Shown: piece after piece, positions 1 to 64,000 of the stretch
Layout of the letters: every line of letters begins with the position of its first letter
How positions within the stretch are numbered: the first letter of the stretch is position 1
NCBI GenBank assembly: GCA_963755915.1
Contig: CAVWLP010000002.1
Span: forward strand, 1,920,001-1,984,000
Source of the DNA: an uncultured Phycisphaerales bacterium
Lineage (GTDB): Bacteria; Planctomycetota; Phycisphaerae; Tepidisphaerales; Tepidisphaeraceae
Direction: 5' to 3'
Length of the DNA stretch: 64,000 nucleotides
The notes under the pieces: generated by a model
What the model was told of the DNA's origin: nothing
The model's input: only the letters and a program-made list of their open reading frames with translations
Databases searched by the model: none
Made by a program: the position numbers and the translations under genes

Positions 1-1404
1 GTGTTCACCGGGTTCAATCCGTTTCTGGCGCTGCGGGTCATTTTTCAGGCTAACGACTATCTTCCGCCAAACCTCGCGGACCTGCCGGCGAATTACCAAT
101 CGTGGCCCGTCGGTTGGTTCTGGACCAGTCCCGCGTCGTTCTATATCTGCTTCATGCTTTCCCTGAGTCTGGCGATGACGATTCCGTCGGTGCTGCTGCT
201 GCGGCGATTGGCGCAATCGACGACCTCGCTGCGGAGCTGGTTTTTGCAGCTCATTCACGTCAGCAAGGGCGACCGCTCGCGCAAGCCGCGGCCGGTGTGG
301 CATAACCCCATCGCCTGGCGGGAAGCGAAAACCAAAGCCTCCGCGGCTCGCGCCACCGTTTTGCGCTATGGGTTCATCATTGCGGGGATGATCGGGGCGG
401 TGGTGCTGGTGGTGATGCACAGCACGGAAGAGAAGCCGCCGATGTATATCGATCACAGCAGCTTCGACAACACCAAGAACACGCTCTATATCGACGGGAG
501 CAACAAGCCGGAGATGGTGGTGTCAAGCAACGTGGAGGTGAAGATCAACCAGAACGACGCGAGCCAGGATGCGCTCTATGGCAAATACCAGGTGACGAAC
601 TATACGCAGGACGGCACCGGCGCGATTGCCACGATTGATTTAGCGCCCTATCCGCGCGAGCTGAGCGAAGAGCAGGCGCGGAACTGGCTGCTGGGGCTGA
701 GCATCGTGGAGTTTTCGGTGATCCTGCTGATCATCTCCAACGCCGCCGCCAGCACGGTGACGCGCGAGAAGGAGGACGGTACGCTGGACCTGCTGCTTTC
801 GACGCCGATCACCAGCCGGTACTACATCTGGGGCAAGCTGCGCGGCTTGGTGGCGTTTGTGCTGCCGCTGATCGCGGTGCCGTTCGCGAGCTGCCTGATT
901 TTCATCTTTCACGACCTGACCCGCTGGCTCGCCGAGCACGACAGCAGCTTTCAGTGGATCGTCTTCCCCGAAGCGATCCTGATGATGCCGGCCATGCTGA
1001 TCATCGTCTGCGCCTTCGCGGCGATTCTGGGGATGCAGATGTCCCTGCGCTGCCGGACGACGGTGCGGGCGGTGATGAGCAGCATCGGCATCATCGTTGG
1101 GGCATGTGCCGGATTGGGATGGTGCGGCTACACAGTCCTGAATTCCCAGGTGCCGCCGGCGATGGCCGTGGCCATCGGGGCGCTGAGTCCCTTCACGGTC
1201 CTGACGATCCTGATCAACCCCTACCAGTTCGGCGGCGACGGGTTTAACGTGAACGGCGGAACCAACTACGACCCGGTAACCGCCCGGCTCGTGGCGTTTA
1301 TCTTCTGCATCCTGGCCATCGCGGGATATGCGGCGATTATCTGGTCGATGTATAAGTCGATGGTGAAGAATTTTGATATGACGATTCGGAAGCAGTCGAG
1401 ATAG
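1..1404 (+). CDS. ABC-2-type transporter permease subunit (5'-partial, begins upstream of window)
   Basis: Multiple hydrophobic segments plus the motifs 'NPIAWRE' and 'STVTREKEDGTLDLLLSTP...IWGKL' typical of ABC-2 permeases; frame open from base 1. Confidence 0.85.
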   Translation: MFTGFNPFLALRVIFQANDYLPPNLADLPANYQSWPVGWFWTSPASFYICFMLSLSLAMTIPSVLLLRRLAQSTTSLRSWFLQLIHVSKGDRSRKPRPVWHNPIAWREAKTKASAARATVLRYGFIIAGMIGAVVLVVMHSTEEKPPMYIDHSSFDNTKNTLYIDGSNKPEMVVSSNVEVKINQNDASQDALYGKYQVTNYTQDGTGAIATIDLAPYPRELSEEQARNWLLGLSIVEFSVILLIISNAAASTVTREKEDGTLDLLLSTPITSRYYIWGKLRGLVAFVLPLIAVPFASCLIFIFHDLTRWLAEHDSSFQWIVFPEAILMMPAMLIIVCAFAAILGMQMSLRCRTTVRAVMSSIGIIVGACAGLGWCGYTVLNSQVPPAMAVAIGALSPFTVLTILINPYQFGGDGFNVNGGTNYDPVTARLVAFIFCILAIAGYAAIIWSMYKSMVKNFDMTIRKQSR

Positions 1405-1784
1405 ATATTTTCGGGGCCCGCCTTCATTTCGCGCTCGGGGGCATCGGGTACAAAAGGTAACAGTCCGCAACAAGCTGGGGAAGATGGGTAAAATAGGGGA
1501 GCTATTTCGGGGAATTTGGTCATTGTTTATATTCTATTGTGTCCGTTCAATGATGTGGGGTCGCGGGGAAATTCGAAACTCGAAAGGGGTGCGGTGCTCG
1601 TCGGGGCATCCGAAGAAGATAACCGCAAAGGCGCCAAGGACTCAGAGTAGAAATGGCGGCAGGTTTCGCGAGGCGGCGGAGGTCCGGACGTTTGTCCATC
1701 TCGCTTTTTCATCAGCATCGGCCGCGCGGTCGGGGCGGGAATTGATGCCGTTTTGGCCCCGCATTGGCATCATACCTTCGCTAT

Positions 1785-3038
1785 TCATTGATCCGAGGCG
1801 ACTTGAATCGCGCGATACGTTCGCGTCGGCGTTGTGTCGTCGAAACGGAGCACTGGATGACCGTCTGGCATGATCCTAACCCAAGGATCGGAAAGCTCTG
1901 AATCTGTAAAGGTCCACGGAGTACACACATCCCCGTTTGGTGGTGAGAAATGGAGCGAGGCGCGATCTTGGCTTAGGATTAGATAGCCGTTGGCGAATAT
2001 TCGGAGGCTGGTAATGCGTTCAGCGACACTTGCGTTTACAAAGACTGCGACCCAGGCTTCATCCAAATCTTTGAGCGTCAGCTGATCGGGATCGTTGGCG
2101 AATTCACTGAAGCCGCCGCTCGCGCCAATCGACTCGATACGATCTGGCTTTATTCTTGCCGCCGTTGAGATCGTGCGTCTCTGCGATGCGACGGCAGGCT
2201 CGGTCGCTTTAGCCTCACTTTCACTGATCTGTTCCGACCAGAACGCGCTGAGGATACAATTACGCGCTCCTCCCGAGAATGTGGTTTCACGAATTTTCGT
2301 CTCATTGCACGTAGCTAGCATCAATGCTTGGTGAGCACTCAAAATTCCTGGTCGTTCAATACAGAGCAACGCTCGAAAATGGGCGTCCACCTCGATCGGC
2401 CCACTCAGCCTTAGGCGAAAGAAAAGACTTCGTAGGGGTCGGCTCTGTTCCAGCAAAAACTCAATTCGCGCTAAACGGTCCTCAACTTTATTGATGGTGC
2501 TTTCGATTGCCGACTGAATTCTGACGCCCCAACGATTGAAAAAGGTGGCCTGTTCAGCGTCGCTCAGTGCGATTCCTAGGAATTGGAATCGGATAGCCAG
2601 TCCATCCGTTCCATCGAGTAATAGACGAATACGTTCACGGTCGAAAAGTTCACAGTCATTGAAACCCAGTTTTTTTACTTCTCTTATGACGGCATCTCGT
2701 TTTTGGACCGAGAAATTGACATTGGTCATGAACCCAAAGCAGCAATTTTCGGGTTTATTCACAGCCGCCTTCTCAGCATCATCAACCATTTTCCCAAATG
2801 CCCACCGCCGGTCTGCGGGCGAATCGGACACCGAATTTCGGAAGCCCACTCCAATTCGCCAAGGACGCCGCTGCGCGTCTAGGCACTCCATATCCCAACC
2901 GCCGTCTGCGCCGCCTCTGGGTTGGCGTTCCTCAACTTTCTGAAAACGACCGTCAACGCCCAGCACGCCCGCGCACATCCGTTCTCTGCTGAGTTGATTA
3001 CTGTCAAGCCAAGACCGAAGTCGCTCGTCTGTCATCAT
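1785..3038 (-). CDS. Hypothetical protein with N-terminal PD-(D/E)xK restriction-endonuclease-like domain
   Basis: 417-aa ORF; N-terminus 'RERMC...PRGGADGGWD...F.TN...ELFDRERI' follows the E...DGGxD...F.TN pattern of Mrr/REase-like domains; codon usage differs from the GC-rich core. Confidence 0.55.
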   Translation of the reverse strand: MMTDERLRSWLDSNQLSRERMCAGVLGVDGRFQKVEERQPRGGADGGWDMECLDAQRRPWRIGVGFRNSVSDSPADRRWAFGKMVDDAEKAAVNKPENCCFGFMTNVNFSVQKRDAVIREVKKLGFNDCELFDRERIRLLLDGTDGLAIRFQFLGIALSDAEQATFFNRWGVRIQSAIESTINKVEDRLARIEFLLEQSRPLRSLFFRLRLSGPIEVDAHFRALLCIERPGILSAHQALMLATCNETKIRETTFSGGARNCILSAFWSEQISESEAKATEPAVASQRRTISTAARIKPDRIESIGASGGFSEFANDPDQLTLKDLDEAWVAVFVNASVAERITSLRIFANGYLILSQDRASLHFSPPNGDVCTPWTFTDSELSDPWVRIMPDGHPVLRFDDTTPTRTYRAIQVASDQ

Positions 3039-3044
3039 CGACGT

Positions 3045-4468
3045 CTACCTTACGTTCTGATGTCGCCGGACTCGATTGATATTGAAGATTGTTTCGCCCA
3101 AACTAACCTCGCCGGGCAGCCCAAGGGACAGGCGTAGGTCGTCGAGGATATCAACGAAGAGCCGGTGCCATTCATTCAACGATAGCTTAGCCGGCGGCAC
3201 CAATATCTCTTTTACTGATTCCTCCAACAAATTAGCTCGCGCGGATTTGATTCGAAGGCACACGACTTTATCGAATTCTATTCTTTTAGTCGGGTCAGTC
3301 AGTCGCCATTCAAAAGCAAGCTCTAAATATCGTAGCAGTCCAATTAGGATTCGACCGTCCCCAAACTCCTGTAGACCAATGTACGCCTGCCGGATAACGC
3401 CGTCGCGAACGAAATCTGGACAATTACGTTCCGCGTGATCAATTTGCGCTGCCACGCATTGTGATGGTGCACGGAAATCTCTTCGGCGGCATTTTTCACT
3501 AGCTGTCGCGACACTCGGCCAGACTGGATTGCCTTTAGACGTGCGGCCAATTTGCAGTTGAATTCGCGCGGCAGGGGTTCAATCGAAGTGTCAGTGCCTT
3601 TTAAAATGCCGCTGACAACCAAAAATGTAAAAGGGGCACCGCGCCAATCCCTGCAAAGGCGAAAACCATAAGGATCGATTCCGGCTATCCACCAGACGGC
3701 ATCGATGGTTTTTGTAGCTTGGTTAGCGGACGCAACCATCAAATGCTCAAAGGCGGTAATTGGCTTTGTCGAGGCATCCCGTACTTGCTGCAATTCCGCG
3801 ATTTTGTCGTATTGGATTCCCATCACAATCTCTTCGTAGGAATCGTCATCCAGCTTTCGGTGCAAGACAAAGTCTTTTACCAAATCTCGTGCGATCGAGA
3901 GATCGGCTGCGCGGGTGAAGCGATTTGGGCTGTCAAAAAGGAGATGATCGAAAGTCAGCAAAATCGATTTAAGAGCTGCAATCTCCACGTCTAAATCAAA
4001 CAGCGGAACCTCGATGGTTGCGATCCCGAGTTTCGGGGGCGGAATGACCTCAATTTTCATCGGCCGATCAAACTGGCGAGCAATCCTTTTGGGGTCGCGT
4101 CCAACAACGGAGGTTACCTTGTGGGTAAGTGGATCGCGCTCCTCAATGTCTCGTTTTCGACTGAACCTGCCCTGTTTGTCGAATTCGTACTGGCCCTTAT
4201 CGCCGCGGACAGACGCCGGAACGGTCGGGGGTTTATGAGAACTCGGTGTGCTTAAGCCAAGCCGATTAAATGCCGGCGCGAATACTTGCGCAAGTTTCAA
4301 ATCGACGCTATCTCCTGCCGCCTCGTTAAAGCGATTTGAAGACATACGCTTGCTTTTTATTCTGCCTCCGACCGATTGGGGAATCGTGTGCTCGTACTTC
4401 GTTTTCAGAGAGAGTACGTCGCCAGTAAATAGACATGTCGCAGTAGAGCACGATTTCATGGTCTGCAA
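3045..4468 (-). CDS. HNH-endonuclease-domain protein (split by a frameshift near 3445)
   Basis: N-terminal 'CLFTG...EHTIPQSVGG...SNRFN' is an HNH-type signature; ORFs 3344..4468 and 3045..3455 overlap and read as one protein across a single frameshift. Confidence 0.6.
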
Positions 4469-4594
4469 TCATCACTCCCACTGTTTCGCGTGTGGCATAG
4501 TGATCGGCCTTGGTGTTGCAAGGCGGCTCGACGATATTCTATTAGGACTATATGGCTTCGTCGCTACCGCCACCGGTCGGGCGAGCGGGGCCAA

Positions 4595-4624
4595 GACGTG
4601 ATCGCATGTCGAAAGGCCCACGTC
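4595..4624. repeat. 30-bp imperfect palindromic site, copy 1 (GACGTGATCGCATGTCGAAAGGCCCACGTC)
   Basis: 23/30 identical to 10015..10044; GACGTG...CACGTC arms; intergenic between the HNH and FRG genes. Confidence 0.7.
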
Positions 4625-4728
4625 GTCGGTCCACCGCCCCACTTGCAGGATGGCCAATGGAGGGGCGCGCTGTCGCAATTCTGAACTCAATTTGACGTAC
4701 TCAAATAGTTGTTTAGCTTGTTCCAGGC

Positions 4729-5658
4729 ATGGCCGATCCGAAATATAGAACCCATGAAACGCCAGTTTCCACCTTATCTGGGTTTATTGAGTGCGTTGAC
4801 GAGCAGAGATGGAACGCATTTCTCGCAGGAAAGAAAAGCGATTTTTTCTTTCGGGGTCTGCAGGAGGATTTGCCGTTACAGCCGAAGGTCGGGTGGATGG
4901 AGTGGCACGGCGACAGATTTAAATTAGAGCGCCTTGTGCTCGAAGAATTCGAGCGTACGACGCCGCGGATTGCGCGGCTGACGATGAGCAGCGATTGGGA
5001 TCTTATGGCCGTCGCTCAGCATCACGGATTGCCGACCAGGTTGCTGGACTGGAGCCAGAGCGCGGTTGCGGCGCTTTGGTTCGCTGTCAAAGACGGCGCG
5101 AAAAGAAACAAATCAAATAACAAAAAGAAATGTGGCGTTGTTTGGATTCTGAAGCCTGACGTCGGCGATTTTCTGAATGGAGATGACTTAAGAAGGCAAT
5201 CACCGTTCAAAATAACTCGAAGTAGGATTTTCCGGCCGCGAGTCATTGCGGATCGAATTCATGCGCAGTCTGGCGTGTTTACAGTTCACGCGAGCGCTCA
5301 CTCTAGCGGTGGCGAGCGCCTAATTCCTTTGGAGGTAAATTCAATTTTCACCAAGAAACTGTACAAGATTCCAATTTCGCCCGACGGATTCGAGCGGATC
5401 CGCGAGCAGCTATAAGTCTGTGGCATAAACGAGGCTACTCTTTTTCCTGATTTAGATGGATTTTGCAGGCACCTCAGATGGAGATATACGCGGGAGACGA
5501 AAGATAGCGGCGATATACCAGATGCACGAATTCTTGCCATTCTAAATGAATTTCACTTGAAAGCGAAAGCCGGTAATTGCACCGCTCGAGGGCGTGTGCG
5601 CGCTTACTTGGGCGTCCTTGGGCATCGCGGCGGTCTAGGGAATACGGACATAATGTGA
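4729..5658 (+). pseudogene. FRG-domain protein with in-frame premature TAA at 5413..5415
   Basis: 'FFFRG', 'AQHHGLPTRLLDWS' and 'RIHAQSGVF' are FRG motifs; the family C-terminal motif 'GINEATLFPDLDG' follows the TAA in the same frame; next stop at 5656..5658. Confidence 0.8.
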
Positions 5659-6023
5659 GGCCTAGCTTTCAGGGGGTGTTGCCGACAATTGACAGGTGAT
5701 TTTCGGTAAAGTGTCGGGCGCACCCATTCATGATTCATAAAGTTCCTAAGAGACGGCCACCGCACCTTAAGAAACAGGAAGAATGCCATTGCCCAAATCC
5801 CCCATCTCGCCCAGTTTGATGCGGACTGTCCAATTTTGTATTTGAGTGTTCGGCGGCAAATCGTTGACTCCGCCGCTCACGCTCGCGTCGTGAGGCACAT
5901 TAACTCTCGCCAATGAAACCAGCGCATGAGCGCTTATCGATGTCAGTCATCACTTCAAATGCCACCACCGATCATCGGATCAAATGCCACCACGTCCGAT
6001 ATATCGCAATCGACCGTCCCATT

Positions 6024-6935
6024 TCAAATTGACGCCGAGTTGTTGACTACCGGCGAGGCCGCTTCGGCAGGCTGAACCCCCACGCCAGAAGACAATGGCT
6101 TTCTGGCATCGGTGTCTTCCGGAGGGGAAAGCCCTTCATCGCCGCCGGTACTCCGGCGTCCTCGCGGTTTGGTGGATTCGATGCTTTCAGCGGTAGGCTT
6201 CGCCTCCGCGGCACGGTCTCGCAACCGATAGCTTCTGCCGGTGATCGCGATCACCTCGGCGTTGTGCAGGAAGCGATCGAGGATTGCCGTGGCGGCCGGT
6301 ACGTCGCCGATCAATTTGCCCCAGTCTTCGAGCGGCCGGTTGCTGGTCATCATGGTGGAGCGAACCTGGTAACGCCGCATGATGATCTCGAAGAGATATT
6401 CGCCGGAGCGTTTGGGCAATTGCTTCATGCCCATATCGTCGATGATGAGCAGATCGGGCCGGAGATACCGCTCCATGATTTTGTCCTGCTGGTTGAGGGC
6501 CTCATCGTGCAGGAAGTCGCGCACCACGTCGAAGATCGAGCGGTAAAGCACGACCGATCCGTTCTTGATGGCTTGGTATCCCAGTGCCTGGGCGATGTGA
6601 CTTTTTCCCAGACCCGGCGGCCCGATCAGCAAGACATCCCGCGCCTCGCGGATGAACCGGCCGGTTGCCAGCTCGAAGATCTGCTTGCGTTTGACCGACG
6701 AGTTGAAGGAAAAGTCGAACTCGTCGAGGGTCTTGAGTTCCCGAAAGCCCGCGATCTTGACGCGCCGGGCGATCAGGCGTTCATTGCGAATGAGCAATTC
6801 ATCCTGAAGCACCAGTTCCAAAAACTCGCCGTGGGAAAGCTGATGGCCGGCGGCTTCCTGCAAGCGCACGTCCAAGGTGGAGGCCAAGCCCGAAAGCCGA
6901 AGGCGGGTCAGGGCGGTTCGTAACGATTCGTTCAT
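6024..6935 (-). CDS. istB: IS21 helper AAA+ ATPase IstB
   Basis: Walker A GPPGLGKS, Walker B LLIIDD, 'TSN', 'ILDR...G.SYRL'; AAGGAG RBS before the ATG. Confidence 0.95.
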   Translation of the reverse strand: MNESLRTALTRLRLSGLASTLDVRLQEAAGHQLSHGEFLELVLQDELLIRNERLIARRVKIAGFRELKTLDEFDFSFNSSVKRKQIFELATGRFIREARDVLLIGPPGLGKSHIAQALGYQAIKNGSVVLYRSIFDVVRDFLHDEALNQQDKIMERYLRPDLLIIDDMGMKQLPKRSGEYLFEIIMRRYQVRSTMMTSNRPLEDWGKLIGDVPAATAILDRFLHNAEVIAITGRSYRLRDRAAEAKPTAESIESTKPRGRRSTGGDEGLSPPEDTDARKPLSSGVGVQPAEAASPVVNNSASI

Positions 6936-6945
6936 AAATCTCCTT

Positions 6946-8597
6946 TCAAAAAAGTGGAGGCTTTGCCTCCACGGGGGTGTTATCGAAAGCGTCATGGACC
7001 AGTTGGGAGTAATCCGAAAGCGACCGGATCAGGGGATGCTCGGCGACGAACTCGAACTGTTGCTGTTGCGCGGCGGATTCCGATCGTTTCAGCAGATTGC
7101 GGATGTCGCGCAGCCGATGGGTGCCGTGCCCTTGAGCCACCTGACAGGCCTGTTCGATCATTTTGGCGGGATGGCGATGCGTGAGACTGACCAGCCCCAT
7201 CACCACGCGCAAGGCGTGAATCCCCCGGCAATTCAGGACATTTTCAGCCCATTGGCCGGCGTGGGGACCGATGGCGCTGGCCTTGTTCATCCACCAGGCC
7301 GCGCCGCGTTCGATCCCGCCGCGCTTCTCGGGAACGATGTGACGATCATCGGTGGCGAAGCGTCCCGGCTCGTGCTGAACGTGGATGGCAACCTGCCGAA
7401 GCTGAGAATCAAAGAGCCGGACGACGTGCCCGTCCCAGCGCGCCCAGATGGTCCGGCCGAGGAACTCCGGCGGCGCCGAGTAATACGCCTTGGCCACCTC
7501 CACGTGGCCATCACGGTTGACGATCCGCTGGGCTTCCTGAAAACAGGGGAACCGTCCCGGCGGAAGAGGCAATAGCGCCGGCTTCTCCACTTCCGCGAAC
7601 ATCCTCGCCACCTGCTTGCGCGTGGTGCCATGAATGCGCGTGTCGGCGATGGTCGATTCCCATTCGGCCAGGAATTGGTTCTGCTCGGAAAGGCTCTTGA
7701 AGGTTCGGGCCTTGAGAGCATTCCCCTGGGCGTATCCGACGCCGCGTTCGATCTTTCCCTTGTGCCGTGGCGTCCTTGGGCGCGTCGGCAAAATGACGGT
7801 GCCGTAGTGACGCGCGAACTCCTGAATCTTGGGATTCAGATCGGGATCGTACCAGTCGGCATGGGTGACGGCCGCTTTGAGATTGTCGATCACCAGAGTT
7901 CTGGGAACACCGCCGAAGTGAATGAAGGCGTTTTCGATGCAGCGGATGAACTGCTCGGTGGTCTGCCGGGGCGTCACTTCGCTGTAGGCTTTGCGCGAGC
8001 AGCTCAGCACGATGCGGAACAGGTGGGGACGGGTTCGTTTGCCGTCGGGTGTGACGAGGGGCGCGCCCTTGCCGAAGTCCACCTGGGCCTCGGCGCCGGG
8101 GCGCATTCCATTCGCCGATAGGGCAATCCGTTGGTTCCGGCACGGTTGAGCCGCTGGACAAATCGCTGGACCGGTTGGTAAGGACCGTCGAAGCCATGAT
8201 CGGCAGCCAAGTCCTGCCAGATACGCTTGGCCGTCAGGCCTTGCTCAAGACCCTGAAGGATGACGGCGCGCCATGGCTCGCACTGGCTGTGACGGCCGGA
8301 AAACCCGGTAATCGAAATGGCGGCATTTGAACCGACAGATTCCGCCTCGCCGTGCATTGACCCGGTCATCGGAATGGTGGCATTTGCCTCCGATCTGACC
8401 TCGGACCCGGCAATCAGAATGGCGGCATCTGGATCCGGCGGACCTGCACCGGGTGGTTCGATCACCGCGGATTTAATGTGACGAGAGACCGTCTCCCGGT
8501 CGATGCCCAGTTCCGCGGCGATCCGGCGATACGACCAGTTCAGTCGCGCAAGTCCCAAGATTGTCTGATGTTCCGCCATTGTGAGCCGATTCGACAT
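6946..8597 (-). CDS. istA: IS21 transposase IstA (1-bp homopolymer frameshift near 8100)
   Basis: HTH N-terminus, 'EAQVDFG', 'DNLKAAV', 'KGKIER'; G4 here versus the corresponding C5 run in the intact copy at 47464..49116. Confidence 0.93.
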
Positions 8598-8762
8598 CCG
8601 CAAGCTCCCACCGGCGAGCAGCCGGGAAGCTTACGGACCGAATCTGCGCCTCTCCAAAATGGCGGCATTTGAAGTGATGTTACGTGGCGTGATTTAAGTG
8701 ATGCCTGACATCGAAGGGCTCACATCCGGGTTGGTTCCCCGCGCGATTTCTCTGGAAGATCT

Positions 8763-9770
8763 TCACGCCCCGGTGCCGCGGCGGCGCCGGCGGAGCAGGC
8801 TGGCCGATGTGGCTGCGGCAAGCAATGCGACAACCGTGGGCTCGGGCACTTGGGTATCGAATACGCCGGATTGGGACGTAAAGGTTATTCCCGCCGGCAG
8901 GTTGAAGCTCAGCGAATCGGCGAGGTTAAAACTGGCGCCAAGTCCAGCGCCGCCATTGGCGTAAAATCCAAAATTCACCTGGGGCGAGGCGCCGGTCACG
9001 GCATAGTCAGCGGTGAAGATCGCTGATCCGGGGCCGGTGTCGGTCAGGCTTTGGGAAGAAAAGCCGGAGACAGTGTCGCCGGGATTGAGGCCGGTGTAGG
9101 TGGCGCCCTGCAGGAAAGTGGCGTTGCCGCCATTGATAGTGAGGTAGGCGGTCCCGCTGCCATATCCGTTGCCAGCGGCGCCATTGCTTGAGATGGTGAA
9201 TGTGAGCGGGATTTGTGTGACCGTGCTTGGGGTCGCTCCGGGAATGTTGAACGTCAAACCATCGCTGTCTTGAGCGTAACCACCGGCGGTCGCCCCGACC
9301 GTACCGTTTCCAGTGCCCGACAATTGTATCGAAACAGTTCCCGTCGGAAGGCTGGAAGAGACGAGCGAACTGGAGGTATATCCTGCAGGCACGCCGTTAG
9401 CTTGCGATTGCACAGTCTCGGAAGTGGCGTTGCCGACGTTGTCGGTGGCGGTCGCAGATCCACTGATTGCCGCCCCGGGATCATTGTCATTGACTTCCAC
9501 TTCGTAACCAAGCCCAGCCTGGGGGGGGTCGTTCGGTGCACTGAGATTAATGTTGTAAGCGTATATCCCGCTGTCGTCGCCGTACCCGACATTCGAGTTA
9601 TCGAACACCTGGGCATGCGCCGCGACGGCCGGCAGAAGGCCAAGCGCCGCCCCAAGTACCAGAAGTCTGGCCCGGCTTGGAATCCGAGGGGTTTTCAGTG
9701 AGACATTTTGAGATGGTTTGGCCAGTTGAGATGATTTGACTGGCCGAACGATTGCATTTCCCATTTCCAC
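8763..9770 (-). CDS. PEP-CTERM sorting-domain surface protein
   Basis: Signal peptide ending 'AAHA', Gly/Ser/Thr/Asn-rich body, C-terminal 'VPEPT'+TM+'RRRRR'. Exact start uncertain. Confidence 0.9.
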   Translation of the reverse strand: MEMGNAIVRPVKSSQLAKPSQNVSLKTPRIPSRARLLVLGAALGLLPAVAAHAQVFDNSNVGYGDDSGIYAYNINLSAPNDPPQAGLGYEVEVNDNDPGAAISGSATATDNVGNATSETVQSQANGVPAGYTSSSLVSSSLPTGTVSIQLSGTGNGTVGATAGGYAQDSDGLTFNIPGATPSTVTQIPLTFTISSNGAAGNGYGSGTAYLTINGGNATFLQGATYTGLNPGDTVSGFSSQSLTDTGPGSAIFTADYAVTGASPQVNFGFYANGGAGLGASFNLADSLSFNLPAGITFTSQSGVFDTQVPEPTVVALLAAATSASLLRRRRRGTGA

Positions 9771-10014
9771 TCCTCCAGGGGCCTTGAAGGCCGCGCGAGC
9801 CGAAGAACGATTCCGACTCGAGGCATTTCAATTCCCTTTTTGCGACAAGCTATGTGCGGTTCCCGACTAACGTGAGGCGGCAATATAGTGTATGGCAACA
9901 GCGAATTGCAATCCCTTAAATCAGGGGTATTGCGGATTTTCTGTCTTTTTTTGCTTCGATGCCGCAGGGGTGGTTAGACGACCGGCACGGCTGGCTGGGA
10001 AGATAGGGAAGCGG

Positions 10015-10044
10015 GACGTGGGCGATTATCGAAGGGCTCACGTC
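10015..10044. repeat. 30-bp palindromic site, copy 3 (GACGTGGGCGATTATCGAAGGGCTCACGTC)
   Basis: Arms GGGACGTGGGC / GCTCACGTCCC around a 12-nt spacer; outer arms GGCTGGCTGG / CAAGCCAGCC extend the palindrome. Confidence 0.75.
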
Positions 10045-10054
10045 CCCAAGCCAG

Positions 10055-10131
10055 CCCCCTCCCCAGCTCCCGACAAGTCGGGACTTCGCTTCGCACAGCC
10101 TCCAATCCCCGGGGGGTGCCGGGGGCGGGGG
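10055..10131 (+). repeat. BoxC-like repeat carrying a nested palindromic insert
   Basis: CCCCCTCCCCAGC[TCCCGACAAGTCGGGA-CTTCGCTTCGCA-CAGC]CTCC...CCGGGGGCGGGGG; same ends as 10708..10747. Confidence 0.65.
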
Positions 10132-10242
10132 AAATGCATGTGCGCGAGCATTGATGCGCCTCAGAGCTGCGCGGGTCCTGGGGCAAAATCTTGTCGCTCA
10201 TTTCTTCGGTTTGATTTTTCCGAGGCGTGGATTGCGCCGTTT

Positions 10243-10665
10243 CTAATTTTCGCCGCGCTCTCTCCCCCGCCCCCGGTACTCCGGGGGAGGGTTGGGGAGG
10301 GGGTTCTCGGTGAGGGCCTGGTAGATCGTCTCCTGCACAGCCTCCGGGAATTTAAGAATCTCGTAGTCTGAAAAGCGAAGAAGTCTGATTCCCTTCGTTG
10401 CCAGCGCCTCACTTCGCCGACGGTCGTATTCAATATTTGGCTTATCCAGATGTTGGCCGCCGTCGGCTTCTACGCCGACTCCGGCCTGCAGGCAGAGGAA
10501 GTCAATGATGTAACCTGCGACGGGGACTTGCTGGCGGAAGTGGAAACCGTCGATTTGGCCTCGCCGCAGAAGGGACCAGAGTTTTTTCTCGGCGTCGGTG
10601 GGCTGTTTTCGCATGCGGCGGGCGTAGGTGATCAGCTTGCGGGAATGATCGCGTTTGCCGGGCAT
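10243..10665 (-). CDS. DUF559 / Vsr-like endonuclease-domain protein
   Basis: 'ARRMRKQPTDAEKKLWSLLR...FRQQVPVAGYIIDFLC...VEADGGQH...YDRRR...GIRLLRF' is the DUF559 signature. Confidence 0.92.
   Translation of the reverse strand: MPGKRDHSRKLITYARRMRKQPTDAEKKLWSLLRRGQIDGFHFRQQVPVAGYIIDFLCLQAGVGVEADGGQHLDKPNIEYDRRRSEALATKGIRLLRFSDYEILKFPEAVQETIYQALTENPLPNPPPEYRGRGRERGEN
10264..10303 (-). repeat. BoxC-like palindromic repeat downstream of (and overlapping the 3' end of) DUF559
   Basis: Reverse complement CCCCCTCCCCAACCCTCCCCCGGAGTACCGGGGGCGGGGG; 38/40 identical to 10708..10747 in inverted orientation. Confidence 0.88.
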
Positions 10666-10707
10666 GCGGGAAATGTTGTTGCAGACAAATGTCAACCGTC
10701 AAGTCGG

Positions 10708-10747
10708 CCCCCTCCCCATCCCTCCCCCGGATTACCGGGGGCGGGGG
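10708..10747 (+). repeat. BoxC-like palindromic repeat upstream of DUF559
   Basis: CCCCCTCCCCATCCCTCCCCCGGATTACCGGGGGCGGGGG: pyrimidine tail plus GC hairpin. Confidence 0.88.
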
Positions 10748-10779
10748 TAAGAGGGGAGGTGCCGGTTTTGTATTTGAGA

Positions 10780-12993
10780 TTACCGCGCATCAAATCTCCT
10801 CAAATCCTCCGGCAAAATCTTATCGTTCATCTCTTCGGGGATCTGCCCAGTCGGAAACATAATCGCCAGGCGGTAGTCCTCGTAGGCGAGATCGATTCGC
10901 CCGGCCGGATCACACCACACCCGGCGGATGTCGGCGAAGGGGGGAAGGTGATTGGAGAATGTTGCATCAATGGAAAGAGGAGGGTCCTCCGAGAGGGCAA
11001 GTCGAAGCCGGGTGATCCGGCCGGTGCAGTTGAAGAGAAAGAGATGGCCATGATTGTCGGAGACGAGCTGCGCGTCTTCGCCAGGCGCGCCGGCGGCTTC
11101 ATCCGGGAGATTCCAGACGATGTTTTTGCCCGGCGAGGTTTTAGTGGCAGGCGTCTGGATGGTGATGGTGATGTGCCCGTCGAAATACTGGTTGCCGGCG
11201 GCATCCGTGCAGAGGGGGGCGGGCTGGGTGGTCGGCGGTGGGAGATCGGTGACGACGGTTTGGGATTTTTCCAGGGGTTGCCAGTCGTGGTCGTTGACGA
11301 GCCAGCGGGAGTTGCCGCGGGTGAGGGCGGGCCAATCGGTTTTGGTCCAGCCGGAGCTATTGGCGGTGTCGATGAACCAGACGGCCAAGCCCGGAGCCGG
11401 GTCGGGGACGGTGGGGTCGAGGATGAGGGTGCGGTTGGTGGAGTCATCCGTGAAGAGCCAGCGTCCGCGGCTATCGATGGCCCGCAGGCGGGTGAAATCG
11501 CGCTCGGAGAGGCGAAGCAAGGGGTCGAGAGAATCCGGCGGCAGATATCGGCAGGGGCCGTAATCGGGGTTGCTGACGACCAGCTCGTCCGCCCAGGCGC
11601 TGATGATTCCCGATGCGTTGGCGAGACGATCGACGATGACCGGGGCAAGTTCCTCCGGCGGTTTGCCGGGCTGGAGGATGAGATAATCGGGGGTGACGAC
11701 GCGTGGCGTAGCGCCTTCTTCGGGGATGGTGACACCCTGCGGGGCGGTGAAGATCATGCCGCCGTCTTTCAGGCGGGTGTTGAGGGTGAGCTGGTTGCCG
11801 TTGATGGTCATGCCGCCCAAGGTGGTGCCCTGGAGAAGCTCGTGGATTCTGGCCTGGGCTTCGGGTGGGGCGTCGGAGACGAGCTTCTGGAGGATGGGAT
11901 TTATTTTCGGGCCGAACTGAGAGAGTTGCTTGTAGGCGGCGGCGCGTTTGTCGGGGTCGTCGTCGCCGAGCTGGTCGACGAGATCGGAGACGGCTTTTTC
12001 GTCGATGTCGGGGGTGTCGAGGGTGACAAAGGAGAGGGCATCGGGGCCGTCAGTCCGGCGGATTTCCAGGACGCTGCCGTCGAGATGGGGGACGAGGTAG
12101 ATGATGTCGCCGGGCCAGGAGGCGGGGTCGAGCTGTGTCCAGGCGCCGTTGAGGTATCGGGCGACGCGCGTGGAGGAGAATTTATCGTCGGCAGGAATCC
12201 AGGCGAGGATGCCGCGGGTGTCGAAGAGAACGTCTGGGGGTTGGGAGGGGCGCGTGGTGGAGGTGGGGTCTACGAGGGGGAAATAGTCTTCGGTGATTGG
12301 CGAACTTCTCGTGGTCGCGCCGTTGGCGCGGAGGAATGGGTCCTGCCTGGCAGGGGCGGGGGAAAGAGCGGAAGAGGCGATGGTGAGGATACTGACGCCG
12401 TTGTCGGTGGGGACGATGAGGCGGAGGTTGGTGCCATCCTGCCAGGTTTGGGCGAGGTCCCAATGGTAGTTGCGATGCCAGGGGATGGGAGTGGTGGATT
12501 GGGCGGAGACGATTTCAAAGCCGGAGGAATTTTTGCAGACGGCGGAGGGTTGCCAGGCGCCGTGGGAATCGAGGGACCAGATGACGTAGAAGATGGGGCG
12601 ATCGACGAGGTGCTCGCTTTCGCCGCCGGCGCGGGCGAGAACGGTGGGAAGGGGGTCGGCTTTTTTGGAGGCTATCCAGAGATCGCCGCGGGTGCAGACA
12701 AAGAGGGGTTCGGTGAGGAGGATGTGGGCGGCGTCGTTGAGATCGACGGGCGTGCCCCACGGGCGCGTGTCGGGATAGTTATGGAAGTCGGCGTGGAGAA
12801 GCTGGCCGTAGGTTTGGAGATTGGGGGCGGGAGCGGTGGTGGCGATGGATTGGGTGGTGGCCGGGAGGGTTTGGGCGACCGCGGGTTTGGGGGGTGGCGG
12901 CGGTGGGGCTTGTTGGGTGCCGAAGAAATAGAGGACGGCGCCGCCGACGATGATGGCGAGGAGGAGGGTGATGAGGAGGCGCGGGGGGGTCAT
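10780..12993 (-). CDS. Hypothetical membrane-anchored protein with a HEAT-like helical segment
   Basis: 737 aa, N-terminal TM helix, Pro/Thr linker ('PATTQS'), 'LVDQLGDDDPDKRAAAYKQLSQFG' HEAT-like repeat; strong GC3 bias on this frame. Confidence 0.75.
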   Translation of the reverse strand: MTPPRLLITLLLAIIVGGAVLYFFGTQQAPPPPPPKPAVAQTLPATTQSIATTAPAPNLQTYGQLLHADFHNYPDTRPWGTPVDLNDAAHILLTEPLFVCTRGDLWIASKKADPLPTVLARAGGESEHLVDRPIFYVIWSLDSHGAWQPSAVCKNSSGFEIVSAQSTTPIPWHRNYHWDLAQTWQDGTNLRLIVPTDNGVSILTIASSALSPAPARQDPFLRANGATTRSSPITEDYFPLVDPTSTTRPSQPPDVLFDTRGILAWIPADDKFSSTRVARYLNGAWTQLDPASWPGDIIYLVPHLDGSVLEIRRTDGPDALSFVTLDTPDIDEKAVSDLVDQLGDDDPDKRAAAYKQLSQFGPKINPILQKLVSDAPPEAQARIHELLQGTTLGGMTINGNQLTLNTRLKDGGMIFTAPQGVTIPEEGATPRVVTPDYLILQPGKPPEELAPVIVDRLANASGIISAWADELVVSNPDYGPCRYLPPDSLDPLLRLSERDFTRLRAIDSRGRWLFTDDSTNRTLILDPTVPDPAPGLAVWFIDTANSSGWTKTDWPALTRGNSRWLVNDHDWQPLEKSQTVVTDLPPPTTQPAPLCTDAAGNQYFDGHITITIQTPATKTSPGKNIVWNLPDEAAGAPGEDAQLVSDNHGHLFLFNCTGRITRLRLALSEDPPLSIDATFSNHLPPFADIRRVWCDPAGRIDLAYEDYRLAIMFPTGQIPEEMNDKILPEDLRRFDAR

Positions 12994-13004
12994 GGCAGAT
13001 TATG

Positions 13005-13114
13005 GTAAATGGCGATTGCCGATTGCCAAATGCCAATTGCCGAATGAAATCCCAGTCTGTCGGCGTCTTCTGTCTTCATTCGGCATTTGGCAATCGGCAT
13101 TCGGCATTAGTCAT
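13005..13114. repeat. Inverted pair of heptamer tandem arrays (ATTGCCR-like / CGGCATT-like)
   Basis: 'gattgcc gattgcc aaatgcc aattgcc gaatg' followed by 'cattcgg catttgg caatcgg cattcgg catt'. Confidence 0.8.
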
Positions 13115-13221
13115 GACGGAATGGAAGGCTCTCGATTGAACAAGAATTGTCACCAATCCCAACCGATTCTCCTATTGAATTGCCGGTGCGGGGGCAGGAT
13201 ATTGTCCTTTCCGGAGAAATC

Positions 13222-14535
13222 ATGAGCAATCAATCTATCCCACGGCAGAAATTGGCGGAAACGGTGTCGGCGGCCCTGAGCAGCCAGAGCATCGTGGACA
13301 TGCATACGCATCTTTATCCCCCGACGTTTGGCACACCGGTGCCGAATGCGACGGGGAAGACCGACCCGGCAGGGCTGATGCTCTGGGGCGTGGATGAGTT
13401 GGTGACGTATCACTATCTGGTGGCCGAGGTCTATCGCGTGGTGCCGGCGACGAAGCTGCCGTACGAGCAGTTCTGGAAGATGAGCAAGCAGCAGCAGGCG
13501 GACCATATCTGGAAGCACCTGTTTGTGGAGAACACGCCGGTGAGCGAGGCTTGCCGGGGGGTGCTGACGACGCTCCAGCTTCTGGGGCTGGATCCGAACG
13601 AAAAATCGCTGGATGCCTATCGCCCGTTTTTCGCAAAGCAGGATCCGGGCAAATATATCGATAAGGTGATGGAGCTTTCGAATGTCTCGTCGATCACCAT
13701 GACCAATCCGGTCTTTGACGACAACGAGCGCGAGCGCTGGCTGAAGGGAATCCCGGCGGATTCGCGGTTCAAGGGCGTGCTGCGGATCGACCCGCTGCTT
13801 CGCGCCTGGCCGACGGCGGCGAAGAAGATGGCGGGGTGGGGATATAAGGTTTCGGAGGAGATTTCATCTTTGACCATCGAGGAGATTCAGCGGCTGCTGC
13901 GGGAGTGGATCGATCGTCAGAAGGCGATTTACCTGGCGGTGAGCCTGCCGCCGGATTTCAGATATCCGGCCGGCAATGATCCGGTTGAGAAGGCCGGCCA
14001 GACGGTTCTGGAGAAGGCGGTGCTGCCGGTGTGCGCAGAGCGCGGGTTGCCGTTTGCGATGATGATTGGGTCGAGGATGCGTGTGAATCCAGGGCTGCGG
14101 GATGCGGGAGATATGTGCGGGAAATCGGATATTCTTTCCGTGGTGAATCTGTGCCGGGAATTTCCCAAGAATAAATTCTTCCTGACGATGCTGGCCCGCG
14201 AGAACCAGCATGAGGTGTGCGTCGCGGCCAGAAAGTTCGGCAACCTGATGGTTTTCGGATGCTGGTGGTTCGTCAATAATCCGAGCCTGATCGAGGAAAT
14301 CGAGCGGATGCGGATGGAGCTTCTGGGGACCAGCTTTATTCCGCAGCATTCCGATGCGCGGGTGCTGGATCAGTTGGTTTATAAATGGACCCACAGCCGG
14401 CGGATTTTGGCGAAGGTTTTGACGGATAAATATAGCGATCTTTCGGAGACCGGCCGGCGGGTGACGGCGGAGGACATCCAGCGCGACGTTCGGCTCATGC
14501 TCAAGGACAATTTCGTAAATTTTCTGAGCCGCTGA
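13222..14535 (+). CDS. uxaC: Uronate (glucuronate) isomerase, amidohydrolase superfamily
   Basis: 'DMHTH', 'ELVTYHYLVAE', 'GCWWF' and 'HSDARVLDQL' motifs. Confidence 0.85.
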   Translation: MSNQSIPRQKLAETVSAALSSQSIVDMHTHLYPPTFGTPVPNATGKTDPAGLMLWGVDELVTYHYLVAEVYRVVPATKLPYEQFWKMSKQQQADHIWKHLFVENTPVSEACRGVLTTLQLLGLDPNEKSLDAYRPFFAKQDPGKYIDKVMELSNVSSITMTNPVFDDNERERWLKGIPADSRFKGVLRIDPLLRAWPTAAKKMAGWGYKVSEEISSLTIEEIQRLLREWIDRQKAIYLAVSLPPDFRYPAGNDPVEKAGQTVLEKAVLPVCAERGLPFAMMIGSRMRVNPGLRDAGDMCGKSDILSVVNLCREFPKNKFFLTMLARENQHEVCVAARKFGNLMVFGCWWFVNNPSLIEEIERMRMELLGTSFIPQHSDARVLDQLVYKWTHSRRILAKVLTDKYSDLSETGRRVTAEDIQRDVRLMLKDNFVNFLSR

Positions 14536-14580
14536 GGCGGGGCTTTTGACGTTTGCCCGCTGGTGTTCTACCCTTCGGGC

Positions 14581-15915
14581 ATGACGAAATTCAAAGATGT
14601 AAAAGTCCCGTCTGAGGGTCAAACGATTTCGATTTCCGGGGGCAAGCTCCAGGTGCCGGACCGGCCCGTTATCCCGTTTATTGAGGGGGATGGCACGGGC
14701 CCGGACATCTGGCGGGCGAGCCAGCGCGTCTTCGATGCGGCGGTGGAAAAATCGTACGGCGGGAAGAAGAAGATCGCGTGGATGGAAGTCTTTGCCGGGG
14801 AGAAAAGTTTCAAGCAGTTCAACAACTGGCTGCCGGACGACACGGTGGCGGCGTTCAGGGAATTTCTGGTGGGGATCAAGGGGCCGCTGACGACGCCGGT
14901 GGGCGGGGGGATTCGGTCGCTGAACGTGGCGCTGCGGCAGATGCTGGATCTTTATGTATGTCTGCGTCCGGTGCGGTATTTTAAGGGCGTCCCTTCGCCG
15001 GTGAAGAAGCCGGAGAAGGTGGATATGGTGATCTTCCGCGAGAATACGGAAGACATTTACGCGGGAATCGAATACCAGGCGGGATCGCCCGAGGCGAAGA
15101 AGATCCTCGATTTTTTTGAGAAGGAATTTCCGAAGGAATTTAAGAAGATTCGCTTCGGCATGCAGGCGGCGCTGAACGATTGGCAGGCGGCGCTGGAAAA
15201 GATCGGGGCTCCGAAGCGCGAGCTGCCGATCCAGATGGGCCTTGGACTGAAGCCGGTTTCGTATGCTGGAACGGAGCGGTTGGTGTACACGGCTATTGGG
15301 TACGCGATTAAGCACAAGCGCAAGTCGGTGACGCTGGTCCACAAGGGGAACATCATGAAGTTCACCGAGGGGGCTTTTCGGGACTGGGGGTACAAGGTCG
15401 CCAAGGATTTTTACGGGGCGGTGGAAATCGACGGCGGGCCGTGGTGCAAGATTCCTGATGGGAAGCCGGGGGCGGGGCTGGTGATCAAGGACGCGATTGC
15501 GGATATCACGCTTCAGCAGGTGCTGACCCGGCCGGAGGATTTTGATGTCATCGCCACGCTGAACCTGAACGGCGATTATCTTTCGGATGCTTTAGCGGCA
15601 CAGGTTGGCGGGATCGGGATCGCTCCGGGCGGAAATATCAATTACGTCACTGGTCACGCGGTCTTCGAGGCGACACATGGAACCGCCCCAAAATATGCCA
15701 ACCAGGACGTCGTAAACCCCGGCAGCGTCGTTCTCTCCGGCGTGATGATGCTGGAATACATGGGTTGGCAGGAGGCGGCGGACCGGATCCTTCGCGGGCT
15801 GGAGAAAGCGATTGCCGCCAAGACCGTGACGTATGATTTCGCCCGGCAGATGGAGGGGGCGAAGCAGATTAAGTGCGGCGAGTTTGGGTCGGCGATTATT
15901 GCTAACATGGATTGA
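14581..15915 (+). CDS. icd: NADP-dependent isocitrate dehydrogenase
   Basis: '[14 protein letters not shown]', '[21 protein letters not shown]', 'NLNGDYLSD', '[11 protein letters not shown]'. Confidence 0.97.
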
Positions 15916-16194
15916 ACAATTTTTGGCTTCCAAAGACGGGGCAAGCGGACGACTCGATGAGCCTTAAAGGGTGGTCCAATAAACGTGCCCGACCGAAGTC
16001 TTGATAGCCCGTCACCCTTTATCCGTTGCGGCCGCTTAGTTCGTCCGAAAAATCTGGCGGCCAGGGGCATTCAATACCCGAATAAACCTTGACACCCCGT
16101 GAAAATCGGCCTAATTTTTAGGGTGACCGGGGGTTTGGTGCGTCCGGCACGCGGGGTGAGCGGCCTCGACGTGTGGTATTCTGTAAAGTTGGCT

Positions 16195-17497
16195 ATGTCA
16201 CGCGTGCCAAATCCAAACCCGGGCTCCGGTGACAAAGGCGCTTTAGCTTCGTCCAGCTTCGATACCGAAATCGGCAAGTTCGCCGTCGACATGGGCCTCG
16301 TCACCCGCGGCGAAGTCGACTTCTGCCGGGAACAGCAGAAGCAGGCCTCCGATCCCAACCACCGCAGCCTTAGCGATCTCCTCGTAGAAAACAGTTTTCT
16401 CACCAACAACCAGGCCAAGCGTCTCCGCCAGGTGGTGGTCGACGGGAAGTCGAGCCGAATCCCGGGATATGAACTGATGAAACAGGTGGGCAAAGGCGCC
16501 ATGGCCACCGTCTATCGCGCCCGCCAAAACTCCCTCGACCGCATCGTCGCGATCAAAATCCTGCCCAAGAAAATGGGGGACAACCGGGATTTCGTGGAGC
16601 GATTCTATAAGGAAGGAAAAGCCGCCGCCCGGCTCAGTCATAACAACATCGTGCAGGCGATCGACGTGGGTGAGTCTCCCGACGGGGTTCACTATTTCGT
16701 CATGGAATTTGTGGAAGGCAAGACGCTGTACGACCTGATGGCCGCGCCGCCCGCCGGCGAGGGGAAGAGTTTTTCGGAGGCGGAGGTGCTCGACGTTGGG
16801 ATCCAGATGGCCGATGCGCTGGCCCACGCCCATCAGCGCGGGCTCATTCACCGCGACGTGAAGCCGAAGAATATCATTCTTACGCCCAAGGGCGTGGCGA
16901 AGCTGACCGATCTGGGTCTGGCGCGCCAGGTGGACGACAAGCAAGCCGCCGAGATGGAAGCCGGCAAAGCGTACGGCACGCCGTATTACATCAGCCCGGA
17001 GCAGATTCGCGGCGACGTGGACATCGATTTCCGGGCGGATATTTATTCTCTGGGGGCGACGCTTTACCACCTGGCCACGGGCCGGCCGCCGTTTGAGGGG
17101 GATACGCCATCGAACGTGATGCACCAGCATCTCAAGCAGCCGCTAGTGCCGGCGGATCATATCAACACGGCGCTTTCCGCCGGGGTGGGAGAGATTATCG
17201 ACGTCGCCATGGCCAAGCGCCGCGAGGACCGGTATCAATCGACGGAGCAGATGCTGGAAGACCTGCGGCTGGTGGCCAAGAACGAAGCCGCCGAGATATG
17301 CCCGCCGCGCCGTCGATCTGGAATCGCTGGCGAAGATTGAAGAGACGGGCAAGACCGTCGATCTGGTTCCCTCTCCGGGGCCGACGCCGGAAGGCGGTTG
17401 GCGCTCGCCGTCGGGAATGATGCTCGCCTGGGCCGCGGGGGCGGAATTATTTGTCATCCTCATCCTTGTTATTTTGCTGATTCTATTGCACAAATAG
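16195..17497 (+). CDS. Hanks-type Ser/Thr protein kinase with C-terminal TM helix (frameshift near 17290)
   Basis: GKGAMATV, VAIK, HRDVKPKN, DLGLA, GTPYYISPEQ; a hydrophobic tail 'LFVILILVILLILLHK' follows in a shifted frame. Confidence 0.88.
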
Positions 17498-17500
17498 CCC

Positions 17501-18383
17501 ATGCCTGATCGGCTTGGCTTTATTGGGATGGGGATCATGGGCGGCGCTATGGCGTCGCGCCTGCTCGAAGCGCAGCTATCCGCTGACCATTCATTCGCGC
17601 ACGAAGGCGAAGGCGTCGCGCCTTATTGCCCGCGGGGCGAAGTTCGTCGAATCTCCTGCGCTGGTGGCATCTGATAGCGATATCGTTTTCATCTGCGTGA
17701 CGGATACGCCGGACGTGGAAGCCGTCGTGTGCGGCAGCGATGGGCTTGCCTCGCGGGCGCGCGGCGGACTGATCGTGGTCGATCACTCCACGATTTCCCC
17801 AAGCTGCACGCGCGAGCTGGCGGAAGAACTCTCGAAGCAGGGGGTGAAAATGCTCGACGCCCCGGTCAGCGGCGGCGACGTGGGGGCGAAAAACGGCACG
17901 CTGTCGATCATGGTGGGCGGGGAGATGGAAGCGTTCAACCGCGTCGAGCCGCTGCTGCGGATCATGGGGACCACCATCACCTACTGCGGCCCCAGCGGTT
18001 GCGGGCAACTCACCAAGCTGGTGAACCAGATCCTTGTGAGCGTGACCAACATGGCGGTCTGCGAAGCGCTGGTCTTTGCCCGCAAGAATGGGCTGGACGT
18101 GGAGAAGACGATCGCCGCCCTCTCCGCCGGTGCGGCGGGATCGTGGCAACTCTCAAACCTGGGCCCGCGCATGGCGGCGGGAGATATGCGGCCGGGGTTC
18201 ATGATCAATCTTCAGCAGAAGGATTTGCGACTGGTGCTGCGATGTGCGGAGGAGTCGAACACCTCACTGCCGGCGGCGAGCCTGGTACACCAGCTCTTTA
18301 CGGCCGCCCAGGCCGCGGGGCATGGCAGGGATGGGACGCAGGCGCTGTTTACGGTTGTGGAGAAGCTGGCGAGCGTGCATTAG
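17501..18383 (+). CDS. NAD(P)-dependent beta-hydroxyacid dehydrogenase (3-hydroxyisobutyrate dehydrogenase / tartronate semialdehyde reductase family; frameshift near 17570)
   Basis: ATG 17501 gives 'MPDRLGFIGMGIMGGAMA' Rossmann motif; the shifted frame has 'DAPVSGG', 'KLVNQ', 'QKDL'. Confidence 0.9.
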
Positions 18384-18443
18384 AAGCGGTGCAAAGGACG
18401 CGCGGGTGAGCGATGTTGACCCGATGCACGGGGATGACGATAA

Positions 18444-18472
18444 TGTACATGATGGCTATCATAGGCATCATG
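18444..18472. promoter_or_regulatory. Probable toxin-antitoxin autorepression operator
   Basis: TGTACA hexamer overlapping the palindrome CATGATG-GCTAT-C-ATAGG-CATCATG immediately upstream of the antitoxin start. Confidence 0.55.
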
Positions 18473-18477
18473 GAAAT

Positions 18478-18735
18478 ATGACCGTCAACATCGTAAAAAT
18501 TCGATCTTATCTTGCGGACACGATCAATCGGGTCGCCTATCAGGGGGAACGGGTTGTCCTTGAGCGGCGGGGCAAGGGCGTGGCGGCGCTGGTTTCCATG
18601 GAAGATCTGGCCTTGCTCGAGAAGATCGAGGAGGAAGCCGATGCCAAGGCGGCCCGGAGAGCGTTGGCGCGGATGAAGGCGAAGAAGGAAAAGCCGATCC
18701 CCTGGGTGAAAGTTAAAGCGGAACTGGGCCTTTGA
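18478..18735 (+). CDS. Phd/YefM-family antitoxin
   Basis: 'IRSYLADTINRVAYQGERVVLERRGKGVAALVSMED' Phd fold; 'IPWVKVKAELGL' tail; overlaps the toxin start. Confidence 0.88.
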   Translation: MTVNIVKIRSYLADTINRVAYQGERVVLERRGKGVAALVSMEDLALLEKIEEEADAKAARRALARMKAKKEKPIPWVKVKAELGL

Positions 18736-18992
18736 ACGGGCGATGGACTGTATCCGTCCTGCCGCAGGCGGCGGCGCAGCTCAAAAAACTGGACAAGCCC
18801 ATAGCCCGTCGCATCGGCGAAGCGATCACCGCTCTGGGCGAAAATCCGCGTCCGCCTGGCAGCAAAAAGCTCGTGGGAGTCGATGCCTGGCGAATTCGCA
18901 TCGGTGATTGGCGGGTCATATATCAAATTCACGACGACCGGCTGGTAGTGCTTGTCGTCCGAGTCGGCCATCGCCGCGATGTGTACGATTGA
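18732..18992 (+). CDS. RelE/ParE-family toxin
   Basis: 'NPRPPGSKKL...WRIRIGDWRVIY...VVRVGHRRDVY'. Confidence 0.92.
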   Translation: MNGRWTVSVLPQAAAQLKKLDKPIARRIGEAITALGENPRPPGSKKLVGVDAWRIRIGDWRVIYQIHDDRLVVLVVRVGHRRDVYD

Positions 18993-18994
18993 GT

Positions 18995-19840
18995 CTATGC
19001 CGCCGCGAGGACCACAAGTTTCTGGCTCGGCATATCCACTTCGGCAATCCGCTCTTTCGAGAAATTCAGCACCGCCAGTTCCACGTCGCTGAGGAATTTA
19101 GTGAAGAATTGGCGAAGCTGGTCATTCATTTGCAGTGAGCAAATCTGATTGATGCCCGTGCGGACGGCGTTGAATTGGGCGCGAACTCCGCCGTCCGGCC
19201 CGTCGAGGCCCATCGGGTCGTTGCTGAAAATGCCGGAGGCGCGGATGGTTGCGATCCGCAGGCCGACGGCCGCGGCGGCGCTCTCGAATTCGTAGCGGCT
19301 GCGCACCAGCATCCAGTTGGTTCGCATGCTCGTGCGCGGCATATATTCCGTGGTCACGATCCGCCCGCCGGGGGCGAGGTGATTGGCCAGATTCTTCATC
19401 GCCACCGAAAACCGGTCGGGCTCGGGGATGTGGAACAGGACGTTCATCACGTTGATCAGGTCAAACTTGTGCCCGAGGTTGAGCGCCGGATCGGTGAGGT
19501 CGGCAACGCGGAATTCGGTCGTCGTTTTCGCGTGATTGGCGTAACGTCTTTTGAGCAGTTCGATGGAAGCCGAAGTGAAGTCAATGCCGGCGAGAAGGGC
19601 GGGGGAGAAATGGTTGAGGAAGAAACGCGTCCAGCGTCCGGAGCCGCAGCCGACGTCGAGAACCTTGCCGCCGGTGACGGTGATTTTCAGATCGTTCAAA
19701 AGCTGCTGGTAGAGGGGGTAAAGAACGGCATCCTCAACCGCGCTGGAGTAGGCCAGGGCGGCATCGTCGGCGGCTTTTTCGTCGAGCTGCCTCCACGCCT
19801 GCTCGTAGTGGTTGCGAATGTCTTCCTGCATCATGGGCAT
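18995..19840 (-). CDS. Class I SAM-dependent methyltransferase
   Basis: 'VLDVGCGSG', 'GIDF', 'VLFHI', 'LAPGG'. Confidence 0.88.
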   Translation of the reverse strand: MPMMQEDIRNHYEQAWRQLDEKAADDAALAYSSAVEDAVLYPLYQQLLNDLKITVTGGKVLDVGCGSGRWTRFFLNHFSPALLAGIDFTSASIELLKRRYANHAKTTTEFRVADLTDPALNLGHKFDLINVMNVLFHIPEPDRFSVAMKNLANHLAPGGRIVTTEYMPRTSMRTNWMLVRSRYEFESAAAAVGLRIATIRASGIFSNDPMGLDGPDGGVRAQFNAVRTGINQICSLQMNDQLRQFFTKFLSDVELAVLNFSKERIAEVDMPSQKLVVLAAA

Positions 19841-19925
19841 GGCCGCCGCCTTTGTTATTGGACCTTGGGTGTTTTCGGCGTTTTAGGAGGGATTGGGTGA
19901 GTTTTTTGTCGGGTGGCGGCGGCGG

Positions 19926-20085
19926 AAACCAGAAATCGGAAACCAGAATGACGAATCAATTCAGAATGACGAATATCCGAATGAAGTGAGCCTCTCCATT
20001 CAGTCATTCTGGTTTCGGGCTTGATTCCCTTCGGGTCTGAGCCTCAGGGTCGAAGACGGGATTCTGGTTTCTGGTTTCGGACTTC
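19926..20085. repeat. Inverted heptamer arrays (AAACCAG/AATGACG-like) with an inserted REP-like palindrome
   Basis: 'aaaccag aaatcgg aaaccag aatgacg' ... 'attctgg tttctgg tttcgg'; insert CCCTTCGGGTCTGAGCCTCAGGGTCGAAGACGGG at ~20027..20060. Confidence 0.75.
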
Positions 20086-20086
20086 C

Positions 20087-21354
20087 TCACCGCGTGTGCC
20101 CATCTCCGGCGACGACCCACTTATACGTCGTCAGGTCCGCCGCCCCCATCGGCCCTCGGGCGTGCAGTTTGTCCGTGCTGATGCCGATCTCGGCGCCGAG
20201 GCCGTATTCGCCGCCGTCGGCGAAGCGGGTGCTGGCGTTGACCATGATGCTGGCGGAATCGACGTTGGTGATGAAATGGTCGATGGCGGTTTGCGAGTTC
20301 GTCAAAATCGCATCCGTATGATGGCTGCCAAATTCGTTGATGTGAGCGACGGCGGATTCGATGGAATCGACGACTTTGATGGCGATGGTGAGGCTCAGAT
20401 ATTCCAGCGGCCAATCGGATTCTGTCGCGAGTTTTGCTGAGGGAAAGAGCGCGGGTTTGCTCGTCGCCGCGGATTTCCACACCGGCGGCGGCGAGATCCT
20501 GGCAGACTTTGGGCAAAAGCGCGGCAGCGGCGTCTTTGTGGAAGAGGATTTTCTCGACGGCGTTGCAGACGGCGCCGCCGGGGTAGCTGGTCTTGGCGTT
20601 GACGCAGATTTTGCGGACTTGGTCCGCCATTTGTCCGCCGTCGGCGTGGATGTAAATGTGGCAGTTGCCCGTGAAATGCTTGAGAACCGGGATGGTCGAA
20701 TCCGCGACGACAGCGCGGATCAGGCTTTCGCCGCCGCGGGGGATGACCAGGTCGATATATTTGTCGAGCTTCAGCAGCGGGGGAATCAATGCGCGGTCGG
20801 TCGATTCGATCAGTTGGACGGCGGCGGGGTCGATGCCGCTCGATTCGAGAGACTGGGAAATAATTTTCCCGATGGCCAGGTTGGAATGGATCGCTTCCTT
20901 GCCCGCCGCGGAGGATGATGGCGTTGCCGCTTTTGATGCAGAGGGCGGCGGCGTCGCTGGTGACGTTGGGGCGGCTCTCGTAGAAGAATAGCACGACGCC
21001 GAGCGGCACGCGGATTTTGGAGATTCGCAGGCCGTTGGGGCGGACAAAGCCTTCGATGATCTGGCCGATGGGGTCGGTCTGTGCGGCGATCTGCTCAACG
21101 CCCTCGGCCATGGAGGCGAGGCGTTTCTCGTTGAGCTTGAGCCGCTCCACGAGGGCGCTTTGCATCTGCGCCTTCTGCGCCGCCTCGATATCCTTCGCAT
21201 TGGCGGCCAGAAGGGTTTCCTTCGAGGCCCGAAGCGCGGCGGCGATTTTTTTCAGCGCGGCCGATTTAACGCCGTCGCGCAGCGTGGCAAGCTGCGCGGA
21301 GGCTTTTCTGGCGGATTTGCCGAGGGTTTGGATGTATTCGGTCGTGTCCTGCAT
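20087..21354 (-). CDS. proA: Gamma-glutamyl phosphate reductase (two frameshifts, near 20900 and 20480)
   Basis: 'YESRPNVT', '[14 protein letters not shown]', 'IPRGG', 'CNAVE', '[32 protein letters not shown]' distributed over three consecutive frames. Confidence 0.93.
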
Positions 21355-21397
21355 TTCTCCTGCATTTTAGCCTCAATGATCGCTCAGAAGAAGTTGA

Positions 21398-21481
21398 ACC
21401 CCCAAGACGCTAAGAGCACAAGAAAATGGGCAATCCTTGCGATTTCTTTGTATTCCTTGGCGCTCTTGGCGCCTTGGCGGT
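21398..21481. repeat. Inverted nonamer arrays (CGCCAAG-type)
   Basis: AACCCCCAAGACGCTAAGAGCACAAG ... CTTGGCGCTCTTGGCGCCTTGGCGGT; a related half copy lies at 1621..1647. Confidence 0.75.
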
Positions 21482-21519
21482 AAATCTGAATTTGAATGTC
21501 GGACGTATAATGTGGGGAA

Positions 21520-23349
21520 ATGAACGGGAAGCGACTTATCTGGTTTGTGCTCGCGGTTCTGATGCTGCCGGGAATTTGTGCCGCGGCGATGCAGACGGCG
21601 ACGTATACGGCGATGCTGAATGCGTCGTCGCTCCAGGCGGGGCAGACGGCGGTGGCGGCGGTGGTGGTGGATATCAAGCCGGGGTTGCATGCGCAGTCGC
21701 ATACGCCGCTGACGGGGACGGGGGTGAATTACATTAAATTTGAGGTGACGCCGGATTCGAATCCGAATATCGATTTTCTGGATCCGGTTTATCCGGAGGG
21801 GAAGATTGAGGCGTTCGCGGCTCTGGGGCCGCAGAGCGTTTATATGGGAGAGGTGATTGTTTATCTGCCGATGCGGGTGAAGACAACGGCGGAGGTCGGG
21901 CCGGCGACGATTTCCGGGAAGCTGACGTGGCAGGCGTGCAACGATCACGTCTGCTTTGCACCGGCGCGGAATCAAGTCTTTACGATTGACACGTCGATCG
22001 TGCCGGCGTCGGCGCCGGTGACGCCGGTGAATCAATCGAAATTCTTGGGGTTTGATCCGCGCGTATTTGCGGCGGAGGCACCGGCGGTGGGGCAGGTGGC
22101 GCCGACGGAGTCTGTGCAACCGTCGGGGACGACGATCGATTTTTTCGGGCGGACGTTTGTGCTGGGGGCGTCGAGTCATGGGCTGGCGCTGCTGATTGCG
22201 CTGGCGGTGGGCGTGCTCTTTAATCTCATGCCGTGCGTGTTGCCGGTGCTGCCGCTGAAGGTGATCGGGTTTGTGCAGGCGTCGCAGAAGAGCCGGGCGC
22301 GGTGTTTTCTGCTGGGGTGCGTGTTCAGCCTGGGGGTGATCTGTTTTTTTGGGATTCTGGCGCAGCTTGTGGTCGTCTCGCGATTTTTGCAGTGGGGGCA
22401 GCTCTTCAGTTATGGGTGGTTTATCTGGGGCGTGGTCGTCGTGCTGCTGGCGATGGCAGCGGGGATGTTCGGACTTTTTGACGTCATTCTGCCGGCGGGG
22501 GTTTATAACGTGGCGCTGACGCACGAGACGATCCTGGGCAATTTTGTGTTTGGGATTTTCACGGCGGTGCTTTCTTCGCCATGCGTAGCGCCGATGTTTG
22601 CGGGGATCCTGGCGTGGGCGCTGGCCCAGCCGACGGCAGTGGGGGTGTCGGCTTTCCTGATGGTGGGCGTGGGGATGGCGCTGCCGTATCTGATCCTCAG
22701 CGCGTTTCCGAACCTGGTGAAGTGGATTCCGCGCAGCGGGCCGTGGTCGGGCGTGCTGAAGCAGACGATGGCGTTTTTTGTGCTGGCGGTGGCGGTTTAT
22801 TTCGCGGGCGGGAGATTTCTAGGGCGGGACCAGATTTTCTTCGCGATCTTTGTCGTGATTGCCATCGGGATGTGTTTCATGGTGGGGCGGATTGCGCTGC
22901 TTACGAAACGCGTGCGGCCGATTGCGATTTCGCTTCTGGCCGCGGCGGCCATGGTGCTGGTCTCCTACGACATAACCATGCGGTTTGTTGGGGGGCTGCT
23001 GTGGCAGCCATACACCGACCAGGCCTTTGCCGCGGCGCGGGCGAGCGGACGTCCGGTGCTGGTGGAATTCACCGCCAACTGGTGCCCGAATTGTCTGTCC
23101 ATCGAGGCATCCGTTTTTCGCGATCCGCGCACGGCGGCAGCGCTGAAGCATTATGATGTCGTGCTGATGCGAGCCGATCTGACCAGCGAAGATGCGCCCG
23201 GCTGGCCGAAGGTGAATGAGCTGAACCCCGGCGGCGGGATTCCGCTGACGGCGATTTATGCTCCGCATGGCAGCGAGCCGGATAAGCTGACCAGTTTGTA
23301 TACGACGCAGAATCTGCTCGACGCGCTGAAGGGGGCGGCGGGAGCGTGA
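21520..23349 (+). CDS. dsbD: Thiol:disulfide interchange protein, DsbD family
   Basis: Signal peptide, 'QACNDHVC' N-domain, TM 'NLMPCVLPVLPLK' and 'SPCVAP', thioredoxin 'FTANWCPNC'. Confidence 0.9.
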   Translation: MNGKRLIWFVLAVLMLPGICAAAMQTATYTAMLNASSLQAGQTAVAAVVVDIKPGLHAQSHTPLTGTGVNYIKFEVTPDSNPNIDFLDPVYPEGKIEAFAALGPQSVYMGEVIVYLPMRVKTTAEVGPATISGKLTWQACNDHVCFAPARNQVFTIDTSIVPASAPVTPVNQSKFLGFDPRVFAAEAPAVGQVAPTESVQPSGTTIDFFGRTFVLGASSHGLALLIALAVGVLFNLMPCVLPVLPLKVIGFVQASQKSRARCFLLGCVFSLGVICFFGILAQLVVVSRFLQWGQLFSYGWFIWGVVVVLLAMAAGMFGLFDVILPAGVYNVALTHETILGNFVFGIFTAVLSSPCVAPMFAGILAWALAQPTAVGVSAFLMVGVGMALPYLILSAFPNLVKWIPRSGPWSGVLKQTMAFFVLAVAVYFAGGRFLGRDQIFFAIFVVIAIGMCFMVGRIALLTKRVRPIAISLLAAAAMVLVSYDITMRFVGGLLWQPYTDQAFAAARASGRPVLVEFTANWCPNCLSIEASVFRDPRTAAALKHYDVVLMRADLTSEDAPGWPKVNELNPGGGIPLTAIYAPHGSEPDKLTSLYTTQNLLDALKGAAGA

Positions 23350-23357
23350 AGCGGGGG

Positions 23358-23396
23358 ATTGCCAATTGCCTATTTCCTATTGCCTATTTTCAAATT
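23358..23396. repeat. Heptamer tandem array (ATTGCCW-like)
   Basis: attgcca attgcct atttcct attgcct attttca. Confidence 0.65.
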
Positions 23397-23535
23397 CCCT
23401 TTTTGTTTTGCGTGTTTGCTGAAGGGTTCATTTCCTGCGTGGCGTTCTCATCGTCATTTCTCGCATTGGGCCGCTGAATCATTTAGAATCGCGCGGCGAA
23501 GATAGTTCGGGCGGGGACAAGCGAGGAGACGCTCA

Positions 23536-24531
23536 ATGAACAAGGGAGTCTGGGTCATTTTCATCGTCATTGTTGTCGCCGCGGTGGCGCTGATCGCGTT
23601 TCGCAAGGAGCAGTCTGAGACGGCTGTACCGACGACGCAGCAAGCCGCGCAGCTTACGCTGGCGGTTATCCCCAAGGGGACGACGCATGCCTATTGGAAA
23701 TCGGTGGAGGCCGGAGCCGAGCAGGCGGGGAAGGAACTCGGCGTCAATATCATCTATAAGGGGCCGATGCTGGAGGACGATCGGGCGGGGCAGATTTCGC
23801 TCGTCGAGCAGTTTGCGTCCGGCAACGTGAATGGGATCGTGCTGGCTCCGCTGGATGACACGGCTCTGCTGCCGCCGGTGCAGACCGCGATGCAGAAAAA
23901 TATCCCGGTGGTGATCATCGATTCGTCCCTCAAGGGAGACGCGGGGAAGGATTTTGTCTGCTACGTCGGCACCAACAACACGGCCGCCGGAAAGCTCGGC
24001 GGCGAAGAGCTGGCGAAACTTCTGCGCGGAAAGGGGAAGTATGTGCTTCTGCGATACGCCGTGGGCTCGGCCAGCACGATTCAGCGCGAAGACGGGTTTC
24101 TTAGCGCGATGGACGAGAATCCTGCAATGACCGCGCTGGTGAAGGATCGCTATGCCGGCGCCACGGTCGATCAGGCGCAGACGGCTTCGATGAATCTCCT
24201 CTCCGAGATCAAGCAGGCAGATGGCATTTTCTGCCCGAACGAATCGACGACCCTGGGCATGCTCAACACCCTCGAGCAGAACAACCTGGCTGGGAAAATT
24301 CATTTCGTGGGATTCGACGCCACGCCGGAGCTGGTCGATGCGCTCAAGAAAGGCGAGATCGATGCCCTGGTTTCGCAGGATCCAACGAAGATGGGATATG
24401 AAGGGGTGAAGGCGTGCGTCGATTCGATTCATGGAATCGCTCAGCCGCCGGTGACGGACAGCGGGGTTCAACTGATCACGCGCGACAATCTGGATACGCC
24501 GGAGGTTCAGAAGCTTCTTTCGGGGAGCTAA
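23536..24531 (+). CDS. Sugar ABC transporter substrate-binding protein (RbsB-like)
   Basis: 'VIPKGTTHAYW', 'IPVVIIDS', 'GTNN..AG', 'FCPNES', 'VGFD', 'QDP.KMGY'. Confidence 0.92.
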   Translation: MNKGVWVIFIVIVVAAVALIAFRKEQSETAVPTTQQAAQLTLAVIPKGTTHAYWKSVEAGAEQAGKELGVNIIYKGPMLEDDRAGQISLVEQFASGNVNGIVLAPLDDTALLPPVQTAMQKNIPVVIIDSSLKGDAGKDFVCYVGTNNTAAGKLGGEELAKLLRGKGKYVLLRYAVGSASTIQREDGFLSAMDENPAMTALVKDRYAGATVDQAQTASMNLLSEIKQADGIFCPNESTTLGMLNTLEQNNLAGKIHFVGFDATPELVDALKKGEIDALVSQDPTKMGYEGVKACVDSIHGIAQPPVTDSGVQLITRDNLDTPEVQKLLSGS

Positions 24532-24541
24532 TGCCCGCCAC

Positions 24542-26050
24542 ATGACTCACCTGGCTCAGACAACACAATTTGCAGGTCCCCGGCTTCGGATGCAGGGCGT
24601 GCGGAAACGATTCGGCGCCACCGTTGCACTCGACGGGGTCGATCTACAGGTCAGCGGCGGAGAGGTGCTGGCGCTCGTGGGAGAAAACGGAGCGGGCAAG
24701 AGCACGCTCATGAAGGTGATCTCCGGAGCGCACGCGCCCGATGAGGGTGAGATGTGGCTCGATGGAGAGTCCTATGCCCCGCGCGATCCACTGGAAGCGC
24801 GCCGTCGCGGCGTGGCGATGATTTATCAGGAGCTGTCGGTTGCGAAAGATCTGACAGTGATGGAGAACATGCTTCTGGGGATGGAGCCGACCAATGGCCC
24901 ATTCGTTCGCTGGGCGGAAATGAAGCGACAGGCGGCGGGGGCGATGGCGCAGCTTGGCAGGCCCGACATCGATCCGGCCGCGCCGCTGAGCAAGCTCTCC
25001 CTGGCCGAGAGGCAGCTCGTCGAGATCGGGCGGGCGATCTGCGTGGGGTGCCGGGTGCTGGTGCTCGATGAACCGACGAGCAGCCTGACGCAATCGGATA
25101 TCCGGCACTTGTTCGATCTCGTCCGCCGGCTGCGCGCTTCGGGGATGGCGATCATTTACATCTCCCATTTCCTCGAAGAGGTTCGCGAAATTTCCGATCG
25201 CTTCGAGGTTCTGCGAGATGGAAAAAGCGTTGGCGGTGGGGCGACGGCGCAGAGCGATACGGCCCGAATCATTTCGATGATGGTGGGACGCTCGGTGGAT
25301 GATCTTTATCCCCGGTCAGCACGCAAGCAGGGAGAGGCGGTTCTGGAGATCACCGATCTTGCCGGCCAGACCAAGCCGGTCGATGCCAGCCTCACGCTGC
25401 ATCGCGGCGAAATCGTGGGAATCGCGGGCTTGGTCGGGGCAGGCCGAACGGAATTTCTCCGGGCGATCTTCGGGCTCGCCCCCGTGAAGAGCGGCGAGAT
25501 TCGGCTCGGCGCCTACGTCGGCCCGGCGTCGCCGGCGCACCGCTGGGCCGAGGGGATGGGCCTGCTCAGCGAAGATCGGAAAGAAGAAGGCCTCGCCGTC
25601 GATCTAAGCCTCGCGGATAACGTGACGATGACCCGTTTGGGCTGGCTCGTCAGCCCCAGCCGCCAGGCCCAGGAGACGCGCGAGTGGATTCGCCGCCTGG
25701 CGATTCGCTGCCGGTCCCCCAGGCAGGCGGTGAGCGATCTGTCCGGCGGAAATCAGCAGAAGATCGCCATCGCGCGCCTCCTTCGCCATGACGTGGATGT
25801 CTTTCTGCTCGATGAGCCAACGCGCGGCATCGACGTGGGCTCCAAGGCGCAGATTTATCAGCTCATCGACGAACTTGCCTGCAAGGGAAAGGCGATCCTG
25901 ATGGTGAGCAGTTATCTGCCGGAGCTTTTGGGCGTGTGCGACCGCATTGCGGTGATGTGCAAGGGCCGCATGGCCCGGACCACCCCGGTCGAAAAGACCA
26001 ACGAACATCAGATTATGTTGGAAGCGACCGGCGCTGCGGAGGCGAGATGA
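24542..26050 (+). CDS. Sugar ABC transporter ATP-binding protein (RbsA-like, two NBDs)
   Basis: GENGAGKST, LDEPT, LSGGNQQK, LDEPTRGIDVG. Confidence 0.95.
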   Translation: MTHLAQTTQFAGPRLRMQGVRKRFGATVALDGVDLQVSGGEVLALVGENGAGKSTLMKVISGAHAPDEGEMWLDGESYAPRDPLEARRRGVAMIYQELSVAKDLTVMENMLLGMEPTNGPFVRWAEMKRQAAGAMAQLGRPDIDPAAPLSKLSLAERQLVEIGRAICVGCRVLVLDEPTSSLTQSDIRHLFDLVRRLRASGMAIIYISHFLEEVREISDRFEVLRDGKSVGGGATAQSDTARIISMMVGRSVDDLYPRSARKQGEAVLEITDLAGQTKPVDASLTLHRGEIVGIAGLVGAGRTEFLRAIFGLAPVKSGEIRLGAYVGPASPAHRWAEGMGLLSEDRKEEGLAVDLSLADNVTMTRLGWLVSPSRQAQETREWIRRLAIRCRSPRQAVSDLSGGNQQKIAIARLLRHDVDVFLLDEPTRGIDVGSKAQIYQLIDELACKGKAILMVSSYLPELLGVCDRIAVMCKGRMARTTPVEKTNEHQIMLEATGAAEAR

Positions 26051-27057
26051 CAGCCACAAGTTCGCCGCCGGATGCGCCGGCAAAAGGTTCGGCCGGACAA
26101 ACTTTCAGCGCTATTGGCGCAATCGGTCCGATCGTCGGGCTGTTCTTCGTTTTTGCCCTCTTCGCGATCCTTTCGCCGCGGAATTTTCTCAGCACCGAGA
26201 ATTTTGAGATCATCATGCTCACCACCGCCGTCGTCGGGACCGCGGCGCTCGGGTCGACGATCATCATCATTTCCGGCGGCATCGATCTTTCCGTGGGATC
26301 AAATATCGCCATGTGCACCGTCGTGATCGCCCTGTGCCGGCGAAGCGATTGGCCGCCGATCGCCGCCGTAATGTGTGGAATCCTCGCCGGCGCGGCGGTA
26401 GGGCTGGTGATCGGGGTACTGGTAACCCAGCTTCGGCTCCCCTCGTTTATTGTCACCCTGGGGCTTTGGGGCGGTGTGCGCGGTTTTGCCAAGTGGCTCG
26501 CCTCCGGCACCACCATCTATGAACCCTCCGGCTGGGTCGGGCATCTTTTGCACATGCTCGGGCCCCAGGAAAGATGGATGATCGTCCCGCCCGGCGTCTG
26601 GCTCCTGATCTTTCTCACCTTGTTTGTGGCTGCCGTTTTGAAATTCACCCGCTTCGGCCGTCATATATTTGCGATTGGTTCCAACGAGCAGACCGCAAGA
26701 CTTTGTGGCGTCCCGATCGCCCGCACCAAAATACTCATCTTTATCTTTGCTACCTTCTTTGCCGGGATCGCCGGGGTTCTCCAGTTTTCTTTTTTGAACA
26801 ACCTGGGCGACCCCACCACCGCCAATGGCTACGAACTAAGCGCCATCGCCGCCGTGGTTATCGGCGGCGCAAGCCTTTCCGGGGGTAAGGGAAGCGTTTT
26901 CGGAACTTTGGTCGGCGCCGTCCTCATGAGCATGGTCACCAACGGGTGCAGCCAACTTCAGATCAGCAATGCGGTTCAGGACATGGTGACCGGCGGCATC
27001 ATCATCGCCGCCGCCGCCTTCGATCAATTCCGCCAGCCCCACGCCAATGTTAAGTAA
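26047..27057 (+). CDS. Sugar ABC transporter permease (RbsC-like)
   Basis: 'GGIDLSVGS', 'SFIVTLG', 'GRHIFAIGSN', 'IAAVVIGGASLSGGKG'; ATGA overlap with the ATPase gene. Confidence 0.93.
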   Translation: MTATSSPPDAPAKGSAGQTFSAIGAIGPIVGLFFVFALFAILSPRNFLSTENFEIIMLTTAVVGTAALGSTIIIISGGIDLSVGSNIAMCTVVIALCRRSDWPPIAAVMCGILAGAAVGLVIGVLVTQLRLPSFIVTLGLWGGVRGFAKWLASGTTIYEPSGWVGHLLHMLGPQERWMIVPPGVWLLIFLTLFVAAVLKFTRFGRHIFAIGSNEQTARLCGVPIARTKILIFIFATFFAGIAGVLQFSFLNNLGDPTTANGYELSAIAAVVIGGASLSGGKGSVFGTLVGAVLMSMVTNGCSQLQISNAVQDMVTGGIIIAAAAFDQFRQPHANVK

Positions 27058-27187
27058 AAATATTCACCGATGACGCGCTGTTGAACCGCGCTGTAATTTG
27101 CAAAAAGCTTGACCGCCCGTGCTATACTTAAACGTGCCGGGAAATGGACTGCCCGGCGGCGTTCGCAACGCATGGAGCAACCCTATC

Positions 27188-27988
27188 ATGAGCCGTTCTG
27201 AAAACCGGTCCCGCGATGAAGGCAAAATGTCCAGCGCGGATATTACGCCCGTCCTCAAGGGCTGGGATTACGAGCCGGGCACCATCAACGTCCGAAAAAT
27301 CAGCGGCAACGACGGCCAGCCCAAACTCCAGATGCGCGTCGACCTCGGCGTCCTGCAAATGGAAATGACCGGCCGCCCCGACGGCGCCAAGCCCCACGGC
27401 TGCGAATCCCTCCTCGAATTCCACGAACGCGAGCTTAACGAATACCGCCTCCGCCACGGCAGCGAAATGGGCTTCCAGATCGACCGCAACGATTGCCAGG
27501 CCCTGCGCGATGAAGCGGTGATGTATTACCAGCGCTACCTCGGCCTGTTTGTGCTCGAGGATTTCGTGGCCGTCATGCGCGACACCGCCCGCAACCTGCG
27601 CGTGCTGGACCTCTGCTTCAAATTCGCCAGCGACGAGCACGACCGGATTATTCTGGAGCAATATCGCCCCTACATCATCATGATGAACAGCCGGGCAGAG
27701 GCGTCGATCCATTTCAACAACAAGGAATACAAGCCCGCGCTGGTGGTGGTTGAGCGCGGCCTGGAAAACATCCGCACGTTCTTCACCAAGTTCGAGCAGG
27801 ACGATGCCTTTGCCAAATCGAATGAGGTGCGGATACTGAAAAAATTCGCCCACGAAATCCGCCGCAAGATTCCCCTCGACCCGATGGAGAAACTCCAGCA
27901 GCAGCTCGACAAGGCGGTGAAAACCGAGCGCTACGAAGAGGCCGCCAAGCTGCGCGACCAGATCCGCAGGCTGCAGGCGTCGGCCTGA
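27188..27988 (+). CDS. UvrB/UvrC-motif-containing protein
   Basis: C-terminal UVR motif 'LDKAVKTERYEEAAKLRDQI'; 'LQMRVDLGVLQMEMTGRPDG' N-region. Start could be 27227. Confidence 0.8.
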   Translation: MSRSENRSRDEGKMSSADITPVLKGWDYEPGTINVRKISGNDGQPKLQMRVDLGVLQMEMTGRPDGAKPHGCESLLEFHERELNEYRLRHGSEMGFQIDRNDCQALRDEAVMYYQRYLGLFVLEDFVAVMRDTARNLRVLDLCFKFASDEHDRIILEQYRPYIIMMNSRAEASIHFNNKEYKPALVVVERGLENIRTFFTKFEQDDAFAKSNEVRILKKFAHEIRRKIPLDPMEKLQQQLDKAVKTERYEEAAKLRDQIRRLQASA

Positions 27989-28093
27989 TGAGTTGGGTCC
28001 GTTCTCCGCGCCTATTCTGCAACTGGAATCCATCAACCGATTGATGTAACTTCTTGTTCCCGGCTTCGTGCATGTTGATGCCTGGAGCGCGTT

Positions 28094-28164
28094 TGGGGAA
28101 TGGTGTAACGGTAGCACAGCAGACTCTGGATCTGCTTGTCTAGGTTCGAATCCTAGTTCCCCAG
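28094..28164 (+). tRNA. tRNA-Gln (CTG anticodon), CCA not encoded
   Basis: Acceptor TGGGGAA/TTCCCCA, anticodon arm GCAGA-CTCTGGA-TCTGC, T arm CTAGG-TTCGAAT-CCTAG. Confidence 0.97.
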
Positions 28165-28221
28165 TTGCTTTCCTCCCTCCAAAGTAGTAGAAATTCCTAG
28201 GGAAAATTGAAATTCGGAATT

Positions 28222-28265
28222 TGCCCCCAAAGCTTCTCAAGCGGTTTGGGGGCAATTTGGGGGCA
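28222..28265. repeat. Probable integrase arm-type binding sites
   Basis: TGCCCCCAAA (28222..28231, inverted) and TTTGGGGGCA twice (28245..28254, 28256..28265) between tRNA and integrase. Confidence 0.65.
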
Positions 28266-28302
28266 GCATTGCGGGTGCGTTGCATCTGCGTTGGGAGAAG
28301 CT

Positions 28303-29523
28303 ATGGCATGGCTTGAAAAACGTGGTGGCAGCTTCCGCGTCTGCTTTCGCTACGCCGGGCGAAAGTACCGGCACGAGTTAAAGACAGAAAATGAACGCGA
28401 AGCAAACGGGCTGCTCGGCCGATTGGAGGACAACCTGATTCTCTTGGAGCGTGGCAAGCTCGATCCGCCGGCGGATGGCGAATTGGCTCTGTTCCTGCTC
28501 TCGGATGGAAAGATCAGCGAAAAGCCCAAGGTAGAGGTTTCCGTGCGGTTGGCAGCCTTTTTTGACCGATACAGGAAGGAATTTCCGGCGGGAGCGAAAG
28601 AAACAAATACCCGCTATACCGAGGAAGTTCACATGCGGAATCTGGAACGGTTGATCGGCGCCAAATTCGGCGTTCGCTCCATCTCGACGGAGACGCTTCA
28701 GCAGTACGTCAACGAACGATCTAAAGAGACTGGTAGAAACGGCGAGCCGCTCAGTCACAAGACGATCCAGAAGGAAATCGGCAGCTTCGCAAGCATCTGG
28801 AACAAATGGGGGATAAAAGCGGGGCTTGTCGCCGGACGAGCACCCACGAGAGGGCTTATCTACAACAAGACGAAGGCCGCCCATCCGTTCCAGACGTGGC
28901 AGCAAATCGAGCAACGCATCAAGCGCGGCGGCCTCTCGACCGCCCAGAAAGATGAGTTGTGGGATAGCCTCTTTCTCTCGGTCGAGCAAACTGAGGAGCT
29001 GTTGGCGGATGTGAAGAAGATCGGCCGCTTCGAGTTCGTCTATCCGATGTTTGCCTTTGCGGCGTACACCGGCGCCCGCCGATCCGAAATTCTGCGGGCG
29101 GAAATCGATGACCTGGATTTCGACGGCGGGATGGTTCGCATCCGTGAAAAGAAGAAGGATAAGACGAGAGCTTTTACCTTCCGTTTTGTGCCGCTTTCGG
29201 CGTCCCTTCAGGCAGTAGTGAAGTCCTGGATGGAGCATCACCCTGTCGGGCAATTCGTCATCTGCGATGAGACCGGAAGCCCTCTGACGCCCCAAATGGC
29301 CGCTCATCATTTCAGGTGGGCTGTCGAGGGGACAAAATGGGATGTACTTCGGGGCTGGCACGTTCTCCGGCACTCGTTCATTTCCAATTGTGCCGCGAAA
29401 GGCATCGATCAGCGAATGATTGACGCCTGGGTAGGACACACAACCGCGGAAATGGCGGCTCGATACCGCCATCTCTTTCCAGAGCCGCAGCGGGAAGCGA
29501 TGAAACTTGTCTTCGGGAAGTAG
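28303..29523 (+). CDS. Tyrosine recombinase / phage-type integrase
   Basis: 'YTGARRSE', 'HVLRHSF', 'WVGH', 'RY.H' catalytic motifs; GGAG RBS; adjacent to tRNA. Confidence 0.95.
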   Translation: MAWLEKRGGSFRVCFRYAGRKYRHELKTENEREANGLLGRLEDNLILLERGKLDPPADGELALFLLSDGKISEKPKVEVSVRLAAFFDRYRKEFPAGAKETNTRYTEEVHMRNLERLIGAKFGVRSISTETLQQYVNERSKETGRNGEPLSHKTIQKEIGSFASIWNKWGIKAGLVAGRAPTRGLIYNKTKAAHPFQTWQQIEQRIKRGGLSTAQKDELWDSLFLSVEQTEELLADVKKIGRFEFVYPMFAFAAYTGARRSEILRAEIDDLDFDGGMVRIREKKKDKTRAFTFRFVPLSASLQAVVKSWMEHHPVGQFVICDETGSPLTPQMAAHHFRWAVEGTKWDVLRGWHVLRHSFISNCAAKGIDQRMIDAWVGHTTAEMAARYRHLFPEPQREAMKLVFGK

Positions 29524-29580
29524 GGAACTACAGCAGCACTGGAAGTGCTGCTTTTTCGTGTGGCGCGACGATTAGGTATC

Positions 29581-30069
29581 ATGCTGGCCGTGGCACCAGC
29601 CGAATCATGTCGGGATTGTGGAAAAGTCATCACCGGCCGAGCAAGGGCAGATGTCTGGCAAGGGGAATTGATCCTTTGCTCCGGCTGTTACCGCGACCGG
29701 AAAAACCACCAGAAATTTCTGAAACGCATTCCCGAACTAACGGCCGCATTGACGGGTTGGCCGGACAAATTGTGGCTCGTCCGTAACGGGCGAGAAGAAT
29801 TGGGACCATTCACGACCAGTCAACTGACCGATCTGTTAAAAAAGCGGCGCGTGGATTGGAACTGGAACATTTGGCGGGAGGGAATGAAAGCTTGGACGCC
29901 GGCGGCGAGACTGTTCACGATGCCAGAATTGGACCGTGGCCGGGAGATTCAGCTTCGAGAATTTATTTCGCCACGTCCCTACTTTCCCCGCTCGAAAATC
30001 CAGAAACGCAGATGGTGGCTGACATTATTCGAGAAGTTTTTTTTGGCAAAAAGACGGCATCGGGGATGA
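29581..30069 (+). CDS. GYF_2 (DUF4339) domain protein
   Basis: 'WLVRNGREELGPFTTSQL...IWREGMKAWTPA' plus N-terminal CxxC...CxxC. Confidence 0.7.
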   Translation: MLAVAPAESCRDCGKVITGRARADVWQGELILCSGCYRDRKNHQKFLKRIPELTAALTGWPDKLWLVRNGREELGPFTTSQLTDLLKKRRVDWNWNIWREGMKAWTPAARLFTMPELDRGREIQLREFISPRPYFPRSKIQKRRWWLTLFEKFFLAKRRHRG

Positions 30070-30086
30070 CTTTTGCGACAGGCCGC

Positions 30087-30308
30087 CTATCGACCCTTCG
30101 CTCGCAAAAGTTCCGGAGGATGCACCCTAAGCGCCTTTGCCAGCTTGCCTAAGGTGCGAAGGGTAAGGTTTTCTTCTGCCCGCTCAATGGCGCCGACATA
30201 GGTACGATGAAGATTACATTTGGCCGCGAACTCTTCCTGTGACCAGCCGCGCTCTTTTCGTAGCTTTCTGACGACTTTTGCTACAATCTTGATCGAATCA
30301 TCTTGCAC
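30087..30308 (-). CDS. XRE-family HTH regulator, C-protein-like
   Basis: 'LRKERGWSQEEFA...LHRTYVGAIERAEENLTL..LGKLAKAL'. Confidence 0.9.
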   Translation of the reverse strand: MQDDSIKIVAKVVRKLRKERGWSQEEFAAKCNLHRTYVGAIERAEENLTLRTLGKLAKALRVHPPELLRAKGR

Positions 30309-30330
30309 GGCAGCAAAATGCCGTTAGGAT

Positions 30331-30355
30331 GGGTATAGCTCTACAGGGTATACCT
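30331..30355. promoter_or_regulatory. Putative dual operator of the XRE regulator
   Basis: GGGTATAGCT-CTACA-GGGTATACCT: two TATA-centred boxes with 15-bp period, ~22 bp upstream of the XRE start. Confidence 0.5.
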
Positions 30356-30397
30356 AGCATTTCGGATTAGTTTGCAGTTCGACAACAGGAGGTGGAA

Positions 30398-32797
30398 ATG
30401 CGGCGGATTATTGGGGCTGTGCTTGGCGTCGTCCTCTTTTCGCAATGGGGATTTGGCCAAGTTGAATATTCCATCACTGATCTTGGCGCAGGCCAGGCAA
30501 ATGCGATCAATTCGGGCGGACAAGTGACGGGGCAGACGGGGAACGGCGACATTCTGTTTTATTCGGATGGAACATCACAGGATCTAGGTGAGGGAGACGG
30601 GCTCGGAATCAACGATGCTGGCGAAATTGTCGGCTATTACGATTTTGTCAATCAAAGCTCCTACAACGCCTTCTCCTATGACAACGGTTCATTCACGAAA
30701 ATAGGTGGCAACGAATACGAAGCCGTCGGAATTAATGACAGTGGTCAAATCGTCGGAACAGTTAATCATGGCGCAAGTGCCTGGATCGATACGAATGGCT
30801 CCATTAATAATTTTAGCTCTGGTGCCGCCGCAGAGGCCGTCAACAATAGTGGTCAAGTTGTAGGCGGGTTGAACCTTGGACCTCCCTTTTTATATAGCAA
30901 CGGATCAATACAAGATTTAGACCCCTCCCTTCTCTCGCACAGCGGACATAGTAGCGGCGCGAACGCCATCAACGACAACGGCGAGATCGTTGGCGCGGAT
31001 GGAATTGGAAATGCCTTCACGTATTCAAATGGATCGGCGCAGCTCATTGGGCCGGGGACAGCTTACGGTGTCAATTCAAGCGGTGAAGTGGTGGGCACGA
31101 GTGGCGGGCATGGCTTCGTGTCTACATCAAGCGGTACTCCTCAAGATTTGAACACGCTAATTGCTCCAGGTTCTGGCTGGACAATTTCTTCTGCCAATGC
31201 GATAAATGGTTCCGGTCAGATCGCGGGCACAGCAACGAATACTGGTGGCCAAGCGCACGCGGTTCTTTTGACACCAACTTCAATTGTTAGCCAGGAGACA
31301 AATAAGACGCCAGCATCCCCGCTAACGACGCTTCCAGCTCCGGGAAGTTTGGAGGTGCTCGACAAGGCAACTGGGGAGTTCGTACCTTACAGCAGTACTT
31401 CGGGAACAATAGGTTATATCGATCCCAAACAGACAACTGTGGTTTTAACTCATGGATTTTCTAGCAGTCCCTCTATATGGGCCGGAAGTGACGGCTTCGC
31501 GGAAAATCTCGCCGATGCCGAGCCCATGGCAAACATTATCGCTTGGAACTGGAGCGCTACTGCCGGTTCAATTTCTGATCCTTTGACCACCCTGCCGGCG
31601 GCAACCTACAATACGCAGCAAGAAGGACTTACCCTTGGCACGGACCTTGCGCTCGTCTTAGGTACAGATTATTCAAACTCGATTCACTTCTACGGCCACA
31701 GTTTGGGAACCCTGGTAAATGCCCAAGCAATTGATACTTTTTGGAATAAAGACAATCTACACGCACCAATACAAGACACCTTGTTTGATGAGGCTGAAAT
31801 CACAAATACCGCTTCTGGCTTAATCTTATGCCAGCCGAGCAACTTCAGCGCTCTTCCTTCGCAAAGCACAGGGGCGGTTGTTGACAACTACATTTCAGCT
31901 ACTGGTGAGGTCCACGCAGGCGCGGTCAACGTCATCCTACAGCAAGGCCCGACCGAACTTGATCCGTTGGATTTTCATGGATACCCGATAACGTGGTATC
32001 AAAGCACCATCGAAAATACTTCTGCCGCCCTAACGGGCATGGGCTTTCAATTCAACGGAACTCAGGCACAACCGGGCGTTGATCCGTACAATTTTTACCA
32101 GAGCCCGTATCCATTTAGTACTTTGCAACTTAATTCAATAACTTATTCTCAAGCTCAAAATATGCTCGCTGTCCGGGATGCAGTTGAACTGACCTCGGCT
32201 TCCGTAAGGGAAGTCGGGTCACTGACCGTGGGTGAGCTCACGGGCGCGCTCCAGTACTCCGGTGGAGTCGCGGCGAATATCGTTTCGTCGGCACCGCAGA
32301 TAACCCTGCAAAAATTATTGGGTTTTTCAGCCGACGAAAGAAGTGGCGTTGCGGCAACAAGCGACAGCTTCGCTACGGAAGCGGAGTCTGCAACTCCGTC
32401 ATATGCGTGGTTGCCGATTTCAATCCCGACCGATACCGAATTTATGACACTGGATTTTCAGATGAATGGCCTTAGCCCTGAAGACTTTTTGAGCGTGGGA
32501 ATCAACGACAGCCTGTTATTCGAAATCCAGAGCCAATTTGTTACCGACGGTATGATCAACAACAGCGGGCTCCTGGATGTCTCACAATGGGCCGGCCAAG
32601 ATGTCCAACTATTTTTAGGGTTAAATGTTGCAGATAGCAACAATGTGGGCGGGTCGATCGTGGTCGACGACATCACGTTCGATACTGTGCCCGAGCCTTC
32701 TTCGAGTGCTTTGATCATGATTGCAATCGCGCCGATGATTTCGCTTCGATACTGGCGAATTAAAAGGAGAACTCTTCAGCGATGTCTGACTCTTTGA
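30398..32797 (+). CDS. PEP-CTERM protein with HAF/DUF3466-type repeats and an alpha/beta-hydrolase domain
   Basis: Signal peptide, repeated 'A.AIN.SGQ.VG', 'HAVLL', 'LTHG', 'GHSLG', terminal 'VPEPSS'+TM+basic tail; AGGAGG RBS. Confidence 0.88.
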   Translation: MRRIIGAVLGVVLFSQWGFGQVEYSITDLGAGQANAINSGGQVTGQTGNGDILFYSDGTSQDLGEGDGLGINDAGEIVGYYDFVNQSSYNAFSYDNGSFTKIGGNEYEAVGINDSGQIVGTVNHGASAWIDTNGSINNFSSGAAAEAVNNSGQVVGGLNLGPPFLYSNGSIQDLDPSLLSHSGHSSGANAINDNGEIVGADGIGNAFTYSNGSAQLIGPGTAYGVNSSGEVVGTSGGHGFVSTSSGTPQDLNTLIAPGSGWTISSANAINGSGQIAGTATNTGGQAHAVLLTPTSIVSQETNKTPASPLTTLPAPGSLEVLDKATGEFVPYSSTSGTIGYIDPKQTTVVLTHGFSSSPSIWAGSDGFAENLADAEPMANIIAWNWSATAGSISDPLTTLPAATYNTQQEGLTLGTDLALVLGTDYSNSIHFYGHSLGTLVNAQAIDTFWNKDNLHAPIQDTLFDEAEITNTASGLILCQPSNFSALPSQSTGAVVDNYISATGEVHAGAVNVILQQGPTELDPLDFHGYPITWYQSTIENTSAALTGMGFQFNGTQAQPGVDPYNFYQSPYPFSTLQLNSITYSQAQNMLAVRDAVELTSASVREVGSLTVGELTGALQYSGGVAANIVSSAPQITLQKLLGFSADERSGVAATSDSFATEAESATPSYAWLPISIPTDTEFMTLDFQMNGLSPEDFLSVGINDSLLFEIQSQFVTDGMINNSGLLDVSQWAGQDVQLFLGLNVADSNNVGGSIVVDDITFDTVPEPSSSALIMIAIAPMISLRYWRIKRRTLQRCLTL

Positions 32798-32798
32798 A

Positions 32799-33296
32799 TT
32801 ATTCCCCAGCCGTATAGTCTTTATAATGAAGGCGGCAGTAGTCGATCGCATCGGTCGAGTTTAACGCGTCGCAAGTGGCTAAATCGTCATACTGACCAGC
32901 AATTCGCGTGACGCAATCGAGAATGTCGGATGGCTGAGTCAATGACAAACAGGCGATTGGTTTATTAGCAGCGATCGCGTAGTCTGTCACACAGGACTCA
33001 TCGCTCTGCGGACAAACATCAACTGACGGATGGGCGAGAATATATTCTTGAAAACACAATTCCTGACTACTGCTTGTTGTAATTCCGTCGATGCTCCAAG
33101 GAACATATAGCGCCTTACAGATCTGTGGATTCGTGGTTTGAATGGCAGTCTCGATCAAAGCGTCGAGGTCTTTGCCATTGGTTACTGAATATCTTCCAGC
33201 GTTACGATCATTGAGAAGCAGTCCTACAGTTACAATGAGAATGACCGCTGTCGCCAATGTCAGCACAATGAATTTATTGTTCTTCCCTGTAATCAT
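32799..33296 (-). CDS. Membrane-anchored Cys-repeat hypothetical protein
   Basis: N-terminal TM helix followed by 8 Cys in C...A.....C-type helical repeats. Confidence 0.65.
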   Translation of the reverse strand: MITGKNNKFIVLTLATAVILIVTVGLLLNDRNAGRYSVTNGKDLDALIETAIQTTNPQICKALYVPWSIDGITTSSSQELCFQEYILAHPSVDVCPQSDESCVTDYAIAANKPIACLSLTQPSDILDCVTRIAGQYDDLATCDALNSTDAIDYCRLHYKDYTAGE

Positions 33297-33478
33297 GATA
33301 TGATGGTTTCCGAAGCGGGTGGGGGCAGTGGCGTCGGACGAGCGCATTTGAGGATATAGAAAAGCAGCTCAATCAAGAACGACGAGATTCAGCGCTAGCG
33401 TTGCAAGCAAAATTGCTTTTGTTCCCCCAAACTATTTTATCAAACTGGCAGGGAAATGAACATCAATAAATAACCACG

Positions 33479-34486
33479 TTAGTATATAACCTTGAACGTC
33501 GGCGAATCTTCCGGCCGCTTGTGCCGGCGATCATACAACCGCGTCGTGCTGATATTTGCATGACCGCTCCACTCCTGAACGCGGGCGATATCCGAGCCGT
33601 TCTCTAAAGCGTTAGTAATCGCTGTCGCTCTGGTCGAGTGAACGCAAAAGCCGGCTACATCAATGCCGGCCAGTTCAGCGTTACTCTTCACGACTTCATA
33701 CGCCCCGCGATAGGTGAGGGATTTTTCGAGGGTGCCCGTCACATTATTTTTCACCGGGCGGAAGAGCGCTCCGTCAACATCATCAACGTGGCTGGCTAGC
33801 TCAAGATACTCAGTAATTCGTTCCAATGCCGCCGGATGAAGCGGAATGAAGCGAATCTTGCTGCCTTTGCCGTGAATCCGCAAATGTTTTAATCCTCGCC
33901 GATCGTGAACGTCTTTAACTTTGAGCTTCACCAGCTCCTCGGCTCGGATCGCGTGATAAAGCAGCGTCGCCAGGATCGCCCGGTCTCTCTTTCCTTTGAG
34001 CGTATCGGCCGGCGGTGCGTTCAATAAGGCTCGCACCTGCGCATCGCCCAACGCCGGCGTCTTGCCTTCGTTGGCATCCGCCTTGGGCCGCTCAACGCCG
34101 TCCACCGGATTGACGTAGACTGCATTCGCCTCCGACAGCGAATCATAAAGGCTCGACAACGCGGCGAGCTTGCGGCGGATGGTCGCCGGCTGGAGCTCGC
34201 GAGCCTCAAGGCTCTTCCGGTACGCGATGACGTGAGCCCGTGTCACTTTCCTTAACTCGTCGGGCTGCTTGATTCCGGTGAACGAAATGAAGTCCTCCAC
34301 GTCGATACGGTACGCCTTCCGAGTGTTTTTATTTTCGATGTTGGCGAACCACTCCGCCTCCGGCGGCATGTCGGCGAGCTTCCAGAAGTCGAGAGGGGAG
34401 AGCGGCGCCCGATGTCGCCGGACAACCCCATGATCGCGCCGGGCGGGAAGATTCAAACCTTCATCGCTGTTTTGCCCCAAATTCAC
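33479..34486 (-). CDS. XerC/D-like tyrosine recombinase (plasmid/transposon resolvase type)
   Basis: SAM-like N-domain, 'RDRAIL...IRAEE', 'GKGSK.R', 'HSTRAT', '[14 protein letters not shown]'. Start uncertain. Confidence 0.93.
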
Positions 34487-34497
34487 CCATCCAGTTT

Positions 34498-34525
34498 ACT
34501 ACAGATAAAATATGTTATCAACAAT
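34498..34525. other. Putative tyrosine-recombinase core (dif/res-like) site
   Basis: ACTACAGATAA-AATATG-TTATCAACAAT: GATAA/TTATC inverted repeat around a 6-bp spacer, just upstream of the recombinase gene. Confidence 0.65.
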
Positions 34526-34548
34526 AAATCTGGCCTGTGGATGTCACG

Positions 34549-35586
34549 CTATTCGCGGCGCTGTGTTGCCCAGGCTGGGGGCTGTCGCAAGCCTTTAAAC
34601 TTTCCTGAGCGCTTGGGGAATTTGCTGGCGAGGGCAAGCACAAGACTACGGTACTTTGTCTCTCCCAGTTCTTGCCCTTCAGGCAACAGAGTGACGAGGC
34701 CAGGGCCATCTCGTGCAGCAAGAGGACAGCAGCGCATCAGCGATAGGAAGTCGGGATGACGGTTGTCGTGGTTCTTCAAGTCGTGAACCGCGCTGAAAAC
34801 AATCGCGGCTGCTATGTCCGCAATCTGTACACCTGGCTCTTTCGCAGAGTCCACCCAACGTATCCCATCGCCCACCAATCGGCGCATGTCGATGCCGTCG
34901 CCCGTGTCAAAGTTTTGCACGAACGGATGGTCTGACGTGTGAACTTCGTTGATTAGCATTAGCGGACGTTTGGCGCTCCAGGCCGCAAGCCATGATGGGA
35001 GCATTTTTTGGAAGATTTGTTTTTCGCGGCTACCCGGATTCTTGGTAAGGCGGTCGATGACGATATCAACTTTATGCCAGCAGTCTCGGTACGGTGGCTC
35101 GGACAAATAAGCGACCGCATGATGGACACACTCCTGGATGCACTCAGCATATAGCACCAATTTCAAGAGTTCGGTAACGCTAAGATTTTCTACCTGACGT
35201 GACAGCAACGTCAATTCATCACGCATCGACTGGTGAATACAGACGCCCGCGAAAGCTAGAAGAGGCTTCGAAAGGCGCGAGGGTAACTTGTCCGCATGTC
35301 CGGCCAAGTCGGACAAATCAACCGTTGTCGGGATGAACATCACGCCAGGTGTGCCCACGAGAACATCCGCAAAACGGGAACGACTCTCGCGCGAAATCCG
35401 AGAACCTTTCGGCTCACCGTGTTCGCGCTCGGACTTGCCAAGCGATGCCGTGAACTCGGCGTACCGATCGAAAAGCGCTTGCTCGCAAACTTCCGGCACG
35501 ATGACACCGACGACCACGCCGGCCGCATGTTCATCGCGCGTTTTTGGAATCTGGAAAGCGCCGGACTCGTCAATGAAGATTCGCAT
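34549..35586 (-). CDS. DUF3800-domain protein
   Basis: N-terminal 'IFIDESG', 'EPKG', C-terminal 'DS...PGVQIADIAA'. Confidence 0.85.
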   Translation of the reverse strand: MRIFIDESGAFQIPKTRDEHAAGVVVGVIVPEVCEQALFDRYAEFTASLGKSEREHGEPKGSRISRESRSRFADVLVGTPGVMFIPTTVDLSDLAGHADKLPSRLSKPLLAFAGVCIHQSMRDELTLLSRQVENLSVTELLKLVLYAECIQECVHHAVAYLSEPPYRDCWHKVDIVIDRLTKNPGSREKQIFQKMLPSWLAAWSAKRPLMLINEVHTSDHPFVQNFDTGDGIDMRRLVGDGIRWVDSAKEPGVQIADIAAAIVFSAVHDLKNHDNRHPDFLSLMRCCPLAARDGPGLVTLLPEGQELGETKYRSLVLALASKFPKRSGKFKGLRQPPAWATQRRE

Positions 35587-35648
35587 CGATGATTAGAGGT
35601 GCCAGATCGCGAGTTTTCTTGAGACCGAATAAAATCGGCCAGTCATTC

Positions 35649-35876
35649 TCAGTATCCCCAATTGTCCACCCTTACTTTCAAGCCCTCTGCAATCACCGGC
35701 AAAATCTCGTTACGCTGAACGGCCGCCATAATCATCTGGCGCCCGTGGTGTTGAGCCAGTTCAAGAGTGTTGCGATTGCCGTAGTGGTACTCAAAAATCG
35801 TATTCTGCATCTTCTCCAGATTTTTTCTGAGCCTCCGTTCGGCCTTCATCCTTGCGTCAAATGATGCGTTTGTCAT
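35649..35876 (-). CDS. Small hypothetical protein
   Basis: 75-aa ORF with GGAG RBS upstream of the ATG. Confidence 0.5.
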   Translation of the reverse strand: MTNASFDARMKAERRLRKNLEKMQNTIFEYHYGNRNTLELAQHHGRQMIMAAVQRNEILPVIAEGLKVRVDNWGY

Positions 35877-35925
35877 GTCGTTCTCCAGAAACCGGCGACC
35901 GAGAATTTATCCGATTTTGCCAGGC

Positions 35926-35955
35926 AGAAAAAGAAAAAAGCCGGCGGATGCCGGC
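35926..35955 (-). terminator. Rho-independent terminator
   Basis: GCCGGC-ATCC-GCCGGC stem followed by TTTTTTCTTTTTC on the minus strand, downstream of 35978..36379. Confidence 0.75.
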
Positions 35956-35977
35956 AAGTTCGGTGTAGGGTCAGAAT

Positions 35978-36379
35978 TCAACCAAAAAGCGATTGCTGAA
36001 AGACCAGGACGGGGCGAGGTTCACCTTGCCGATCGATTTCTTCCGGCGTCTCTGTCAGGGCGCCGGACGCACCCTTGACGTACTGCGAAGATCGAAGAAA
36101 CGTTTCGTATAGTGCTGCGATGTGGAACATGTCGCGAGCGATCATGCACTTCAAAGCCAGTCGCTCTCGGTCGGGGAGTCGTCCGAAAGCAGCCCTTAGT
36201 CCATCCTCTGCCGCAGCCACCTTCCCATGAATCTCGGATAATCTTTCTCTTAACTCGTTCGTCGAGCAAAGCAATTTGTCTTCCATCTCCCTCTTAACCC
36301 ATTTGCACTCCGCCTCGACCATCGATTGATTGACGCCGTACCTCGGCTCAAACCGCCGAGCAAGATTCCTTCGTGGCAT
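35978..36379 (-). CDS. Hypothetical protein
   Basis: 133-aa ORF with GGAG RBS and a downstream terminator. Confidence 0.6.
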   Translation of the reverse strand: MPRRNLARRFEPRYGVNQSMVEAECKWVKREMEDKLLCSTNELRERLSEIHGKVAAAEDGLRAAFGRLPDRERLALKCMIARDMFHIAALYETFLRSSQYVKGASGALTETPEEIDRQGEPRPVLVFQQSLFG

Positions 36380-36565
36380 GATGTTCTCCAGTAAATGGAC
36401 ACGAAAAACCTATCTCACGCTGAGACAGGCTTTGCCGCGGCCACTGCCGGAATTTCCTTGATCAGATAAGCACAGTAGCGAATTGGATGTCAACGCTTGC
36501 GCGTTTCGGGCAGGCATGGCAGTGTGATGGCAGAACCGACTTGACCCCCTACAAGGAGTTCTCAA

Positions 36566-36712
36566 ATGCCTGCACAACGATCAGCGTCCACATCGAACCG
36601 CCAGGACAACCGGCCGATTCACACGATTCGCCACCGGAGCATTAAGGCATCGATCTGGCGAAATCTCACTGCCAAGGGTCCCATGTATAACGTCACGATA
36701 GCTCGCGGGTAG
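36566..36712 (+). pseudogene. 3'-truncated small ssDNA-binding-like (PC4/YdbC-like) protein
   Basis: AAGGAG RBS; MPAQRSASTSNRQDNRPIHTIRHRSIKASIWRNLTAKGPMYNVTIARG*, resembling a common planctomycete mobile-element protein but stopping mid-domain. Family assignment is from recall. Confidence 0.55.
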
Positions 36713-37302
36713 CTCAAGCTGACGTTCCGGCGCCGGTGACCCCACTTATTTTGGAAGCCTACGGAGAAGCGAATGATTGAACCGACAACCTTCAATACAG
36801 CCAAGGGCTCGTTCGGCACAACCTCATCGAAAAATTGGTTGGGGATATAGGTACGGTTACCTTCGCCGGCGAAGAAACCGCGAAATTGATCCGGGTCCTT
36901 GCTGTATTCGGCTCGTTCATCCCATTTCAGTTCGTAAAGCCCGGAAACGGCAGATTGGCCAGCACGTTTGGACTGCGGCTCGCGAACACATCGAATGAAA
37001 TTGTATCGAATGGCCTCCGCGAGAGAGCTCTTTATCATATCGCGGTTGATGCCTGCCGCTTCAAAGTCGCGCCACGACACGGCGTGCCGTTCTGCCTGGG
37101 GATTCCCGTTTTCGTCACACCAACCGAGAGTTTTGCGGATGAGCATCGCCACCAGTCGGACAACCCCACGAGAGGAGTAGGGGAGGCAGACATCGAAAAA
37201 CTGGTTGGGGGTATATACCGCGTTTGAAGTCAGCGGCTTAAAACCCGGAAACGGCTGGCGATTTATTCGAGTTTTTTCCTTTTTGTGTTGAAGGTCTGGC
37301 AT
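36710..37302 (-). pseudogene. 3'-truncated replication-initiator-like protein (tandem phage-O-like wHTH modules)
   Basis: Two 'Y(T/I)PNQFFD..(L/V)P......(VR/LK)(L/V)V..(L/I)IR' modules; the second breaks at 'VSLSY', where the frame runs into the antisense of 36566..36712. Confidence 0.6.
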
Positions 37303-37311
37303 GAACTGAGG

Positions 37312-37530
37312 CTATGTCGATTTGCTTTTCTTTTCGGCTGACGTTTTTCGAGGGGCGGAGAGCACGATGTAGTCACCTTTACGTTGGACATAATCGCGGA
37401 CGATAAAATTGAGCGTGATGCTTCGACTCCAACCCATTCTATGTGCCATGTCGTCGACGTAGGCCGTGACCTCACGATCAAGGGCGACGCCGGTGTAATA
37501 TTTTCCCCGCTTTGATGCTACGAATGCCAT
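37312..37530 (-). CDS. Ribbon-helix-helix (CopG-like) regulator
   Basis: 'YTGVALDREVTAYVDDMAHRMGWSRSITLNFIVRDY' beta-alpha-alpha pattern with SRS; directly upstream of the rep-like gene. Confidence 0.7.
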   Translation of the reverse strand: MAFVASKRGKYYTGVALDREVTAYVDDMAHRMGWSRSITLNFIVRDYVQRKGDYIVLSAPRKTSAEKKSKST

Positions 37531-37580
37531 GAGATGCGAATTGCTTACACTACCATTATAACATGAACTGACAGTGGGGC

Positions 37581-37589
37581 TGTGGATAA
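37581..37589 (-). promoter_or_regulatory. Perfect DnaA box (TTATCCACA)
   Basis: TGTGGATAA on + strand, ~50 bp upstream of copG-rep. Single copy; function unproven. Confidence 0.4.
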
Positions 37590-37682
37590 CGGGTTCATTG
37601 CCAGCAGAGTGATGGCACGTAACATTGCGAAAGCTGCACTTTTGGTGTTGACCCATTGGGTGATAACGGCTACGTTTTTTTT

Positions 37683-38942
37683 ATGAGGGCGGGAATACAG
37701 TTTTTACGGTGTTGCGTGGTGCCGGCGGTCGTTGGAGGCGCGTTATTGGGGACTCGCCCCACCCTGGCCAACAACACGGCCGCATATCAGGTCCTGTATT
37801 CATTTACTGGAATAAACGGCGAGGGAGCGTTCCCTCGTGCACCGCTTTTGCAGGCGGGACCCATGCTCTACGGCACGGCCCAGCTTGGCGGGATCGGAAA
37901 CCAATATGGAACAATTTTCTCTTTTGACCCCGTCACAAATGCCGAAAGCACGTTGTACGACTTCAGCGGGGGAAGTGTCGATGGCCAACGGCCTTCAGGG
38001 GCACTGATTCAGTCTGGTTCCGAGTTCTACGGGACTGCCTTAGGGGGAGGCACATCCGGGGGCGGGACGATTTTCAGTTTCGATCCGGCTACAAAGGTTG
38101 AATCGACCTTGTACTCCTTTGGGGGGTACGCGGGGGATGGTTATTCACCATCAGGGTCGCTTGTTCAATCGGGAACCGTTGCCTACGGCGTTACAAATGA
38201 GGGCGGTGCAAGCTTCGGTACCATCTATAAATTCGATATCGCAACGGCTGTCGAGACGGTTTTGTATTCCTTCAAGAACGACTCTACTGACGGAATCATG
38301 CCAGTGGGTTCTTTGGTTTTATCAAATTCGACCCTCTACGGCGTAACGAGCTATGGCATGGCCGGGCAAGCTCTGTATCAATTTGATCTCAATACAAATC
38401 AAGAAAAGGTTCTCCATTTCTTTGGCGGCACCGGTGACGGCAACAGCCCTACCGGCTCGCTGTTGCTTTCGGGTTCAAAGTTGTATGGCCTCACGGATAG
38501 TGGCGGCGAATTCGGAGATGGCTCGCTATTTCAATATAACCTTAGCACCGGTACGGAAAGCATCCTTTACTCTTTCGCCGGTGGAAACGCTGATGGGAAG
38601 TGGCCTGAAGGAGGATTAGCTCAAGTGGGGCCATTGCTTTATGGCATGACTGAATCAGGCGGTGCCTTCGCCGACGGTACTATTTTCGCATTTGACACCG
38701 AAACAAATACTGAATCAATCGTGGAATCACTTGATGGCAGCCTCGGAGATCTTGCCAACGGCTCGTTCACTGTTGCGGGCAATATGCTCTATGGGACTAC
38801 CCAATCCGGCGGCGCTGATAATAGCGGTACCATCGTAAGCCTTTCGGTTCCCGAGCCCTCGTCTTTTTTTGTTTTGCTTGGTTCAGCATTTCTGTTGCTT
38901 TATCGTACGCCGAAATGCCAAATTCTAGCTCCACAATTGTAA
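37683..38942 (+). CDS. PEP-CTERM protein with 'LYG.T..GG...GTIF...E..LYSF' tandem repeats (GloVer-type beta-propeller)
   Basis: About seven ~50-aa repeats, signal peptide, terminal 'VPEPSS'+TM. Confidence 0.9.
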   Translation: MRAGIQFLRCCVVPAVVGGALLGTRPTLANNTAAYQVLYSFTGINGEGAFPRAPLLQAGPMLYGTAQLGGIGNQYGTIFSFDPVTNAESTLYDFSGGSVDGQRPSGALIQSGSEFYGTALGGGTSGGGTIFSFDPATKVESTLYSFGGYAGDGYSPSGSLVQSGTVAYGVTNEGGASFGTIYKFDIATAVETVLYSFKNDSTDGIMPVGSLVLSNSTLYGVTSYGMAGQALYQFDLNTNQEKVLHFFGGTGDGNSPTGSLLLSGSKLYGLTDSGGEFGDGSLFQYNLSTGTESILYSFAGGNADGKWPEGGLAQVGPLLYGMTESGGAFADGTIFAFDTETNTESIVESLDGSLGDLANGSFTVAGNMLYGTTQSGGADNSGTIVSLSVPEPSSFFVLLGSAFLLLYRTPKCQILAPQL

Positions 38943-39081
38943 TATTAAGTGACACTGAGGATGTGGTAAGTCGCTCGGCCAACCAATCAGGAAAGCAATC
39001 AAGTTGGTTTTCTCAACTCACCGCCACACGGTTCGCGTAAAGCTCGTATTGTGTCTGGATCGCGACAAAGCAATTGGTGCC

Positions 39082-39201
39082 CTATTTTGAATTTCTCAGC
39101 CAGATCAGCCACCCGATGATAGCGCAAAGAATCAGCGCCACCACGAACGTCGCCCATGACGTTGCACCTGAGTAATAGTAAAACCATGCCACAACCTGCA
39201 T
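39082..39201 (-). CDS. Possible 39-aa single-pass membrane peptide
   Basis: MQVVAWFYYYSGATSWATFVVALILCAIIGWLIWLRNSK*; below the ORF-track cut-off. Confidence 0.3.
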   Translation of the reverse strand: MQVVAWFYYYSGATSWATFVVALILCAIIGWLIWLRNSK

Positions 39202-39654
39202 CCCCCCATTCTACCCTCCGCGCATGAAAAGGGGCGGGATTTTCACCCACTCCGTTACCGCGTTGCAACTGGCGATCCCATAAAAAGCCATCGCGAGGAT
39301 AATACGCGACAACAGCTAGCCCCGGCGCCTTCTCTCCGTTAGGGCCCGGAGAGTCTTAGACATTTCTGTAGCCGATTCTCCAACCACGGCGTCCAAAGCT
39401 TGAAGGGCATTGTCTCGTATTGCTGCATTGATCCACAGTAAAAAGCAGCAATTGTGTCGCGGGGTGCGCCAAAACCAGCCAAAGTGGGGCGCTCAAAACC
39501 GGCCAGTGCTGTGACGCATATACCTCATCCGTTCGAGTCCGTGCAACTTTCCGTAGAGTTATTGGTTCCGCATCAAGACGCCTGATCAGCCAGGACTCCA
39601 GCATCAGAAGATACTGGCGGGTCTGCCACGGTGTCTTCCGGAGGGGAAAGCCCT

Positions 39655-40452
39655 TCATCGCCGACGGTACTCCGGCGTCCTCGATTTGAATTGGCTTTCA
39701 GTTCCGCTCCGCCATGAGCGGAGGCTGCGCCTCCCGCGCAGTCGATAGCTTTTGCCGGTGATGTTGATGAGGGTGGCGTGCTGGAGGAATCGGTCGAGGA
39801 TGGCGGTGGCTGCCGGCACGTCGCCGATCAACTTGGCCCAATCTTCCAGCGGCCGGTTGCTGGTCATCATCGTCGAACGGTTCTCATGGCGGCGCATGAT
39901 GATCTCCAACAGGCATTCGCCAGACCGACGCGGCAATTGGCGCATTCCCATGTCGTCAATGATGAGCAGGTCGGGCTTGAGGTAACGATTCAGCGTTTTA
40001 TCCTGCTGGCCGAGTTCGTCGTCGCCGAGAAAGTCACGGGCCAGGTCGAAGATGGAGCGGTACAGGACCAGGTAGCCGGCTTTGATCGCCTGATGCCCGA
40101 TCGCCTGGACCAGGAATGTCTTGCCGACGCCGGGTGGGCCCAACAGAAGCACGTCGGCTTTTTCGCGGATGAACTGACAGCCGGCCAGATCGTGGATCTG
40201 TTTGCGTTTGATCGACGGATTGAAGGAGAAGTCGAACTCATCGAGGTTTTTGACTTCGCCAAACAGGGCGGCTTTAACGCGGCGGCCAATCTGCCGACTG
40301 GACCGCACGTTCAGCTCGTCCTGGAGAATCAGCTCCAGGAACTCGGCGTGATCGAGCCGGTTGCCGCTCGCCTCGCTCAGGCGGACTTCAAGGCTCTGGG
40401 CCAGGCCCGAAAGCCGAAGCTGTTTGAGCGTCTGCAACAATGAAGGTCTCAT
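39655..40452 (-). CDS. istB: IS21 helper ATPase IstB
   Basis: GPPGVGKT, LLIIDD, G.SYRL; ATGA overlap with the istA stop. Confidence 0.93.
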   Translation of the reverse strand: MRPSLLQTLKQLRLSGLAQSLEVRLSEASGNRLDHAEFLELILQDELNVRSSRQIGRRVKAALFGEVKNLDEFDFSFNPSIKRKQIHDLAGCQFIREKADVLLLGPPGVGKTFLVQAIGHQAIKAGYLVLYRSIFDLARDFLGDDELGQQDKTLNRYLKPDLLIIDDMGMRQLPRRSGECLLEIIMRRHENRSTMMTSNRPLEDWAKLIGDVPAATAILDRFLQHATLINITGKSYRLRGRRSLRSWRSGTESQFKSRTPEYRRR

Positions 40453-42053
40453 GGGGTGGACTCCAATGCGGAGGCTTTGCCTTCCGCTTGTAAAGGTTGT
40501 TGAGTAATGGCCTGGCGCACGAACCGGCCGTAGTCGCCCAGGTCGCGGATGATCGGATGCTGCTGGATGAACTCGAAGCTCTGTTGCACTGCGGGCGGAT
40601 TCTGTTGTTCGATCAGTTGCCGCAGTGAACGCAGGTGATACGCCCCATGACTCTGCGCGGCCTGGCAGGCGTGTTCGATCTGATCGCGGCGGTGCTTGTT
40701 CGTCAGCGACAACAAGCCCAGCAGCACGCGACAGCCTTCGATGCCGCGATTCTGGAGCATGGATTGCGCCCATTGCGTGGCGTACGGGCCGATATATTCG
40801 ACCCGGCGCAGGAGCCAGGTTGTTCCGCGTTCGATGCCGCTGATCTTCTCGGGCACGATGTGGACCGGGAGCGTGGAGAATGTTCCCGGCGGGCGCTGCG
40901 CGTGCATGGCGATCGGATGCATCTTCTGGTCCAGCAATCGAACCGTTCGGCCATCCCAGCGCGCCCACACCCTCTGACCCAAAAACTCCGGTGGCACGGA
41001 GTAGTAAGCACCTTTGATCTCCACATGCCCATCCCGATGCACGCTCCGTAGCGCCTCCTGGAACAAATCGAACCGGGAAGCGGACATCGGCAGCAGCGCC
41101 GGCTTCTCCGCCTGCTCGAAGACTTCTTTTACCTGCCGGCGGGTCGTGCCATGGATGCGCGTGTCGGCGACGGCCGCTTCCCAGGTTTGCAGGTGCCGGT
41201 TCTGATCGGCCAGTGAAGCGAAGGTCCGTCCCTTGAGGGCATTGCTCTTGACGTAGCCAATGCCGCGCTCGATCTTCCCTTTGTGCCGCGGCGTGTACGG
41301 CTTGGTGGGCAGGATGGCGATCCCGTAATGCTCGGCAAAGGATCGCACCTTGGGGCAAAGTTCCGGGTCGAACCAGTCCGCCCGACTCACCGCCGCGCGG
41401 AGATTGTCAATCACCAGCGTCTGCGGCAACCCGCCGAAGTGGGCGAAGGCGTTCTCCAGGGATCGCAGAAAGTCATCGGTCGTTTGACGGGACACCGCTT
41501 CGGCGTATCCCTTGCGGCTGTGGGACAGCACGATGCGGAAGACCCAGGTGCCACGCCGCTTCCCATCCGGCATGATGAGGGGCGCGCCCCGGCCGAAGTC
41601 CACCTGCGCCTCGGCGGCCGGCTCGCACTCCATCCGGCGAAACGGCGCCGGCAACGCCGCGGTTAACTTCTTGACCAGTCGACGCACGCTCCAATAGCTG
41701 CCGGGATAACCATGGTCGGAGCACAGGTCCTGATAAATCCGCTGGGCGGTCAGGCCCATCTCCAACTTCTGAAGAATCACCTCGCGCCAGGGTGATGCCG
41801 CACTGGCAAACTCCCGACCTGTCGGGACGAGCGCCGTCGAGCCGATCGGCGCGCCCTCGGAGCCGATGGGCGCGCTGGCCGGTTTTGAATTATCTGGGGA
41901 TGACGGCGGTAGGCTTTGCCTCCGCAGACGAACATGGCGGCCAACGGTCTCCCGATGGACGCCAAGTTGCCGGGCGATGTGCCGGTTGGACCAGCCGCCT
42001 CGCGCAAGTGCCAGAATTGCTTGTACTTCGGCCATCTTGAGTTGATTCGCCAT
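40449..42053 (-). CDS. istA: IS21 transposase IstA
   Basis: 'EAQVDFG', 'DNLRAAV', 'KGKIERG'. Confidence 0.95.
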   Translation of the reverse strand: MANQLKMAEVQAILALARGGWSNRHIARQLGVHRETVGRHVRLRRQSLPPSSPDNSKPASAPIGSEGAPIGSTALVPTGREFASAASPWREVILQKLEMGLTAQRIYQDLCSDHGYPGSYWSVRRLVKKLTAALPAPFRRMECEPAAEAQVDFGRGAPLIMPDGKRRGTWVFRIVLSHSRKGYAEAVSRQTTDDFLRSLENAFAHFGGLPQTLVIDNLRAAVSRADWFDPELCPKVRSFAEHYGIAILPTKPYTPRHKGKIERGIGYVKSNALKGRTFASLADQNRHLQTWEAAVADTRIHGTTRRQVKEVFEQAEKPALLPMSASRFDLFQEALRSVHRDGHVEIKGAYYSVPPEFLGQRVWARWDGRTVRLLDQKMHPIAMHAQRPPGTFSTLPVHIVPEKISGIERGTTWLLRRVEYIGPYATQWAQSMLQNRGIEGCRVLLGLLSLTNKHRRDQIEHACQAAQSHGAYHLRSLRQLIEQQNPPAVQQSFEFIQQHPIIRDLGDYGRFVRQAITQQPLQAEGKASALESTP

Positions 42054-42652
42054 CCCATCGTCCACTTCCGGCGAGAGCCAGAAGCGAACGATAAGGGACA
42101 AATCTCCAGTTCCTCAAAATGGCCGGTTTTGGCGCGCCCATCACTGGCCGGTTATGCGCGCCCGCTGACACAATTGGGCTCCCCCGATCAGCAAGCTATT
42201 TCGGATCAGACTCCATATCAGTGAATTTCTGATCACACTGGGATCGTGTGCCGCAACAAACTTATCGCCCATGCAGCCGCATGGCAGAGGCCGATCGCGT
42301 TGGAGGTCCGCGACGATTAACCCGCTAAAGACCGAGAGCAGCAGAATTACCACGATGGCCGCGCCACGTGTCCACCTGTGGGTAAGCAACCAAAGTCCTA
42401 TCGCGGTCTCGCAAGCGATAGCCGTATAATGAGCGGGAGGGGTCTGAGACCATTGCCCATAAAGGGTGTCAGGGATCCCGGCAGCCTTGCCAGCGAGAAG
42501 TTTAGAGAACGCAGCAAAAAGGAAAACGCATGCAATAACAATTCGCGCGAGAAATCGTGTCGTTGGCATCAATTCTGCGAAGAAAGAACGGCGGTTATCA
42601 AATGTGAATCGAAAAATGGATTTCCTCAGGCGCCAATTCGCAAATGTCGATG

Positions 42653-43810
42653 TCAATGCGGGGCTCCGTTTTGCCGGGTCCGGAGGAAGAGGGTATAGAA
42701 AACAATCCCAATGACTGCCGCCGCAACTCCGACACTCGTTGGTAAGATAGGCATTCCAGCCTTTTGGGTGTTCGATGCGGGAGTCGCCGAAGACGAAGGG
42801 CCGAGTGCCCCTGGCCCAGACGATCCAGCCGGGCCCGGTGCCGGGATGGATTGTGCCGGCGCCGTTTGCCGCAGACCAGAGCGAGGCCGCTCCAAATCAA
42901 AAGCCTCCAAGGTAAAATCTTTCGCAGTGGCCTCGGATCGCTCGGGCTTCTGAAAATCGTGAATAGTCTGTTTTATGATAATGCCCAGCGCATTGAACTC
43001 CTGATCGATGATATGCTTGGGAAATGCAACATCCGCGACGCCGTCCTGGTATTCCACGGTTCGCCTGGCTATCCCGGTTCCAAAATTTAATTCATATGAG
43101 ATGATTGCCCAGTGGAAATTGGGATCTACAATCGCCCAACATGGATACGGCTTATGGCTATGGGAGAACATCCGATCAAAATCAAGGCGCACGAGTGGCT
43201 TTCCACGCCAGAGAATGGGCGTCGCCGTCTTCAAGGATAGTTGCCCATTATCAATAAGTTTCGGGAGTCTGAAGGCACGAAAGTCCTCGGCTACCAGTGC
43301 CAGGCAGGACCCATCGACCTCGTCTGCCCATCTATCTTTTTCGGGACGGTTCGCGTTAATGGGCGAATATTTCGTTATGCGGAATCGTTGGGATGCGTTT
43401 TTCCCTACGACGAAAATATATTCATTGTTAAAAACATAGGAGGTTGCCCAGGCATCGACCGAATCGCCCATGTAATCAACCCTCGCTCCGCCAATTTGAG
43501 CATCAAACAGCAAGCGGACAGGCGGTTCCTTGGCGTCAATGGGCTCGGCCGGGATTTTATTCTTTGTCGGTAGAAATGATGTGAATTTTGCGTCGTCGAA
43601 CACTTGCCAGCCACCCACAGCTGTTTCCAGCTTTTTCCATTCGGGCGGAGCCTCAGTCAAGAATTTTGCTTTCCAGTCCGGTTCGGTTGAGGGCTGAGCC
43701 GCATGTGAGACGTTTTGCTGCCCAATCATGAACAAGAGCACGGCAATGGCCAAGAGGCTCCGGCAGGAGAGAAACACCGCGATCGATTGGGTAGTCGGTT
43801 TAAGCTGCAT
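42653..43810 (-). CDS. Secreted/periplasmic hypothetical protein with C-terminal membrane anchor
   Basis: Signal peptide ('VSHA|AQPSTEP'), beta-rich body, Pro/Ser/Gly linker, TM 'VGVAAAVIGIVFYTLFL'+basic residues. Confidence 0.75.
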   Translation of the reverse strand: MQLKPTTQSIAVFLSCRSLLAIAVLLFMIGQQNVSHAAQPSTEPDWKAKFLTEAPPEWKKLETAVGGWQVFDDAKFTSFLPTKNKIPAEPIDAKEPPVRLLFDAQIGGARVDYMGDSVDAWATSYVFNNEYIFVVGKNASQRFRITKYSPINANRPEKDRWADEVDGSCLALVAEDFRAFRLPKLIDNGQLSLKTATPILWRGKPLVRLDFDRMFSHSHKPYPCWAIVDPNFHWAIISYELNFGTGIARRTVEYQDGVADVAFPKHIIDQEFNALGIIIKQTIHDFQKPERSEATAKDFTLEAFDLERPRSGLRQTAPAQSIPAPGPAGSSGPGALGPSSSATPASNTQKAGMPILPTSVGVAAAVIGIVFYTLFLRTRQNGAPH

Positions 43811-43913
43811 GATTACACCGAAAAGTTTCAATAAATAATAGACAAAGCGCATTGGCTGCCACAGGCCATACCGACATTCCCGACACAACGCGCAATGATG
43901 AATTTATGATCAT

Positions 43914-44183
43914 TCACCATGATTCCCCTCCGCTGCACGGCTGGGGCGGGCCTTTGGTGGGTTGACACTGGCAACAATTCGGGGTGTCACTGGAAATGCC
44001 GCAAATGTTACCTTTGCTCTCGTTACAAGAGTTACCCGGGTCTTGACATGCGCCCCCGACGACACCACCGCTATCGAAGTAGCAGCTATTAGTGTTATCG
44101 GCATATATCGCTCTCGTGCCCAAGCTCAGGAACGCCAGGACAAAGAAGAGAGTGGCTAAAGCAAAACATACGCGATTGAACAT
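43914..44183 (-). CDS. Small secreted cysteine-rich peptide (8 Cys in the mature part)
   Basis: AAGGAG RBS; Sec-type signal ending 'AIYA'; mature DNTNSCYFDSGGVVGGACQDPGNSCNESKGNICGISSDTPNCCQCQPTKGPPQPCSGGESW. Confidence 0.8.
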   Translation of the reverse strand: MFNRVCFALATLFFVLAFLSLGTRAIYADNTNSCYFDSGGVVGGACQDPGNSCNESKGNICGISSDTPNCCQCQPTKGPPQPCSGGESW

Positions 44184-44197
44184 AAAATCTCCTTAAC

Positions 44198-44629
44198 CTA
44201 TGGGTTATTTGAGGCTTGAAACATCGTGGCCTCTACGATCAGCGGCGGGACCACCCCGTCGCGGTTTGTTAGCAATTGAGCAGATGTGGAAAATTTTCCG
44301 GTGCCGTCGAACATTTTCACCCTAACTTTTAGAGAAATCTTTCCCGACTTGCCCGGGTCGAGTTGCAATGGAAGTCCGTCGGCGATCGTGCATGAACATG
44401 ACGTAGTTGCGCCAAGTAGTGTGATCGGACTGCTCTGCACATTTTTGACTGTGAACACCGCGTTTATAATGTCGCCTCTTTGGGCGTAGCAGGTAAATTT
44501 CGGTGAGGGATCAACAGAAACGAGGCTTGTGATTCGTGATGAATAGACCCATCGCACGGCGCCCGCAGTCGCTCCGGCGACCAGAAACGGCGAAAGGATC
44601 GTCAGCCAAACCCTAATTAATTTCTTCAT
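44198..44629 (-). CDS. DUF1573 Ig-like domain protein
   Basis: N-terminal TM; 'FTVKN...PITL.GATTSCSCT...L.PG.SG.I' matches the DUF1573 'SCGCT' motif. Confidence 0.82.
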   Translation of the reverse strand: MKKLIRVWLTILSPFLVAGATAGAVRWVYSSRITSLVSVDPSPKFTCYAQRGDIINAVFTVKNVQSSPITLLGATTSCSCTIADGLPLQLDPGKSGKISLKVRVKMFDGTGKFSTSAQLLTNRDGVVPPLIVEATMFQASNNP

Positions 44630-44659
44630 ACGCCTACCCTCACCTTCGCCATCAAAATC

Positions 44660-46805
44660 TCATTGATCGATGTCTCTACCGGCATGTGACTTCTCCCATT
44701 GTTCGTTGTATTCCGCATCGCCAACTATCGCTGAGATCGTGGCGATTGCCAAAGGTTGAAGGTGATAACGTTGCCTATACTCGACGAACGCCGACTCCGC
44801 GTCGGAGCCGCGATGGAGCCTACACAATTCGGTGATCAAAAGTGGCCACGCCTGCTCCTGGTGAGGACCGGCATGGGTTGCAACAATTCGAAGCTGTATT
44901 GCGGCCTGTGCATGACGACCGAGCTCGCTTAGTGGCAACGCCCTCGCCCAGGCAAGACCAATCTGCTGGTCTTCGGGAAGTGATTGGCTTTGCGTTAATT
45001 GCAGAATGCTCAGAGAGGATTCGGGATCATGTTTTAGGTACGAACATTCAGCTATGCCGATCTTCGCCCAGGGCACGGCCCATCCAAGTGTCGAATCGTC
45101 GGAATGCACATGCTTCTCTATGTCACAATTCAATATGTAAATACTATCCACGTATTGTGAATCGCCGGTATTCACCCGGTCCCACAACAACGGCTCGCAA
45201 TTCTTCATCACTACCAGTATGCGCGTGGTCTGGTGATCGAATCCATCGGAGCTGTCGAGCTCCTGATGACCGCGACTGATGGCGGCTGCATAAGCCACGG
45301 CGGTGTCTTGTGGATCGTTGATAATCGTGTTCAACAGACCGCCGAATTCATACAGCGATTCGCAGGACAGTGGGCTTTTTGCCAAGATTGTGGCCAAATC
45401 CAATTGACTCCCCGCGTGCGACGAGTTTTGATCGAGCGACTCGCGCTCGGAATTTTCGAGCCAACTCGCTAGTCGAGGATCGGCTTCTTGAATGCACGTT
45501 GTCATCCAAAGGAATGCAACGTTGACATTGCCTCCACTGGCCTGGAACGCGTTGGCCATATGTAAAAGCGCTGGCAAGGGAAGTGTCGATCGGCTTAGTA
45601 TTTCGGTAAGTTCCGTTTGCTGCATTTGGTCTATAGCTCTGCCGAATGATAAATCGCTTTGCCAACGATCAAGCCAGCTTCGCAGCCGCGGATCACTTTG
45701 TGGAGCGAGGCGGGCGAGCAAAATCGGGTCGTTTAGTGGAAGACTAAATTCAGATTGCGATGAAGCGGGTGGTAGTTGAACTGAGCTAAACGCCTCGGTC
45801 TGAGGCGGCGGAAGATCGGCTCGCGAGGGTGCAGTAATATTGATTTCACGAGCAGCATCGCGCAATCGCCCTATGTCGAGCGAAGCTGGCAGGGAAATTT
45901 GCGAGGGCTTTGTAGATCTCTCGGCCTTTAGAGAGTTTACCCATGTCGTGGCTCGGTACGTAGCGCAATCCTGATCTCGCATAGTCCTGGCAATCCCCTT
46001 GAGGGCCTCCACCACATCCCAATTGCTCTGAACGTAACCGCACGCTTTAGTAAAGGATTCCTGCGCTTCGGCCGGCCGGTCCGCCAACAGCAGGAGATTT
46101 CCGCGCGAGATTTGGTTTTGGAACGGGTACCTGCTGCCGTTCGCTGTCCGATCGATCGCTTGGGCGAATCGCGAAGTATTGACATCGATTGATTTCAGGA
46201 GACACGTATTGGTCGCTGCTCTTTCCCCCGAAGAGGTCATGCCCGCCGATTGTTGTTTTCTGAATTGTTGGGCGACGTCGAAACCTTTCGTTTTGGCAAG
46301 AGCATCTGCCAGAAGATTGATCGCGGTTGTAGATTGGGACAGGGGGGCGATGTTATAGAACACCTTGGCCTCTGGAAGAGCCTGGGTGTAGTCTCCGTCG
46401 GCGAGCATCGCCCGGACGTGCGCCTCCTGGCAGGTCGAAACCAAAGCAGTGTCCGAGGGTTTGGTGACCATGGCGATCAGACTCAAACCTTCGACATCCG
46501 AGAATCTCTGGGCTCGCATCAGGGGCGCGAGCCAAGCCGGAAGATGCTCGGCCATCTTTTCCGGATTGGATGCTGCAAGGCGCCAGATACCGTCAATCAT
46601 GTCTTTGTTCACATCGCTTGAGAGCCAGGCATTCAATGTGGCTGGGTCGCCGCCCACAGCCTGGAACGCATCGGCGATCTGAAGGAGCATTGGCAAAGGA
46701 AGCGTCGATCGACCAAGGATTTGCACGAGCTGTTCTCTGAATTGTTCGGCGGCAGTTGGACCACTGGTTTTGGCCAGCGCTTGGGCCAGCAGATCGATGG
46801 CGGTC
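44660..46805 (-). pseudogene. 5'-truncated TPR-like helical repeat protein
   Basis: Internal repeats ('ILGRSTLPLPMLLQIADAFQAVGG' / 'ILSRSTLPLPALLHMANAFQASGG'; 'TAIDLLAQALAKT' / 'TAINLLADALAKT'); frame stays open upstream of 46726 to ~46805 without a start codon or RBS. Confidence 0.65.
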
Positions 46806-47463
46806 GGGCATGCTGACCTTGCGGCAATGACGGCGACGCAGTCGCCTGAATTGCGTCAGCGGCTTATGGAGACGCTCGGCAATGCATTGAGAATAAGCCA
46901 AGGTGATGGACCCATCCGTACGCTTTTGGACGCGGAGCCGTTTGACGCGGTACACCTGCTTAGCAACTATCCCTCTTGGATTGGAAAGCTCTTCGGTAAG
47001 TGGATAGGCAAAACTGCAACAATTCACCAGGTGGAACTGCGTGATCCGACAGATTACGGCCAAATCTTTCGGGTCGTGGACGGCATCTCTCGTCAATTTT
47101 TGGTGGCGACGCAATCGGAGATTTGTGCATTCACCTCAGTCCGGGTACCCCGGCAATGGCTGCAATTTGGGTGTTACTTGGAAAAAGCAAATTTCCGGCC
47201 ACCTTCTATCAAACGCACGGCGGCCGAGCATGGAAGACCGATATTCCGTTTGATCTCATCGTAGACTTTCTACCGGGCCTTTTGCGGGGGGCAGACGCCA
47301 ACCTTGTTGGACTCGCAGCACGATCCCCCGCCGAAGTTAAAGGGTTTGAGTGTCAGGCATCACTTAAATCACGCCACGTAACATCACTTCAAATGCCGCC
47401 ATTTTGGAGAGGCGCAGATTCGGTCCGTAAGCTTCCCGGCTGCTCGCCGGTGGGAGCTTGCGG

Positions 47464-49116
47464 ATGTCGAATCGGCTCACAATGGCGGAACATCAGACAA
47501 TCTTGGGACTTGCGCGACTGAACTGGTCGTATCGCCGGATCGCCGCGGAACTGGGCATCGACCGGGAGACGGTCTCTCGTCACATTAAATCCGCGGTGAT
47601 CGAACCACCCGGTGCAGGTCCGCCGGATCCAGATGCCGCCATTCTGATTGCCGGGTCCGAGGTCAGATCGGAGGCAAATGCCACCATTCCGATGACCGGG
47701 TCAATGCACGGCGAGGCGGAATCTGTCGGTTCAAATGCCGCCATTTCGATTACCGGGTTTTCCGGCCGTCACAGCCAGTGCGAGCCATGGCGCGCCGTCA
47801 TCCTTCAGGGTCTTGAGCAAGGCCTGACGGCCAAGCGTATCTGGCAGGACTTGGCTGCCGATCATGGCTTCGACGGTCCTTACCAACCGGTCCAGCGATT
47901 TGTCCAGCGGCTCAACCGTGCCGGAACCAACGGATTGCCCTATCGGCGAATGGAATGCGCCCCCGGCGCCGAGGCCCAGGTGGACTTCGGCAAGGGCGCG
48001 CCCCTCGTCACACCCGACGGCAAACGAACCCGTCCCCACCTGTTCCGCATCGTGCTGAGCTGCTCGCGCAAAGCCTACAGCGAAGTGACGCCCCGGCAGA
48101 CCACCGAGCAGTTCATCCGCTGCATCGAAAACGCCTTCATTCACTTCGGCGGTGTTCCCAGAACTCTGGTGATCGACAATCTCAAAGCGGCCGTCACCCA
48201 TGCCGACTGGTACGATCCCGATCTGAATCCCAAGATTCAGGAGTTCGCGCGTCACTACGGCACCGTCATTTTGCCGACGCGCCCAAGGACGCCACGGCAC
48301 AAGGGAAAGATCGAACGCGGCGTCGGATACGCCCAGGGGAATGCTCTCAAGGCCCGAACCTTCAAGAGCCTTTCCGAGCAGAACCAATTCCTGGCCGAAT
48401 GGGAATCGACCATCGCCGACACGCGCATTCATGGCACCACGCGCAAGCAGGTGGCGAGGATGTTCGCGGAAGTGGAGAAGCCGGCGCTATTGCCTCTTCC
48501 GCCGGGACGGTTCCCCTGTTTTCAGGAAGCCCAGCGGATCGTCAACCGTGATGGCCACGTGGAGGTGGCCAAGGCGTATTACTCGGCGCCGCCGGAGTTC
48601 CTCGGCCGGACCATCTGGTGGCGCTGGGACGGGCACGTCGTCCGGCTCTTTGATTCTCAGCTTCGGCAGGTTGCCATCCACGTTCAGCACGAGCCGGGAC
48701 GCTTCGCCACCGATGATCGTCACATCGTTCCCGAGAAGCGCGGCGGGATCGAACGCGGCGCGGCCTGGTGGATGAACAAGGCCAGCGCCATCGGTCCCCA
48801 CGCCGGCCAATGGGCTGAAAATGTCCTGAATTGCCGGGGGATTCACGCCTTGCGCGTGGTGATGGGGCTGGTCAGTCTCACGCATCGCCATCCCGCCAAA
48901 ATGATCGAACAGGCCTGTCAGGTGGCTCAAGGGCACGGCACCCATCGGCTGCGCGACATCCGCAATCTGCTGAAACGATCGGAATCCGCCGCGCAACAGC
49001 AACAGTTCGAGTTCGTCGCCGAGCATCCCCTGATCCGGTCGCTTTCGGATTACTCCCAACTGGTCCATGACGCTTTCGATAACACCCCCGTGGAGGCAAA
49101 GCCTCCACTTTTTTGA
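47464..49116 (+). CDS. istA: IS21 transposase IstA
   Basis: Intact ORF with HTH and DDE motifs. Confidence 0.96.
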   Translation: MSNRLTMAEHQTILGLARLNWSYRRIAAELGIDRETVSRHIKSAVIEPPGAGPPDPDAAILIAGSEVRSEANATIPMTGSMHGEAESVGSNAAISITGFSGRHSQCEPWRAVILQGLEQGLTAKRIWQDLAADHGFDGPYQPVQRFVQRLNRAGTNGLPYRRMECAPGAEAQVDFGKGAPLVTPDGKRTRPHLFRIVLSCSRKAYSEVTPRQTTEQFIRCIENAFIHFGGVPRTLVIDNLKAAVTHADWYDPDLNPKIQEFARHYGTVILPTRPRTPRHKGKIERGVGYAQGNALKARTFKSLSEQNQFLAEWESTIADTRIHGTTRKQVARMFAEVEKPALLPLPPGRFPCFQEAQRIVNRDGHVEVAKAYYSAPPEFLGRTIWWRWDGHVVRLFDSQLRQVAIHVQHEPGRFATDDRHIVPEKRGGIERGAAWWMNKASAIGPHAGQWAENVLNCRGIHALRVVMGLVSLTHRHPAKMIEQACQVAQGHGTHRLRDIRNLLKRSESAAQQQQFEFVAEHPLIRSLSDYSQLVHDAFDNTPVEAKPPLF

Positions 49117-49126
49117 AAGGAGATTT

Positions 49127-50038
49127 ATGAACGAATCGTTACGAACCGCCCTGACCCGCCTTCGGCTTTCGGGCTTGGCCTCCACCTTGGACGTGCGCTT
49201 GCAGGAAGCCGCCGGCCATCAGCTTTCCCACGGCGAGTTTTTGGAACTGGTGCTTCAGGATGAATTGCTCATTCGCAATGAACGCCTGATCGCCCGGCGC
49301 GTCAAGATCGCGGGCTTTCGGGAACTCAAGACCCTCGACGAGTTCGACTTTTCCTTCAACTCGTCGGTCAAACGCAAGCAGATCTTCGAGCTGGCAACCG
49401 GCCGGTTCATCCGCGAGGCGCGGGATGTCTTGCTGATCGGGCCGCCGGGTCTGGGAAAAAGTCACATCGCCCAGGCACTGGGATACCAAGCCATCAAGAA
49501 CGGATCGGTCGTGCTTTACCGCTCGATCTTCGACGTGGTGCGCGACTTCCTGCACGATGAGGCCCTCAACCAGCAGGACAAAATCATGGAGCGGTATCTC
49601 CGGCCCGATCTGCTCATCATCGACGATATGGGCATGAAGCAATTGCCCAAACGCTCCGGCGAATATCTCTTCGAGATCATCATGCGGCGTTACCAGGTTC
49701 GCTCCACCATGATGACCAGCAACCGGCCGCTCGAAGACTGGGGCAAATTGATCGGCGACGTACCGGCCGCCACGGCAATCCTCGATCGCTTCCTGCACAA
49801 CGCCGAGGTGATCGCGATCACCGGCAGAAGCTATCGGTTGCGAGACCGTGCCGCGGAGGCGAAGCCTACCGCTGAAAGCATCGAATCCACCAAACCGCGA
49901 GGACGCCGGAGTACCGGCGGCGATGAAGGGCTTTCCCCTCCGGAAGACACCGATGCCAGAAAGCCATTGTCTTCTGGCGTGGGGGTTCAGCCTGCCGAAG
50001 CGGCCTCGCCGGTAGTCAACAACTCGGCGTCAATTTGA
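49127..50038 (+). CDS. istB: IS21 helper ATPase IstB
   Basis: Translation identical to 6024..6935. Confidence 0.96.
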   Translation: MNESLRTALTRLRLSGLASTLDVRLQEAAGHQLSHGEFLELVLQDELLIRNERLIARRVKIAGFRELKTLDEFDFSFNSSVKRKQIFELATGRFIREARDVLLIGPPGLGKSHIAQALGYQAIKNGSVVLYRSIFDVVRDFLHDEALNQQDKIMERYLRPDLLIIDDMGMKQLPKRSGEYLFEIIMRRYQVRSTMMTSNRPLEDWGKLIGDVPAATAILDRFLHNAEVIAITGRSYRLRDRAAEAKPTAESIESTKPRGRRSTGGDEGLSPPEDTDARKPLSSGVGVQPAEAASPVVNNSASI

Positions 50039-50805
50039 AATGGGACGGTCGATTGCGATATATCGGACGTGGTGGCATTTGATCCGATGATCGGTGGTGG
50101 CATTTGAAGTGATGACTGACATTTGAGGCGATCGTCGGTAACAGTCGGGCGATTCGAGTAGCGGTTGGGCGGGCTCAACGAGCTGCTATCCGCGATGTTC
50201 CCGTTCTAATTATCGGTGAAAGCGGTACGGGCAAGGAAATGTTTGCCCGTGCTATGCACGCCGCAAGCCCGCGTCGAGAGGGTCCATTTGTCGCAGTCAA
50301 CTGCGCCGCAGTTCCGAGGGAACTGCTAGAATCGGAATTATTTGGCCATAAACGCGGTTCGTTTACTGGCGCCTCGGCTGACCGTGTTGGAGCTTTCGAA
50401 GAAGCCACCTCCGGTAACCAGGCGCTCTTTCCATTTTCGCATAAGCCACAAGTTTTAAGCGATTCCATTCTGCATCGCGTCGATGATAGTAATCGCATGA
50501 TTTCCAACCCACAAATAGCCCAACCCCACCGCCCAGTAGCAGGAGCGCTAACGTAGATACTCGTCATGGCTAATGGGCTAGGTCGTCGCCGACCCGGATT
50601 GCGTTATCGACTTCTCAGCGTTGATCCCACCAGCTGGCACCAGCCGCGACAGGTGCCCGGCAGCTTGGAAAACTGCAATTGGACGTGATTGTCATGGGCG
50701 CGCAAAACCGGCCAATTGAGGGCGCGCCAAAACCGGCCATTTTGAGGCACAGGAGATTGGGTTATCGACCTTGGCTTTCGGCGGTTGCCGCAAGCCAATG
50801 GTGGG

Positions 50806-51052
50806 ATGGCCAATCAACTCAAGATGGCGGAAGTACAAGCAATTTTGGCACTTGCGCCAGCGGCTGGTCCAATCGGAACATCGCCCGCCAACTCGGCGTT
50901 CACCGGGAGACCGTTGGACGCCACATCCGGTTGTCGGGCGGCGATCCTGCGGCGCCCGGATCGGATTCAAAACCGGCCAGCGCGCCCCTCGGCTCGACGG
51001 TGCTCGCCGCAGGCGGCTCGGAGAGCAGAGCCGAAGGGAGTCCACCCCATGA
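50806..51052 (+). pseudogene. istA: IstA remnant (N-terminal HTH joined to the last codons)
   Basis: 'MANQLKMAEVQAILALA...GWSNRNIARQLGVHRETVGRH' as in type B, then directly GAGTCCACCCC-ATGA. Confidence 0.88.
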
Positions 51053-51939
51053 GACCTTCGTTGATGCAGACGCTCAAGCAACTTCGGCTTTCAGGTCTGG
51101 CGAGCAGCCTTGAAGTTCGCCTGAGCGAGGCGGCCGGCAATCGGCTCGACCACAGTGAGTTTTTGGAACTGATCCTTCAGGATGAACTGAACGTCCGATC
51201 CAGCCGGCAGATCGGCCGGCGCGTCAAGGCGGCGATGTTCCGCGACACCAAAAACCTCGACGAGTTCGACTTCTCCTTCAACACCTCCATCAAACGCAAA
51301 CAGATTCACGATCTGGCCGCCGGCCAGTTCATTCGTGACAAACGTGACGTGCTCTTGCTGGGTCCGCCCGGCGTGGGCAAATCGTTTTTGGCCCAGGCCA
51401 TCGGACACCAGGCGATCAAGAGCGGCTTGGTGGTCCTGTACCGATCCATCTTCGACCTGGCCCGCGACTTTTTAGGCGACGAGGATCTGGGAGCCCAGGA
51501 CAAGACGCTGGCCCGGTATCTCAAGCCTGATCTGCTTATCATCGACGACATGGGAATGAAGCAGCTTCCGCGGCGCAGCGGCGAATGCCTGCTGGAGATC
51601 GTCATGCGCCGGCACGAGAACCGCTCGACGATGATGACCAGCAACCGTCCACTGGAGGACTGGGCCAAGCTGATCGGCGACGTGCCGGCGGCCACGGCCA
51701 TTCTGGATCGGTTCCTGCAGCACGCCACGATCATCAACATCACCGGCAAGAGCTACCGCCTTCGGCATGGGGGCCATTCGACTTCGCTCACGGCAGGCCA
51801 ATCCGGGACACCGGAAAAGACAAATCCAAAAGGACGGCGGAGTACCGCCGGCGATGAAGGGTGCTCCCCCCCGGAAGACACCGTGACAGAGCCGCCGTTG
51901 TCTTCTGATGTGGGGGTATCCGCCGGCCAGACGGCGTGA
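51049..51939 (+). CDS. istB: IS21 helper ATPase IstB
   Basis: GPPGVGKS, LLIIDD; intact. Confidence 0.94.
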   Translation: MRPSLMQTLKQLRLSGLASSLEVRLSEAAGNRLDHSEFLELILQDELNVRSSRQIGRRVKAAMFRDTKNLDEFDFSFNTSIKRKQIHDLAAGQFIRDKRDVLLLGPPGVGKSFLAQAIGHQAIKSGLVVLYRSIFDLARDFLGDEDLGAQDKTLARYLKPDLLIIDDMGMKQLPRRSGECLLEIVMRRHENRSTMMTSNRPLEDWAKLIGDVPAATAILDRFLQHATIINITGKSYRLRHGGHSTSLTAGQSGTPEKTNPKGRRSTAGDEGCSPPEDTVTEPPLSSDVGVSAGQTA

Positions 51940-52384
51940 ACGGGGACCAATAACTCAAGGAACAGTTGCGTCGGATAGAACGGATGCGGTATAGAATACG
52001 TCAGCACATTGGCCGGTTTTGAAGCGCCCCGCCCTGGCTGGTTTTGGCGCGCCCCGTGACACGTGATCTTTGGGCCAGTCGCAAACCACAATTATCCACA
52101 TCCCCAGCTCATTCATCCCACCATCACGCCAGCCCTGTTCTGAAAGCAGATTCCCAACAAACTGAACACTTTTTCCCGCCCCAACAGCCCTCCCCAGCTA
52201 AATCAACCCCAACCCCTTTCCCCACCAGCACATACGCCAACCCGATAAGCTATGATTCACTAACAAATTTCTCGAAAGTGTCCAATTCTGTCCACTCACA
52301 CCCTCCCCTGCTATCATCCCCCCCAGCAGACGTGACTCCCCGCAGGCCCGGAACCGCCCGGCGGGCACCTCTGCCGGACGTCGC

Positions 52385-55300
52385 ATGGCCATTCTCGTTT
52401 CCCTGAACCATAAGACAATCTACCATTACGACCGGCCGGTAAATCTCGGCCCCCAGGTCATTCGCCTCCGGCCCGCGCCCCATTCCCGCACCCCGATCCG
52501 GTCTTATTCCCTCAAGATCAACCCCGCCAAACACTTCCTCAATTGGCAGCAGGACCCGCAGAGCAATTACCTCGCCCGCGTGGTGATTCCTGAGAAAACA
52601 AAAGAGTTCAGCGTCGAGGTCGATCTCATCGCCGACATGACGGTCATCAATCCCTTCGACTTCTTCCTCGAACCCTCGGCCGAGAATTTCCCCTTCGAAT
52701 ATGACCCCTGGCTCGCGAACGAGCTGGAGCCGTTTCTCATAAAAATGCCGGCCCAGCCACATTTTCGGGATTGGATCGCCAGTGTCCCCCGGACCAAAAT
52801 GCAGACGACGTCCTTCCTGGTTTCGCTGAACCAGCGGCTTTCGCGCGAGACGCGATATCTGATCCGCATGGAGCCCGGCGTCCAGACGCCGGAGGAGACG
52901 CTGACGAAAAAATCCGGCTCCTGCCGGGACAGCGCCTGGCTGCTCTGCCAGATTCTGCGGAATCTGGGCATCGCCTCCCGTTTTTGCAGCGGCTATCTGA
53001 TTCAGCTCAAGCCCGATGAGAAGCCGCTGGAAGGTCCGTCCGGCGCGGCGATGGATTTCACCGATCTGCACGCCTGGACCGAGGCCTATCTTCCCGGCGC
53101 GGGTTGGGTCGGCCTGGATCCGACCAGCGGCCTGCTGACGGGCGAAGGGCACGTTCCCGTCGCGGCGACGCCCGATCCGCAGAGTGCCGCGCCGATCAGC
53201 GGGGCCGTCGATGCGTCGAAAGTCGAATTCTCTCATTCGATGACCATCACGCGGATTCACGAAGATCCGCGCGTGACCAAGCCCTACACCGATGGGCAGT
53301 GGAAACAGATCGAGGCGCTGGGGCACGAGCTGGACCGCGAATTGGCCGCCAACGACGTCAGATTAACGATCGGCGGCGAGCCAACATTCGTCAGTATCGA
53401 CGATATGGACGGCGCAGAGTGGAACACCGCGGCCGTGGGGCCCAACAAACGTAAACTCTCGGAAATTCTGGTCCGCCGGCTGCAAAAAGAATTTGCGCCC
53501 GGCGGTCTGCTGCACTTTGGGCAAGGGAAGTGGTATCCGGGCGAGTCGCTGCCGCGCTGGGCGTTGGGATGTTACTGGCGGAAAGACGGAGCGCCGATCT
53601 GGCAGGATCATTCGCTCATCGCCGATGAATCGAAAGACTACGGCTTCACGCACGACCACGCGGTGCGTTTCGCACGGCATCTGGCGCAAGAGCTTGCGGT
53701 GGACGAGACGTACGTCGTTCCGGCATTCGAGGACGCGGGATATTACCTGCACAAGGAAGGCCGGCTGCCGATCAATGTCGAGCCGGACGATTCGAAGCTC
53801 GAGGACAAAGAGGAGCGCGAGCGCCTGCGGCGAATCTTCGATCGCGGTCTCAACGTGCCGTCGGGATTTGTCCTGCCGATCCAACGGACATACACAAAAG
53901 ACGGCCCCACGTGGCAAAGTGGAATCTGGCTCTTGCGCGGAAGGCACCTCACGCTGATCCCGGGGGATTCTCCGATTGGTTTGCGGTTGCCCCTGCCTTC
54001 CCTGCCGTGGGTGACGCGGGGCAGTATCCGTACGTTCACCCTGCAGACCCGCTGGCAGATCGGGGCCCGCTGCCGTTCTTTGAAGCCCGGCGGCAGACGC
54101 ATCGGTTTACGCCGCATGCCGAGGGGAGCGATCGCCCGGAAGTAAACGTCCAAACACTCGCGCCGGAGAATCCCGCCGATGCGGTTCCGGAGCCGGGCCA
54201 ATCGTCCTATTGGACGGTTCGCACGGCCATGACGGTTGAGCCGCGGCAGGGCCGGCTGTTTGTCTTCATGCCGCCCCTCGCATCCGTGGAGGATTATTTC
54301 GAGCTGATCCATCACATCGAATCGACTGCCGCTGCGCTTAAGATGCCGGTGATTATCGAAGGCACGCCGCCGCCTTTCGATCCCCGGGTGGATTCGATCA
54401 AGGTCACGCCCGATCCCGGGGTAATCGAGGTGAACACCCAGCCGGCCAAATCATGGGACGAGCTGGTGGATATCACCAATCGGCTCTATGAAGAGGCCCG
54501 GCAGTCGCGACTGGGCACCGAAAAGTTCATGCTTGACGGACGCCACACCGGCACCGGCGGCGGCAACCACATCGTCGTCGGCGGCGCAACGCCCGCCGAT
54601 TCTCCTTTCCTCCGCCGGCCCGATTTGCTCCGAAGTTTGCTGGGTTTCTGGCTCAACCATCCGTCGCTTTCCTACCTTTTCAGCGGCACGTTCATCGGCC
54701 CGACCTCACAGGCGCCCCGCGTCGATGAGGCGCGCAACGACAGCGTTTACGAGCTGGAGATCGCCTTTAAAGAGCTGGACCGCCAGGCCCAATTGCTCGG
54801 CAATGTGCCGCCGTGGATGGTCGATCGGCTCTTTCGCAATCTCCTGATCGACAGCACCGGGAACACCCATCGTGCGGAATTCTGCATCGACAAGCTCTAC
54901 GCACCGGAGAGTTCAACCGGCCGCCTTGGTCTGGTCGAATTTCGCGGGTTTGAAATGCCCCCGCACGCGCGGATGAGCCTCACCCAGCAATTGCTTTTGC
55001 GGACGCTGATCGCCTGGTTCTGGAAGAAGCCTTACACGGCGAAGCTCGTCCGCTGGGGAACGCAATTGCACGATCAGTGGCTGCTGCCGCACTTCATCGA
55101 AAAGGATTTTGACGATGTGTGCGGCGAGCTGACCGGCGCGGGATATGCATTCGAGCGCTCCTGGTTCGCGCCGCACGTGGAGTTCAGGTTTCCGGTGGCG
55201 GGGAGGGTGAATCACATGGGGGCGGAGATCGAGCTTCGCAACGCGATTGAGCCCTGGCTCACGCTGGGGGAAATCCCGGGGATTGGGGGAACGGTAAGGC

Positions 55301-55728
55301 AAGTCGACTCCTCGCTGGAGCGTTTGCAGGTGAAGGTGGAGGGGTTGACGGGCGACCGGTTTGTACTGGCGGTGAATGGCCGGCGTGTGCCGCTGCGGAC
55401 GACGGGAGTGCATGGGCAATACGTCGCGGGGGTGCGCTATCGCGCCTGGCAGCCGCCGCATTGTTTGCATCCTACAATTGGGGTGGATACGCCGTTGATT
55501 TTCGATCTGATCGACACCTGGAACGGTCGGAGCCTTGGCGGGTGTACGTATCATGTGTCGCATCCGGGCGGCCGCAATTACGCAACTTTCCCGGTGAACG
55601 CCTTTGAGGCGGAGGCTCGACGCATTGCCCGGTTTTTTACCTTTGGGCACACGCCGGGGCCGGTGGATGTGCCGAACCTGGAGGCGAATCCGGAGTATCC
55701 ATATACATTGGACATGCGTCATCGATAG
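52385..55728 (+). CDS. Transglutaminase-domain / DUF2126 (putative amidoligase) fusion (frameshift near 54020)
   Basis: 'GSCRDSAW', 'DLHAW', 'GLDPTSG', 'GGEPTFVS', '[10 protein letters not shown]', 'GTGGGNH', 'HPGGR'. Confidence 0.9.
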
Positions 55729-55786
55729 GGCGACAGATTTCCGGGGTTCGCATGGACTCGCGTCCCCCGCTACATAGGATACGAAG

Positions 55787-58296
55787 ATGATCGCCAATTC
55801 GCCTTCGGATCAGCGCCAGAAGTGGTCTTACCCGCCGATCGAGGGACATTTCGACGAAATGCTAGCCGCCGGCGGCGCAACCCGGCCACACTGGCAGGGG
55901 TTGATGTCGCAACTGACCGAGTTGGGGGCCGAGGAAATCGACCGCCGCTGGGCCCGGGCCCGCAAGGCCATCGAGGAAAACGGGGTCACCTACACGGTCT
56001 ATGGCGAAGAAGCCGGCGATCGCGACTGGCAGCTCGATACTCTCCCGCTGGTCATCTCCGCCGATGAATGGAAGCTCATCGAGCAGGCGGTCATTCAGCG
56101 GGCGTCGCTGCTGAACCGTGTCTTGGGCGATGTCTACGGAAAGCAGGAGCTGCTGATCAGCGGTCTGCTTCCCGGCGCGGCGGTATTCATCCAGCAATCC
56201 TTCCTTCGGCCGATGATCGGCCTGCCGATCCCCGGCGGAATATTCAATCACATTCACGCGTTTGATCTGGCTCGCGCGCCGGACGGGCAGTGGTGGGTCA
56301 TTGGCGACCGAACTCAGGCGCCCAGCGGCATGGGATATGCCCTGGAAAACCGCTCGATTTTGTCGCAGACGCTGCCGGAGCCATTTCATGCCTGCAACGT
56401 CACCCGCCTCGCGGAATTCTTCGGGAATCTGAATGACATCATCCTCTCGCTGGCGCCGGCGCATCGAGAAAATCCGCGGGTGGCGCTGCTGACGCCGGGG
56501 CCGTACAACGAAACTTATTTTGAGCATTCATATCTCGCCAGATTTTTTGGCTACGCCCTGACCGAAGGGCGCGATCTGCTGGTGCGCGATTCCCGGGTCT
56601 ATCTGAAAACGCTGAGCGGCCTGCTGCCGATCGACGTGATCCTGCGGCGGACGGACGATCTTTACTGCGATCCGCTCGAGCTACGCGAAGATTCGGTCCT
56701 GGGCGTGCCGGGGCTTTTGATGGCGATGCGCGCCGGGCACGTAGCCGTCGCCAATGCGCCCGGCAGCGGGCTGGCGCAGGCGCCGACGCTGCTGCCGTTT
56801 GTTCCAGAGCTTTGCCGGAAATTAACCGGGGAGGAATTGAAGCTGCCGCAGGTGGCCACCTGGTGGTGCGGGCAGAAGCAGCCGATGGAATTCGTGATCG
56901 CGAATCTGCCGAACCTGGTGATCAAGTCGGCGATTGCGTGGGGCTCGATGAAGCCGATTTTCGGAGCTTCACTGAATCCGCAGCAGTTGGAAGAACTGGT
57001 GAAGCGCATCCGGCGAACCCCGCGGCAGTTTATCGCCCAGGAGCGCGTCCGGCTCTCGACCACGCCCGTCTGGCAATCGGGACAGATCGTCCCCCGCCAC
57101 GCGATGATTCGCGTTTTCGCCGCCGCGAGGCTCGATGGCACCTACGTGGTCATGCCCGGCGGCCTCGGGCGCGCATCAGCGCTTCGACCGACTCCACGGT
57201 CGTCTCAATGCAGGCCGGCGGCGGGAGCAAGGATGTCTGGGTGCTGTCGGAGGGTCCGGTCAACCGGGCCAATCCGCTGCGGCCGCCGGGAGCGCCCGTG
57301 AAAATCACCCGCGCCGGAATCGTTTTGCCCAGCCGCGTCGCCGACGACATGTTTTGGCTCGGGCGATACATGGAGCGGGTCGATTACGGCATTCGCATCG
57401 CCCGCGCCCTGATCCGCAGGCTGGCCAACGACTCGGAGGCTTCGCCCGATTTGCTTCTGCTGCTGGGCGGCCGGAATTCCGAAGTGGATCTCCAGGGCTC
57501 GGCCCTGAAGTCGTATATCGCCGATTGCCTCTTTGGTTCGCCGGGGCCGCCGTCGACGTCGCGCAGCGTCCGCAGGGACGTCGATCATCTCCATCGCATC
57601 GCGGGGAATTTGCGCGACAGATTATTCAACGACGCCTGGCGCGTGCTGGCCAAGCTGAACGAGGAATTCGTCCGCCCCGGCCAGATCCGAATGTTTTATA
57701 ACCAGGCGAATGATCTTCTGGACCGGGCCAATATTCTTCTCGCCGGCTTCACGGGTTATGCGACCGAAGGAATGGTTCACGACAAGGGCTGGCGATTCCT
57801 GGATATCGGCCAGCGGATGGAGCGGTCGCTGCATATCGCCGAGCTGCTGCGCTGGGGCTTCCTCAGCGCCGGCGGCGACACCGATCGGCTCGAGGCCGTG
57901 CTCGAGGTCGCCAAGAGCACGCGCATTTATCGCAGCCGCTACGTGACGACGCTGCAGAAGGCGCCGGTGCTCGATCTGCTCCTGCTCGATGAGACCAATC
58001 CGCAGTCGCTTGCGTTTCAGTTGGCGCGGGCGCTGGAGCATGCCGAGCAGTTTCCCATCGAGCCCAACCCCGCCGAGGTTCCCGAAGACCGCCGATTGCT
58101 TTTGCGCATGCAGACCAACGTTCGCCTGTTCAACCCCGAGGCCATTTTCCTGGCCGACGAGGTCGATCCCGATTATCAGCTTGCCGACCTGCTGGCCGAG
58201 CTGAATGTGGAATTGCCGCAGCTTTCCGATGCCCTCACGCAACTCTATTTCAGTCACGTTCGCGTTAGCCAGCAGTCGCGCGGAGGCGGCTCGTGA
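55787..58296 (+). CDS. Circularly permuted type-2 ATP-grasp + alpha-E (DUF403) fusion (frameshift near 57180)
   Basis: 'DRTQAPSGMGYALENR', 'LTPGPYNETYFEH', 'MPGGL', 'GGGSKDVWV', 'FWLGRYMER'. Confidence 0.9.
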
Positions 58297-59165
58297 AATA
58301 CCGCATCCACCACATCACCAGCTATCACTACGGCGAACCGTTCGCCAATTGCCATAACCAGGTCCGGCTCACCCCGCGCGAATTGCCGACCCAGCACCGG
58401 ATTTCATCCGAGATCAGCGTCGAGCCTCGGCTTGAAACGTTTGAGCGCCACGTCGATTCCTTCGGCAACATCGTCGAATCCTTCAGCCTCGACTCGCCCA
58501 GCGACACGATCAACATCCAGGCAATCAGCGAGGTCGAAGTTTCCCGCCGTCGTCCGGCCGCCAAAGGCGAATCCATGCCCTGGGAGCGCATGCGCGACCT
58601 TTTCATGGGCGATTGCGGCCCGGGCGAACTTGATCCGCTCCAGTACGTCTTCGATTCCCCGATGATCGAGCAAACCGACCAGGCCGGCGCCTACGTTTTG
58701 GAAAGCTTCAAGCCCGGCACACCGATCCTCACCGGCGCCGACGACCTGATGCGGCGAATCAACACCGATTTCAAGTTCGACAAGACGGCCACCACTGTCG
58801 GCACCAGCGTTTCAGAAGTCTTTAAGGAGCGGCGGGGAGTGTGCCAGGATTTCGCCCACCTCATGATCGTCTGCCTGCGCGCCCTCGGCCTTCCCGGCCG
58901 ATACGTCAGCGGCTATCTCCAGACCGAGCCCGTGCCCGGCCGCCCCCGCCTGATCGGCGCCGACGCCTCCCACGCCTGGTGCTCGACCTGGTGCCCAAAA
59001 TTCGGCTGGCGCGATTTCGATCCCACCAACAACTGCTGCCCCAACGAACGCCACATCACCCTCGCCTGGGGGCGGGATTATGGCGACGTGAGCCCGGTCC
59101 GCGGCGTGGTGCTGGGCGGGGCGGGGCATCATATCGTGGTGTCGGTGGATATGGCGGCGGTGTGA
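58293..59165 (+). CDS. Transglutaminase-family protein
   Basis: 'GVCQDFAH', 'RYVSGY', 'SHAW', 'DPTN', 'GRDYGDV.P'. Confidence 0.93.
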   Translation: MKYRIHHITSYHYGEPFANCHNQVRLTPRELPTQHRISSEISVEPRLETFERHVDSFGNIVESFSLDSPSDTINIQAISEVEVSRRRPAAKGESMPWERMRDLFMGDCGPGELDPLQYVFDSPMIEQTDQAGAYVLESFKPGTPILTGADDLMRRINTDFKFDKTATTVGTSVSEVFKERRGVCQDFAHLMIVCLRALGLPGRYVSGYLQTEPVPGRPRLIGADASHAWCSTWCPKFGWRDFDPTNNCCPNERHITLAWGRDYGDVSPVRGVVLGGAGHHIVVSVDMAAV

Positions 59166-59269
59166 GAAGGTTCGAATACGCTGCGCGGGCGTAAAATTTT
59201 CAAAACGGGGGTAGGAAAGTCCGAAATTGGTTATAACTTCGCAATCCCAAACGCCGAAGATTATCCCGA

Positions 59270-60616
59270 CTACGCGCCTGACGTCTCCAACTTTCCCGCA
59301 TCAATTGCCTCGACTTCCGCCAATCGCTTGTCCCGAATAATCACCAGGCTCGCAACCAGCCTTTCCATATCAATAAGCGATCGTTGACTGTCGAGCATTT
59401 CCAGCAGCGAAACGCTGCCACTTTGATATGCCGCCCGCGCCAAAGTTACCGCCCCCCTCGCGCGAGGCAGAATCGTGTGCTCCAGCAGATCGAGCTGGCG
59501 ATCGGCGTCTCTAAGGGTCGAGAGGTCGTCTACGAGTTGTGCAGAAAGATCGTTACTTGTCTGTTCCCGCATGGCCTCGATCGCACGCAGATTAGCTTCC
59601 GCTTGCAATACACCGGCATGTAGTGCCTCGTACCGCAGAATTGGAACGGTGAATTCGCCCAAAAGACTTTGCGTGATGCCCTTCAGATCCGTCGACGCCG
59701 CCACGTCAAAATCAGGGTAATATTGCAACTTTGCCAACTCGATATCCTCGCGTTTGCCCCGTATTTCATCAGCCAGGGCAACCAATTCCGGGTTCACCCG
59801 CGCCGCCCGATCCAGCACCTCTTGATCCGATCCGGCAATCGGCCGCATTGCCGGCAATGAATCGGGCACTGCAATTGCAGCCGTCGCCGGCCGATCCAGC
59901 AGGGCATTAAGTGCAGCCCGTTCCGCCGGAAGTTCGGACCTCATATTCGCCACGTCGTTCTTTGCCAGATCAAGATCATTGTGCGCATTGAGCACATCCT
60001 GCTCGCCTCCCTGGCCGGATCGGTTACGGGCTTCCGTGATTGTGGCCGTCATCTCAAGCAGTTGGATGTTTTCCTCCCCGAGCCGAATCAACTCGGCATT
60101 TAGCGCGTAATCGTCGTAGGCGCTCACCACTTTTCGCCGCAGTTCGTATTCCGCTTTGCGGAATCGCACTCCCGCGGCTCGCGCATTTTCCAATGAACGT
60201 CGAGCGGCAGCGGACAATTTGCCGGGGAAGGAAATATCCGTCATCGGATCATTGGCCGCGGTGACAACGGTGCGATCCAAAGCCAAGGCGCCGTTGTTTA
60301 GAGTCGTACCGAACGAAATCGCCAGATTGGTCGGCTGTGTTCCATCGATCGTCACCTGCTCGATGGCAGCCCGCCATTGCCAATACTGCTCCTCCAAATC
60401 AGCATTCGTCAGCAGCGCATAATGCACGAGATCATCCACCGACGGATTCTCAGGCAGCGAGGGCCCGGTCCGCTTATCAGCCGGACTTTCATACGGTTTC
60501 CCGGCATCGAGCGCCGCTTGACGTTCGCTTTGCTCGCCCGCCGGATGAACGGTGCAGCCGGTCAAAAACGCCGGGAGCATCGTTGCGGCGACAATCAATA
60601 GGTTGCGTCCATTCAT
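59270..60616 (-). CDS. TolC-family outer-membrane efflux lipoprotein
   Basis: Lipobox 'LTGC', two OEP repeats, 'AYQSG...LLE.LD.QR'; ATGA overlap with the RND gene stop. Confidence 0.88.
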   Translation of the reverse strand: MNGRNLLIVAATMLPAFLTGCTVHPAGEQSERQAALDAGKPYESPADKRTGPSLPENPSVDDLVHYALLTNADLEEQYWQWRAAIEQVTIDGTQPTNLAISFGTTLNNGALALDRTVVTAANDPMTDISFPGKLSAAARRSLENARAAGVRFRKAEYELRRKVVSAYDDYALNAELIRLGEENIQLLEMTATITEARNRSGQGGEQDVLNAHNDLDLAKNDVANMRSELPAERAALNALLDRPATAAIAVPDSLPAMRPIAGSDQEVLDRAARVNPELVALADEIRGKREDIELAKLQYYPDFDVAASTDLKGITQSLLGEFTVPILRYEALHAGVLQAEANLRAIEAMREQTSNDLSAQLVDDLSTLRDADRQLDLLEHTILPRARGAVTLARAAYQSGSVSLLEMLDSQRSLIDMERLVASLVIIRDKRLAEVEAIDAGKLETSGA

Positions 60617-63600
60617 ATTGAACCTCCACGTCGCATCAAAAAGTTTTTCGCGACAAAGAAAATGATGGGATAGATGAGCAATTCCATGAGGAAGCTGGTG
60701 AATAATCCTCCGAGCATGGGAGCAGCCAATCGGCGCATGACGTCTGCTCCCGCCCCCGTGGCCCACAGCAGCGGGACCAAACCGATAAACGCCGCGGCCA
60801 CGGTCATTGTTTTGGGCCGGATGCGCTTGACCGCGCCGTCATGGACGGCGTGCCAGAGATCGTCTCTGCTCCGCATGCGGCCTTCCCCCTTGAATCGCTC
60901 ATAGCTGTTGTCCAGATAGAGCAGCATGACCAGGCCCGTTTCGGCGTCGAGGCCGGCGAGCGCGATCATGCCCACCCAGACCGCAAGCGAGAGGTGATAA
61001 TCCAGCAGCCATAGAAGCCAGACAGCGCCGACAAGGCTGAACGGCACGGCCAATAGCACGACAGATACACGGAACCAGCTTCGCGTGGCCGCGTAGAGCA
61101 ACATGACGATGATGATGAGCGTGAGAGGAATCGCCCATTCCAGCCGTTCGTTGGCTTCCTGAATCTGCTCGAATTGGCCGGACCAGACGAGCGTATATCC
61201 GGCTGGGAGTTGGAGTTTTTGTTCGATGGCTGTCTGAGCGTCGGCGATGAAGCCGCCGATATCACGTCCCGCAATATCGACGTACACCCACGCGGTTCGC
61301 CGACTGTTTTCGCTCTTGATCATCGGCGGGCCGGGATTGATTTTGATGTCGGCCAGCTCTCCAAGCGGAATTTGTGCGCCGTCTGGCGTCGGAACGAGGA
61401 CTTGCCGAATGGTTTGCGGATCATCCCGCAGGTCGCGGGCATAGCGGATATTGATCGGATATCTCTCAAGTCCTTCGACGGCCGTCGTGACTTTCATTCC
61501 GCCCATTGCGGTGCTGATGACGTCCTGAACATCGCCGACGGTCAGACCGTAGCGGGCCGCCTGCAGGCGATTCACATTGATATCAAGGTAATAACCGCCG
61601 AAGGAACGTTCCGGATAGGCGCTGATCGTGCCGGGAACGGTCAGCATGATCGTGGATGCTTGCTGGGCCAGATCGCTGAGCACTTGAAGGTCCGGCCCCA
61701 TGATCTTGATGCCCACCGGCGTTTTGATTCCGGTGGAGAGCATATTCGTGCGGTTCTCAATCGGCATGGGCCATGCGTTGGCCACCCCCGGCATCGTGAC
61801 AACAGCATTGAGGCCGGGATGGTCCATGCCGTCTGGATCAGTCCAGCCGTAGACGAGTTCTTCCATGGTGATGCGGCGCTGGGCTGGCCAGAACGTATGA
61901 TGCAAAACCCACTTCAGCGGCGCGGTTCGCGCGGCCAGTTGTCGAAGGCGTATGTCCTTTTGCGCAAGCGCCATTTGTCGGGGTCGGTTTGCAATCGCGT
62001 GACGCTCTCGATCATGTCGAGCGGGGCGGGATCGGTAGCCGTGTCGGCCCGGCCAATCTTTCCATAAACACTGATCACTTCCGGAAAGCTCATGATGAGT
62101 TTGTCTGTTTGCTGCAAAACCTGGCGGGCCTTGGTGACGCTGATGCTTGGATCGGTCGTTGGCATGTAGAGCAGGTCGCCTTCGTCGAGAGGGGGCATGA
62201 ATTCGCTGCCGAGACGTTCGAACGGCCAATACGCGGATGCCACGAACACCACGGCCAAAAGCAAAACGACCCACCGAAACCGGATCGCACCGGTAAAGAG
62301 CGGGTTATAGACTTTTTGCAACACAAAACTGATCGGGCTGCGTTCTTCGTGAATGATCTTCTGCGGAACAAGCAGCATCGCGGCGAAAATTGCCCAGCCG
62401 ATGGCCAGCCAGAGCCGGTACGGTCCGAACACATCATCGTTGAACGTGAACCAGATGATCATGGCCGGAACGAGAATCGCCACGAGCACGATCAACAGAT
62501 TCGGCCAAAAGCCCCATCGTTTGGGAATCGCGCGGTCGCTGATGAAGTAGACCATAAGCACGGGAATGATGGTGATCGACAGGACCGAAGCCGCCGCCAT
62601 TGCGAATGTTTTCGTAAACGCCAGTGGCTTGAAGAGCCGGCCGCTCTCCCCACCGAGCACAAAAACGGGAAGGAAACTGACCGTGATGATGAGAAGGCTG
62701 AAAAACAGGCTTGGCCCGACCTCTTTGGCGGCTTCGAGGATGACCTCGCCGCGCGGGCGGGGATTGCCTTCGCGTTGGACGCGCTCTTCTTCGTGATTCA
62801 GATGCTTGTGCGCGTTCTCCACCATGATGATCGCGCTATCCACCACCACGCCGACGGCAATTGCGATTCCCCCCAGGCTCATGATGTTCGCGTTGATCCC
62901 CAGGACGTGCATGATGAGCAGACTAATGAGCATGCTGCTGGGGATGACGAAAATCGCGACCAGCGCGCTTCTCCCGTGCAGCAGAAAGACGATGCACACG
63001 AGCGCGACGACGATCATTTCTTCGATCAGCGTGTGACGAAGCGTGTGAATCGAGCGTTCGATTAAATCGGAGCGGTCGTAGGCGGTTTTGATCGATACGC
63101 CCGGCGGCAGGCCATCCTCCAACTCGGCGAGCCTGGCTTTGGCGTCATGAATGACTTGATAAGCGTTGGCGCCGAATCGGGCGATCACCACGCCGCCAAC
63201 GGCTTCCCCCTGGCCATTCCATTCGCCCACGCCGCGGCGTTCTTCGCCCGCAATTTGCAAGGTTGCGACGTTGCTCAGCAGAATTGGCGTGCCGTCCTTC
63301 CCCATGCCGACCGGCACTTGCGACAGATCCTTCAAGCCTTGCAGATAGCCGCGACTGCGGACCATGTATTCGTTTTCGCTCATCTCGACGACGGAGCCGC
63401 CGACATCGTCGTTGGAGCGCTGGATCGCCGTCATGATCGTGCCGATGGGCAGGTGAAAGGCGAGCAATTTTTCCGGCTTCAAGACGATCTGATATTCCTT
63501 CACGAAACCGCCGATGGGCGCGACTTCCGCTACGTTGGGCACGGCGGTGAGCTGATAGCGGAGGTACCAGTCTTGAAGACTTCGCAAACTGGCGAGGTTC

Positions 63601-64000
63601 TGGTTTGATGAGACCAGCGCGGCTCCAGTGAGTGGATCGGTGCCCGGCTGATCGAACGCGCGCACCTTCGTCAGCTTCGCCTGGCGATCGGCCGGCGCTT
63701 CGTCCGGGCTGGCGTACCATTTGTCCGCCTGCTCATCGTGCCAAATTCCCTTGGGATGGTCGGGCGAGTAATAGCCGGGATACAGCACGTACTGATAAAC
63801 CCATCCAACGCCCGTTGCGTCGGGGCCGAGTTTCGGTTCAACGCCGGCCGGTAGGCGGTCTTTGACGAAGTTGAGATATTCCAGCACCCGGCTTCTTGCC
63901 CAATAGAGGTCGGTCGAATCATCAAAAATAATATAGATGAACGACTGCTCAAACATGCTGATGCCGCGAACCACTTTCGCGTGCGGAATCCCCATCATGG
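60613..64000 (-). CDS. cusA: CusA/CzcA-family heavy-metal RND efflux permease (5'-partial; frameshift near 61920)
   Basis: 'DLYWARSRVLEYL', 'LGPDATGVGWVYQY', 'MPPLDEGDLLYMP', 'TATDPAP..M.E', 'RIRPK.MT'. Confidence 0.92.

Follow-up and report, generated by a model that had tools for sequence, protein, structure and literature searches.

Three equally oriented palindromic sites, A, B and C, lie in the window (the whole 64,000-nt stretch that was analysed, from the 6.6-Mb genome of an uncultured Phycisphaerales bacterium, G000) and are the eroded cores of a longer palindrome of 54–150 nt. As far as could be checked, this palindrome family is undescribed; Rfam gave no match, and among the matches listed in a literature search its core words were found only as primers. 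We tentatively read the sites as a trans-mobilised foldback (MITE-like) repeat that acts as a joint for gene turnover, an explanation that we prefer while holding it somewhat short of probable. Here, we show how the family is built, that its copies are few and clustered and sit at edges of strain-specific DNA, that one presence/absence difference is bounded by sites, and which type of cargo accompanies them; integron, dif and ordinary REP sites are excluded. The window locus is a small flexible island with an ABC-2 permease gene on one side and a conserved 737-aa gene on the other, and has the following features (positions in the window):

1–1571, plus strand: conserved left flank, ABC-2 permease; homology to the closest relative (G001) stops at 1571
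1572–4594, minus strand: strain-specific segment of low GC (0.52) to the left of site A, without homology to G001; ORFs at 1785–3038 and 3045–4468
4583–4636, plus strand: site A (core 4595–4624), the most eroded palindrome copy; pattern match with 0 mismatches, 53.7 bits with covariance model R1, which has A in its seed
4729–5415, plus strand: FRG-domain protein, cargo of module 1 (PF08867, 3e-20; PADLOC PDC-S15, 8.8e-56)
5911–5940, plus strand: left half of site B (core 5923–5940), cut at the loop by an IS21 element; from the sequence and a register alignment with A and C
5941–8710, minus strand: IS21-family insertion sequence (istA/istB) in the loop of site B (IstB_IS21, 2.7e-67; rve; HTH)
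8711–8738, plus strand: right half of site B (8711–8714, duplicated TCGA; core 8715–8726); from the sequence and alignment
8763–9770, minus strand: PEP-CTERM protein, cargo of module 2 (TIGR02595, 23.2 bits against a cut-off of 16)
10003–10056, plus strand: site C (core 10015–10044), counterpart of two sites (b and a) in G001; from the pattern and the model
10780–12993, minus strand: conserved right flank gene, 737 aa; protein 92% identical in G001 and present in 8/9 genus members searched

An earlier note, made from the sequence alone, had described three same-orientation copies of a 30-bp inverted repeat, one of them split by the insertion sequence. The three sites are real, and recounting from the sequence gave the same identities to the core of site C (23/30 for A and 24/30 for B), an invariant TCGAA in all three, and the same start-to-start spacings of 1,328 and 1,318 bp once the IS is removed. 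The 30-mer itself is merely the worn core of a far longer, boxed palindrome, and the looser pairing said to continue outward is weak at the window sites: as single-stranded DNA, site A folds no better than shuffled sequences (z −0.2) and site C slightly better (z −1.7). The cores of A and C matched the pattern defined earlier with 0 mismatches, against a background of 0 matches in 100 shuffles of the window. Across the whole genome, TCGAARGGCYCACRTC occurs three times, at A, B and C only, and GACGTG-N18-CACGTC at A and C only; the mutual similarity of the three sites stops beyond ~30–34 nt. As the window copies are strongly degraded, activity at these sites is probably past. The IS21 element has the ends TGTCAG...CTGACA and a 4-bp TCGA target duplication (5937–5940 and 8711–8714), and the genome holds eight further complete copies that are 99.9% identical, as well as a partial one, in non-palindromic targets; its presence in the loop of site B is a recent, incidental later insertion.

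Intact family members consist of inverted arms of ~22 nt around a loop of 4–14 nt, with 1–5 tandem boxes of 18–19 nt on each side. They fold as perfect palindromic stems with no bulged bases, reaching −33 kcal/mol (z −9.5) for an intact copy in G010 and −64 kcal/mol (z −14.5) for a 146-nt copy in G004. The arms covary: in an alignment that was fitted to the model and includes both strands, 13 of the 22 pairs changed on both sides (106 cells versus 38 in shuffles; 0/500 shuffles reached this value). The varying loop length argues against a fixed double-stranded crossover site. In G017, a member of a second genus, the same architecture is built from a different sequence, and five dispersed copies have 54-nt cores that, by eye, differ at few positions. 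G004 and G002 each have a site beside one and the same gene; the two sites share 89% identity across 54 nt, compared with 72% for the gene, and such higher conservation of the site would also fit a host function.

The family is rare in its own genome, with ~7 good copies in three clusters, namely A/B/C in the window, C2:3077406 with 3078645, and C3:989381 with 990275. Besides the split site B, model R1 found six places at E ≤ 5e-8, five of which had served as its seeds. When 7 places were drawn at random, at least four neighbour gaps of <6 kb were obtained in 0/200,000 simulations. The site is therefore not a REP or transcription-factor motif scattered genome-wide, an outcome that would have counted against the earlier proposal, and an ordinary REP was rejected by comparison with a distinct REP-like repeat that adjoins site C and has about 90–120 genome copies. 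Matches at E ≤ 0.001 were present in 11/61 genomes, including 8/12 other members of the genus, the other four being MAGs of 59–88% completeness in which the family was not detected; copy numbers are 5–10 per genome. Most members in relatives are single, and some adjoin core genes (hflX, a comM-like gene, ftsW). Seven arrays, two of them orthologous, are runs of 2–3 sites at a spacing of ~0.9–1.6 kb, each interval containing one or two genes, and the nine intervals between paired sites are filled by unrelated genes. Copies are same-oriented, judged by eye from the asymmetry of the core or arms, in four arrays (the window, G001:C4, G000:C2 at 3.08 Mb and G004:C34); in the arrays G000:C3, G002:C9 and G017:C10 orientation was unreadable. 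Overall, copies occupy variable regions and adjoin accessory genes, several of which are candidates for a role in defence. In agreement with the defence-type cargo expected earlier, genes at or beside sites include PDC-S15, PDC-S31 and PDC-S21 candidates and an XhoI restriction-modification pair. The modules are low in GC (0.50–0.52), and sites are placed variably relative to genes, either upstream, downstream or between convergent genes.

Comparison with the closest relative bears on whether strain differences break at the sites, as the earlier proposal predicted; for the window locus, the exact comparison rests on one species pair (G000/G001). The window genome has site C alone at a place where G001 has two sites, b and a, separated by a 705-bp low-GC module (plus an IS); site C resembles b on its left side and a on its right side. 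This one exact case bears the prediction out. Homology also stops at the outermost box in G000:C3 compared with G001 and in G001:C5 compared with G000, and other breakpoints fall 27–39 bp from B and 30, 82 and 125 bp from a site. In total, 7 of the 14 examined breakpoints lie ≤125 bp from a site; the other 7, which count against a role as joints, are 0.4–3.8 kb from any site. Each of the seven variable segments has a site near one edge. In two replaced segments, a site is present at one edge only, the other strain having no site at that place. This edge association is biased upward, because loci were picked for carrying sites and because both sites and breakpoints favour gene ends. Next to the 737-aa gene, seven other members of the genus had neither the array nor sites.

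Within the island, the FRG and PEP-CTERM gene calls made earlier agree with the profile matches listed above. The FRG module has a GC content of 0.51 versus 0.59 for the genome, its protein had no close homologue among 36 relatives, and its domain and PADLOC matches make it a candidate single-gene phage-defence protein. The PEP-CTERM protein is common to G000 and G001 (~91% identical by tblastn). The pair left of site A had been called HNH and REase-like, for which Pfam, PADLOC, NCBIfam and PDB gave no sequence match; language-model leads alone point the same way, with HNH_5 clusters at 0.96 for 3344–4468 (recognition below the reliability mark of the tool) and Mrr_cat at 0.84 for 1785–3038. 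ORF 3045–4468 probably represents a single gene that is broken by a frameshift in the assembly at 3444, and contigs from two sequencing runs carry an extra G after 3444. At the place equivalent to 1572–4594, G001 has an XhoI-type restriction-modification pair (N6_N4_Mtase, XhoI). On the right, the plus-strand ORF 10450–13008 was rejected as the neighbouring gene in favour of the minus-strand ORF 10780–12993, and the DUF559 gene previously placed at this end was not recovered, with no match among the 40 distinct ORFs scanned (window 1–46,726).

That no recombinase adjoins the window sites, as first noted, was borne out in the scanned window ORFs. None was linked to sites in the ~25 site neighbourhoods scanned either, and no transposase or recombinase was common to, or adjacent to, the arrays. 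The co-occurring recombinase family that had been anticipated failed to appear: no candidate had a matching phyletic pattern, Y1 transposases (PF01797) being present in 12/12 genus members versus sites in 8/12, and Xer-like genes in all of them, with or without sites. In the window genome, one Y1 match (C3:1125127) is near no good site, the R1 match that lies ~5 kb away (C3:1120228, E 1.0) being at chance level, and the second (C3:576500) is far from any site. Contigs from public sequencing runs contained no excision joints of the kind that excised circles would leave, and no target-site duplication was seen at the inspected palindrome flanks. No orthologous empty site was found, as the flanks differ as well. 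An autonomous element with matching ends was not found, there were no lone arms in G000, and the tandem boxes located in 37 genomes coincided with palindromes or degraded copies and did not surround a transposase. The short non-coding family unit does carry terminal inverted repeats, as a MITE would; since target-site duplication, empty site and autonomous element were not found, membership of this class is not established.

We suggest that the family is a lineage-specific, low-copy, hairpin-forming foldback palindrome resembling a MITE. Its tandem 18–19-nt boxes look like iterated protein-binding sites and may bind a protein, and a transposase or recombinase encoded elsewhere would make and move the copies in trans. 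Copies would settle in, or arrive with, horizontally acquired DNA. Resident copies could then serve as joints: at the palindrome edge, adjoining modules of a single gene would be acquired, dropped or exchanged, whether through recombination of one copy with another or because the palindrome breaks and is repaired; we infer this causal role in gene turnover. The window would accordingly represent an old, decaying stack of joints in an island with a nuclease-like pair, an FRG defence candidate and a PEP-CTERM gene.

The earlier note had proposed non-integron cassette capture acting in trans. In a dedicated system of this kind, a module would be a gene with one hairpin site, a recombinase encoded elsewhere would carry out exchange at the stem base, and circular modules would be inserted and excised at resident folded or cruciform sites; we consider it conceivable but doubtful. 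The seven arrays, with their short spacing and one or two genes per interval, speak for such a system, as does the single extra module accompanied by exactly one extra site in G001 at site C. The boundaries lie at the outer edge of the whole palindrome, where attC-type exchange would place them, the cargo is low in GC and of defence type, and the free loop length with covarying arms is expected of a site read as a hairpin. The proposal is supported in part: the sites are not attC, lack an adjacent recombinase, are not scattered genome-wide, coincide with one strain difference and accompany candidate defence genes. Neither a co-occurring recombinase nor excision joints were found, there being no linked recombinase and no matching phyletic pattern. 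Sites in relatives are also mostly single, two replaced segments have a site at one edge only with no site in the other strain, cargo has no consistent polarity relative to the site, and the window copies are degraded. Given the single copies, the distant breakpoints and the lack of a recombinase or of excision, a trans capture system is possible but not established. A mobile palindrome of the MITE-like kind accounts for the data no less well. It is unlikely, in our estimate, that the hairpins are the joining sites of a non-integron cassette system that exists beside true integrons and is served by an unlinked, so far unrecognised recombinase or transposase.

Alternatively, the sites could bind a host protein, as an operator array, insulator, terminator, or nucleoid or segregation site, the cassette look being incidental. 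The iterated boxes do resemble multi-protomer binding arrays, there are 5–10 copies per genome, the palindrome is kept by paired changes, the G004/G002 site is more conserved than the flanking gene, and some copies adjoin core genes. We nevertheless judge this improbable, as the neighbouring genes are unrelated and mostly strain-specific, and therefore form no coherent regulon, sites are not placed uniformly with respect to genes, 4/12 genus members (the MAGs of 59–88% completeness) gave no family match and the window copies are decaying. An intrinsic terminator in particular was rejected: there is no T-run, and the whole palindromes of A and C were not called terminator-like in a region with 8 calls in total versus a shuffle mean of 6.6, the sole call touching a site being a 5-pair minus-strand stem at 5934–5921 in the left half of B. 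Far less likely still is an atypical attC cluster without an integrase, for which one could cite the palindromic site downstream of several cargo genes, the AAC...GTT contained in the outer boxes and the integron integrases of the lineage (G006 and G013). Against this, the best G000 match to the IntI model (TIGR02249) scored 82.9 bits versus a cut-off of 265, gene orientation is mixed, intact copies are perfect palindromes without bulges, and G006, which has a true integron with unrelated repeats, has no family copy at E ≤ 0.001. Xer/dif-type sites with small integrated elements (IMEX or dif-module-like) are the least credible. The window copies can be read as 12-6-12, the 30-mer is unique to one locus and Xer-like recombinases are present, but the family occupies at least three loci in G000 and many contigs in relatives, its spacer of 4–14 nt and arms of ~22 nt plus boxes do not suit a dif site, it was not found in 4/12 genus members that all have Xer-like genes, and GC skew at the window follows the gene strand with no terminus signal, being too noisy to place the terminus.

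The palindrome family is a marker for flexible hotspots in these genomes, and a handful of decaying palindromes within a variable island can be enough to create a cassette-like look. Should the sites truly be joints at which modules are exchanged, a little-studied soil/peat lineage would have a second type of cassette bounded by hairpins, separate from integrons, and the sites would help to track down the enzyme responsible for moving single defence genes. If the cassette system is true, the Tepidisphaeraceae would have a second, independent way to stockpile cassettes beside true integrons.

Among known systems, MITEs are short non-coding elements with inverted arms, and two copies can flank a passenger gene to form a composite that is mobilised in trans. 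The family is like them in its inverted arms, non-coding sequence, absence of a transposase of its own, lineage-specific subfamilies, near-identical dispersed copies in G017, and pairs of copies that can bracket a passenger gene. It differs in its very low copy number, the variable number of outer boxes, the presence of whole elements at edges of strain-specific DNA, and the lack of a detected target duplication, empty site or autonomous partner. REP and REPIN sequences are intergenic palindromes with RAYT transposases and reach hundreds of copies. The family is likewise intergenic, with covarying arms and an enzyme expected to act in trans, and Y1 (HUH) genes are common here; unlike REPs, it has 5–10 copies and much longer stems, sites do not flank any Y1 gene, and Y1 genes are equally frequent in genomes without family sites.

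In plasmid dif modules, the bounding sites alternate in orientation, whereas copies in the window and in G001 face the same way. The fixed 6–8-bp centre and ~11-bp arms of dif are not present in the family, which has a variable spacer, much longer arms and multiple chromosomal loci, and no sequence likeness to dif was seen by eye. Like the dif modules flanked by XerC/D sites that are outlined for Acinetobacter in two reports (PMC12907356; PMC11705084), the arrays consist of small gene modules bounded by recombination-type sites of ~28–30 bp, and the enzyme acting on them would likewise be encoded elsewhere.

Integron attC sites were rejected because G000 has no detected IntI and the family has, by eye, no R''/R' (RYYYAAC/GTTRRRY) boxes. 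Only G006 and G013 of 37 genomes pass TIGR02249; with G000 81% complete, the absence of IntI there is not proven. Unlike attC, the family also lacks bulged bases and an unpaired spacer, and has perfect long stems, iterated outer boxes and mixed gene orientation. The real integron of the same genus, in G006, uses other sites, canonical repeats of ~117 nt with CATAAC...GTTATG ends. Model R1 did not match these array repeats, its best match in the three searched regions (17.4 bits, E 0.008) lying in L089, across intI from the repeat array; the earlier view that the sites are not attC thus held. The likeness to integron cassettes, which include ones carrying phage-defence genes according to two reports (10.1101/2024.07.02.601719; PMC12614218), lies in the hairpin site that ends a single-gene module, the arrays of modules, the defence-type cargo, the boundary at the outer end of the palindrome and the lineage-specific site sequence.

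The window contains three same-oriented copies of a 30-nt palindromic core, which are real and beyond chance. Their positions, together with that of the insertion sequence (IS) that splits one of them, are as follows:

Site A, 4595–4624: 0 mismatches to the degenerate 30-mer of an earlier note on this DNA
Site B, left 18 nt ending at 5940 and right 12 nt beginning at 8715: split by an IS21 element
Site C, 10015–10044: 0 mismatches to the same 30-mer
IS21-family IS, 5941–8710: IstB, rve-type IstA, and HTH, with a 4-bp TCGA duplication at both flanks

The pattern, the identities to site C (23/30 for A and 24/30 for B), the split of site B, and the IS-free spacings of 1328 and 1318 bp all agreed with what the earlier note had described. 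The degenerate 30-mer had no match in 100 shuffles of the window sequence, and the right-half motif was found three times in the whole assembly (6.63 Mb, three contigs), at A, B, and C only. Likeness among the three sites was confined to ~30–34 nt.

Since the same IS21 is present elsewhere in the genome in eight full copies at 99.9% identity and one partial copy, at unrelated non-palindromic targets, its insertion in site B is recent and incidental, and the eight other full copies led us to reject it as a site-seeking element. By our own arithmetic, the chance of one of nine copies landing in the 210 bp of sites is ~3e-4, which makes the hit in site B an odd one. A second full copy lies at 47351–50121 of the window, and at 39605–41358 there is an IS21-like remnant that has diverged to 74% identity and contains an IstB-like ORF. 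In the public reads (four runs of one study, assembled as Logan contigs), whose depth was very low (~2–6x over unique parts), we found neither a joint or loose end at A, B, or C nor a contig bridging an IS-free site B. These contigs carry an extra G after 3444 (two runs) and after 8097 (four runs) relative to the window, so the overlapping ORF pairs 3045–3455/3344–4468 and 6946–8106/8004–8603 (istA) are probably single genes split by assembly indels.

When up to three mismatches were allowed, the 30-mer was present in 4 of 61 related genomes, and these matches revealed that it is the core of a longer palindrome. Intact copies in relatives have two inverted arms of ~22 nt each, separated by a loop of 4–14 nt and followed on each side by 1–5 tandem boxes of 18–19 nt, the right set being inverted with respect to the left. 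A covariance model built from an alignment of 12 copies was then used for searching. In an alignment fitted to this model and including both strands, the arms were seen to co-vary across the family: 13 of the 22 arm pairs had changed on both sides, and 0 of 500 shuffles attained the covariation observed. Folding as single-stranded DNA gave a clear gradient, with the weakest z-scores at the window sites, and the copies in the window are therefore worn ones (G001 is the closest relative, with sites a, b, and c at the equivalent locus; G004 and G010 are other related genomes):

Predicted folding of copies as single-stranded DNA
G004, 146-nt copy: −64 kcal/mol, z −14.5
G010, intact copy: −33 kcal/mol, z −9.5
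G001, site a: −17.5 kcal/mol, z −3.0
G001, site b: −11.8 kcal/mol, z −2.4
Window, site C: −16.1 kcal/mol, z −1.7
Window, site A: −13.4 kcal/mol, z −0.2

The same architecture was found with a different and A+T-richer sequence in G017, a member of a second genus, whose copies include five dispersed ones with printed cores that, by eye, differ at only a few positions. Rfam held no such family, with only sub-threshold microRNA-like hairpin matches, and a full-text literature search for four core words returned only primers among the matches listed. In one stretch of G010 (L011:1696–1806, contig C12), two copies are separated by 57 nt. The first lacks part of its right arm, and the pair looks like the product of slippage that duplicated core and box in tandem.

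Searching the genome and its relatives with the model, as the earlier note had suggested, showed a family of low copy number. Six places in the genome under study (G000) matched at E ≤ 5e-8, five of them model seeds and one new, and two further places were weak (E 0.01–0.04). Counting the split site B, the copies form three clusters (the window, C2:3077406/3078645, and C3:989381/990275), and such clustering was never reached in 200,000 simulations. Matches at E ≤ 0.001 were obtained in 11 of 61 genomes, including 8 of the 12 other genus members and two other genera (one represented by G014); many copies in metagenome-assembled genomes (MAGs) lie close to contig ends. A metagenome scan for the family pattern returned 18 stretches and no new arrays; each match had a model score equal to that of a known MAG site, and on this comparison of scores alone we took them to be the same populations. 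Scanning a 596-Gb genome collection for the 11-mer of the arm gave 38 stretches, 29 of them outside Tepidisphaeraceae (Brachybacterium, other Actinomycetota, Gemmataceae, and others; ~15 independent groups). These 29 have only the 11-mer in common and adjoin ordinary genes. As chance alone would give 5–20 such matches when every perfect 11-bp hairpin in 596 Gb is considered, we treated them as coincidence and rejected them as relatives, on rough arithmetic and without a control scan. Hairpins that have this 11-nt arm core belong to repeat families in Brachybacterium and in MAGs of several Actinomycetota, and other phyla contain single ones (stretches L034–L071).

Pairs or triplets of sites 0.9–1.6 kb apart make up seven arrays, two of them orthologous, whose nine intervals hold unrelated genes:

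FRG protein
PEP-CTERM protein
Second PEP-CTERM-like protein
DUF1330 protein and zinc-ribbon protein
GSDH-like protein and PEP-CTERM orthologue
Beta-propeller protein, below threshold
TPR protein
266-aa protein of unknown function
705-bp non-coding-looking module

The FRG protein matched the PADLOC candidate PDC-S15 (8.8e-56), and a look for mobility of its module found no close homologue among 36 relatives. Genes adjoining single sites in G003 and G010 matched PDC-S31 and PDC-S21, and an XhoI-type methylase/endonuclease pair lies alongside G001 site c; other single sites adjoin core genes, among them hflX, ftsW, and one that is comM-like. The GC content of strain-specific parts was 0.50–0.52 versus 0.59. 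No protein family was common to the three G000 arrays except glycosyltransferase paralogues. Comparison of the two PEP-CTERM modules showed no likeness beyond the sorting tag and one stretch resembling a promoter. This stretch lies upstream of both between-site PEP-CTERM genes (window 9860–9930 and L013:11044–11112) and contains AATTGCAATCC with TTGCAA-18-TATATT; ATTGCAATC occurs 76 times in the genome versus ~25 expected. A conserved non-coding element of ~250 nt, absent from G000, is found beside sites in G002, G003, and G010, at three independent loci (L116:755–1005, L117:1597–1838, L020:6891–7144, and L016:7342–7872). It comprises a promoter-like TTGCGA...TAGGTT stretch, a G-run hairpin, and a doubled TGGGACATT, and in G002 it is broken by a 290-bp insert with inverted ends.

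G001 was the only genome both close enough (~90% DNA identity) and syntenic at the window locus. Its order from the left is ABC-2 permease, XhoI pair, site c, GSDH-like gene, PEP-CTERM gene, site b, 705 bp broken by an 865-bp IS, site a, and a 737-aa gene, so that b–module–a in G001 corresponds to C alone in G000. The left side of C resembles b and its right side resembles a. Gene content here differs exactly at the sites, a comparison that the earlier note had called for; overall, the interpretation in that note finds partial support. The IS between a and b belongs to the IS5 family, G001 holds 18 copies of it, and we rejected it as related to the sites. Window 1572–8764 (nuclease-like genes, A, FRG, and B) had no counterpart in G001; homology resumes 27–39 bp from B, where the PEP-CTERM gene has its stop codon. 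At two other loci, G000/G001 homology ends exactly at the outermost box of the element, and for three further loci the distance between the end of homology and a site is 30, 82, and 125 bp. Overall, a site lay no more than 125 bp away for 7 of 14 breakpoints and 0.4–3.8 kb away for the other 7, and all seven variable segments had a site near one edge, in a sample that is biased because the loci were chosen for their sites and because sites and breakpoints both tend toward gene ends. Three genomes whose flanks are 93–96% identical carry three different inserts downstream of hflX, only one of them with a site. In G004 and G002, a site adjoins the same TPR gene; the two sites are 89% identical and the genes 72%. 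Array synteny beyond G001 was rejected: the 737-aa gene is conserved in seven further genus members, with neither array nor sites alongside.

Several known kinds of repeat could be set aside. An integron was rejected, as the best IntI match in G000 was a Xer-like gene (82.9 bits versus a cut-off of 265). The IntI model exceeded its cut-off in only 2 of 37 genomes, G013 and G006, the latter of the same genus. The palindrome model had no match to the G006 integron repeats, which are canonical, ~117 nt long with CATAAC...GTTATG ends, and G006 has no family sites. That integron (L088, G006:C5:254000–273600, at ~14,200–18,000 and 18,531–19,502; IntI 372 bits) has at least 4–6 such attC-type repeats upstream, including a duplicated 2-kb cassette block. 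The several loci, variable spacer, and long arms led us to reject dif; GC skew follows gene strand without a clean switch and gives no terminus, making an approach through dif at the terminus unusable. A terminator was rejected for want of a T-run, and REP/RAYT because the family has far too few copies; 12 of 12 genus members have Y1 transposase genes, whether sites are present or not. What an ordinary abundant repeat of G000 is like is shown by a G-rich palindrome beside site C, unlike the A/B/C family, with ~90–120 short-BLAST matches in the genome. Its copies (CCCCGCCCCCGG...GGGGAGGG type; 10258–10304 and 10707–10757, in inverted orientation) flank the beginning of the intergenic sequence to the right of C, with a contig depth of ~40x versus ~5x nearby, and it looks like an ordinary REP-type repeat.

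We tentatively favour, as a possibility somewhat short of probable, that the family is a foldback (MITE-like) repeat mobilised in trans, whose copies sit at accessory-DNA joints and probably help to make them, the window array being an old stack of such joints. Spreading of the family is supported by lineage-specific subfamilies defined by their loops and by the near-identical dispersed copies in G017. Iterated boxes are of the kind bound by transposases and recombinases, and those of the family, as putative binding boxes, point the same way. We found no target duplication, empty site, or autonomous partner of the palindrome. Three features are better explained by the gene-cassette capture system proposed in the earlier note: G000 and G001 differ by one module and one site, boundaries fall where the palindrome ends on its outer side, and loop length is free. 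That system, however, lacks any enzyme, and we consider it rather unlikely. No recombinase or transposase adjoins the sites in ~25 neighbourhoods scanned. A host binding site, which would account for the strong conservation but not for the unrelated, strain-specific neighbours, appears more improbable still. Two tyrosine recombinase genes of the window (28207–29523 and 33479–34486) lie at least 18 kb from the sites, beyond housekeeping genes. Between and beside them are genes of the GYF-domain and DUF3800 kinds and others of unknown function, and their region, which has no copy of the palindrome, looks like a separate integrated island.

We class the element with the palindromic sites already known from mobile DNA or from recombination, of which it is a variant.
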